A model generated the notes under the pieces. The model ran no database searches, had not been told where the DNA came from, and saw nothing but the letters and a program-made list of their open reading frames with translations. DNA of 32,447 bases. Origin: Candidatus Micrarchaeia archaeon (GTDB lineage: Archaea > Micrarchaeota > Micrarchaeia > Norongarragalinales > CAINOH01). Positions 1 to 32,447 of the stretch are shown piece after piece. The stretch covers positions 1-32,447 of the forward strand of contig JBHHTN010000001.1 of assembly GCA_046753405.1 (NCBI GenBank). The letters run 5' to 3'. Position 1 is the first letter of the stretch. Each line of letters starts with the position of its first letter. The position numbers were made by a program, and so were the translations under genes.

Positions 1-268
1 CTTTTAAAACCCCCATACCTTTCTTACAAACCAAAAAAACACTTTTTTAACCATTTTTTTAAAAAAAAAACACGACCCCCTCTTGAGACAATTTCCCAAG
101 CGTTTTAGAAAGCTTTTATAACATGAAAAGCAAGAATAATTTAAACAGTTTTGGAAAAACCAACTGTCAAAAACCTAAAAAGCACTACTTTAAACGGTTT
201 TTTTTAAGGACGTTTCAACACGCTTGCAATATTCATTAGCATCCCCCCCAAAAAAAAGGTGTAAACAA

Positions 269-670
269 ATGGTTCAATTCCACAAAATTTCAAAAACGAA
301 GAAAACAGGCAGCGGAGGCCACTTGCGACGCTCCAGCGACAAAGCAAAAAAGCACTTCGGGGGCTTTTTTTCAAGAACCAAGCTAATAAAAGGCGAAGGC
401 AAAAAAAGTGAAAAACGCGTTGCCTTCAAAACACTCGGCGGAAGCAAAAAAGTCGCAGCAGAATACGTTCAACACGCAAGCATCACGCAAGAAAACGGCA
501 AAAGCGTGAAAACCAAAATCAAAAACGTGGTTGAAAGCCCGGACAACAGGCACCACGCACGCGAAAACGTAATCACAAAAGGCACAATAATCGAAACCGA
601 AGCAGGAAAAGCCCGCGTGACCTCCCGACCAGGACAACGCGGAACAATAAACGCCGTACTACTAAAATAA
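269..670 (+). CDS. rps8e: 30S ribosomal protein S8e
   Basis: Lies in ORF 224..670. The product MVQFHKISKTKKTGSGGHLRRSSDKAKKHFGG... is K/R-rich with an S8e-type N-terminus. I prefer ATG 269 (AGGTG at 257-261, 7 nt upstream) to the upstream TTG at 224. Confidence 0.8.
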   Translation: MVQFHKISKTKKTGSGGHLRRSSDKAKKHFGGFFSRTKLIKGEGKKSEKRVAFKTLGGSKKVAAEYVQHASITQENGKSVKTKIKNVVESPDNRHHARENVITKGTIIETEAGKARVTSRPGQRGTINAVLLK

Positions 671-674
671 CGGG

Positions 675-680
675 TTTTTT
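675..680 (+). terminator. oligo-T tract after rps8e
   Basis: A T6 run begins 5 nt after the rps8e stop codon. Confidence 0.3.
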
Positions 681-738
681 CGCGTTAAGTCAAAACTATA
701 TAACGAGCGAAAGCAAAAAAACATACTCCGTGAGATAA

Positions 739-1989
739 ATGGAAAAAATAGGAATTGGAATGATTGGCCTTGGAACAGTAGGACAAGGCGTACTGGACAA
801 AATCAACAAGAAAAACGAGCTTAACCTCCAAGTCAAAAAAATAGCAGTGCGCGACCTAAGCAAAAAAAGAAAAATAAGCCTTGAAAACACGCTTACAGAC
901 AAAATCGAAAACGTAGTAGACAACAAAGAAATAAACATCGTAGTAGAAGTTGCAGGTGGAAACCAAGTCCTTCCGTATCTTATTCATGCGCTTGAAAGCG
1001 GAAAACACGTGGTAACTGCAAACAAAGCGCTTTTGGCTGAAAAAGGAGCCGAACTATCACAAGCCGCAAAAAAAGGCAACGCAAACCTTTACTTTGAAGC
1101 AAGCGTCGGCGGCGGCATTCCCATAATCAACCAGTTATACTCCGGATTCTCAAAAGACCAAGTCAACGAAATAACCGGCATTGTAAACGGCACGTGCAAC
1201 TTTGTCTTAGGACAAATGGAAAAAGGAAAGTCATTTGAAGACGCAGTAAAAGACGCGCAAGAAAAAGGATTCGCCGAAGCCGACCCAACAGCCGACGTAG
1301 ACGGACACGACGCAGCACAAAAACTCTCAATAATCACCTCCCTTGCGTTTGGCAAAATGGTTCCCACAAACAAAATTCACACAGAAGGAATCAGAAAAAT
1401 AACCCAAAGCGACATCAAATACGCAAAAGAAAACAACTACGCAATCAAGCTAATAGCTGTTGCAAAAAAAACAAAAGGAAAAATCGAAGCCAGAGTAAAC
1501 CCGACTATGATTCCCCAAGGAAGCATTCTTGCAAACGTCAAAAACGAACAAAACGCCTTTGAAGTCAAAAGCCAGTCGCGCAACCACGTCTACATAGGCG
1601 AAGGAGCAGGACAAAAACCAACTGCAAGCGCAGTTGCAGACGACATAATGAACCTGGCAAAACACATTACACAAAGAACACTACCAAAAACACAATACTT
1701 TGAAATTGCCAAAGCCGAAGAAATAGGCAGCACTGAAGACCTCGAATTCGACTACTACCTCAGGTTTTCAGCCGAAAACAAACCAGGCGTACTTGCAAAA
1801 ATCGCGACAAAACTATACGAGTCCAACATAAACATAGAAAAAGTCACACAAGACGCAAAAAAGAAAGAAAAAACAAGCGTCAAAATAATCATAAGCCACA
1901 CAAAAGAAAAAGACCTTAAAAAAGCAACAGAGGCCCTAAACAAAATACCCAACGTAAAACTCGAAAATTCAATTAAATTTGAGCCTTAA
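739..1989 (+). CDS. hom: homoserine dehydrogenase with C-terminal ACT-like domain
   Basis: 416 aa. Has an N-terminal Rossmann motif (IGMIGLGTVGQGV), a catalytic core (YFEASVGGGIPII, NGTCNFVL, GFAEADPTADVDGHDAAQKL) and an ACT-like tail (YYLRFSAENKPGVLAKIA). Confidence 0.9.
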   Translation: MEKIGIGMIGLGTVGQGVLDKINKKNELNLQVKKIAVRDLSKKRKISLENTLTDKIENVVDNKEINIVVEVAGGNQVLPYLIHALESGKHVVTANKALLAEKGAELSQAAKKGNANLYFEASVGGGIPIINQLYSGFSKDQVNEITGIVNGTCNFVLGQMEKGKSFEDAVKDAQEKGFAEADPTADVDGHDAAQKLSIITSLAFGKMVPTNKIHTEGIRKITQSDIKYAKENNYAIKLIAVAKKTKGKIEARVNPTMIPQGSILANVKNEQNAFEVKSQSRNHVYIGEGAGQKPTASAVADDIMNLAKHITQRTLPKTQYFEIAKAEEIGSTEDLEFDYYLRFSAENKPGVLAKIATKLYESNINIEKVTQDAKKKEKTSVKIIISHTKEKDLKKATEALNKIPNVKLENSIKFEP

Positions 1990-2146
1990 AAAAGCCGAAA
2001 CCTTTATATGCAAAAAAGTAAGCTATTAACAATGCAAAGAGCCGTTTTCTACAAAAACAGCTTTTTCTTTTAACGGGTTCTAAAAACGACAATAGTTCCA
2101 CAACCCAGTCTGACCAAAATTAGTTCTAAAAAAAGTGCAAAACAAA

Positions 2147-2368
2147 ATGCGCTTCAAAGTCATAAAAACAACGTCAACAGGCAACATACTGCTTTCAGGA
2201 GAAAAAAAACCCGTTGAAAAAACCACGAGGTTATACGAAAAAAACAATCAAGTGGCAATAATCCTCGAAACAATCGGAAAGGTGGAAAACCCGCTTTTCC
2301 TGGGAAAAGCAACAAACGCAAAATCAGAAAACCTCGTTGGAAAAACGCTTCAAACCAAAACTTTTTGA
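2147..2368 (+). CDS. gar1: H/ACA RNP component Gar1 (small beta-barrel protein)
   Basis: 73 aa from ATG 2147 (the track start at 2135 is GTG). MRFKVIKTTSTGNILLSGEKKP...VAIILETIGKVENPLFLGKA...LVGKTL follows the archaeal Gar1 pattern (G.v.dvfGpv..Py). It sits directly upstream of tfb. Confidence 0.6.
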   Translation: MRFKVIKTTSTGNILLSGEKKPVEKTTRLYEKNNQVAIILETIGKVENPLFLGKATNAKSENLVGKTLQTKTF

Positions 2369-2389
2369 AAATAAGGTGAAAGAAAAAAA

Positions 2390-3301
2390 ATGATGTACCA
2401 CAGCAAATGCCCCGACTGCGGCGGAAAAAAACTAGTACACGACTCAAGCAGAGGAGAAGTAGTCTGCAAAAGCTGCGGAACTGTATTAGAAGAAAACGTT
2501 GTAAGCGAAGGCCCAGAATGGAGAGCATTCGACGCCGAACAACGCCAAAGCAGGGCACGCACCGGAGCGCCCCTCAAATACATGTCTCCCAACAAAGGAC
2601 TAGTCACTGAAATCGACCAATACAACCGCGACATCCGCGGAGGAAAAATCGCTCCCTCACAACAAGCACAACTCTACAGAATGAGAAAATGGCACAAACG
2701 AGCAAGCATTTCAAACTCAATTGAACGAAACCTCGCAATCGCACTAACAGAATTAAACAGAGTAGCATCTCATTTAGGACTGCAAGAAAACGTCCGCGAG
2801 TCAAGCGCTTTGCTTTACCGCAAATGCGTCGAAAAAGGACTCATCCGAGGAAGACAAATAGAAAGCGTGGTAAGCGCGGTAATCTACGCCATCTGCCGCC
2901 AGTACGGCATCCCGCGCACACTGGACGAAATATCCAACGTAGCCGAAATACCAAAAAAAGAAATCGGCCGAACATACCGCTTGATAACACAAGAACTCGA
3001 ATTAAAAGTGCCCCTTACAAACCCGCGCTTTTACATCACGCGCTTCATCACCGCATTGAAGTTAAGCGGGCAAACCCAGGAAAAAGCAATTGAAATCCTC
3101 GACCAAGCGCTCGTAAAAGGCTTGATTTCAGGAAGAGGCCCAATGGGAGTAGCAGCAGCCTCAGTATACATTGCAAGCGTTTTAACAGGCGAAAGGCGCA
3201 CGCAAAAAGAAGTCGCAGACGTAGCAGGCGTAACCGAAGTCACCATACGAAACCGCTACCGCGAACTCAAAAAAGCACTGGGCCTGAAAGTAAGCATCTA
3301 A
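2390..3301 (+). CDS. tfb: transcription initiation factor IIB (TFB)
   Basis: 303 aa. Has an N-terminal Zn ribbon (CPDCGG...CKSCG), a B-reader/linker (EGPEWRAFD) and two cyclin-fold repeats. AAGGTGA lies about 10 nt upstream of the ATG. Confidence 0.95.
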   Translation: MMYHSKCPDCGGKKLVHDSSRGEVVCKSCGTVLEENVVSEGPEWRAFDAEQRQSRARTGAPLKYMSPNKGLVTEIDQYNRDIRGGKIAPSQQAQLYRMRKWHKRASISNSIERNLAIALTELNRVASHLGLQENVRESSALLYRKCVEKGLIRGRQIESVVSAVIYAICRQYGIPRTLDEISNVAEIPKKEIGRTYRLITQELELKVPLTNPRFYITRFITALKLSGQTQEKAIEILDQALVKGLISGRGPMGVAAASVYIASVLTGERRTQKEVADVAGVTEVTIRNRYRELKKALGLKVSI

Positions 3302-3660
3302 ATTTTCTGGAGGGGCATTTATTTTTTCAACGCCCTTTTTTCTACTTTTTTACTTTAATTTTTTAATGGCCTTTAAAGCCGCTGCAATAAACTTCCTGTC
3401 TTTTGTATTAGGTATTGTTCTCCTAAGCCAAGCTTCAAACGCTTTTTTTGTCGGAGTAAAATTAGCCGTATGATTCAAAATCAGGCCGTCAAGAACAAGA
3501 AAAACACGGTCTTTAACGCCCTCTCCCCTTCAAAAAGCGGCTCTCTTTTCGGAACACCAGGCATTCTTTTTCAACCCCTTTTTCACTGAAAACATTATAG
3601 AAAACCAACTTTAAAAAGGACTAAAAACTTAATGCGTGTTCAGAGGTGCATTCCGAAAAA

Positions 3661-4245
3661 ATGAGCTTGTTACCAATTGAATTATGGAAAAGCGCGCTTT
3701 TGAAGCCAAAGGAAACCTTTGCAAAAGAAAAAGCAAACGCTTCCTTGACAGAAGGAGTAAAGCAAATAGCCGTTGCAGCAGCAGCAGGCGGATTAGTAGT
3801 AGGATTGATAATACTTGTAATATCGCTTTTGGGAGGTCCGGCAGGATTAGTTGCAGGATTAATAGGCGTAGTAGGAGGCGTCGCAGGCGCGGTAATCTTC
3901 GCAGTAATATTCTCACTTATTGGAAACGGAATAACATGGATTATTGCAAAAGTCCTCGGAGGAGCAGGAAGCTTTTCAACGCAGTACTACGTTGCAGCGT
4001 TGTACACCGCACCGGTAATACTTGCAAACATCGCACTTGGAATAATTCCAGTAATAGGCTCGTTAGTTGGCTTGCTTGTCGGCCTGTACAGCATTTACCT
4101 AAGCGTGTTAATGGTAAAAGAAGTCCACCAAATGAGCACACTCAAAGCAGCGGTCGTAGTCTTGTTGCCGGCAATAACACTGGGCATCCTTGTAGTCTTG
4201 GGCCTTGTAACACTACTGGGAGCAACAAGCGGGCTTCTTTTCTAA
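3661..4245 (+). CDS. Yip1-family-like polytopic membrane protein
   Basis: MSLLPIELWKSALLKPKETFAKEK is followed by about 5 G/A/V/L-rich TM segments, an organisation typical of Yip1/DUF1282 proteins. I prefer ATG 3661 to GTG 3646. Confidence 0.5.
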   Translation: MSLLPIELWKSALLKPKETFAKEKANASLTEGVKQIAVAAAAGGLVVGLIILVISLLGGPAGLVAGLIGVVGGVAGAVIFAVIFSLIGNGITWIIAKVLGGAGSFSTQYYVAALYTAPVILANIALGIIPVIGSLVGLLVGLYSIYLSVLMVKEVHQMSTLKAAVVVLLPAITLGILVVLGLVTLLGATSGLLF

Positions 4246-4255
4246 AGGAAATTTC

Positions 4256-4280
4256 AAAGAGGTTTTTTCCCCTCTTTTTT
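4256..4280. terminator. hairpin plus T-run between convergent genes
   Basis: AAAGAGG (4256-4262) pairs with CCTCTTT (4271-4277) around an 8-nt loop. T-runs follow. It lies between the Yip1-like gene (+) and trm1 (-). Confidence 0.35.
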
Positions 4281-5434
4281 CATTTTTTGCTTTTTATAAG
4301 CAATAGCACGTCGCGAACGCTTGCATCAGTCTTTATCCCAGTTGGTGAAAAGTGAGTGCGGCAGGCTTTGAAGCCTTTTTTTTGCAATGCCTTGACAAGG
4401 TCGTCGAGTTTCAGGTGAACGCCTACTTTGAACTTTGAAGTAATGCTTGGAACGTCAAAAAACCAAGCAGGCATAACCGACTGGTTATCACAAACAAGTT
4501 GTGAGAACAATTTCATCAATTCCTTTTTTTCCTTCAACTTAGACTTTTCAACAAGTTTTTCAACGTCAACAAGAAACGCTTGGTCTGACAATTTACCCGT
4601 CCAAAGCGGTCCTGCCCACTCTACATTTGCCTTGCAAATGGGGCAATTTTGCAGGGGAATTTTGCCTGTTTGAACAAAAAAGCATTTTCGGCAAAAAGAC
4701 AAAAATCCAATGTTTTTCTTCAAAGTTTCATCGGCTTTAAGCGCGCTTTTTTCCACTAAAACAAAGGTTTTCACGTAATGACGCTTGTAAAAAGACAACA
4801 AAGGAGTAGCCGCAAAATCAAGCATTGCCGCAACTCTTGCAATCCTCCCCGCTAAAATACGCAAAGCAGTTTCATGCGCGAAAAAATTGTGCAAAGGCTT
4901 CGAGTCGTATTGTCGCACGCACGCCTTGGGCCTTGTGCCGTACAAATTGGCCAAGTCTGTAGCGGTAACCGACAAAACCGCTTTTTTTGAAATCGCGCGA
5001 AAAGCGTTTTCCAAGAAAAACACAGGGGTTCCGAAGGGATCGATTTCCACAAAGTCAAATTTTTCACTTGAATTCAAGAAAAACCGGTTCAAATCCGATT
5101 CAACAACTTTCATTTGCACGCGTTTTGGAATTTTGTTAAGCTTCAAGTTTGCCTTTGCCATTTTAGTTGCAACAGGATTGGCGTCAACCAAAACAACTTT
5201 TTTGACTTTAGATTCAAGCGCATAACGAATCCCTCTTGCTCCAAGGGAAGACAACCCGTCCAACGCGTTTGCGCCTGTCAAACGCTTCAAAGACGCTTTC
5301 AAAGCAAGTGTTGACAGCAAGCGATTGAATGCCATTTGGGGATTGTAAAACACTTCCTGGCCAAAAGGGTTTTCCAAACTTTGCCTTGGCACGCGCAAAA
5401 CGGCTTTTCCTTCAACAGTTTTAACGGCCTTCAT
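4280..5434 (-). CDS. trm1: tRNA (guanine(26)-N2)-dimethyltransferase Trm1
   Basis: Carries FYNPQMAFNRLLS, LDGLSSLGARGIRYA and EIDPFGTP SAM-MTase motifs plus a C-terminal Cys cluster (CRKC...CPIC). I prefer ATG 5434 (MKAVKT...) to the TTG at 5446. Confidence 0.9.
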   Translation of the reverse strand: MKAVKTVEGKAVLRVPRQSLENPFGQEVFYNPQMAFNRLLSTLALKASLKRLTGANALDGLSSLGARGIRYALESKVKKVVLVDANPVATKMAKANLKLNKIPKRVQMKVVESDLNRFFLNSSEKFDFVEIDPFGTPVFFLENAFRAISKKAVLSVTATDLANLYGTRPKACVRQYDSKPLHNFFAHETALRILAGRIARVAAMLDFAATPLLSFYKRHYVKTFVLVEKSALKADETLKKNIGFLSFCRKCFFVQTGKIPLQNCPICKANVEWAGPLWTGKLSDQAFLVDVEKLVEKSKLKEKKELMKLFSQLVCDNQSVMPAWFFDVPSITSKFKVGVHLKLDDLVKALQKKGFKACRTHFSPTGIKTDASVRDVLLLIKSKK

Positions 5435-5527
5435 TTTTCTTTCCAAAAACCCCCTTCTTTGTTTTTAAAGCCGGTGCATTCTTTTATACTTGCGCAAACC
5501 AAAACTTGTTCGGTCTAAACAAAAACG

Positions 5528-5962
5528 GTGAAAAAAACAGCGATTCCGCAGCACTTGGAAGAGTACTTGGAAGCCTTGTGGGTGCTTCAAATTGAAGACA
5601 AGGCAAAAACTGTTAAAACCAACCAAATTGCCAGATTATTGGAAGTTAAAGCTTCAAGTGTAACCGAGGCCTTGGGCAAACTGGAAAAAAAAGGTTGGAT
5701 AAAGCACGAAAAGTATTACGGCGTGAGCCTCACCGGCAAAGGCAAGATGCAAGCTGAAAAGGCCATAAGACGCCACCGTTTGGCCGAAAAATTGTTGATT
5801 GACATCCTAAGAGTGAACCCCAAACACGTTGAAAAAACCGCGTGCGGGTTCGAGCACTACCTTGATAAGAACGTTGAAGCGCGTCTTTGCGAAATCTTAA
5901 ACCACCCGAACAAATGCATTCACGGCAAAAATATTCCAAAAGGAAAATGCTGCAAAAAGTAA
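5528..5962 (+). CDS. DtxR/MntR-family metal-dependent transcriptional repressor
   Basis: 144 aa with a GTG start. Has an N-terminal wHTH (HLEEYLEALWVL...IARLLEVKASSVTEALGKLEKKGWI) and a metal-binding/dimerisation helix region (RRHRLAEKLL...FEH). There is no SH3-like domain. Confidence 0.85.
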   Translation: MKKTAIPQHLEEYLEALWVLQIEDKAKTVKTNQIARLLEVKASSVTEALGKLEKKGWIKHEKYYGVSLTGKGKMQAEKAIRRHRLAEKLLIDILRVNPKHVEKTACGFEHYLDKNVEARLCEILNHPNKCIHGKNIPKGKCCKK

Positions 5963-5982
5963 AGGTTTAAAAACACCTTAAC

Positions 5983-5997
5983 ACCTAATTTTTAGGT
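5983..5997. promoter_or_regulatory. candidate DtxR-family operator (ACCTAA-N3-TTAGGT inverted repeat)
   Basis: ACCTAATTTTTAGGT is a perfect 6-bp-arm palindrome. Its arms equal the outer half-sites of the DtxR/IdeR consensus TTAGGTTAGCCTAACCTAA. It lies between the repressor gene and the FTR1 permease gene and overlaps A/T-rich, TATA-like sequence. Confidence 0.35.
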
Positions 5998-6129
5998 AAC
6001 CCTAAAAATTTAAGTGATGTTTAATGGAAATCGGACTTGACGGAATACTTGGCCTTATGATTATCGGAGCAGTGCTGTGGGAAGTCCTCGAACACGGCGG
6101 GCTTTGAAAAATTAAAAGGTGCAACTGCT

Positions 6130-6957
6130 TTGGTATTATTCCTTGGGGAAAGTTTTCTTCCGTCTCTTCTTATAACTTTTCGCGAAACCTTGGAGGCCGC
6201 GCTGGTAATCGGCATAATCCTGGCTTTCTTGGAAAAAACGCGGAACTTCAAATACAACAAGCACGTTTACCTTGGCGCGGCAGGAGGAATAGTCGCAAGC
6301 CTTGTTTTAGGAGTGCTCTTCGGCGATATTTCGAAGGTCTTGCGCGGAGTAAGCGCGGAATTGTTTGAAGGCGGAGTGCTTCTTTTTGCAGCAGTGCTTT
6401 TGACTTGGATGATTTTATGGATGTTCAAACAAACACACATACGCCAAGAAATAGAAGGCAAAGTCAAAGTCGAACTTGACGAAGGGCATGCCGTCGGCCT
6501 TATGGCGTTCGTGTTCGTGTCGGTTTTCCGCGAGGGCATTGAAACGGTTGTTTTCTTGAACGCTGCGGCTTTTGCAGCAGAAGGCGCGTCTTTGACAGGC
6601 GCTGTAGCAGGAATAGCCGCCGCCGTAATACTGGCGTTTTTGTTGTTTGAAACCGCAATGCGAATTGACTTGAAGTTTTTCTTCAACGCCACAAGCATTT
6701 TGCTCGTTTTATTTGCAGCAGGACTTGTCTCGCACGCAGTGCATGAATTTGAAGAAGCCGGGGTTTTAGAAGAGCAACCTCCTTTGTGGGACACAAAAGC
6801 TCTTTTGGATGAAAAATCAGCACTTGGAAGCGTTTTCCGCGTTTTGTTAGGCTACGACGACCGACCAACTCTTTTTCAAGCAATAGGCTACGCGGGATAC
6901 ATTGTTTTAGTGGGCCTGGCGTTTTTGAACATAGATCGGCTGCACAAAATCATCTGA
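6130..6957 (+). CDS. FTR1/EfeU-family high-affinity iron permease
   Basis: 275 aa and multi-TM. Has two REXXE iron-binding motifs (FRETLEAALV near the N-terminus, FREGIETVVF mid-protein). Confidence 0.85.
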   Translation: MVLFLGESFLPSLLITFRETLEAALVIGIILAFLEKTRNFKYNKHVYLGAAGGIVASLVLGVLFGDISKVLRGVSAELFEGGVLLFAAVLLTWMILWMFKQTHIRQEIEGKVKVELDEGHAVGLMAFVFVSVFREGIETVVFLNAAAFAAEGASLTGAVAGIAAAVILAFLLFETAMRIDLKFFFNATSILLVLFAAGLVSHAVHEFEEAGVLEEQPPLWDTKALLDEKSALGSVFRVLLGYDDRPTLFQAIGYAGYIVLVGLAFLNIDRLHKII

Positions 6958-7085
6958 AAATCCTTTTTTGCCTTTTTAAGCGGTTTATTCAAAAATTCCC
7001 TTAACACGCTAATTTTAAAAGCGAAAAAATTCACATTTAACTACTGGGCAATCACAAAAAAAGAAGGCGAAGGTGGATTGGTAAA

Positions 7086-8276
7086 TTGGGAAAGGCGAAG
7101 CTGGTAGTGTCGGATTCCTGCATGAAAAAGCTCGAGCCAATCATGCAAAAAGCCGCTAATTTTCTCAAAAAGGCGATTGACGAAAAAACGCCGGTTCGCG
7201 TGAAGTTTCACGACGACTGCGACGGAGTGTGCAGCGGCATAGCAATCACACTTGCACTGCAAACTTACCGGAAAAAGAAGGGCTTGCCTGAAAAACTTGA
7301 GTGCGGAGACAATGCAATTGAGAGCTCGCAGGCACACTCGGCCATTTACCTTGAAAAAAACGCTTTTGAAGACTTGAAGGCTTGCGCGAGTTTCGATAAA
7401 AAACCGTTGTTCGTGTTGCTGGACTTTGGTGCAAACAGTGAAAGCATTGGCGCGTTGAACTCGCTGAAAAACGCGGGAGCCAAACTCGTTGTAATCGACC
7501 ACCACCCGCCTGCAAAAGAAGTTTCAAAAATAGCGGATTTCTTTGTTTCCTCGCACGCGCACGATAAAACAGGAGGGCACTGCGCGGGGCTTTTAGCAAC
7601 CCAAACAGCGCACTTCATTGACAAAAGCGTTGCGGAAAAGTACGCTTGGTACGCTCTTCAAGGGGACAAAAGCCCTCTTGCAAAAAACACCGAGTTCAAA
7701 GAAGCCGTTGCGCTGGATTACTTGGTTCATCACTCTGAAGCAGGGACAAGCGCGGAGTACTACGCGGAAAAACTTGAAGACGAACAGGCAATTGAAATTG
7801 CCTGGAGGCTTGCAAAAAGAAGCGAGCAAAAGGTTTTGGAACACGCAACGAGGCACTTGACGGTTAAGGGTTGCGACTGCGATTTGAAATTCGTCTTGGT
7901 TGACTTGGAAAAAATAGTTAAAACGGGAACTTACCCGTCCAAGGGAAAGGCAATAAATGCCGTGCATATAATGGAAAGTGAAAAACTTGAAAAGCCGGTT
8001 GTAAGCTTTGGCTACACAAAGCAAAGCGTGTCGGTGCGCGCCAACGATTTTGCAACGGACACCGGTTTCCGCGCAAGCAATGTGATCAAGCAGTTGAAAA
8101 AAGAGTTTGAACGCGGAATTACAAGCGGGGGAGGACACGATGCTGCCGCAAGCATTCGCTTCGAGGAGGACTACCTTAAACCGATTTTAATCCGCTTTCA
8201 GGAACTTTCGTGCAACCAGTTGGAACAACACGTTGCAAAACACGGGCCTTGCCAATGCGGCGGAAAAGTTTGCTGA
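7086..8276 (+). CDS. DHH/DHHA1-family phosphoesterase (RecJ/GAN-like or nanoRNase-like)
   Basis: Shows DHH motifs HDDCDGVCSG, LLDFG, VVIDHH and a DHHA1 GGGHDAAAS, plus a C-terminal Cys cluster (CQCGGKVC). Starts at TTG with AGGTGGA at 7071-7077. Confidence 0.75.
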   Translation: MGKAKLVVSDSCMKKLEPIMQKAANFLKKAIDEKTPVRVKFHDDCDGVCSGIAITLALQTYRKKKGLPEKLECGDNAIESSQAHSAIYLEKNAFEDLKACASFDKKPLFVLLDFGANSESIGALNSLKNAGAKLVVIDHHPPAKEVSKIADFFVSSHAHDKTGGHCAGLLATQTAHFIDKSVAEKYAWYALQGDKSPLAKNTEFKEAVALDYLVHHSEAGTSAEYYAEKLEDEQAIEIAWRLAKRSEQKVLEHATRHLTVKGCDCDLKFVLVDLEKIVKTGTYPSKGKAINAVHIMESEKLEKPVVSFGYTKQSVSVRANDFATDTGFRASNVIKQLKKEFERGITSGGGHDAAASIRFEEDYLKPILIRFQELSCNQLEQHVAKHGPCQCGGKVC

Positions 8277-8286
8277 ACAAAAAAAA

Positions 8287-9348
8287 TCAGAGCGAGAAAG
8301 TGTTTCCGTTGTAAGATATTTCCACGCCGGCCTTTTTCGCGGTAGTTTTCCCGATTACCTCTGCAAAACCTTCTTGTTTTTTGTTGAAAAAATCGCACAC
8401 GCAGTCGGCGTCTTCTTTTGATACTATTAATGCAAAGCCCCAGCCCATGTTGAACGTGCGAAACAACTCCTGGTTGGAAACCTTGCTGCCTATTTTTTCC
8501 GCGGCCTTTTGAATCAGGGAAAAAATTGGCTGCGGACTAAAATTGTCAAACGAAAAGCCTACTGGAGAATACTTTGAAATGGCTTTGAATTTCATGAAGG
8601 CGTCTCCGGTTATGTGGACTGCCGCCTTCACCTCGTACTCTTTGGCGCACTGCAAAAAGTCTTTGGCGTATATTTCAGTAGGAGTCAACGCTTCAAAAAC
8701 CAGTTCCTGCTCCAACTCGTCAGGCTTGTCGAAAGTATCGAAAGCGCCTCCCCACTCCTTGAACAACGCCCTGCGCGCAAGGCTTATTCCGTTTGAATGA
8801 AGCCCGCTTGAACGCAGGCCGACAACTGCATCTGTCGCTTTCACGTTTTTTGCGTCAATAACGTCTTTTTTTTCTACGCGGGCGTAACAGGAGAAGTTTG
8901 CGTGGTAAGGGTTGTCGCTTATTCCGTTTATAAGAAGGGGAACGTCAGCTGTTTCTCCGCCGACAACCCGACAGCCGGCTTTCAGAGCTCCTTGTTTTAT
9001 GCCTTTTAGAATCTCGGACAACAACTCGGGCTCGGAGTGGTGAACGTCGATCGCGTTTACAACGTCAATGGGCGTGGCGCCGCACCTGATTGCGTCGTTT
9101 GCCACCATGGCAACCCCGTCGATTCCAATGGTGTCGTGTTTGTCTGCAAGTTGTGCAATCAGCACTTTGGTTCCGATGCCGTCAGTTGAAAGCAGGTAAT
9201 AACCGCCTTGTTCGTCGGGTAACAGGTTGTTGAAAGGCAGCCTGAGTGTTCCGTTTGGAAGGGTTTCAGCGAACAAATCGAATTTTTTGGCTTTTTCACG
9301 CGAGTTTCTGTTTACCCCGCTTGAAGCATAAGAAAGCTCTCTGGCCAT
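8287..9348 (-). CDS. purM: phosphoribosylformylglycinamidine cyclo-ligase (AIR synthetase)
   Basis: 353 aa. Motifs YASSGVN, STDGIGTKVLIAQ and GGETA are characteristic of PurM. Confidence 0.95.
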   Translation of the reverse strand: MARELSYASSGVNRNSREKAKKFDLFAETLPNGTLRLPFNNLLPDEQGGYYLLSTDGIGTKVLIAQLADKHDTIGIDGVAMVANDAIRCGATPIDVVNAIDVHHSEPELLSEILKGIKQGALKAGCRVVGGETADVPLLINGISDNPYHANFSCYARVEKKDVIDAKNVKATDAVVGLRSSGLHSNGISLARRALFKEWGGAFDTFDKPDELEQELVFEALTPTEIYAKDFLQCAKEYEVKAAVHITGDAFMKFKAISKYSPVGFSFDNFSPQPIFSLIQKAAEKIGSKVSNQELFRTFNMGWGFALIVSKEDADCVCDFFNKKQEGFAEVIGKTTAKKAGVEISYNGNTFSL

Positions 9349-9447
9349 TTTTTCAAAATCAACTTATACGCTTTAATATTTGCACTCTCCAAGTTTATTA
9401 TAACCATTCATCTTCTTTTTTCAAAAAAATCTAGGGGTTTTTGAAAG

Positions 9448-9912
9448 GTGGAACAAAGCACTAGAATCAAGGTTTTCTTCAAACAAAACGCCGCGGACTC
9501 TGAAGGAGAACGCGTGAAAAAAGCGGTTGAAGACGACTTGCAAATTCAACTGCAAAGCGTTAAAGTTGCAAGCGTTTACGAAGTGCGCGGGCTTGAAAAA
9601 AACGATTTTGAAGAAGTTGCAAGCAAGCTGTTCACAGACCCCTTAACGCAGGAATATGTTATTGGAACCCGAAAAGGAGAGGAATGCAACTGGGTTGTCG
9701 AAGTTTCTTTGAAAAAAGGCGTTACGGACAACGTTGCACGTACTGCCGTCATCGGAATAAAAGACGTTTTGAAAAAGGACTTGCCGTTGTCTGTGCGCGC
9801 TTTGAAGCAATACTCTTTTTCCGGTGAATTGTCCGAAGACCAAGTCAAAACAATCTGCAACGGACTTTTGGCAAACGAGCTGATTCAAAACTACAAGTAT
9901 TGGAAGTGTTGA
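9448..9912 (+). CDS. purS: tandem (duplicated) PurS-like subunit of FGAM synthase
   Basis: 154 aa, about twice the usual PurS length. Both halves follow the PurS pattern: IKVFFKQNAADSEGERV...LFTDPLTQEYVI and VVEVSLKKGVTDNVARTA...LLANELIQNYKY. Starts at GTG and sits immediately upstream of purL. Confidence 0.7.
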   Translation: MEQSTRIKVFFKQNAADSEGERVKKAVEDDLQIQLQSVKVASVYEVRGLEKNDFEEVASKLFTDPLTQEYVIGTRKGEECNWVVEVSLKKGVTDNVARTAVIGIKDVLKKDLPLSVRALKQYSFSGELSEDQVKTICNGLLANELIQNYKYWKC

Positions 9913-9916
9913 AAGG

Positions 9917-12304
9917 TTGACAAAAAGCATTTCAAAGATTAAAATTACAGGGCTAACCAACGACGAACTTGTAGGCCTAAGCAGAAAACTTCTGCTCTCG
10001 CTCAACTTGAGTGAAATGAAGGCGATTTGCAAACACTTTGAAAAACTTGAACGCGACCCGACGGACGCCGAACTTGAAACAATTGCACAGACTTGGAGCG
10101 AGCACTGCAAACACAAAGTTTTCAACTGTACCATTGATTACGAACACGAAAACAACAGGGAAACGATAAACAGCTTGTTTAAAACGTTCATAAAGGCAGC
10201 AACTGAAAAAGTCGCAGACCAAAAAAAAGGCTTTTTGGTGTCTGTTTTTTCCGACAACGCTGGAGTGGTTTCTTTCAACGAAAACTTCGACGTAGCATTC
10301 AAAGTTGAAACGCACAACCATCCAAGTGCTTTGGACCCCTTCGGAGGCGCGGGAACCGGCATAGGCGGGGTAATCCGCGACGTTCTAGGCGTTGGCCTTG
10401 GGGCAAAACCCGTTTTCAACACCGACGTCTTCTGCTTTGCACCTCCGGATGTTCCGCGCGACAAGGTTCCAAAAAGTATACTCCACCCCAAACGCATTTT
10501 CAAAGGCGTGGTAGACGGAGTAAGATCTTATGGCAACCCCATGGGCATCCCAACGATCAACGGCAGCATTCACTTCGACGAAAGATACTTGGGAAACCCC
10601 TTGGTGTACTGTGGAACAAGCGGCGTGATGCCCAAAGGAATGCATGAAAAAGGCGCGAAAGAAAATGACGCCATAGTCGTTATAGGCGGAAGAACCGGGC
10701 GCGATGGAATACACGGGGCAACGTTTTCAAGCGCGGAACTTGAAGAAACAACGTCGTCTTCAGCAGTGCAAATAGGCAACCCTATCGAAGAGAGAAAAGT
10801 ATTGGACGTGCAACTGCAAGCACGCGACAGACGGCTTTACAACTGTGTTACGGACTGCGGTGCCGGAGGCTTTTCATCTGCAGTCGGCGAAATGGCGGAA
10901 AAACTCGGGTGCGAGGTATGGCTTGAAAAAGCGCCTCTTAAGTACGCCGGGTTAAAACCGTGGGAAATCTGGGTGTCCGAAGCACAAGAAAGAATGGTTT
11001 TTTCGGTTGCGCAAGAAAAAGTCAAGGAATTCAAAGAGTTGTGCGAAAGCGAAGATGTTGAGTTTACAACAATCGGAAAATTCACGTCAAGTGGGAAGTT
11101 GCTTGTAAAATACGAAGATGAAACAGTGTGTGATTTGGACATGAAGTTTTTGCACGGCGCAGTGCCCGTCGAACAAAGAAAAGCAACGTGGAGGAAAAAA
11201 GACGAGGCAAACCCGTCAATAGAAGAACGCGACGAGTTGACAGGTGACCTTAAAAAAATTCTTTCAAACTGGGACGTTTGCAGCAAGGAATGGGTGGTGC
11301 GGCAGTACGACCACGAAGTGCAGGGAACAAGCGCGCTAAAGCCTTTGGTCGGAATAAAAAACGACGGGCCAAGTGATGCAAGCGTTGTAACGCCTGTTTT
11401 AGGCTTGAAGAAGGCAATTGGCGTGTCAAACGGAATTAACCCTCATTACGGAAAAATCGACGCGTATTGGATGGCGGCAAGTTGCATTGACGAGGCCTTG
11501 CGCAACCTTGTTGCAACGGGTTGCCCGCCTGACAAAGTGGCCATTTTAGACAATTTCTGCATGGGTTCCCCGCAAAACCCCGAAGTGTTAGGGGACTTGG
11601 TGCGCGCGTGCAAAGCCTGCTACGATTTTGCAACAGTGTTTGAAACGCCTTTCATCTCCGGAAAAGACAGTTTCTACAACGAGTACAAGCTTGGAGACGA
11701 TACTATTTCCATTCCGCCGACTCTGCTTATATCCGCAATCGGAGTGTTTCCAAACGCGGAAAAAACAGTAAGCATGGACGCAAAACAAGCGGGAAACTCA
11801 ATTTACGTTCTTGGTGAAACCTTTGACGAAATGGGCGGCTCCCAATATTACCTGACACGAAAAGTCAGCGGTGGGAAGGTGCCGCGGGTGAATGCAAAAA
11901 AAGCCAAGGCCTTGTTTGAAGCATTGCATTTGGCTGTTTCGTCCGGTCTTGTTGCCTCATGCCACGACTGTTCCGACGGGGGCTTAGGAGTTGCTTTTTC
12001 TGAAATGAGTTTTGCAGGAGAACTTGGAATGAACGTTGACTTATCGAAAGTTCCCAAAGGAGAAGAAATTTCACGAAACGACACTGTTTTGTTCTCGGAG
12101 TCTAATTCCCGTTTTGTAGTTGAAGTTGAAATAGGAAAGGAAAAAGAGTTTGAAAACGCTTTGAAAGGAAACGCTTTTGCAAAAGTAGGGCAATTGACAG
12201 AAAATGAAGACTTCAAAGTAACCGGTTTGAGGGGAGAAACAGTTGTGCGAACAAAAAACGCGGAATTAAAACAAGAATGGCAAAAGCCGATGAAAAAGTG
12301 GTAG
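9917..12304 (+). CDS. purL: phosphoribosylformylglycinamidine synthase subunit PurL
   Basis: 795 aa. Carries TWSEHCKHKVF and ETHNHPSALDPFGGAGTGIGGVIRD, in a duplicated PurM-like fold. Starts at TTG, 4 nt after the purS stop. Confidence 0.95.
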   Translation: MTKSISKIKITGLTNDELVGLSRKLLLSLNLSEMKAICKHFEKLERDPTDAELETIAQTWSEHCKHKVFNCTIDYEHENNRETINSLFKTFIKAATEKVADQKKGFLVSVFSDNAGVVSFNENFDVAFKVETHNHPSALDPFGGAGTGIGGVIRDVLGVGLGAKPVFNTDVFCFAPPDVPRDKVPKSILHPKRIFKGVVDGVRSYGNPMGIPTINGSIHFDERYLGNPLVYCGTSGVMPKGMHEKGAKENDAIVVIGGRTGRDGIHGATFSSAELEETTSSSAVQIGNPIEERKVLDVQLQARDRRLYNCVTDCGAGGFSSAVGEMAEKLGCEVWLEKAPLKYAGLKPWEIWVSEAQERMVFSVAQEKVKEFKELCESEDVEFTTIGKFTSSGKLLVKYEDETVCDLDMKFLHGAVPVEQRKATWRKKDEANPSIEERDELTGDLKKILSNWDVCSKEWVVRQYDHEVQGTSALKPLVGIKNDGPSDASVVTPVLGLKKAIGVSNGINPHYGKIDAYWMAASCIDEALRNLVATGCPPDKVAILDNFCMGSPQNPEVLGDLVRACKACYDFATVFETPFISGKDSFYNEYKLGDDTISIPPTLLISAIGVFPNAEKTVSMDAKQAGNSIYVLGETFDEMGGSQYYLTRKVSGGKVPRVNAKKAKALFEALHLAVSSGLVASCHDCSDGGLGVAFSEMSFAGELGMNVDLSKVPKGEEISRNDTVLFSESNSRFVVEVEIGKEKEFENALKGNAFAKVGQLTENEDFKVTGLRGETVVRTKNAELKQEWQKPMKKW

Positions 12305-12307
12305 AAA

Positions 12308-13093
12308 ATGAGCAAGGCAAAAGTTTTGGTGTTGAAAAGCCCTGGAACGAACTGCGATGTTGAAACCGCCTTTGCATTTGAACAGCAAGGGACGCAAGTT
12401 GAAAAACTGCATGTTAACAACCTGATAAAAAACCCCGCAAAGATTGGCGAATTTCAAATACTGGCCGTGCCGGGCGGTTTTTCCTTCGGCGACGACATTG
12501 CAAGCGGCAAGGTTTTGGCAAACAAGCTGTCTTTTTCTCTGGAAGAGCAAATGAAAAACTTCATTGAAGAAGACAAACTCGTGCTTGGCATTTGCAACGG
12601 CTTCCAAGTGCTTGTAAAGGCGCGGCTGCTTCCGGGTTTTGAAGCAATTGACTTGACACAGCAAGCCACCCTCACCTACAACGATTCAGGTAAGTTTGAA
12701 GACCGCTGGGTGAGGCTCAAAAAGGTCTCCGACAACTGCATTTTCACAAAAGGAATAGATTTTTTGGACGTTCCGATTCGCCACGGGGAAGGGAAATTTG
12801 TATCAGGCCAAAGAGCTCTTGCAAAACTTAAGGAAAACAATCAAATAGCCTTCAAATACGTTGGTGAAAAAAACGAGGAAAACCCTGCGTATCCCTTCAA
12901 CCCCAACGGGTCGGTTGACGGAATTGCCGGAATTTGCAATATTCAAGGCAATGTTCTGGGTTTGATGCCTCACCCCGAGGCTTTTCTTTTCGCCCACAAC
13001 CACCCGCGCTTTTTGCGAAAAGAAGCAACTCAAGGCGCTGGTGCAAAAATCTTTGAAAACGCGGCGAGGTTTGCCGAAGAAGCATTGGTTTGA
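12308..13093 (+). CDS. purQ: phosphoribosylformylglycinamidine synthase glutaminase subunit PurQ
   Basis: 261 aa class I amidotransferase with the nucleophile elbow LGICNGFQVL, then HGEGKF and MPHPE. Confidence 0.95.
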   Translation: MSKAKVLVLKSPGTNCDVETAFAFEQQGTQVEKLHVNNLIKNPAKIGEFQILAVPGGFSFGDDIASGKVLANKLSFSLEEQMKNFIEEDKLVLGICNGFQVLVKARLLPGFEAIDLTQQATLTYNDSGKFEDRWVRLKKVSDNCIFTKGIDFLDVPIRHGEGKFVSGQRALAKLKENNQIAFKYVGEKNEENPAYPFNPNGSVDGIAGICNIQGNVLGLMPHPEAFLFAHNHPRFLRKEATQGAGAKIFENAARFAEEALV

Positions 13094-13134
13094 AAACCAA
13101 AGCGTTTTTTAGCATCGGAGAAGTTGTAAAACTC

Positions 13135-13800
13135 ATGGCGTTAAAAATTGACTTCAAGTCGTTGAACTTTTTCAGGCCTCGAAAAAGGCCGGTCCATGAA
13201 ATGAAGTGGCCTCTTCCGGAAGAAAAGAGGACCGTGCCGATTCAAGACCCTGAAAAAATCATTGGAAAATTGAGAAAACTAGCGTTGTTTACAAGCGGAG
13301 GACAGTTTTTAGACGTTGTGCACGCCAAGCAGTACGGCAACGGAGTAATGGCGTACTTCATCATTCGAACAGACAAGAGAACCGAAAAAGAAAAAGTGTT
13401 TTTTGAAGGTTGGATGCTGCAGGAATCCGAAAAACTGGGAATGGACGTTGCAATAGGCCCCGAGTTGATGGAAAACTTGGAAAAACTGGGTTACAAACAA
13501 GCCTTTCCCCGGGAAGAAACGCTTTGGCAGTTCAAGCACGCTGCTTTGTCAATAAACGTTTATGAAATAACCAACTTCGGCGCTTTTTTGGAAATCAGCA
13601 TTCCCCAAACCAAGCTGGACAAGACTAGAAAGCACGATGAAAAAGTCGCCGACAAACTGTTGGAACACTTGAAAGTGAAAACGGAAGAAGTTTTGCCAAC
13701 CGACGTTACCAGCCTGCAGCTTGCGGCAATGCTTCAAATGCAACAAGGGCAAAAACAACAAGGAGAAAACTTCAAGTTAGGGGAGGAAACCGGCCAATAA
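13135..13800 (+). CDS. divergent CYTH-like (CyaB/triphosphatase-fold) protein
   Basis: The C-terminal half (NLEKLGYKQAFPREETLWQFKHAALSINVYEITNFGAFLEISIP...EKVADKLLEHLKV) follows the CYTH pattern (..V.lD.VeglG.FvEIE..). The N-terminus MALKIDFK occupies the place of the E.E.K motif. I prefer ATG 13135 (GGAG at 13117-13120) to the TTG at 13090. Confidence 0.4.
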   Translation: MALKIDFKSLNFFRPRKRPVHEMKWPLPEEKRTVPIQDPEKIIGKLRKLALFTSGGQFLDVVHAKQYGNGVMAYFIIRTDKRTEKEKVFFEGWMLQESEKLGMDVAIGPELMENLEKLGYKQAFPREETLWQFKHAALSINVYEITNFGAFLEISIPQTKLDKTRKHDEKVADKLLEHLKVKTEEVLPTDVTSLQLAAMLQMQQGQKQQGENFKLGEETGQ

Positions 13801-13818
13801 CAGTTGTGCCGCGAATTA

Positions 13819-13839
13819 TTTTTTTTTTGAAAAAAAAAA
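13819..13839. terminator. T10-GA-A9 palindromic oligo-T/oligo-A tract (bidirectional oligo-T terminator candidate)
   Basis: tttttttttt ga aaaaaaaaa lies between the convergent CYTH-like gene (+) and the acidic mini-ORF (-). Each strand presents an oligo-T run, the archaeal termination signal. Confidence 0.4.
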
Positions 13840-13902
13840 GTTAAACTGACCATTGAACTTGAAGTAAACTCCTTAAGTTTGCAGTAAAAAGTAGCCTTGG
13901 AG

Positions 13903-14010
13903 TTAGTCTTCGTCGTCTAGTTCTTCTTCATCCCAATCTTCATCTTCGTCTTCCCAGTCTTCTTCTTCGTAATCGTCGTCTTTTGAAACACGCATAGGAA
14001 CAATGCTCAT
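13903..14010 (-). CDS. 35-aa hyper-acidic Trp-containing miniprotein (unlisted small ORF)
   Basis: The minus strand reads ATG...TAA as MSIVPMRVSKDDDYEEEDWEDEDEDWDEEELDDED. A strong AGGAGGTGA lies 10 nt upstream of the ATG, and TTTTAAAA about 45 nt upstream. A T9 run at 13831-13839 lies downstream on the minus strand. Confidence 0.45.
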   Translation of the reverse strand: MSIVPMRVSKDDDYEEEDWEDEDEDWDEEELDDED

Positions 14011-14085
14011 AAGGCGGGCTTTCACCTCCTAAACAAATCGCATTTACATAGAGCGAAAATGCTTTTAAAACCATTCTTTAGTCGT

Positions 14086-14625
14086 TCAAGGCACTTTGGG
14101 GAAAATTTTTTTGTCCAAAACCGCGTTGGAAAAGTCGACGGCATCGCTTTCGCCTTTTTGGATTCTTTGCAAAACGATTTTTGCAGAAAAAGGCTTTGAA
14201 AAATTTATTTGAACTATTTTGGTTTTCGGGTAATTGCTTTCGGTTTTAAGAAGGCAGTAGTCCAACGCTTCTGCAAGCAAGTTTTCCTTAATCTTCTTTT
14301 TTGGGTACTTGCGCGCGTTCATTCTTCTTTTCAAGACGGACGGCTCTGCCCTTAACACGAGCACCGCGTCGGAGGGAATGAAAAACTCGCATGCAAGATG
14401 ACCCTCTGCGACAAAGCTGTTTTTTTTTAAAAGCTCTTTTTTCAAGTATTTCCCAAGCTTGTCGACGTTCACTAATTTTTCGCGAACTCCTTTTTGCTTG
14501 GAGTAAAACTTGCGTTTTAAAGCCACTTTGTTCAAGTCAATTAGTTCGGCGTTTAAAAGCCTTGAAATCTTTTTTGCCAAAACGGTTTTTCCGCTTCCCG
14601 GACTTCCGGTAATTACGAGTTTCAT
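14086..14625 (-). CDS. Fap7/AK6-type putative adenylate kinase (ribosome-biogenesis NTPase)
   Basis: MKLVITGSPGSGKTVLAKK is a P-loop. The roughly 179-aa size and layout match archaeal COG1936-type kinases. ATG 14625 overlaps the aCPSF1 stop as ATGA, so the 28-aa upstream extension in the ORF track is probably not translated. Confidence 0.8.
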   Translation of the reverse strand: MKLVITGSPGSGKTVLAKKISRLLNAELIDLNKVALKRKFYSKQKGVREKLVNVDKLGKYLKKELLKKNSFVAEGHLACEFFIPSDAVLVLRAEPSVLKRRMNARKYPKKKIKENLLAEALDYCLLKTESNYPKTKIVQINFSKPFSAKIVLQRIQKGESDAVDFSNAVLDKKIFPKVP

Positions 14626-16559
14626 TTCAGTCGAACCGTGTCCAGGTTCATTGGAACGCGCGTTTCCACCCGCATCATGCGGTTTACCGTCCGTGCCAGG
14701 TCGTCGCACTTGTTTTCGTCGCCGTGCATCATGAAAACGCGGGACGGCTTCGGCCTCAAATTTTTTACGAATGACAACAACTGTGAACGGTCGCTGTGGC
14801 CTGAAAAGCCGTCTGCAGTGTGCACGCTAAGGTTAATTTTCACCGAGTCAACCTTGTTGGCAGCATTCAACACCGGCACTTCACGGTGGCCGTTTTGAAT
14901 CTTTCTCCCAAGAGAGGTTGCCGCCTGATAACCCACAAAAATAAGAGAGTTTTTGGGGTCCTCGGCCATCATTCTCAAAAACTCGACGGACGGCCCGCCG
15001 GAAAGCATTCCTGAAGGCGCCATGATAACGCAGGGGTCGCCTTCCTCGGCAATGCTTTTTCGCTCGTCCGAAGTTGTTACGTTGGAGAACATGGGTTTGT
15101 CAAACGGGGAATCATTTTGCAAAACGCGGCGTTGAATGTTTCTTCGCAAATACTCGGGGTAAACAGTATGAATGGCGGAGGCCTCCTTGCTCATGCCATC
15201 CAAGTAAATCGGAATGCCCTTGTCACGCAAGTGTTCTTCAAGCACAAGCATTATTTCCTGCGCGCGTCCTACTGAAATAACCGGAATCAGCACTTTTCCC
15301 CTGCGCCGTATTGTCTCCATTACCGTGTTTATGATTTTTCCCTCGGCGTCCTCCAACTTCGGCTTGACGTCTTCTTTTCCTCCGTACGTGCTTTCCATAA
15401 GCAACGTGTCCACTCTTGGAAAACGCAAGTCTGCCGAATCAAAAAGCCTTGTTCTTCCGAATTTTATGTCGCCTGTGTAAACAAGGTTGTGCAAGCCCTC
15501 GCCTATGTGCAAGTGCACCATGCTGCTTCCAAGAATGTGGCCCGCGTTGTAAAAAGTGAACCTGATTTCGGGGGTGACGTCCGTAACTTCGCCGTAGTCC
15601 CGCGTGATAACCCTGGAAAGCTCTTTTTTAACGTCTCGCTCGCCGTAAGGCGACTTTTTGCCCTCGCTGTTCAACACGTTTATGCTGTCTTGCTGAAGCA
15701 AGACCATCAAATCGCGAGTCGGGGGAGTGCAGTACACCGGCCCGTCGTACCCGTACTTGTAAAGATAAGGCACGAATCCCGAGTGGTCCAAGTGCGCATG
15801 AGTAATTATCACCGCGTCAATTTGTTCCAAGGCAAGGTTCATTGCACTCAGATAAGGATAAGCCCTTGCCGGTTCGGACGTGTCAACGTTGAGCCCGCAG
15901 TCAACCAAAACATTGCTGTTGGGAGTTTGAAGCAGCATGCATGAGCGGCCGACTTCCTTAAAGCCCCCTAACGCGGTTATTTTGACCCAATCGCAATTCT
16001 TGCTGGGCTCAAGCATTTTCTTTCCCAAGCCAAGCAAAAACTTTCTGCGTTCGCCTGATGACTTCACAAGAGCGTTTCGAATTGCGCGTTCAACTTCGGA
16101 AGGTGAGGTGGGCGAGCGTAAAACTTTAGGGCTCCAACCCGTGTTAAGCATTATTGCCTTCAAAACCACGCCGCCTTTGCCGATTACAAGCCCTGGTTTC
16201 AAGGCTTCAACGTTCACTTCGTTGAACGCGGGGTCAAAAATGATGTTTTGCACTCCCGCGTCAACTGGAATCAAACCCTTTATTTGCGCCAACGCCTGCT
16301 CTTGCGGCATCAAAGAAGACGAGTCGCTCCTCAAAACTATTTTTTTGCGGATCTTTGCGGCAATTTTAGTAATCAAATTGGAGTCTTTGTAGAACTCGTT
16401 GATGCTCTTCAAGTACAAGACCACTTGCGGGCCTTCGATTTCAACTTTGGTCAACCCGCAAGGCGCAGGCAAAACCGAGGAAATGGTTTCGTGCAGTTCC
16501 TTCAAGCCGTTGTTATTAGAATACAAAACGTTTTTCCACCCAAAAAAAATCTTCGTCAC
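14622..16559 (-). CDS. aCPSF1/FttA beta-CASP ribonuclease with N-terminal KH domains
   Basis: 645 aa. Has an N-terminal KH-like region (LVIGKGGVVLK), a metallo-beta-lactamase motif (ITHAHLDHSGFVPYL) and beta-CASP and C-terminal His motifs. Starts at GTG. Confidence 0.95.
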   Translation of the reverse strand: MTKIFFGWKNVLYSNNNGLKELHETISSVLPAPCGLTKVEIEGPQVVLYLKSINEFYKDSNLITKIAAKIRKKIVLRSDSSSLMPQEQALAQIKGLIPVDAGVQNIIFDPAFNEVNVEALKPGLVIGKGGVVLKAIMLNTGWSPKVLRSPTSPSEVERAIRNALVKSSGERRKFLLGLGKKMLEPSKNCDWVKITALGGFKEVGRSCMLLQTPNSNVLVDCGLNVDTSEPARAYPYLSAMNLALEQIDAVIITHAHLDHSGFVPYLYKYGYDGPVYCTPPTRDLMVLLQQDSINVLNSEGKKSPYGERDVKKELSRVITRDYGEVTDVTPEIRFTFYNAGHILGSSMVHLHIGEGLHNLVYTGDIKFGRTRLFDSADLRFPRVDTLLMESTYGGKEDVKPKLEDAEGKIINTVMETIRRRGKVLIPVISVGRAQEIMLVLEEHLRDKGIPIYLDGMSKEASAIHTVYPEYLRRNIQRRVLQNDSPFDKPMFSNVTTSDERKSIAEEGDPCVIMAPSGMLSGGPSVEFLRMMAEDPKNSLIFVGYQAATSLGRKIQNGHREVPVLNAANKVDSVKINLSVHTADGFSGHSDRSQLLSFVKNLRPKPSRVFMMHGDENKCDDLARTVNRMMRVETRVPMNLDTVRLK

Positions 16560-16707
16560 AAAAAAGTGTTTGTTAACCCCAAAGTTAAAAGTTGAAATTA
16601 ATCCGACTAGTTCCCTTGGAAAAAAATGATTTATTGCAATTCGATGGGAGTTTTTTTCAAAACTTGCAACCCCTTCTTAAAGAAAAAAAATGAAAACGTT
16701 GTTTGTC

Positions 16708-17331
16708 TTAGCTGTTTATTTTTTGGTCCACCTGGTCTTTTGGAACCCGTTTAAGTCCGTTTTGGGTTATTGCCACCAAGTCTATGCCTTCGCCTGTAGC
16801 GTTGTCCCGCTTCATTGCAGCGTTTACCGCTTTTGCCGCAAGCCTCAAGGCGTCTTCCTCGTTCATTGACTTTTTGAAGTGCTCGTCCAAAACACCGTAG
16901 GCAACAACGCTTCCAGAACCAGTTGAAACGTAGTTTTCCTCCAACAAGCCTCCAAATGGGTCTAAATCGAAAAGCCTTGGTTTAGAGTCAACGCCTGCCA
17001 CGATTATTTGAACCAGGTACGGAAAAAACTTGTTTCCCTGCAAAACGTTTGCAAGCAGTGTGGAGGCTCCTTGAACGGTGAGTTCTCTTCCGCGGGAGTA
17101 CTTGTACAACTCCGCCTCGGCCTTTAAAACACGGGCAAGTTGCTGGGCGTCCCCCACGCTTCCTGCCATAGTCAAGGCAAGGCGATCGGAAACCGGTTGA
17201 ATTTTTTCAACGTCTTTAGCGGCAATGAAAGTGCCCATTGTAGCGCGTTTGTCTGCTGCAAGAACCACTCCGTTATCGAAAACGATTCCAACGGTAGTGG
17301 TTCCCTTCATAATTTTTTTTTCGTCGGTCAT
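16708..17331 (-). CDS. psmB: proteasome subunit beta
   Basis: 207 aa. A short propeptide precedes the Thr1 nucleophile (MKG|TTTVGIVFDNGVVLAADKRAT), in an Ntn-hydrolase fold pattern. Confidence 0.95.
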   Translation of the reverse strand: MTDEKKIMKGTTTVGIVFDNGVVLAADKRATMGTFIAAKDVEKIQPVSDRLALTMAGSVGDAQQLARVLKAEAELYKYSRGRELTVQGASTLLANVLQGNKFFPYLVQIIVAGVDSKPRLFDLDPFGGLLEENYVSTGSGSVVAYGVLDEHFKKSMNEEDALRLAAKAVNAAMKRDNATGEGIDLVAITQNGLKRVPKDQVDQKINS

Positions 17332-17526
17332 AACAATGACATCCTCTTTTTCGTTTTTGAAATAAGATTTTAAAAAAAATCACAAAAAAAAGGCGTAAAG
17401 CGGTTTTTTTCTCTTCAAAAACACACTGCAAGTACAACGTTCAAATTAAGCGAAAAAAACAGGTGTTTTTTTTCAAAACCAGATTGCCTTATCCAACCTT
17501 ATGCATAAAAGACTTTTTAAGGCTTT

Positions 17527-19122
17527 TCACAAAGAAGCGTATTTTTTTGAAAACTTTCTTGCCTCGCGCGTTTTGGCGTTGGCCGTTTCCATAACCGACA
17601 AAAGTTCTACGAAGTGGCTTTCGTAATACTTTTTGTCTGACTGCATTCTCTCAAGGTGAAGAGAGTAATACCTCGTGGAGGCTTCGCGGAACTTGTTGTC
17701 GTTACGCTTCATTTTCTCGTATTCTTTTGCGGAAAAAGCAGGAAACACTCCGCTTAAGTGGATAAGGTTGACGTCAAGCAAGTCGAAAACCGACTTCAAC
17801 TCGCCTTTCAGCTCCTCTGAAAACCTCGGAGAATCCGGCAAGGCCGCCCTTAAGTCTTGTGCAAAGACTTTGCCTAAGTCCGCTAATTGCTCTATTGAAT
17901 TTGAAATTCTCACCAAAAGCGCGGTTTTCATGGCTTCGTTTTTGTCAAGCTTGCGCTTTGAAAGGAGTACTATTGCCGCTTCGATTTTTTCATCCAAAAA
18001 GTCGTTCAAAGCCTCTAATTTCACGACCCTTTGAAGCTTTTTGTCCTCGAAGTCAGCTAAAAGAGTCGACGCTTCCTCAAACAGCCTGCGCGTCACAATA
18101 AGCGAATAAGACAATTCTTTTTCAATGATTTTGAAAGCGTGCTTGTTGCCTTCTGGCAACTGTTCCTGCAAAAACTTTGTTTTAATCAGTATTTCCTCTT
18201 CTTTTCCTGGAACAACTCTTTCGATGACTTTCTTGAATTGGTTTAGGAATACTAAGAAAACTATCAAAGTAAGGACGTTGAAGACCAAGTGTGCGTTTGC
18301 AACCTGTTGAGCCACGCTTCCTCCAAAACTCTCCACCAAACCTGCAAGAGGGCCGATGAATGGAAAAAACAACAACGCGCCTCCCAAATTGAAAAACAAG
18401 TGCGCTACTGCTGAGCGTTTTGCGTGCAAGCTCATGCGGGAAGACGCAAAAAAAGAAGTTATAGTGGTTCCAATGTTTGTTCCAAGAAGAAGCGGAATGC
18501 CCTGCGAAAGGGTGATCAAGCCTCCTGAGGCAAGCAAAACCACAACGCCGGTTGTAACAGAACTCGACTGCACAATGGCGGTGAAAACAAGGCCTGCCAG
18601 AACCGCGACAAAAACGTTTGACAAAGAAGAAAAGTAGTTTATTACAACGGGATCTGTTTTGAAGGGCTCTATTGCACTTGACATGAGCGTCAAACTGAAG
18701 AAAACAAGTCCAAAGTAAAACAAGGGCTTTCCCAAAAACTTGTATCTGCCGCCAACAATGCTTGTCAGGAAACCAAGTATAATGAAAACCGGTGCAAAAG
18801 ACGTGAGTTTCAAAGCAACAAGCTGTGCGGTAATGGTCGTGCCAACGTTTGCGCCGAAAATTACTCCGAGACTTTGGGCAAACGAAATCGTTCCGGCGTT
18901 CACAAGCCCTACTGCAATGATAGTCGTCGCCGTGCTCGACTGAACCATTGCAGTAACAAGCGCACCTAAAACTGATCCTTTAAGCGGGCTCTGCGTAAGG
19001 CTTGAAAGAATTTCCCTGAACCTTTGTCCTGCAACTTTCTGGATTTCACTGCTGAAGTTTTCAATGCCGTACAAAAAAAGAATCAACGCTGTTGCAAGCG
19101 CAAAAACCAATTCAAATACCAA
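17527..19122 (-). CDS. Na+/phosphate cotransporter family protein with C-terminal PhoU-like domain
   Basis: 531 aa. Has two Na/Pi-cotransporter repeats (VQSSTATTIIAVGL and VQSSSVTTGVVVLL, each with GANVGTT/GTNIGTT) followed by a helical cytoplasmic tail. Starts at TTG, 18 nt after the endA stop. Confidence 0.85.
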   Translation of the reverse strand: MVFELVFALATALILFLYGIENFSSEIQKVAGQRFREILSSLTQSPLKGSVLGALVTAMVQSSTATTIIAVGLVNAGTISFAQSLGVIFGANVGTTITAQLVALKLTSFAPVFIILGFLTSIVGGRYKFLGKPLFYFGLVFFSLTLMSSAIEPFKTDPVVINYFSSLSNVFVAVLAGLVFTAIVQSSSVTTGVVVLLASGGLITLSQGIPLLLGTNIGTTITSFFASSRMSLHAKRSAVAHLFFNLGGALLFFPFIGPLAGLVESFGGSVAQQVANAHLVFNVLTLIVFLVFLNQFKKVIERVVPGKEEEILIKTKFLQEQLPEGNKHAFKIIEKELSYSLIVTRRLFEEASTLLADFEDKKLQRVVKLEALNDFLDEKIEAAIVLLSKRKLDKNEAMKTALLVRISNSIEQLADLGKVFAQDLRAALPDSPRFSEELKGELKSVFDLLDVNLIHLSGVFPAFSAKEYEKMKRNDNKFREASTRYYSLHLERMQSDKKYYESHFVELLSVMETANAKTREARKFSKKYASL

Positions 19123-19140
19123 ATTACGTCAGGCCCCCCG

Positions 19141-20298
19141 TTAAGGTTGCACCCATTCTATTTCGTAGTACTCGTACTTGCTTTTGGGCACTTGGATTCT
19201 TTTTACTCGGTAGTAGGTGATTGCTGTTTCGCGGTCGCATATTGCAAGTACGAGGTCCAAACCGAGTTTTTTCGCTTTTTGAATTGCCTGGGCAAGCTCT
19301 GCACCGCCTATTTCCTCTTCTTCTGAAAGCGCAAGCATTACGAATTTGGGCCCTCCGTTTTTAGGCGTTTCAATCTCGGCTTTTTTTCGGTGGTAAAGCA
19401 AGAAGTCAAGTTCCGCGGCAACTTCTTTTTTAACCCCTGGAATTGCCAAAATAAACGTTTTTTTAACTCCGTGGGCGACTCTTATTGCGCGGGCCCACTC
19501 CGAGATAAGAAGCTTGGCTTCGCGGGGAAATACCTGGATTACGTGTTTTGAGTGCATCCACTGCGAGGTTTCAAGGGTTGGCAAAGCCCCTGGAAAGTAA
19601 AGCCGAAAGTGCGTGCCGAATTTGAATCCTGTTTTCAGCACGAACCCGTGCAGGCGCCAGTCTTCGTACACTTCGTAAAGAGACAAAAAGTCGCTTCTGC
19701 GCCTCAATGCTTCCTCGACGAGTTTTTTGCGGTTTATGTTGAGCTTGAACTTGCAGTGCTTCATTAAAAACAGGGTTTCGTACGCGTCGAGTTTAAGGAA
19801 CTTTCCGTGCTTTTTCGCCTTGTAGGTTCCGTACTGACCAAACCAATGCTCTTCATAAATTTCCTTGCCTTCCTCATGGTCGATTATGCTCATAAGGTCG
19901 TCGGAGAAAAACAATCCCCTGCTTTTTACATTGAATTTTTTGAAGTCTCCACTTGGATATTTTATCACCGGACTTCGACCGTAGTTTTTAACGGCTTCCT
20001 TAATGGGACGCGGAATTATTCCTCGGTCGCGCCAGTCTCGAAAGCAAAAGTAGCGGGCCAAAAACTTTTTGTTGTCCTGGAATTTTTCCGCCAAGACGTT
20101 GAATGAAACCTCTTTTCCCTTAAAATTGCAGGAAGCGTTGCGCACGTCAATCAAGTATAACGCTTCCTCTGGCAAAAGCTGCAACTGTGTTTTTTTTCCC
20201 TGGTATTCGACTCCGAAAAAACCCCGGTCAAGTGCCTGCACGCTGATAAGGTCGCGCACTATTACTTTTTTGTCTTCGTACTCAAAAGAAACGGCCAT
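19141..20298 (-). CDS. endA: tRNA-splicing endonuclease, multi-unit fused form
   Basis: 385 aa. The catalytic unit is YEDWRLHGFVLKTGFKFGTHFRLY...HSKHVIQV...AHGVKKTFILAI. A degenerate unit precedes it (ARYFCFRDWRDRGIIPRP). A further C-subdomain-like segment follows it (DFLLYHRK...KFVMLAL...LVLAICDRETAITYYRV). Confidence 0.85.
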   Translation of the reverse strand: MAVSFEYEDKKVIVRDLISVQALDRGFFGVEYQGKKTQLQLLPEEALYLIDVRNASCNFKGKEVSFNVLAEKFQDNKKFLARYFCFRDWRDRGIIPRPIKEAVKNYGRSPVIKYPSGDFKKFNVKSRGLFFSDDLMSIIDHEEGKEIYEEHWFGQYGTYKAKKHGKFLKLDAYETLFLMKHCKFKLNINRKKLVEEALRRRSDFLSLYEVYEDWRLHGFVLKTGFKFGTHFRLYFPGALPTLETSQWMHSKHVIQVFPREAKLLISEWARAIRVAHGVKKTFILAIPGVKKEVAAELDFLLYHRKKAEIETPKNGGPKFVMLALSEEEEIGGAELAQAIQKAKKLGLDLVLAICDRETAITYYRVKRIQVPKSKYEYYEIEWVQP

Positions 20299-20384
20299 TT
20301 TTCAAACAACTATCTTTTGAATATTTTTTTTTCTTCTTAATGTTTAAAACGCCAAGTAGAGTAATAAAAGCGAGTGTTTGAACT

Positions 20385-20837
20385 ATGTCAAAAGTGTTTT
20401 CGACAAGGGCGCAGGCTGCCCTTGAGTATATGCTGATAATAGGCGTCAGCCTTGCAATTTTGCTGCCCTTGTGGCTTTACGCGAATTCATCAATTGAGGA
20501 CACAAAGGCAAGCTTGCAGATTGCCTACGCTCGAAACAGCCTCAATAAAATCGGGGAAGCTGCTGACGCTGCTTTTGTTGAAGGGCCCCCTGCAAAGTTC
20601 TCCCTTTACCTTACTTTCCCCCAGGGAATTGAAAGCACTTCGGTTTCAGGACGGGAAGCTTCAATGCGGCTTAACTTGCTGGACCGGCCAGGATCGGTAT
20701 CCGACGTTTTCGTTTCAACAATCGGAAACATGACAGGAACGCTTCCAACGCAAAGCGGGCCTTTGAGGCTCTTTGTCAAAGCAGAGTACAATTCGACAAA
20801 CGGAGAGAACTACGTTAACATCACCGAAACCCCTTGA
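20385..20837 (+). CDS. prepilin-like protein with class III signal peptide
   Basis: MSKVFSTRA|QAALEYMLIIGVSLAILLPLWLY has a basic residue and small residue at -2/-1, Q at +1 and E at +5, then a hydrophobic helix. 150 aa. Confidence 0.75.
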   Translation: MSKVFSTRAQAALEYMLIIGVSLAILLPLWLYANSSIEDTKASLQIAYARNSLNKIGEAADAAFVEGPPAKFSLYLTFPQGIESTSVSGREASMRLNLLDRPGSVSDVFVSTIGNMTGTLPTQSGPLRLFVKAEYNSTNGENYVNITETP

Positions 20838-20878
20838 AATAAACGCGGAGATAAATTTTGGAAACGAAGGCTTTCTCG

Positions 20879-21289
20879 ATGAAATTTCTTGGAACGCGGG
20901 GACAACCCTCAGTTGAAATGATTACGATGGTAAGCTTGCTCGTCATAATCCTAGCCGGCTTTTCACTTGTCGCCTTCCAAAACTACAGCGAGTTTGTTGT
21001 TGACCGTCAATTCATTGAAGCGAAGGAAGTTGCAAGGCAAGTTGCAACGGAGATAAACACTGCAATAAGCGTTGGCTCCGGGTACGGCAGAATGTTCGCC
21101 TTGCGCGAAAGTTTTTACGGAGGCGAAGACTACGTGGTGAGAACTCTTCCAAACGATCAGGTGGTTGAAATAACTTGGGGTTCCTACAGGTACACCGTTC
21201 CCATTCTTTCATCAAACGTTGAAGAGAAAACGCTTGTAAACGGTAACAACACTATTTCTAATCAGGGAGGTCTGATAAAACTTGCGTGA
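20879..21289 (+). CDS. prepilin-like protein with class III signal peptide
   Basis: MKFLGTRG|QPSVEMITMVSLLVIILAGFSLVAF (RG, Q+1, E+5). I prefer ATG 20879 to the TTG at 20858. Confidence 0.7.
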   Translation: MKFLGTRGQPSVEMITMVSLLVIILAGFSLVAFQNYSEFVVDRQFIEAKEVARQVATEINTAISVGSGYGRMFALRESFYGGEDYVVRTLPNDQVVEITWGSYRYTVPILSSNVEEKTLVNGNNTISNQGGLIKLA

Positions 21290-21890
21290 GAGCAAACGCG
21301 GACAAGTTTTCACAGGAGACTTTGTTTTAAGCGTATTCGTGTTCTTGATCATTGTAACCGTCGCAGGCGTTTTTTGGAACAATTTAAACGACAGCATAAC
21401 TGCTTCCGAAAACCGCAAAGACTTGGAGTTTGCAACACTTGTTGCATCGGAGTCCCTTATACGCACGTCAGGCAACCCCTTCAACTGGAGCAACGACAAC
21501 CTTAGCGCGGTAAAAAGCATCGGGCTGGCCGTCAACGCTCAAAACCAGTCTGCCGACAGCCACATCATCAACGCAAGCAAGGCAGTAATGCTTGTCAGGT
21601 TAATGGAAGACAATTACAGCTTCGCTAAAAATGTTTTAGGACTCGGAGCTTTTGAATTCGGGTTTTCAATAACAAACAAATCGGGACAAGTGGTGAACGC
21701 CTCGTGCGAAGTGGGGTGCTGGTGCGGAAGCCCTTGTTGGAAGTCGCTTAATTACTCGACGTTTGACAGCGTGCAGGCAGACGACGCGGCAGTAATCAGA
21801 CGTATTGCGATAATAGACGTTGCAATTGAAGGCGACTTTAGAACAAGGAAAGTCGTGAACGTAAACGTGTTTGGGTGGAAAGAACCGTGA
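21282..21890 (+). CDS. prepilin-like protein with class III signal peptide
   Basis: M(TTG)RESKRG|QVFTGDFVLSVFVFLIIVTVAGVFW. GGGAGG at 21265-21270 lies 11 nt upstream. It overlaps the previous gene by 8 nt and carries several N-X-S/T sequons. Confidence 0.65.
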   Translation: MRESKRGQVFTGDFVLSVFVFLIIVTVAGVFWNNLNDSITASENRKDLEFATLVASESLIRTSGNPFNWSNDNLSAVKSIGLAVNAQNQSADSHIINASKAVMLVRLMEDNYSFAKNVLGLGAFEFGFSITNKSGQVVNASCEVGCWCGSPCWKSLNYSTFDSVQADDAAVIRRIAIIDVAIEGDFRTRKVVNVNVFGWKEP

Positions 21891-24800
21891 AGAAAGGGTT
21901 GGTGTTTACCTTGGACGCTATTTTCGCGCTGCTTATACTGCTTGCAATTATTCCGCTTGTTGAAAACGCGTACGTGCAAAGCGTTTCCCCATCGCTCATA
22001 CACGAACAGTTGCACTTGCAGTCGGAAGACGTTTCAAACGTTCTTGTGAAAATAAAAACCGGGGAAGCACTCAACGAATCAACGGTACTGCAACAGCTAC
22101 TGACAGAGCAAAGAATAACTCAAGACGACATGAGCCTGCCGTTGATTGAAGTCATAGGAAGATTCTGGGCAGCCAACACCACTGCGGACCTGGCAATAGC
22201 CCGCGACATAATTCAAGACGTTGTTGGAAATCTCACGCCGAAAAGCCTGGGTTGGGCAACTTACTTCGACCAAGACCAGATTACCGCGAACTTTTCCCCG
22301 CTTAATCTTTCGTTGTACGGCACTGCGGCAAGCAAAAGAATAGTTTCAGGGTTTGAAAAAAACAAGACATTAAGCGGCTGCATTGCGCGAACGTTTCTTG
22401 AGAGGGCAATAGGAAAACAGGCGGCCAAGTACTACTTCTTCGGAGGATTCATAGGACAAGGAAACGTCTCTGCAACAGTCCGCGGCGTTCCCTCGGATGC
22501 CAACATAAGTTTGATGTATCTGGAAGCAAACTTCGGCGACAACTTCACGCTGTACGTCAACGGCAACCACTGCGCTAATTTAAGCAAAAGCCCGGGAAAC
22601 TATTCAGTTGACGCGTTCAGCTTAAACTCTTCAAGTTACCCGCAGTGCATTGGAAACGTTTCCAAAGGAGCAGACAACAATTTTTCAATAAACTTTTCAG
22701 GAAATGATTTGGAAAAACAGTTCATCGGCGGCGGGTTCATAAAAATCGTGTACGACACCGGGCAGTTGTCTTACACTCAGGCAAACCTTTCACGGTATTA
22801 TTTTCCAGGGGTAAGCGGAATAATAAACAACTACGATTCATTCTACGTTCCTGGAAACGTAACCAACATAACCGCGTTCATTGACTACTACAGCAACTAC
22901 AGCGTTTACTTCAACGTGGGCAACACCACGATTTTCAACCGTTCAGGAAGCACCTCAAGACAGAACTTCACCATAACCAACGCGTCTTTTGCCTCAAACT
23001 TCAGCGACGACTACTCTCAACTTGGAGGCCAAAGCGTGCCAATAAGAATCGGCATCGACCCCTTGGCGTTTGTAAACAGTACAACAATAGGAAACGCGGA
23101 CGTCATTCTAATCACCGACTTGTCGGGAAGCATGTCCTGGCGCATTGACTCCAACACTGCAAGCGGAGCAAACACGTCTTGCACCGAATGCTCGGACTCC
23201 TGCATCAACGCGTCCAACGTGGTCCGCATAAACAAGGCAAAATGCGTTGACTTGGAGTTCGTAGACATTATTCTGAACAACAGCGGAAACCGCGTAGGAC
23301 TCACGGGCTTCAACACCAACGCCGACACGTCTTACACTGGGCTTACCGCGGACAAAACAAGTCTGCAAAGCCAAATAAACGGGTACTCCGCAGGCGGGGG
23401 AACATGCGTTTGCTGTTCAATAAACCGCGCGTACGACTTGATCCAAGAGCCGTACTACGAAACCCTTGTGCCAAGGCAAAATGAGTGGAGTTACAACACG
23501 TCTTTTGCAACAAGCGCGCCTTGGAACGACGCCGAAGGAGACAACTGGACAACCATGAACTACAACGACTCATTGTGGTCGAAGGCAAACGCGTCATTGG
23601 GCTTTGGAGGAGTTGACAGCGACATCGGAAACAACCTCGTCTTGTTGTCAAACGAACAGCTCAACGCATCCGAATACGAATTGGCATACGGAAGCGTCAT
23701 ATCGGGAACCTTGGGGGACACAAACAAGTCGGATGGCACAAACGCCCTTGTTTTGAACGAAAGCCTGGTTCTTCCCCCTGTGTATTACTACAATGAAAGC
23801 GAGGGACAGTCGTCAACAACTTCTACTTCCTGGCAGGAAAAAACAAGACTTGATTTTTCACCGATAGACGGCAACTACTTGATTTTGGTTACCGCTGAAG
23901 TGCAAGGCTCTTCCAGCTCCCGCGACGTACAGCTTAGAATGACTATTGACGGCCAAACACACTCCGAAATCAACTGGGAACCGGACATATCCTCAAACTG
24001 GGAACCTTTCGTTTCCCACAAACTACGTTCACTTGACTCCTCTTCACACAACATTACAATAGAATACTCCTCAGAGAACTCCGGACAAACTACGAGAATA
24101 CGCAACGCGAGAATAAGCGCAATAAGACTTGACGAGTACGTCTTGAACGAATCGGAATCCGAAAGCACGTTAACTTCCACGTATGCTGACAAAACGAATG
24201 TTTCCTTCACACCTTCAAGCGACGGGTACTACCTTGTAATTGCGACAGCGGAAGTAAAGGCGGGTTCAACCACATCCAGCATCGGCGCAAGGCTTCAAAT
24301 CGGAAGCACCACTTACGACGAGGTAAACATTGAAGGCGAAAACAGCAACGAGTACAAACCCTTCGCCTCGCATTCAATTTACCAGTTTACTGCAAGTCCT
24401 CAAACAGTGCACCTGCAAGCATTCTCCGAAGGAGGAAGTGCAAGCAAAAGAATAAGACGCGCGAGAATTTCGGTTGTGCGACTGACCGACTTTCTGAATT
24501 ACCAGTACCAAGAAAGCCTTTCCCGCACAACAACAACTTCAACCTCGTGGGTGAACAAAACAAGTCTGTCATTTACGCCTGCAAGTGAGGAAGACTACTT
24601 GATTGTTGCAAGCGCGCAAATCGATTACCCGACCCCGTCAAACTCCCGTTATCCAATGGCCAGAATGCTCGTCGACGGCGTCGAATACGGGTATATGCTC
24701 TGGGGCCTCTCAGACTCAAGCGACAAGTACAACTTTTTCTCAACAAAAAACATTTCGCTTTCCGCCTCACCACACACAATTACCATTCAATACCGAACAC

Positions 24801-26689
24801 GTTCTTCAAGCTACGCAATTGGAATGTCAAACGCGAAAATCTCCGCAACGCGCGGGGGAACAACGCAGCAGTACCGCCTTGAAACCCGCTTCAACTCAAC
24901 AACCCTTTCAGATGACCAGAACGTCAGTTCAATAAACGCCACCATAAGGTTCAATTCAACGCAGGCAGACAACTATTCCATAAGGTTATACGACTATTCA
25001 TCGAACGCTTGGAACACCCAGTACTGTTCAACCGCACAAGTAGTACTGGCAAACCAATGGACAACAATGGACTGCAACGTCACTGCAAACGCTTCAAACT
25101 TCGTTTCCGCAAACGGAAAAGTGCAGGCAAGCCTAAACGCGCAAGCCTCTTCCGCCTACAACAACGTAAGCATAGACTTCGTGCAGTACTACCTTGAAAC
25201 AACAAGCGGAAACTACTACTTCAGAAAAAACTTTTCAGTTGCAAACGCATCCGACATCATTTACCTTAACCTCTCAGTGTACTCTGACGACCGAGCAGAA
25301 ATTTACTTAAACGGCGTGCTTGTAGACAACGACACACAACCACACCCCGCCTCGTACTGGAACCGCCAAATAAACGCGTCTTCAAGCTACCTAAACACCG
25401 GAGAAAACGTTTTGGCCGTCAAATTACGCAACCACGATTCAACAAGCGCAAAATTTGACTTGGAACTCAACGCGTCAAAAAGAAGAAACAAGTACATAAT
25501 CGTGATGACCGACGGAATCACTGGCTATTCTTGCGCTTCAAGCGGCTGCAGCGGCAACAACACCGCAGGAACATGGGATTGCGGAGGCGGCTCCGGAGAC
25601 TGCACCGGAAGCCAGTGCGACTGCGCCATTGACAACGCGAACTACAGCGCGTGCCGTGCAAGAACACTGCCCTCAACGCTTTACTCCGTGGGCTTTGGAC
25701 CCATTTCAACCTGTCAAAACGGAAACCGAACCCTTCAAAACATCGCCACCTGCGGGGGAGGGTCGTACTATTCAAGTTCAAACGCGTCAGAACTTCAAAA
25801 CATTTACAGGAGCATTGCAGAACAAATAGTAAACCAAAGCATCGTCTTCAGAACGCAAACAGCAAACGTTTCAGCAAACGTTTCAAACATGACTTTGTAC
25901 CCGTCTTCTTACCTTGAATTCTCCTATCAGCCTTTTGCACAACCCCCCCAATACAGGCAGATAAAGCTGTCCGTGGAAACCGACGCTTTTGCAAACTGCA
26001 CTGGAAGCTTTTTTGTTCCCCCAGCAGACAGCATTGAAGAAGCAAAAATCACATCCTACTCCGAAGACTACTGGACAAGCATTGTAATAGCACGCAACGG
26101 TTCCAACCCGTGGGGCAGTGCGTTCAACCTTTCAGTTTACGGGCAAAACTACACGTTCCTGGGAGACCCGTTTGTAGTAAACATTCCAACAAACCTTTTG
26201 AAAACCAACGCCACCAACTACGTTAACATTTCAACCGGCGCAGACTCTGCAAATACAAGCTCACAGTGTTCAACCAATAACAAGGCCATTTACTCCTACC
26301 GTATCACCCTCCAGTCATTTCTCTCGCCGGTGTTCGCAAATTGTACCGGAAGAAACGTAAGCGTTTACTTCGACAAAGACAACGACGCAGTCTCCGACGG
26401 AAGCGTAAACATTGCAATCGGACAAACACCAGTAAACACAACCCTTGTAACACCCGACCAATTAACCCCCTCAACAAACGCTGCCGACTACGCACTACTG
26501 CAACTTTTAGACTCGCTTAACTTCGACAACCAGACAAACAGCATTCAAACAAGCACAGGTAGATCAGGAACAAGCCAAAACCCGATAGACTTGGAAATTC
26601 CAAGCACTCTGAAAGTTGACACAACCGTACTCTCCGACATTCCCTACATGTGGGGCCCTGCGGAAATACAAGTAAGCATGTGGACTTGA
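21875..26689 (+). CDS. giant (1604 aa) prepilin-like surface protein with an interrupted vWA/MIDAS domain; candidate filament-associated adhesin
   Basis: The N-terminus ...KKG|LVFTLDAIFALLILLAIIPLV is a prepilin-type signal. An alternative GTG at 21887 forms a GTGA overlap with the upstream stop. The vWA motifs are DLSGSMS (aa 415-421), VGLTGFN and GGGT (T510), then IIVMTDG (aa 1208-1214), LYSVGFG and GGGSYYSSSNASELQNIY. Confidence 0.85.
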   Translation: MERTVKKGLVFTLDAIFALLILLAIIPLVENAYVQSVSPSLIHEQLHLQSEDVSNVLVKIKTGEALNESTVLQQLLTEQRITQDDMSLPLIEVIGRFWAANTTADLAIARDIIQDVVGNLTPKSLGWATYFDQDQITANFSPLNLSLYGTAASKRIVSGFEKNKTLSGCIARTFLERAIGKQAAKYYFFGGFIGQGNVSATVRGVPSDANISLMYLEANFGDNFTLYVNGNHCANLSKSPGNYSVDAFSLNSSSYPQCIGNVSKGADNNFSINFSGNDLEKQFIGGGFIKIVYDTGQLSYTQANLSRYYFPGVSGIINNYDSFYVPGNVTNITAFIDYYSNYSVYFNVGNTTIFNRSGSTSRQNFTITNASFASNFSDDYSQLGGQSVPIRIGIDPLAFVNSTTIGNADVILITDLSGSMSWRIDSNTASGANTSCTECSDSCINASNVVRINKAKCVDLEFVDIILNNSGNRVGLTGFNTNADTSYTGLTADKTSLQSQINGYSAGGGTCVCCSINRAYDLIQEPYYETLVPRQNEWSYNTSFATSAPWNDAEGDNWTTMNYNDSLWSKANASLGFGGVDSDIGNNLVLLSNEQLNASEYELAYGSVISGTLGDTNKSDGTNALVLNESLVLPPVYYYNESEGQSSTTSTSWQEKTRLDFSPIDGNYLILVTAEVQGSSSSRDVQLRMTIDGQTHSEINWEPDISSNWEPFVSHKLRSLDSSSHNITIEYSSENSGQTTRIRNARISAIRLDEYVLNESESESTLTSTYADKTNVSFTPSSDGYYLVIATAEVKAGSTTSSIGARLQIGSTTYDEVNIEGENSNEYKPFASHSIYQFTASPQTVHLQAFSEGGSASKRIRRARISVVRLTDFLNYQYQESLSRTTTTSTSWVNKTSLSFTPASEEDYLIVASAQIDYPTPSNSRYPMARMLVDGVEYGYMLWGLSDSSDKYNFFSTKNISLSASPHTITIQYRTRSSSYAIGMSNAKISATRGGTTQQYRLETRFNSTTLSDDQNVSSINATIRFNSTQADNYSIRLYDYSSNAWNTQYCSTAQVVLANQWTTMDCNVTANASNFVSANGKVQASLNAQASSAYNNVSIDFVQYYLETTSGNYYFRKNFSVANASDIIYLNLSVYSDDRAEIYLNGVLVDNDTQPHPASYWNRQINASSSYLNTGENVLAVKLRNHDSTSAKFDLELNASKRRNKYIIVMTDGITGYSCASSGCSGNNTAGTWDCGGGSGDCTGSQCDCAIDNANYSACRARTLPSTLYSVGFGPISTCQNGNRTLQNIATCGGGSYYSSSNASELQNIYRSIAEQIVNQSIVFRTQTANVSANVSNMTLYPSSYLEFSYQPFAQPPQYRQIKLSVETDAFANCTGSFFVPPADSIEEAKITSYSEDYWTSIVIARNGSNPWGSAFNLSVYGQNYTFLGDPFVVNIPTNLLKTNATNYVNISTGADSANTSSQCSTNNKAIYSYRITLQSFLSPVFANCTGRNVSVYFDKDNDAVSDGSVNIAIGQTPVNTTLVTPDQLTPSTNAADYALLQLLDSLNFDNQTNSIQTSTGRSGTSQNPIDLEIPSTLKVDTTVLSDIPYMWGPAEIQVSMWT
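23783..24859 (+). repeat. three tandem divergent ~120-aa protein repeats inside the giant ORF
   Basis: Units are aa 637-756, 757-875 and 876-995. Each begins with [YL].ES....(T)STSW..KT.l.F(S/T)P...g.YL(I/V)(L/V/I).(T/S)A(E/Q)(V/I) and ends with ...h.it(I/L)(E/Q).....s.....i(R/S)NA(R/K)IS..R. The similarity is at protein level only and the DNA has diverged. Confidence 0.7.
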
Positions 26690-26694
26690 AAAAA

Positions 26695-27708
26695 ATGAAA
26701 AACAACAAAACCTTAATGGAAAAACGCCGCGGAGTTTTTTACTCTGTGATAACCCTCATGCTTCTTGCACCCTTAGTTGCCTACTCCTTGTTTTACCTTG
26801 AAACCACTCAAACAAACGTCAAAGAAGTAAGCGTAAAAATACGCGCCGACGAACTATCACACTACACTGAAAGCGCGGAATTGGACCTTGAACGATTCAT
26901 GCGCATCTCTTCCAAAAACGCGTTGATTGCCCTTGTAAAATACGAGGAAGACCACAATGCAAGCGTTTCAAACGCATCATGCATACTCTCCTCATTGTCG
27001 TACTACGGCAACGTTTCAAACCAGTCTTGCACCGGAACAACGCTTTCTGCAAACATTTCGCTTCCCACCAACAACACTTTCCTCCTTTATTGGATAAACA
27101 GAACAGTGACCGCCGGAGCAAAATTCGGTTTCAACACCAACATTTCACTGCAAAACGCGTCTTTCAACATGAGCAACAGCTTCAACGTAAGCTATACGCT
27201 TGTAATGCAGATCAATTCGACAGAAAAAAGCAACCTCATGAACTTTTCAAAAACAGTAAGCAAAACAATCAACAGCTCCATAATCAACCTGGACGACCCA
27301 TTGTTCCTCTCCAAAACACAAGGCTTAATCCGCCGAAGCATAACAACAAGCAACGCGACCCAAGGAGGAACAAACCTCTCAGCGTTCGTACGCGGAAAGT
27401 ACTACCGCTCTTCCGAAAACTCCTCCAGCTTCTTAGACCGCCTCGAAGGCAGAACGCGCCTTTCCGGAAAATACGGAAACACAACCGGAATTGAAACCTT
27501 CGTATACGGCCCGGAACTCGAATCATACGACTTGCAAGTCAAAAACCAGTCGTCAATAGACTTCCAATACTTCAACGAATCCCTGCCAATAGGACAAGGG
27601 TGCACAATAAACGAAATGTCATGCGACGAGTTCTGGTGGTTCAAAATGGATTCATCAACTGCAAACAAGTACGGCGTAACACCAAACTGCACGAAGTGCC
27701 CAACATAA
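26695..27708 (+). CDS. prepilin-like, sequon-rich secreted protein
   Basis: MKNNKTLMEKRRG|VFYSVITLMLLAPLVAYSLFY. ATG 26695 lies 6 nt after the giant ORF stop. It has about 20 N-X-S/T sequons and a C-terminal 4-Cys motif (CTINEMSC...CTKC). Confidence 0.6.
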   Translation: MKNNKTLMEKRRGVFYSVITLMLLAPLVAYSLFYLETTQTNVKEVSVKIRADELSHYTESAELDLERFMRISSKNALIALVKYEEDHNASVSNASCILSSLSYYGNVSNQSCTGTTLSANISLPTNNTFLLYWINRTVTAGAKFGFNTNISLQNASFNMSNSFNVSYTLVMQINSTEKSNLMNFSKTVSKTINSSIINLDDPLFLSKTQGLIRRSITTSNATQGGTNLSAFVRGKYYRSSENSSSFLDRLEGRTRLSGKYGNTTGIETFVYGPELESYDLQVKNQSSIDFQYFNESLPIGQGCTINEMSCDEFWWFKMDSSTANKYGVTPNCTKCPT

Positions 27709-27762
27709 AAAGAAGGCATTTAATAACGAAAAAGCAGTGAACTAAAAAGAAAACAAAAAAAA

Positions 27763-28578
27763 GTGGGTTCAAACCAAATGCCGCCTGCAACAAAAGAAGA
27801 CGTTGAAACCGTGATAGACCGCCTCTACGACTACGTGAAAATTAACAAACACGTGAAAGCCAAAGAAGCCGCAGGCGCCCTGGGGCTGCCCTCCACACAA
27901 GTCGAAAAACTCGCAGTATTACTTGAAGAAAGCAACCTAATCAGAATACGCTACTCTCTGAGAGGAATTGAACTTATAGCAGCCGAAGCCCAAAAAGTAA
28001 AAAAACAAAAAATAACATCCGAAAAAGAGAGCGTGTTGCATCAAAGCGCCCGCTTGTTGGAACAAGACGTGATGAAATCAGAAAACGTCATGCAATTCAT
28101 GGAACGCGACATCCTGCGCAGGCTTGCACAGGCCGAAAACATAATAGACGAATTGGAACGAAAAGACTCGTTCTCACTGGAAGACGTAAAATTTTTGCAA
28201 AAAGAAATAGAAACAATAGAATCACAAATGCAACACTTCAGCTCCGAAATAGCCGTTCTTAAAAAAACAGAAAACGACTTCGAGGAAAAAATTCAACACT
28301 TCAAAAACAACATTCAGCAACTAGAACACGACAGCGAAAAACGCAAAAAACCCTCACCACAACTGCTCGCTCCACTTGTGAGGCTCATCCAAAAAATAGC
28401 AGACGCAATTTCAACCGCGGTAAATGCGAAAAAACCAAGACCAGAAAACGCACTGCCATCCGAATCAACCCCCCTCTTAACACAACACACAGAAAAACAA
28501 GAAAGAAAACCCAAAAAAACCAAGGCTAAAAGAAAACGCGCTAAAAGGCAAAAAAACAAGAAAAAAGTGAGTAAATGA
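27763..28578 (+). CDS. wHTH-like N-domain, long coiled coil and polybasic C-tail protein (function unknown)
   Basis: The N-terminus DVETVIDRLYDYVKINKHVKAKEAAGALGLPSTQVEKLAVLLEESNLIRIRY looks winged-helix-like. The central roughly 130 aa are heptad-like and E/K/Q-rich. The tail is KPKKTKAKRKRAKRQKNKKKVSK. Its stop overlaps the ATPase ATG as ATGA. An alternative ATG lies at 27778. Confidence 0.6.
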   Translation: MGSNQMPPATKEDVETVIDRLYDYVKINKHVKAKEAAGALGLPSTQVEKLAVLLEESNLIRIRYSLRGIELIAAEAQKVKKQKITSEKESVLHQSARLLEQDVMKSENVMQFMERDILRRLAQAENIIDELERKDSFSLEDVKFLQKEIETIESQMQHFSSEIAVLKKTENDFEEKIQHFKNNIQQLEHDSEKRKKPSPQLLAPLVRLIQKIADAISTAVNAKKPRPENALPSESTPLLTQHTEKQERKPKKTKAKRKRAKRQKNKKKVSK

Positions 28579-30071
28579 ACGTCCTTGAAAAGTACGGCAT
28601 TCAAAGCGAGGGAATAATCGCAGACATAATCATAAGTGAAAAACCCGAAGAATACGTAAACACCTACGAACTGAAACACACGCGCGTAAAACAGGCAACC
28701 AACGTCGTATTGGACTACATGAAAGAAAAAATCATCGACGCTATAAACATAAAACTATCAGAAATGATGGACCCGCGAGAGAACGAAAACGTCAGAGAAA
28801 GAATCGCCGAAAAAGCCCGTGAAATAATCAAGCAAGAACTTGGAGGGCTGTCAAAACAAGAAGAACACGTGATAATAGGACGACTACTTCAGGAAATGAT
28901 GGGCTTAGGCGAAATGGAACTCGTTCTTGCAGACGAAAAACTGGAAGAAATAGTCATAAACAGCGCAAACGAGCCTGTGTGGGTCTACCACAAAAAACAC
29001 GGCTGGCTCAAAACAAACCTCATGCTAAAAAGCGAGGAACAAATACACAACTTTGCCTCAATAATAGGACGCAAAGTAGGAAAACAAATAACCACCCTCG
29101 ACCCGTTAATGGACGCCAACCTCTTAACCGGAAGCAGAGTCAACGCCACCCTCTTTCCCATTTCAAGCAAAGGCAACAGCATGACCATCAGAAAATTCCG
29201 AAAAGACCCTTGGACAATAATCAACTTCATCGACCCTGCAATAAACACGCTCAGCGTGGAGGCAGCAGCCCTGTTTTGGACCGCCATCCAATACGAACTA
29301 AACATCCTAGTAGGCGGCGGAACCGCAAGCGGAAAAACCTCGTTTCTAAACGCTATTTTAGTGTTCACCCCGCCCAACCAGCGCGTCATCTCCATAGAAG
29401 ACACCAGGGAACTGACTTTACCCGACTTCCTTCACTGGACCCCAATGGCAACACGACAACCAAACCCCGAAGGAAAAGGCGAAGTCAGCATGCTTGACTT
29501 AATGGTAAACTCCCTGAGAATGAGGCCCGACAGAATAATACTTGGAGAAATCAGAAGAAAACGCGAGGCAGAAGTATTATTCGAAGCAATGCACACCGGA
29601 CACTCCGTTTATTCAACCCTGCACGCAGACGAAGCCTCACAAGTAAGAAGCCGGCTCATAAGCCCGCCAATTGAATTGCCTGAAACAGTGATAAGCGCCC
29701 TCCACCTAATATCCGTGCAATACCGGCAAAGAAGAACAGGAATAAGACGCACCTTCGAACTCACCGAAGTCTTACCCGACGAAAACGGAGTGAGCATGAA
29801 CACAATCCACCGCTGGAACGCTCGAACCGACAAACTCGAAAAAGTAGGCGAGTCAATAAGAATAACAAACGAACTGACACTGCACACCGGAATGACAATA
29901 AAGGAAATCAGAGCGGAACTCACTGAAAAAGAAACCATTCTATCCCAAATGCTAAAACAAAAAATACACGACGTCAACTCAGTAGGCCGCGTAATCGCCG
30001 CGTACTACCGCCAACCAGACAAAGTGAGCGAGCTTGCCGCAAAAGGAAAAAGCCTCATGAAAATAGCATAA
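28575..30071 (+). CDS. type IV filament assembly ATPase (FlaI/ArlI / TadA / VirB11-GspE superfamily)
   Basis: 498 aa. Has Walker A (VGGGTASGKTSFLNA), an Asp box (SIEDTREL), Walker B (RPDRIILGEIR) and a His box (GHSVYSTLHA). Confidence 0.92.
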   Translation: MNVLEKYGIQSEGIIADIIISEKPEEYVNTYELKHTRVKQATNVVLDYMKEKIIDAINIKLSEMMDPRENENVRERIAEKAREIIKQELGGLSKQEEHVIIGRLLQEMMGLGEMELVLADEKLEEIVINSANEPVWVYHKKHGWLKTNLMLKSEEQIHNFASIIGRKVGKQITTLDPLMDANLLTGSRVNATLFPISSKGNSMTIRKFRKDPWTIINFIDPAINTLSVEAAALFWTAIQYELNILVGGGTASGKTSFLNAILVFTPPNQRVISIEDTRELTLPDFLHWTPMATRQPNPEGKGEVSMLDLMVNSLRMRPDRIILGEIRRKREAEVLFEAMHTGHSVYSTLHADEASQVRSRLISPPIELPETVISALHLISVQYRQRRTGIRRTFELTEVLPDENGVSMNTIHRWNARTDKLEKVGESIRITNELTLHTGMTIKEIRAELTEKETILSQMLKQKIHDVNSVGRVIAAYYRQPDKVSELAAKGKSLMKIA

Positions 30072-30084
30072 AGATGTTTTCGAA

Positions 30085-30972
30085 ATGAGTCAAAGAATTC
30101 CACTAAGCATTCTTCCGACAAAGGTCCTGCTAAACTTCTCCCAAAAATTCATAAGCGCGGGCAACTACGTCCGCAACCTATCGCCAACCCTCGAAGAAGA
30201 CCTCGTACAGGCACGCATACGAATTTCAAGCAGGGAATACGCATCAGCAAGCACGATAAACGCGGCACTTTACACCGCGATATTTGCATTTCTCGGCTTT
30301 GCAATAACAAACAGAGTAACCGACTTCAAAAGCCCCGAACAAGCCCTCGCAACCGGATTGCTGTTGGGACTAGTAATAGGAGCGGGAATGCTCCTTACAA
30401 CAATATTCTACCCAAAAATAACTGCGATGCGAAGATCGCGGGAAATAGAACGCGAACTCATACCCGCAACAAGACAACTTTTAATCGAATTAAAATCAGG
30501 AGTCCCGCTTTTCAACGCCATGGCAAGCGTAAGCATAGACTACGGAAAAGTCTCAAACGAATTCAAAGAAATAACCAAGAAAATAAACAGCGGAGTCCCC
30601 GAGTTAGACGCCTTGGCCGATGCAACGCGCGAAAGTCCTTCAAAGCAATTTAGAAAAGTCCTCTGGCAAAGTTCAAACGCCCTCAAAGTAGGCTCCAACG
30701 TTGCAAACGCGCTTGAGGGAATACTCAAAGAACTTGAAAATGAAAAAATATCCCAAATACACAAGTACGGCCAGGAACTCTCCCCCTGGACAATGATCTA
30801 CATGATGAGCGCGGTAATCCTACCCTCCCTTGGAATAACCATGATGATAGTCATAAGCTCCTTTCTGAGTATAAGCATACCAAAAATAATCCTGCCGGCA
30901 ATACTCGCACTACTCCTTGGATTCCAAATATTCTTCATAAACTTCGTTAACACCAGAAGACCGGCGATATAA
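30085..30972 (+). CDS. T2SS-F domain platform protein (TadB / FlaJ N-half-like)
   Basis: 295 aa with a single T2SS-F-type helical cytoplasmic domain (ELIPATRQLLIELKSGVPLFNAMASV...ALEGILKELENEK) flanked by TM segments. Confidence 0.85.
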   Translation: MSQRIPLSILPTKVLLNFSQKFISAGNYVRNLSPTLEEDLVQARIRISSREYASASTINAALYTAIFAFLGFAITNRVTDFKSPEQALATGLLLGLVIGAGMLLTTIFYPKITAMRRSREIERELIPATRQLLIELKSGVPLFNAMASVSIDYGKVSNEFKEITKKINSGVPELDALADATRESPSKQFRKVLWQSSNALKVGSNVANALEGILKELENEKISQIHKYGQELSPWTMIYMMSAVILPSLGITMMIVISSFLSISIPKIILPAILALLLGFQIFFINFVNTRRPAI

Positions 30973-30973
30973 C

Positions 30974-32002
30974 ATGCACCATGTCTACCTGCAAATAACC
31001 TCGCTTCTGCCACGATCTGCAACTGCCAAAATAAAAAAACTAATGGTGCAAAGCGGAATAGACAGCTTAAGCGCACGCACCTACCTAGGGTTTACCATAT
31101 TCTTTGCAGTTTCAATAGCTCTCATCGTATTCTTCCTCTCCCCTTTCGTCATAAAAGACGCGCACCTGGTACTACTGCTAAGCGCAGGCAGCCTTGCAGG
31201 CATCCTCGGCACAACCTACCTCTTACTCTCCTTGAACGTAGACTCGCGCTCAAGAGAAATAGAAGAATTCCTCCCAGACAGCCTTCAGTTGATTTCATCC
31301 AACATACGCGCGGGAATGACCCTTGAAAACGCCATTTGGAGCGCCGGCAGACCCGAGTTTGGACACTTAAAAGACGAAATACGCAAAGTAAGCGCGGACA
31401 CCTTCGGGGGAAAAAGAATAGAAGACGCGTTAGACAAAATGACAAACCGCGTCAACTCAAAAATAGTGCAAAGAACAATCAAACTCATAACAGAAGGCAT
31501 ACGCCTCGGAGGAGAAATGGCCCCGCTTTTAGACGAAGTTTCAAACGACATAAAAAGCACCCAGCAACTGCAAAAAGAAATAATCACAACAACAACAACT
31601 TACGCGATATTCATAACATTCGCCGCAGTAGTAGCCTCCCCCCTACTGTTCTCCGTTTCAAGCTTCTACAGTCAAATGAACGAAGAACTACTCGGAAAAC
31701 AACTAGAACAAAGCCAGAAAACCGACTTTTCAAGCCTTCCCTCCTCCGGCATACCCTCAATAGGCCTTGGAAAAAAAGGCGCCAACCCCGAAGAAAAAAT
31801 AAGCTCAGAGGAAATACGCCAATTCTCCTTCAGCGCAATAGCAATAACAAGCTTCTTCGCCGCCCTAATCCTAAGCACTATGACCCGCGGAAGCGCCAAA
31901 GAAGGCCTAAAATACGCATTCATATACGCAGCAATAGCAATTGTAATATACACAACAATCCTCGGACTGCTATCAGGCGCCCTAGGAGGCATAATTAGCT
32001 AA
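30974..32002 (+). CDS. T2SS-F domain platform protein (TadC / FlaJ C-half-like)
   Basis: 342 aa with a single T2SS-F domain (FLPDSLQLISSNIRAGMTLENAIWSA...LLDEVSNDIKSTQQLQKEI) and TM segments. The ATG is 1 nt after the upstream stop and in a different frame. Confidence 0.85.
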   Translation: MHHVYLQITSLLPRSATAKIKKLMVQSGIDSLSARTYLGFTIFFAVSIALIVFFLSPFVIKDAHLVLLLSAGSLAGILGTTYLLLSLNVDSRSREIEEFLPDSLQLISSNIRAGMTLENAIWSAGRPEFGHLKDEIRKVSADTFGGKRIEDALDKMTNRVNSKIVQRTIKLITEGIRLGGEMAPLLDEVSNDIKSTQQLQKEIITTTTTYAIFITFAAVVASPLLFSVSSFYSQMNEELLGKQLEQSQKTDFSSLPSSGIPSIGLGKKGANPEEKISSEEIRQFSFSAIAITSFFAALILSTMTRGSAKEGLKYAFIYAAIAIVIYTTILGLLSGALGGIIS

Positions 32003-32055
32003 AAAACTCCAAAAAAAAAGCAGTTTTTAGCAAAAGCTTTAAAAAGCCGCCTTCC

Positions 32056-32080
32056 TTTTTTTCTAAAAACAGTATTTAAA
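32056..32080 (+). promoter_or_regulatory. T7 terminator followed by TATA-like box ahead of the terminal pilin gene
   Basis: A T7 run at 32056-32062 follows the platform gene. TATTTAAA at 32073-32080 lies about 25-32 nt upstream of ATG 32105. Confidence 0.3.
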
Positions 32081-32104
32081 CCTAAAAAGGTGAGATAGTA
32101 AAAA

Positions 32105-32447
32105 ATGAAAAGAGGACAATCCGCGCTAGAATATCTCGTTACTTATGGTTGGGCCATACTTGCAATCGTAATCATTGCAGGGCTTTTATGGGCCTTTGGA
32201 ATATTCAACCCTCAAACCTTTGCAAGTTCAAGCGCTTGCACTGAAGGAGCAAGCTTTTCCTGCACAGCAGCAGACAGCGTTTACTACGCAAACGGAACAC
32301 TTCTGTTAACTCTTGGAAACAAAGTAGGGTCAACAGTTAGCAACGTTTACATGGTAAGCACTACGTACAACAACGGAACAGCAATAACACACGACAACAT
32401 CTGTACAACAAGCTTGGCGGCAAACGGAAAAACCAGTTGCTCTTCAG
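32105..32447 (+). CDS. archaeal type IV pilin with canonical class III signal peptide (3' end outside the window)
   Basis: Not in the ORF track because no stop falls inside the window. ATG 32105 gives MKRG|QSALEYLVTYGWAILAIVIIAGLLWAF..., the classic archaeal pilin N-terminus. AGGTGA at 32088-32093 lies 11 nt upstream. Confidence 0.8.
   Translation, partial: MKRGQSALEYLVTYGWAILAIVIIAGLLWAFGIFNPQTFASSSACTEGASFSCTAADSVYYANGTLLLTLGNKVGSTVSNVYMVSTTYNNGTAITHDNICTTSLAANGKTSCSS

Follow-up and report, generated by a model that had tools for sequence, protein, structure and literature searches.

What would a tightly packed run of prepilin-like genes do for a Micrarchaeota (DPANN) archaeon, and to which lineage of type IV filaments does it belong? 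In the window, by which we mean the whole analysed stretch of 32,447 nucleotides, this run occupies positions 20385-32447 and comprises ten co-directional genes on the + strand, the strand of all features described below. The first five (g1-g5) encode prepilin-like proteins, g6 a winged-helix/coiled-coil protein, g7 a T2SSE ATPase, g8 and g9 a T2SSF platform protein each, and g10 a truncated major pilin. Their spacing is operon-like: neighbours overlap by 4-16 nt or are 1-54 nt apart, and 102 nt lie ahead of g10. All the products listed in the initial annotation are encoded where it had placed them; it gave their number as eleven, but we count ten, which is also the number of items in its list. 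The reading that we favour, with a probability of roughly 0.75, takes the region as a chromosomal cluster whose genes would build an adhesive type IV pilus, one of a kind conserved across DPANN.

Twelve Micrarchaeota loci have the full gene set in synteny, and three other phyla, Aenigmarchaeota, Woesearchaeota and Altiarchaeota, have its core; hence, the gene pattern is not a product of chance. Pilus systems of this kind have been catalogued previously, with two type IV pilus systems in Micrarchaeon Mia14 (PMC5498576) and, from methanogens and DPANN, a "System 1" whose platform is split (bioRxiv 10.64898/2026.04.22.720090), and the present locus is a conserved member. The host had been described as a reduced, possibly episymbiotic archaeon. 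Its DPANN affiliation fits that description, but the same window encodes the de novo purine genes PurS/L/Q/M and a homoserine dehydrogenase, and the organism is therefore not extremely reduced.

Two stretches of the sequence may direct transcription of the cluster. A TATA-like box, TTTAAAA (20343..20349), lies ~36-42 nt upstream of the g1 start and, at the level of consensus, would be the promoter of a putative g1-g9 operon. A run of seven T (32056-32062) followed by the TATA-like TATTTAAA (32073-32080) precedes the major pilin, as had been noted before, and by archaeal consensus the segment 32056..32080 is a putative terminator or attenuator combined with a promoter of g10's own. The pilin gene itself (g10, 32105..>32447) is cut by the end of the window after 114 codons; its N-terminus, MKRG^QSALEYLVTYGWAILAIVIIAG, is that of the canonical MKRGQSALEY pilin recognised earlier, and is near-invariant in Micrarchaeota and still recognisable in Aenigmarchaeota (GQTAMEYLMTYGWAIL). 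Full-length orthologues measure 144-157 aa (~145 aa, with a globular part).

With g1-g5, g10 makes up six prepilin-like proteins with class-III-type N-termini, the number given in the initial annotation, whose three small class III signal-peptide proteins, 1604-aa giant and 338-aa protein all carry N-terminal motifs that are also seen in orthologues. The Pfam Class_IIIsignal model remained below its own threshold on g1 (E 0.0023) and g10 (E 4), so the prepilin calls are based on an N-terminal motif that orthologues conserve. The first two proteins are small and minor-pilin-like, with Q at +1 and E at +5: g1 (20385..20837, 150 aa, RA^QAALEY), whose motif is shared by orthologues in 10 Micrarchaeota loci and in Aenigm- and Woesearchaeota, and g2 (20858..21289, RG^QPSVEM), of 143 aa if translated from TTG 20858 or 136 aa from ATG 20879. 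The minor-pilin-like g3 (21282..21890, 202 aa, RG^QVFTGD) has its acidic residue at +6 and is a shortened form of a ~375-aa protein of other lineages, and g5 (26692..27708, 338 aa, RG^VFYSV), also minor-pilin-like, has none at +5/+6; in loci of Woese- and Altiarchaeota, g5-like genes come after the gene for the vWA protein. N-glycosylation sequons number nine in g3 and 23 in g5 (6.5 per 100 aa, counted in the 352-aa ORF from GTG 26650), and their density is 4.5-6.5 per 100 aa across the extracellular proteins g3-g5, compared with 0-0.7 in g6-g9. The label "TadE/F-like minor pilins" found no backing in Pfam, where none of the TadE, TadF and Flp models scored at E <= 0.01 on g1-g5.

The largest gene, g4 (21875..26689), encodes a modular pilin/adhesin of 1604 aa with 74 sequons and a class-III-type N-terminus, KG^LVFTLD, with D at +6. 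An N-terminal helix and beta-sandwich region are followed by a vWA domain, which an insertion divides in two, and by beta domains at the C-terminus. The N-terminal part of the vWA domain (aa 407-523, 23093..23443) contains the MIDAS residues D415-x-S417-x-S419 and T510, and the C-terminal part (aa 1204-1320, 25484..25834) contains a Cys-rich loop and "YIIVMTDG", where MIDAS D1213 lies; the two parts match opposite ends of the vWA protein 4RCK, weakly. Pfam VWA_2 is sub-threshold on aa 411-525 (E 1.8e-4), and the assignment, already proposed in the initial annotation, is confirmed because the family alignment (A2), in which the MIDAS residues are invariant, and the structure agree. The family comprises 179 matches, of which the 120 listed provide the motif and module counts. 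Among these 120, many carry precomputed Pfam VWA or VWA_2 matches, and 109 share [KR][GAS]^, a hydrophobic stretch and D/E at +6. The structure is the AF2 model of P0137, a short-form homologue and not the window protein (pLDDT 87.6, with a 46-residue N-terminal helix).

Alignment A2 and segment BLAST delimit the insertion within the vWA domain to aa 524-1203 (23444..25483, ~680 aa), and the entire insertion is missing in the short-form homologues (~890-930 aa). It consists of flanking modules at aa 524-640 and aa 997-1203 (beta-sandwich; GH114_assoc-like, scoring 27.5 bits in Pfam, where the cut-off is 22), the latter common to 39/120 homologues among the matches listed in segment BLAST, and of a variable, lineage-specific cassette between them (aa 641-996, 23795..24862) built of three ~120-aa tandem repeats (z = 16-35 in pairwise repeat alignments). 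BLAST finds no relatives of the cassette among the 120 family members listed, and the nearest g4 orthologue has ~440 unrelated residues in its place.

In Foldseek searches with the P0137 model, the minor pilin PilB of Streptococcus sanguinis (7B7P, E 1e-10) was among the top matches, and the tip adhesins SpaC, Mfa5 and RrgA were also matched. PilB is a bimodular minor pilin and shares with g4 the joining of an N-terminal pilin helix to a vWA module for adhesion that carries a MIDAS site. Compared with PilB, SpaC, RrgA, Mfa5 and PilY1, however, g4 is 2-4 times larger and has additional beta-sandwich domains as well as insertions nested inside the vWA domain, and sequence identity is only 14-16%. 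The likeness is most simply explained by a vWA module having been grafted onto a pilin independently.

The assembly machinery comes next. The stop of g6 (27778..28578) overlaps the start of the ATPase gene by 4 nt, and g6 lies immediately upstream of the ATPase in 12/12 Micrarchaeota loci. AF2 predicts a winged helix (aa ~9-68), a helical hairpin or coiled coil (78-189), an amphipathic helix (198-217) and a disordered polybasic tail, with a pLDDT of 71 overall and ~85-90 across the folded parts; Foldseek matches are wHTH domains, which bears out the wHTH/coiled-coil fold initially assigned to this cytoplasmic accessory protein. The gene upstream of the ATPase in Aenigm- and in Altiarchaeota encodes a homologous winged helix (hhalign probabilities of 96.7 and 95.2, respectively). 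The ATPase g7 (28575..30071, 498 aa) belongs to the T2SSE/VirB11 superfamily (Pfam T2SSE, E 1e-30), carries N- and C-terminal domains of the archaeal type and shares 57-75% identity with Micrarchaeota orthologues; its best solved-structure match is Archaeoglobus fulgidus GspE2 (afGspE, 2OAP), over the whole length, with 249 bits. The FlaI/TadA-type ATPase and two single-domain T2SS-F proteins of the initial annotation thus stand: g8 (30085..30972, 295 aa, Pfam T2SSF E 6e-16) is the counterpart of the N-terminal half of archaeal platforms with two domains, aligning to residues 37-246 of 484 in UpsF, and g9 (30974..32002, 342 aa, E 1e-12) that of the C-terminal half, aligning to UpsF 290-466 and ArlJ 189-458. 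The split over two genes is kept in every related locus seen.

These parts were initially described as Tad/Epd-like, a label that holds for some features and fails for others. As in Methanococcus maripaludis Epd, or archaeal TFF "System 1" (clade 1, Makarova et al. 2016), one ATPase is combined with a platform of two single-domain proteins and with several minor pilins and adhesin-like proteins; g1, g2 and g10 have the G/A -1, Q+1 and E+5 of Epd pilins, and the N-glycosylation of Epd pilins is paralleled here by sequons in the genes. In contrast to Epd, whose genes are spread over at least four loci, all genes are in one locus; g3-g5 have an acidic residue at +6 or none, the major pilin of ~145 aa with its globular part is not of the short Flp/EpdE type (MMP1685 pilin: 74 aa), and no EppA, FlaH/MinD-type ATPase or transglutaminase adjoins the locus. 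Bacterial Tad (Flp) pili share an analogous parts list, namely a single ATPase, two single-domain platform proteins, pseudopilins and a large vWA-bearing TadG-like protein, but the locus is without secretin, TadZ and TadV, and its pilin is not Flp-like.

It is possible, though short of even odds, that the locus lies outside the Epd/Tad-like lineage and represents an independent DPANN/Altiarchaeota type IV pilus lineage, the platform split being separate in origin or ancestral to several clades. The ATPase core is 34% identical to CpaF (178 bits), 40% to afGspE (211 bits) and 37% to FlaI (188 bits), so that g7, though of the expected FlaI/TadA superfamily, is no closer to CpaF than to the other two; it would form a DPANN clade of its own, about equally distant from all three. 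In a small bootstrapped NJ tree that contained no true Epd reference sequence, the g7 clade was monophyletic in 75% of bootstraps and grouped with Tad in only 4%, while afGspE and FlaI (with representative P0383) grouped apart from the g7 clade in 95%. The long major pilin and the lack of an adjacent second ATPase of TadZ/FlaH type point the same way, and split platforms are also known in clades 2, 4A and 4B (PMC4858521; preprint). Against a separate lineage, g7 and CpaF have in common three signatures that are not found in afGspE or FlaI (the Walker A GGT(A/G)SGKT, a longer TRxPNxEGxG loop and LRMRP(D/E)RI), the Q+1/E+5 signature is identical to that of EppA substrates, the Epd pilins (PMC3875500), and the Mia14 two-TadC system, with its "CpaF family" ATPase, has been assigned to the Methanococci/Thermococci clade 1, the same group as System 1.

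How might an adhesive pilus work with these components? Because no A24 prepilin peptidase is encoded in the window, as had been reported, pilin processing is assumed: a PibD/FlaK/EppA-type enzyme encoded elsewhere would cut the short leaders, and a g7 hexamer docked on g8/g9 would extract the pilins from the membrane. By analogy with bacterial minor pilins, g1-g5 may assemble first as a priming or tip complex, with g5, which has no acidic residue, as a possible cap-like subunit and g4 at the pilus tip, as for PilY1 and PilB; g10, presumably expressed in abundance from its own promoter after the T-run, would then polymerise beneath them. The MIDAS site of g4 and the inserted beta-sandwich modules would engage a ligand, either on a host cell or on some other surface, and the swappable cassette could set binding specificity. 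As for g6, it would be a cytoplasmic partner or regulator of g7, its amphipathic helix and polybasic tail perhaps tethering it to the membrane. Host attachment by a filament with a giant adhesin, as initially suggested, is plausible; the sequence does not part it from surface or biofilm adhesion.

Two other functions would employ the same machinery. It is unlikely that the products form a short, envelope-held pseudopilus for secretion or surface display, resembling a bacterial T2SS or the Sulfolobus bindosome, that presents g4 and other class-III-signal proteins in place of a long adhesive fibre. All but one of the six pilin-like proteins resemble minor pilins, archaeal TFF machineries have been discussed as functionalising those binding proteins that carry class III signals (bioRxiv 10.64898/2026.04.22.720090), and the BasE model gave a partial match; its 139 bits are, however, far under the cut-off of 1000, the locus encodes no substrate-binding proteins, and g10, as a dedicated small pilin that is extremely conserved and has a promoter of its own, is in keeping with a major subunit that polymerises. 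DPANN archaea depend on host-derived molecules, a need that would also suit a pilus for DNA uptake or macromolecule transfer between the small archaeon and its host, not for adhesion as such, and the Mia14 authors speculate on exchange via type IV pili (PMC5498576). We regard such a function as quite improbable: no DNA-binding pilin, ComEC/Ced-type channel or nuclease was found in or beside the locus, whose largest investment is the sequon-rich, presumably glycosylated vWA adhesin. An archaellum or motility derivative is rejected as highly improbable, even though FlaI is the best NCBIfam match of the ATPase and orthologues are auto-named "flagellar protein FlaI" in several sources, for the equivalog score of 279.6 bits is under the cut-off of 550, the platform is split and not ArlJ-like, the FlaI branch stands apart from g7, and no ArlF/G/H/C/D/E/X or archaellin is encoded in the window, as initially reported for archaellum-specific genes, or in the syntenic loci.

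Among other archaeal pili, the euryarchaeal "System 2"/Halo loci resemble the adhesive pilus locus proposed here in often having several pilins and large adhesin-like proteins, but their platforms are single genes (bioRxiv 10.64898/2026.04.22.720090), and no match to haloarchaeal PilA-type (Pilin_N/DUF1628) pilins was obtained (E 0.099). The order of the machinery genes in the present locus is ATPase, N-half, C-half. It differs from that of the bacterial loci, tadA-tadB-tadC. TadB corresponds to the C-half of the platform and TadC to the N-half (Denise et al.).

The ten genes at 20385-32447, all on the + strand, form a real and conserved type IV pilus locus, and such Micrarchaeota/DPANN systems have already been catalogued. 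The first five encode minor-pilin-like proteins: g1 (20385-20837), g2 (20858 or 20879, alternative starts, to 21289), g3 (21282-21890), g4, a 1604-aa giant with a vWA domain (21875-26689), and g5 (26692-27708; 338 aa from its ATG). These are followed by the winged-helix/coiled-coil protein g6 (27778-28578), the assembly ATPase g7 (28575-30071; Pfam T2SSE, E 1e-30), the platform proteins g8 (30085-30972) and g9 (30974-32002), each with a single T2SSF domain that passes the Pfam cut-off, and the major pilin g10, which begins at 32105 and is cut off by the window end with 114 codons present. Neighbouring genes overlap by 4-16 nt or are separated by gaps of 1-54 nt. The initial annotation, which read the region as an archaeal type IV filament locus with six prepilin-like genes and a single-domain platform split over two genes, is essentially right as a description: Pfam identifies one T2SSE and two T2SSF domains, and the six prepilin-like N-termini are conserved in orthologues. 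It counted eleven genes where ten were found, its own list likewise having ten items, and its label "Tad/Epd-like" is left unproven. With an ATPase of the T2SSE/VirB11 family, a T2SSF platform and predicted subunits with class III signals, the locus belongs to the type IV filament superfamily, specifically to the archaeal type IV pili.

The spacer between g9 and g10 is 102 nt long and holds a T7 run (32056-32062) and then TATTTAAA (32073-32080), in agreement with the T-run and TATA-like box first noted ahead of the pilin; a TTTAAAA element is located 36-42 nt 5' of g1. A Shine-Dalgarno-like GGTGA motif lies 11 nt ahead of the g10 ATG (32089-32104) and the TATA-like box ~25-32 nt upstream, and hence g10 may be translated both from its own near-leaderless transcript and, driven by the Shine-Dalgarno motif, from read-through transcripts of the operon. 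Terminators were not enriched in a scan for sigma-70 promoters and intrinsic terminators, which is not meaningful for an archaeon. From 27001 to 32447, A strongly outnumbers T on the coding strand (AT skew 0.26-0.49) and the GC skew is negative; each of these biases far exceeds that of the left half of the window.

All six candidate prepilins (g1-g5 and g10) carry a [KR][GA]^ motif near the N-terminus, followed by a hydrophobic segment of ~20 residues, and these features are kept in the orthologues. Pfam Class_IIIsignal/DUF361 matches are only sub-threshold (g1, E 0.0023; g10, E 4), as is the vWA match of g4 (E 1.8e-4, under Pfam's own threshold), and therefore both claims required other evidence. 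Glutamine at +1 and glutamate at +5, the signature of EppA substrates in M. maripaludis (PMC3875500), occur in g1, g2 and g10; an acidic residue is found at +6 in g3 and g4, and g5 has none. The N-terminus of g10, GQSALEYLVTYGWAILAIVII, is almost invariant in Micrarchaeota and recognisable in Aenigmarchaeota. Sequons for N-glycosylation number 4.5-6.5 per 100 residues in g3-g5 (74 sequons in g4), as compared with 0-0.7 in g6-g9, whose products are cytoplasmic or membrane proteins, a density that fits predicted extracellular glycoproteins. As initially stated, the 32-kb window contains no A24 prepilin peptidase; in the Micrarchaeon Mia14 a single FlaK-like peptidase is sited elsewhere in the genome (Golyshina et al. 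2017, PMC5498576).

The family of the giant g4, of which 179 members are detectable, extends over DPANN and Altiarchaeota, and its usual form is ~890-930 aa long. Among the 120 listed members, many have precomputed Pfam VWA/VWA_2 matches, longer forms carry extra domains, and 109 have the prepilin motif, with D at +6 in 88 of these 109 and E in 8. This acid at +6, seen in the g4 family and g3, differs from the +5 position of g1, g2 and g10 and of bacterial and Epd pilins. Alignment with the short forms shows that the MIDAS residues D415, S417, S419, T510 and D1213 are invariant. The AlphaFold2 model of a short-form homologue, and not of the window protein, has a pLDDT of 87.6; its N-terminal helix spans 46 residues and is joined by beta-sandwich domains, a vWA fold and further beta domains at the C-terminus, and Foldseek relates the model, among others, to the vWA minor pilin PilB of S. 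sanguinis (7B7P, E 1e-10) and to the tip adhesins SpaC, Mfa5 and RrgA. The initial claim of a vWA-bearing giant pseudopilin is thus borne out by the invariant MIDAS and by the homologue's model and structural matches, and g4, with its pilin-type N-helix and predicted vWA fold with complete MIDAS (DxSxS, T, D), has the attributes of a vWA modular pilin or tip adhesin. Sequence searches of the PDB returned weak or chance matches at best for g4, and no better for g10.

An insertion of ~680 aa (aa 524-1203 of g4) separates the helix after the MIDAS threonine from the 'IIVMTDG' strand, and one other homologue has an insertion at a second site. Within it, aa 641-996 consist of three tandem repeats of ~120 aa (z 16-35) with no BLAST-detectable relative in any of the 120 family members, and the nearest orthologue has ~440 unrelated residues in their place. 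The flanking modules (aa 524-640 and 997-1203) show 45-52% identity to that orthologue, and the module at aa 997-1203 is common to 39 of the 120 homologues. The insertions are nested, in that the 3x120-aa cassette (23795-24862) lies within an insertion that itself lies within the vWA domain; in several homologues (P0172, P0178, P0185, P0187, P0194, P0196) the beta-sandwich module of the 997-1203 type is in turn split by an insert of ~170 aa. Glycan binding is not claimed for the insertion; apart from GH114_assoc, Pfam searches of its sub-segments gave sub-threshold beta-sandwich or CBM hints.

The Walker A, Asp box, Walker B and His box of g7 align with those of afGspE, FlaI and CpaF. At full length, g7 matches A. 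fulgidus GspE2 best (249 bits), followed by FlaI (191) and CpaF (172), and core-only scores keep this order (afGspE 211, FlaI 188, CpaF 178 bits). Three signatures are shared with CpaF only, namely a GGT(A/G)SGKT Walker A, a longer TRxPNxEGxG loop and LRMRP(D/E)RI, and some orthologues are named 'CpaF family' by NCBI, a naming that, like the Mia14 annotation, gives indirect support for a place of the ATPase in the Epd-like/Tad clade (arCOG01819). Neither BLAST restricted to the core nor profile scores put CpaF ahead. The initial annotation had proposed to place the ATPase phylogenetically. In a small neighbour-joining tree, with the PDB-aligned parts of afGspE, FlaI and CpaF as references together with PilT and PilB from two bacterial loci and no Epd sequence, 75% of bootstraps unite the query with its DPANN/Altiarchaeota representatives, apart from afGspE and FlaI, which group together (with representative P0383) in 95%; such a tree does not place the query with CpaF and does not resolve this key node. 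Outside Micrarchaeota, the 50%-identity representatives nearest g7 come from uncultured DPANN/Altiarchaeota only, with no cultured member of the Epd clade, and a look-up of the exact g7 sequence in public assemblies gave no match. An intein (PF14890) interrupts many of the orthologous ATPases (677-687 aa) after the equivalent of residue ~277 of g7, as in loci L011 (10001-12034) and L012 (2215-~5000) and proteins P0034, P0043, P0099 and P0103; the window copy is intein-free.

How far the locus resembles Epd-like systems (System 1, clade 1) was judged by the features of Denise et al. 2019: split platform, short major pilin and adjacent TadZ/FlaH. In favour of the likeness, the alignments pair g8 with the N-half of UpsF/ArlJ and g9 with the C-half, an arrangement kept in all related loci, although further archaeal clades have split platforms too (PMC4858521; bioRxiv 10.64898/2026.04.22.720090) and the trait is not unique to clade 1; pilins with Q+1/E+5 are likewise shared, to the exclusion of g3, g4 and g5. 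Against it, Epd-like major pilins are short (~60-75 aa, no globular domain; MMP1685 has 74 aa, PMC3875500), whereas g10 has at least 114 codons and its orthologues 144-157 aa, and the place of the second ATPase (FlaH/KaiC- or TadZ/MinD-like) beside the main one is taken here by g6. Neither a MinD/KaiC-like gene nor an EppA/A24 peptidase is present in the window; either may lie elsewhere in the genome. The bacterial Tad pilus is analogous in its general parts list and no more, since Flp pilin, TadE/TadF, TadZ, RcpA secretin and TadV have no Pfam or NCBIfam match in the locus. An archaellum can be rejected: despite the FlaI similarity, g7 reaches 279.6 bits with the FlaI equivalog NF058587, whose cut-off is 550, the platform is split rather than a single two-domain ArlJ, the query clade is separate from FlaI and afGspE, and, as the initial annotation maintained, archaellum-specific genes (ArlF/ArlG, ArlH, ArlCDE, ArlX, archaellins) have no Pfam or NCBIfam match in the window or syntenic loci. 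Origin from a mobile element is ruled out by the even base composition across the window, the housekeeping flanks and the synteny with the tRNA endonuclease kept in L001, the closest relative's locus.

Conservation of the archaeal type IV pilus locus extends over Micrarchaeota and beyond. On the 1.30-Mb contig of L001 the order is endonuclease (-), g1, g2, g3, g4 (1651 aa), g5, g6, ATPase, two T2SSF genes and pilin (144 aa), with no peptidase beside the cluster; the unrelated GrpE-DnaK-DnaJ genes come after the pilin, which therefore marks the end of the cluster. The best relatives of the ATPase (57-75% identity) all belong to Micrarchaeota/Micrarchaeia/Norongarragalinales. A search of genome contigs with the ATPase returned 11 further Micrarchaeota loci, in all of which g6-g7-g8-g9 are colinear, with the g1-g5 block colinear or divergently transcribed and the pilin nearby. 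Through g4 homologues, the same pilin-like operon (two small genes, a ~370-aa gene, a ~890-aa vWA gene and one more) was found in Aenigmarchaeota (L016), Altiarchaeota (L017) and Woesearchaeota (L018). In the first two it adjoins a winged-helix gene followed by T2SSE-T2SSF-T2SSF; in Woesearchaeota the ATPase cluster lies ~8 kb away.

The stop of g6 overlaps the ATPase start. The AlphaFold2 model of g6 (pLDDT 71 overall, 85-90 in folded parts) has a winged helix at aa 9-68, then a long helical hairpin (78-189) and, after it, an amphipathic helix (198-217) and a disordered polybasic tail, and Foldseek finds winged-helix domains only. A word-indexed search gave 14 matches, in Micrarchaeota only, and profile comparison shows its winged helix to share homology with the winged helix at the C-terminus of the protein encoded upstream of the ATPase in Aenigmarchaeota (probability 96.7) and Altiarchaeota (95.2); in Woesearchaeota an N-terminal module similar to it is visible. 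This module beside the ATPase is domain-shuffled between phyla (L017 14888-15940; L016 6397-6951; L018 20524-20976), occupying the N-terminus in Micrarchaeota, with a coiled coil, and in Woesearchaeota, but the C-terminus in Altiarchaeota, behind a DUF2226 domain, and in Aenigmarchaeota, where the protein has 184 aa. A DUF2226 identity for g6 was rejected, as that link concerns the N-terminus of the Altiarchaeota protein; the literature search found no mention of DUF2226.

Two type IV pilus systems were described in Mia14 by Golyshina et al. (2017, PMC5498576), of which one combines two TadC genes with an ATPase of the 'CpaF family' and is assigned to the Methanococci/Thermococci group, and key pilus components were stated there to be common to many Micrarchaea. 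Mia14, with its loci MIA14_0170-0177 and MIA14_0252-0260, is absent from the 11 loci returned by the ATPase search. Sivabalasarma & Albers (2026, bioRxiv 10.64898/2026.04.22.720090) report System 1, with split platform, many pilins and adhesin-like proteins, in methanogens and DPANN. Our literature search found no description of the operon of five minor-pilin genes, of the modular vWA pilin whose variable inserts are nested, or of the winged-helix partner. The locus does not alter what is currently understood of archaeal type IV filaments.

We propose that a peptidase encoded elsewhere would process the six prepilins, that a g7 hexamer on g8/g9 would build a tip or priming complex from g1-g5, and that g10, from its own promoter, would polymerise beneath it. 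At the tip, g4 would use its MIDAS site and the modules of its insertion to bind a ligand, and g6 would partner or regulate the motor. Pili have long been suspected in the open question of how DPANN archaea locate and retain their hosts, and host attachment is plausible for a Micrarchaeon. The locus provides a concrete and conserved inventory of parts, with a motor, a platform in two pieces, five minor pilins and a major pilin; g4, a predicted, heavily glycosylated tip pilin whose cassette differs even between close relatives, is a specific candidate for the binding step. For cultivated Micrarchaeota co-cultures, filament composition, tip labelling and the correlation of cassette with host are testable predictions. 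More speculatively, and with a probability of only about one in four, g1-g9 and the pilin may constitute an ancestral pan-DPANN (and Altiarchaeota) attachment organelle, in which the g4 tip pilin would determine host range through unrelated cassettes swapped into vWA-nested hot spots, as in phage receptor-binding proteins, and g6 would be a new lineage-wide motor component. Close symbiont relatives would then carry different g4 cassettes.

Elsewhere in the window are genes for TFB, FttA, ribosomal protein S8e, a proteasome subunit, Trm1 and a 385-aa tRNA-splicing endonuclease, together with PurS/L/Q/M and homoserine dehydrogenase; no tRNA or Rfam family was found anywhere in the window. This housekeeping content indicates an archaeal chromosome, and one that is not extremely reduced. 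The organism had been called reduced and possibly episymbiotic; the purine and homoserine dehydrogenase genes speak against extreme reduction, and it is a DPANN (Micrarchaeota) archaeon. The endonuclease gene (19141-20298, -) adjoins the pilus locus and is divergent from it, as in L001; its product combines two N-terminal-domain stretches with one catalytic domain, and such a three-unit architecture has been reported from ARMAN/Micrarchaeota. The PurS ORF (9448-9912, +) contains two PurS-like stretches and is a tandem fusion, and at 5528-6957 (+) a gene for a DtxR-type iron repressor lies directly 5' of that for an FTR1 iron permease.

Follow-up and report, generated by a model that had tools for sequence, protein, structure and literature searches.

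In Caulobacter crescentus, the TadG orthologue CpaL is a minor-pilin-like protein of the Tad (type IVc) pili, where predictions place it at the pilus tip together with two small minor pilins; its MIDAS (metal-ion-dependent adhesion site) is formed by D160, T162, S164, T470 and D515, and Tad pili themselves are thought to be derived from archaeal pili (PMC12607857). A second relevant protein, PilB of the Streptococcus sanguinis type IV pili, is a modular pilin in which a class III signal is combined with a vWA adhesin module (PMC8179133). The adhesins of sortase-assembled pili likewise present a vWA domain with inserted arms at the pilus tip, and their domains are nested, with D1 and D2 being non-contiguous (PMC7893114). 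In archaea, a 2016 census of type IV pili mentioned vWA proteins of the regulatory ArnB type alone, and literature searches found no description of the DPANN family examined in this study or of archaeal vWA pilins.

The stretch of DNA analysed here (the window, 32,447 nt) belongs to a Micrarchaeota-like (DPANN) archaeon, a tiny and symbiotic organism, and contains an ORF with a GTG start that encodes a giant pilin-like vWA protein (Table 1). When the structural, comparative and functional parts are taken together, the best explanation, and a likely one, is that the product of this ORF is a pilin-like surface protein of modular build. Its vWA head would have a complete MIDAS (D415, S417, S419, T510 and D1213) and, at the alpha3-to-beta4 turn, ~680 residues of nested domains that break the chain. 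Confidence in the structural and comparative part of this explanation is high. The region from 23093 to 25830, in which a sequence-only reading of the window had recognised a split vWA domain, corresponds to aa 407-1319 of the giant protein.

Table 1. Features of the giant gene and its surroundings in the 32,447-nt window.
Feature	Position	Strand	Basis
Upstream: three small pilin-like genes (150, 143, 202 aa)	20385..21890	+	[KR]G then hydrophobic N-terminus
Giant pilin-like vWA protein (1604 aa)	21875..26689	+	ORF list, translation, homologues, sequon count
Class-III-signal-like N-terminus, MERTVKKG/LVFTLDAIFALLILLAIIPLV	21875..21964	+	Read from sequence
vWA N-terminal half (aa 405-525), beta1-alpha1-beta2-beta3-alpha2-alpha3	23087..23449	+	Motifs, Pfam, model, invariant columns
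MIDAS D415, S417, S419	23117-23131	+	In vWA N-terminal half
MIDAS T510	23402-23404	+	In vWA N-terminal half
Jelly roll, N-terminal part (aa 526-587; W538, W558, W568; ...YNDSLWSKANASLGFGGVDSDIGNN)	23450..23635	+	Invariant Trp, model
Linker (aa 588-635), shared with P0001 up to aa 620	23636..23779	+	Comparison with P0001; pLDDT drops here
Three tandem repeats (~118 aa each)	23780..24853	+	Smith-Waterman vs shuffles
GH114_assoc-like beta-sandwich (aa 994-1108)	24854..25198	+	PF14741, model, conservation
Jelly roll, C-terminal part (aa 1109-1203; GNYYFRKNF...SDDRAEIYLNG...YWNR...AKFDLEL)	25199..25483	+	Invariant residues, model, Foldseek
vWA C-terminal half (aa 1204-1322), beta4-alpha4-beta5-alpha5-beta6-alpha6, Cys-rich beta4-alpha4 loop	25484..25840	+	Motifs, Pfam, models, alignment
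MIDAS D1213 in beta4 IIVMTDG	25511-25513	+	In vWA C-terminal half
Downstream pilin-like protein (352 aa), …KRRG/VFYSVITLMLLAPLV	26650..27708	+	Translation
Type IV filament assembly genes as block	28575..32002	+	Pfam, NCBIfam
FlaI/TadA-family ATPase, type IV filament assembly	28575-30071	+	Pfam T2SSE 1.2e-30
Two T2SSF platform proteins	30085-30972, 30974-32002	+	Pfam T2SSF 6e-16 and 1e-12

In a class III signal peptide, a short basic leader with a final Gly precedes approximately 20 hydrophobic residues. The giant protein begins with a short basic leader ending in Gly and then a hydrophobic stretch, a fit made by eye, and this motif is kept across the family (consensus KGxxFxLDAxxA in the family alignments). 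Its N-x-S/T sequons number 74, compared to 30.3 +/- 4.8 in shuffled sequences, an enrichment that fits an extracellular glycoprotein, and its C-terminus (...PAEIQVSMWT) reads without an LPXTG sorting signal. Scans of Pfam and NCBIfam returned no pilin or class III signal match for the giant protein, and a body of ~1570 residues would be very bulky for a filament subunit. In archaea, class III signal peptides are also present on non-filament proteins, such as the sugar-binding proteins of Sulfolobus. The missing pilin match, the bulk and the non-filament examples would suit a protein of unchanged architecture that is a membrane-anchored surface adhesin or envelope protein, using its class-III-like N-terminus as an anchor only and being loosely linked to the assembly genes. 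We regard this as a possible but rather doubtful interpretation, since the giant gene is located in a type IV filament gene cluster and the nearest structural relatives of the protein (see below) are pilus-tip proteins. The small genes upstream have weak Pfam matches to Class_IIIsignal and DUF7287 (the NCBIfam scan gave no pilin matches), an equivalent three-gene set precedes homologues P0001 and P0007, and a syntenic gene of 335-411 aa is found 3' of homologues; the whole gene cassette, in which the giant gene is accompanied by three small pilin-like genes and a further pilin-like one, is kept in distant relatives. In addition, the giant gene adjoins the ATPase and platform operon both in the window and in five other loci (L003, L005, L007, L009 and L011), and synteny with filament genes was seen in L003 and in Micrarchaeota loci. 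Some homologues, e.g. P0007, have no adjacent ATPase operon, an observation in favour of the membrane-anchor interpretation. The NCBIfam families FlaI and TadA match the ATPase below their cut-offs, and no prepilin peptidase (Peptidase_A24) gene is present within the 32,447-nt window, although one may lie elsewhere in the genome.

The vWA motifs were all found in the giant ORF at the residues given by the sequence-only reading, with DLSGSMS (aa 415-421), VGLTGFN (474-480), GGGT (507-510) and INRAYDLIQE (516-525) in the N-terminal half and IIVMTDG (1208-1214), LYSVGFG (1269-1275) and GGGSYY...AEQI (1294-1318) in the C-terminal half. The DxSxS motif closes a hydrophobic strand beta1 (ADVILITD415-L-S417-G-S419), T510 stands just ahead of the helix 512-523, and IIVMTD1213G forms the strand 1205-1212. 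That reading had expected an ordinary Thr-to-TDG spacing of about 30 residues, which is indeed the rule among contiguous relatives (typically 29-31 aa, with a full range of 29-47 aa, and nearly always exactly 30), compared to 703 aa between Thr510 and Asp1213. In the AlphaFold model of the native segment (946 residues), pLDDT is above 90 in both vWA halves, and the elements follow the canonical order beta1-alpha1-beta2-beta3-alpha2-alpha3-(insert)-beta4-alpha4-beta5-alpha5-beta6-alpha6, with the chain leaving the domain at the C-terminal end of alpha3 (aa 512-523) and re-entering it at the N-terminal end of beta4 (aa 1205-1212).

This topology allows a prediction of where the insert lies with respect to the MIDAS. 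The MIDAS of vWA folds is located atop the central sheet, where the parallel strands have their C-terminal ends (PMC8179133); the alpha3-to-beta4 turn should therefore be on the opposite face, roughly 20-25 A from the metal site, the length of one helix or strand. A loop location beside the MIDAS, as put forward by the sequence-only reading, would instead let the insert present, cap or gate the metal-dependent ligand site. It is true that the insert falls between two MIDAS residues in sequence, that inserted arms flank the MIDAS of RrgA, GBS104 and PilB, and that parts of such a large, multi-domain insert could reach round the domain. However, the chain exits only after a full alpha3 and returns at the start of beta4 through linkers of 2-3 residues, on the face that vWA topology places opposite the MIDAS; in CpaL, the analogous beta-rich insert has been described as pointing away from the MIDAS; and genuine MIDAS-face inserts, which follow the TDG strand, occur in a separate class of relatives. 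A location beside the MIDAS is thus unlikely.

The two halves are predicted to assemble into one Rossmann-like fold, and the models support the proposal of one single vWA domain with a complete MIDAS, the chain of which is split by ~680 residues. In the native protein, the Pfam family VWA_2 scored 22.5 bits against a cut-off of 27 bits and covered profile positions 2-91 of 107, all within the N-terminal half. Two independent incomplete or decayed vWA remnants, or a complete vWA in one segment with unrelated distal motifs, might produce such a sub-threshold match, but either arrangement is very improbable. With the insert removed, the VWA_2 score rose to 36 bits over positions 2-106 of 107, the C-terminal half filling exactly the profile positions missing from the N-terminal half, and PF00092 (VWA) reached 32 bits against a cut-off of 23.8 bits. 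Furthermore, both halves align colinearly with 48 contiguous-domain relatives at 34-53% identity, and the D, S, S, T and D of the MIDAS are invariant columns in these and in 33 split relatives, so that the split vWA pattern is not due to chance. Since Foldseek could not bridge the 680-residue gap in the 946-residue native model and matched half of the vWA, an artificial joined construct lacking the insert was modelled (pLDDT 92.5, pTM 0.90). Its top matches were the minor pilin PilB (TMq 0.70), Mfa5, SpaC, PitA and the vWFA domain of LapA (TMt 0.79), and its vWA fold matches were full-length (246-336 aligned columns); the family profile also matches PilB, Mfa5, GBS104 and RrgA by sequence. In a MAFFT alignment (A1) that combined contiguous with split relatives, the TDG strand of the short proteins was matched to an 'SDG' within the query insert; A1 was dropped for modelling, and a second alignment (A2) was built from split relatives only.

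The insert, with its junctions at ...LIQE/PYYE... and ...NASK/RRNK..., is itself nested. Its outer layer is a galactose-binding-like jelly roll, attached to the vWA core through the short linkers mentioned above and split between DIGNN587 and GNYYFRK1112 by a linker, three tandem repeats and a GH114_assoc-like sandwich. Both parts of the jelly roll have pLDDT above 90 and contain residues that are invariant in the 33 site-A relatives (those with an insert at the alpha3-beta4 site), namely W144, W164 and W174 in the N-terminal part and F726, N752 and N784 in the C-terminal part, and the two parts are contiguous in relatives P0038 and P0053. Foldseek matched the fold weakly (E ~1e-5) to GH35 beta-galactosidase and to the sugar-binding jelly rolls of GH2 enzymes; the low TM-scores of these matches are due to the large size of the model. 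The GH114_assoc-like sandwich scored 24-29 bits with PF14741 (cut-off 22 bits), has pLDDT of 75-87 and is kept in P0001, P0002, P0004 and P0028. A putative third level of nesting, in which aa 588-620 would complete this sandwich, was tested, and the score did not rise.

The three repeats (aa 636-753, 754-871 and 872-993) resemble one another with pairwise z of 17-31 compared to shuffled sequences, while a BLAST self-comparison of the insert returned the identity match alone and showed no repeats. They have a weak Pfam match to CBM60, no significant family match and pLDDT below 50 in the AlphaFold model; P0121-P0130, which are separate, small surface proteins of archaea, also contain the repeat module. 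No significant match was obtained when the rejoined jelly roll and the relatives' cassettes were scanned with Pfam. By its position and by comparison with relatives, the three-repeat block appears to be the innermost, swappable cassette of the protein.

The search for relatives identified 179 homologues of the giant protein in DPANN archaea, and the family is large, with 517 representatives at E <= 1e-30. Among the best 120 homologues, 53 have a contiguous vWA domain (Thr-to-Asp distance 29-47 aa), 41 carry an insert of 146-764 aa at the alpha3-beta4 site (site A) and 21 carry an insert after the TDG strand (site B). An independent survey of 150 representatives at 50% identity yielded 72 contiguous, 33 site-A and 24 post-TDG proteins and one with both inserts. 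Overall, about a quarter of family members have inserts at the alpha3-beta4 site, ranging from 146 to 872 residues. These surveys show that the vWA insertion is a family-wide polymorphism (contiguous, site A or site B) and that the site behaves as an insertion hot spot. Many members are 'hypothetical' in databases because the split pushes the vWA below the Pfam threshold. The closest relative, P0001, is encoded in a syntenic locus; its two flanks are 60% and 55% identical to those of the giant protein, but the sequences are unrelated over aa 621-994, where its innermost module differs from, and bears no similarity to, the three-repeat cassette. The comparison shows a replacement of the cassette. 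An artefact or selfish element (misassembly, gene fusion or intein), for which the one specific indication is that similarity to P0001 ends abruptly within the insert, has a negligible probability and was rejected, since the reading frame is open throughout, the same split recurs, across many samples and assemblers, in 41 of the best 120 homologues and 33 of the 150 representatives, the gene order is shared by the 1.3-Mb contig of P0001, Pfam scans detected no Hint or intein domain, and the insert boundaries coincide with folded jelly-roll strands. The nesting of the insert and the family-wide polymorphism had both escaped the sequence-only reading.

The giant protein is probably a pilus-associated multivalent adhesin. 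Its class-III-like N-terminal helix would place it within a pilus or at the pilus tip, along with the small pilin-like proteins encoded nearby, as for PilB and CpaL/TadG. The vWA head may bind an acidic ligand via a metal ion, while the inserted lectin-like modules would emerge on the side of the domain opposite the MIDAS and provide additional, variable binding sites, probably directed at glycans; exchange of cassettes at the hot spot could then retune the choice of host cell or surface for attachment of the archaeon. We consider this functional part of the explanation to have roughly even chances of being correct. More tentatively, the vWA head could be a fixed scaffold in which two sites are hot spots of insertion, namely the alpha3-beta4 turn and, beside the MIDAS, the beta4-alpha4 loop; at these sites lectin-like modules would be nested up to two or three levels deep and swapped even between close relatives, forming a cassette system that sets host or surface recognition by obligate episymbionts. 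If so, cassette type should track host or habitat. Little is known about the ways in which DPANN archaea locate their hosts and stay attached to them; given its size, its pilus gene clusters, its resemblance to pilus-tip adhesins and its swappable lectin-like cassettes, the family offers concrete candidates for host-recognition determinants.

Several described pilus proteins resemble the giant protein to differing degrees. PilY1/PilC of type IVa pili is similarly large and contains a vWA domain, and it is a tip-associated adhesin and mechanosensor acting with a set of minor pilins; however, PilY1 is not a pilin, it has a C-terminal beta-propeller carrier domain, and no homology to the giant protein was detected beyond the vWA fold. 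The vWF-type domain of Mfa5, the type V pilus tip adhesin of Porphyromonas gingivalis (PDB 6TNJ, 6TO1), ranks among the best matches by fold and by profile, although its pilus system and secretion route differ; we know of no large insertion at its alpha3-beta4 turn. The best fold match is PilB (PDB 7B7P; TMq 0.68-0.70), which is also a sequence-profile match across the whole vWA module (E = 5e-9). In contrast to the giant protein, PilB is a bacterial protein of 420 residues with no additional N- or C-terminal domains, and it has two short 'arms' on the MIDAS face rather than a large domain insertion. The sortase-pilus adhesins RrgA, GBS104, SpaC and PitA share a vWA with a MIDAS and were recovered as fold and profile matches, but they have LPXTG signals and isopeptide Ig-like domains, whereas the giant protein is archaeal and has no LPXTG. 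The sequence-only reading had regarded the arrangement as unlike that of described pilus proteins, but CpaL is a published precedent for a split vWA, and it also shares a pilin-like N-terminus and a full MIDAS with the giant protein (PMC12607857). There was no Pfam Tad or TadG match to the giant protein and no sequence family link to CpaL. In CpaL, approximately 180 aa forming two beta-barrels split the domain at residues 203/384, after the DxTxS loop and before the Thr, while the giant protein is split between the Thr and the Asp by ~680 aa in nested layers. A split vWA was therefore already known, and the present protein adds another split site and a larger, nested insert. In the sortase-pilus adhesins the vWA is the innermost guest of the nesting; the giant protein presents a clear case of a vWA acting as the host, not the guest, in a multi-level nested insertion.

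Every vWA motif that a sequence-only reading had listed for the giant pilin-like protein was found at its assigned residues (see table). The MIDAS residues T510 and D1213 lie 703 residues apart; the same reading took about 30 as the ordinary Thr-to-Asp spacing, as is the case in contiguous relatives (29-47 aa, nearly always 30), and proposed a single vWA domain split by ~680 residues. Pfam, homology, structure prediction and fold search agree on such a single domain, so that the assignment of the two halves to one predicted vWA domain is strongly supported. In the native protein, Pfam VWA_2 recognises no more than aa 411-525, equivalent to profile positions 2-91 of 107, and the C-terminal half alone matches only the end of PF00092 (positions 127-172). 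With aa 531-1200 removed, VWA_2 reaches 36 bits over positions 2-106 of 107 and PF00092 reaches 32 bits (cut-off 23.8 bits). The joined halves are colinear with 48 contiguous-vWA relatives (34-53% identity), D, S, S, T and D-G being invariant columns of the alignment, and the same MIDAS residues are invariant in 33 relatives sharing the split.

The AlphaFold model of native aa 395-1340 exceeds pLDDT 90 over aa 402-594 and over about 1014-1329. Its predicted order, beta1 (408-415), alpha1, beta2, beta3, alpha2, alpha3 (512-523), the insert, beta4 (1205-1212), alpha4, beta5 (1267-1274), alpha5, beta6 and alpha6 (1304-1321), is that of a canonical vWA domain. An artificial construct joining the halves without the insert was modelled with pLDDT 92.5 and pTM 0.90, and Foldseek matched it to vWA domains along its entire length. 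Pilus adhesins came out on top, namely PilB of S. sanguinis (TMq 0.70), Mfa5, SpaC and PitA, with the LapA vWFA also among the best (TMt 0.79), and the family profile also picks up PilB, Mfa5, GBS104 and RrgA by sequence.

Coordinates of features in the giant protein, the window and the loci of relatives
Feature	Residues	Nucleotides (strand)	Remarks
Giant ORF		21875..26689 (+)	1604 aa, GTG start
DLSGSMS	415-421
VGLTGFN	474-480
GGGT	507-510
Cys cluster T-C-V-C-C	510-514	23402-23416	family consensus TCICC
INRAYDLIQE	516-525
Outer jelly roll, N part	526-587		carries W538, W558, W568
Conserved stretch inside jelly roll	588-635
Region unrelated to P0001	621-994	23735-24856	P0001 (locus L003) counterpart aa 610-1047
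Three tandem repeats, ~118 aa each	636-753, 754-871, 872-993		pairwise z = 17-31 vs shuffles
Beta-sandwich	994-1108		above Pfam threshold for GH114_assoc
Outer jelly roll, C part	1109-1203		GNYYFRK..., SDDRAEIYLNG, YWNR, AKFDLEL
IIVMTDG	1208-1214
Cys-rich beta4-alpha4 loop	1215-1262	25517-25660	seven Cys
LYSVGFG	1269-1275
GGGSYY...AEQI	1294-1318
tRNA intron endonuclease		19141-20298 (-)	385 aa
Coiled-coil protein		27763-28578 (+)	271 aa, Lys-rich tail
High AT skew		1-3000, 27000-30000 (+)	0.41-0.44
Relative with site B insert, L005		2751-6302
Relative with site B insert, L007		3350-6952
Relative with site B insert, L009		3029-6652
Relative with site B insert, L011		3707-7231

The sequence-only reading had also placed the insert beside the MIDAS, where it could gate ligand binding, a reading that the analysis does not support. 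The MIDAS forms atop the sheet, where the parallel strands have their C-terminal ends (PMC8179133). In the model, the chain enters the insert after a complete alpha3 helix and comes back where beta4 begins. As judged from topology, the insert would therefore emerge on the opposite face, the one that also carries the N- and C-terminal connections of the domain itself. The true MIDAS-face site is the beta4-alpha4 loop (site B below), occupied in this protein only by a 34-residue Cys-rich loop. This loop adjoins the MIDAS, and a conserved Cys cluster directly follows the MIDAS Thr; the two are candidates for disulfides or a second metal site.

The insert consists of nested domains. In the model, only three residues link alpha3 to the first beta-strand of the insert and two link the insert's last beta-strand to beta4. 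The two parts of the outer jelly roll are invariant in the 33 relatives and form one unbroken stretch in relatives like P0038 and P0053. By Foldseek the modelled jelly roll matches jelly rolls of the galactose-binding type from GH35 beta-galactosidases and from GH2 enzymes. Between DIGNN587 and GNYYFRK1112, the jelly roll is itself interrupted by three elements: the conserved stretch, the three tandem repeats and the beta-sandwich. The repeats were modelled poorly (pLDDT below 50) and had no significant family match in the Pfam scan.

The closest relative, P0001, whose locus is syntenic and lies on a 1.3-Mb contig, shares 60% identity over aa 9-620 and 55% over aa 995-1604. It replaces the intervening innermost region with a different, propeller-like module, which looks like a cassette exchange within a conserved scaffold. 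The three-repeat module recurs (up to 46% identity) as the body of separate small archaeal proteins of 390-650 aa (P0121-P0130), where it falls in no Pfam family; a class-III-like N-terminus is present in some of them (e.g. P0121, MRRHLKKDKRG|LSNIIVVV...). This recurrence in separate proteins indicates that the innermost cassette is mobile among surface proteins.

Presence of the insert is polymorphic across the family, whose members are named by their sources as Micrarchaeota, Aenigmarchaeota, Woesearchaeota, Nanoarchaeota, Parvarchaeota and Altiarchaeota. With the contiguous member P0007 as query, 517 cluster representatives (50% identity) scored E <= 1e-30. Two samples, the 120 best matches to the giant protein and the 150 best representatives for P0007, were sorted into classes by the distance from Thr to Asp and that from Asp to beta5. 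The vWA domain was contiguous in 53 of the 120 and 72 of the 150; the insert was at the alpha3-to-beta4 turn (site A) in 41 (inserts of 146-764 aa) and 33 (177-872 aa), and after the TDG strand (site B) in 21 (Thr-to-Asp about 30, with 211-771 aa inserted) and 24. Both sites were occupied in none of the first sample and one of the second, and 5 and 20, respectively, were unresolved or partial. Site B is thus a second insertion hot spot, on the MIDAS face; its carriers include P0005, P0010, P0014 and P0075 (Thr-to-Asp kept at 30 aa), and P0151 carries both inserts. Inserted content varies: P0050 carries a CUB domain (5e-8), P0061 a jelly roll of the BetaGal_ABD2 type, and other members diverse unclassified modules nested at two distinct jelly-roll points. 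Site B inserts are mostly W-G/BNR-like propeller repeats (precomputed PF14870 match). The split leaves the vWA domain below the Pfam gathering score (22.5 versus 27 bits for VWA_2), and several split relatives (P0001, P0034 and P0038) have no precomputed Pfam domain and are labelled 'hypothetical protein'; the family is systematically under-annotated.

Three small genes lie upstream of the giant gene and one downstream, and all five proteins begin with [KR]G and then a hydrophobic stretch; this five-gene set is kept in distant relatives. Further downstream come the genes for an ATPase of the FlaI/TadA family and for two T2SSF platform proteins. The ATPase shares 59-69% identity with its counterparts in Candidatus Micrarchaeota MAGs, where the site B form is the common one next to the same operon. 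A predicted coiled-coil protein with only weak FlaC_arch and BLOC1_2 matches is encoded after the pilin-like genes and before the ATPase (a 316-aa gene takes its position in L003); it may serve the pilus machinery as an accessory or regulatory subunit. The window is archaeal, with genes for TFIIB, FttA, a proteasome subunit, Trm1 and a tRNA intron endonuclease. The latter has two N-terminal-domain stretches and one catalytic domain, an arrangement similar to the multi-unit endonuclease reported for ARMAN-type (Micrarchaeota/Parvarchaeota) archaea, which fits the best matches of the ATPase. Two regions of the window have very high AT skew, far exceeding the remainder, with negative GC skew.

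The giant protein contains 74 N-x-S/T sequons, compared to 30.3 +/- 4.8 in composition-preserving shuffles, as expected of an archaeal extracellular glycoprotein; their density per 100 aa peaks at 6.2 in the N-terminal domain and is lowest, at 2.5, in the vWA N half. Sequence comparison and modelling together show a predicted intact vWA/MIDAS head whose chain departs at the alpha3-to-beta4 turn for ~680 residues of nested beta-sandwich modules of lectin-like character; the insertion hot spot is polymorphic within the family, and the gene is linked to pilus genes. By analogy with proposals for PilB and CpaL, the N-terminal helix may bring the protein into a type IV-like pilus, or to its tip, together with the small pilin-like neighbours. 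The MIDAS would bind an acidic group of the ligand, the inserted modules would add variable, probably glycan-directed, binding sites, and cassette exchange could retune attachment specificity.

The closest precedent is Caulobacter CpaL, a TadG orthologue, in which the split precedes the MIDAS Thr rather than following it and the insert is about 180 rather than about 680 residues (PMC12607857); no sequence-family link between the two was found. In RrgA, GBS104 and PilB, the insertions on the MIDAS face are short arms (PMC8179133, PMC7893114), and in nested adhesins of the RrgA type the vWA domain is instead the guest (PMC7893114). No description of this archaeal family or insertion site was found in the one literature library searched, which is no proof of novelty. 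Pilus-associated adhesins with a split vWA domain are an already known kind; what stands out here is the nesting depth, the exchangeable cassette and the hot spots found throughout the family, and these may be relevant to how DPANN archaea recognise their hosts.
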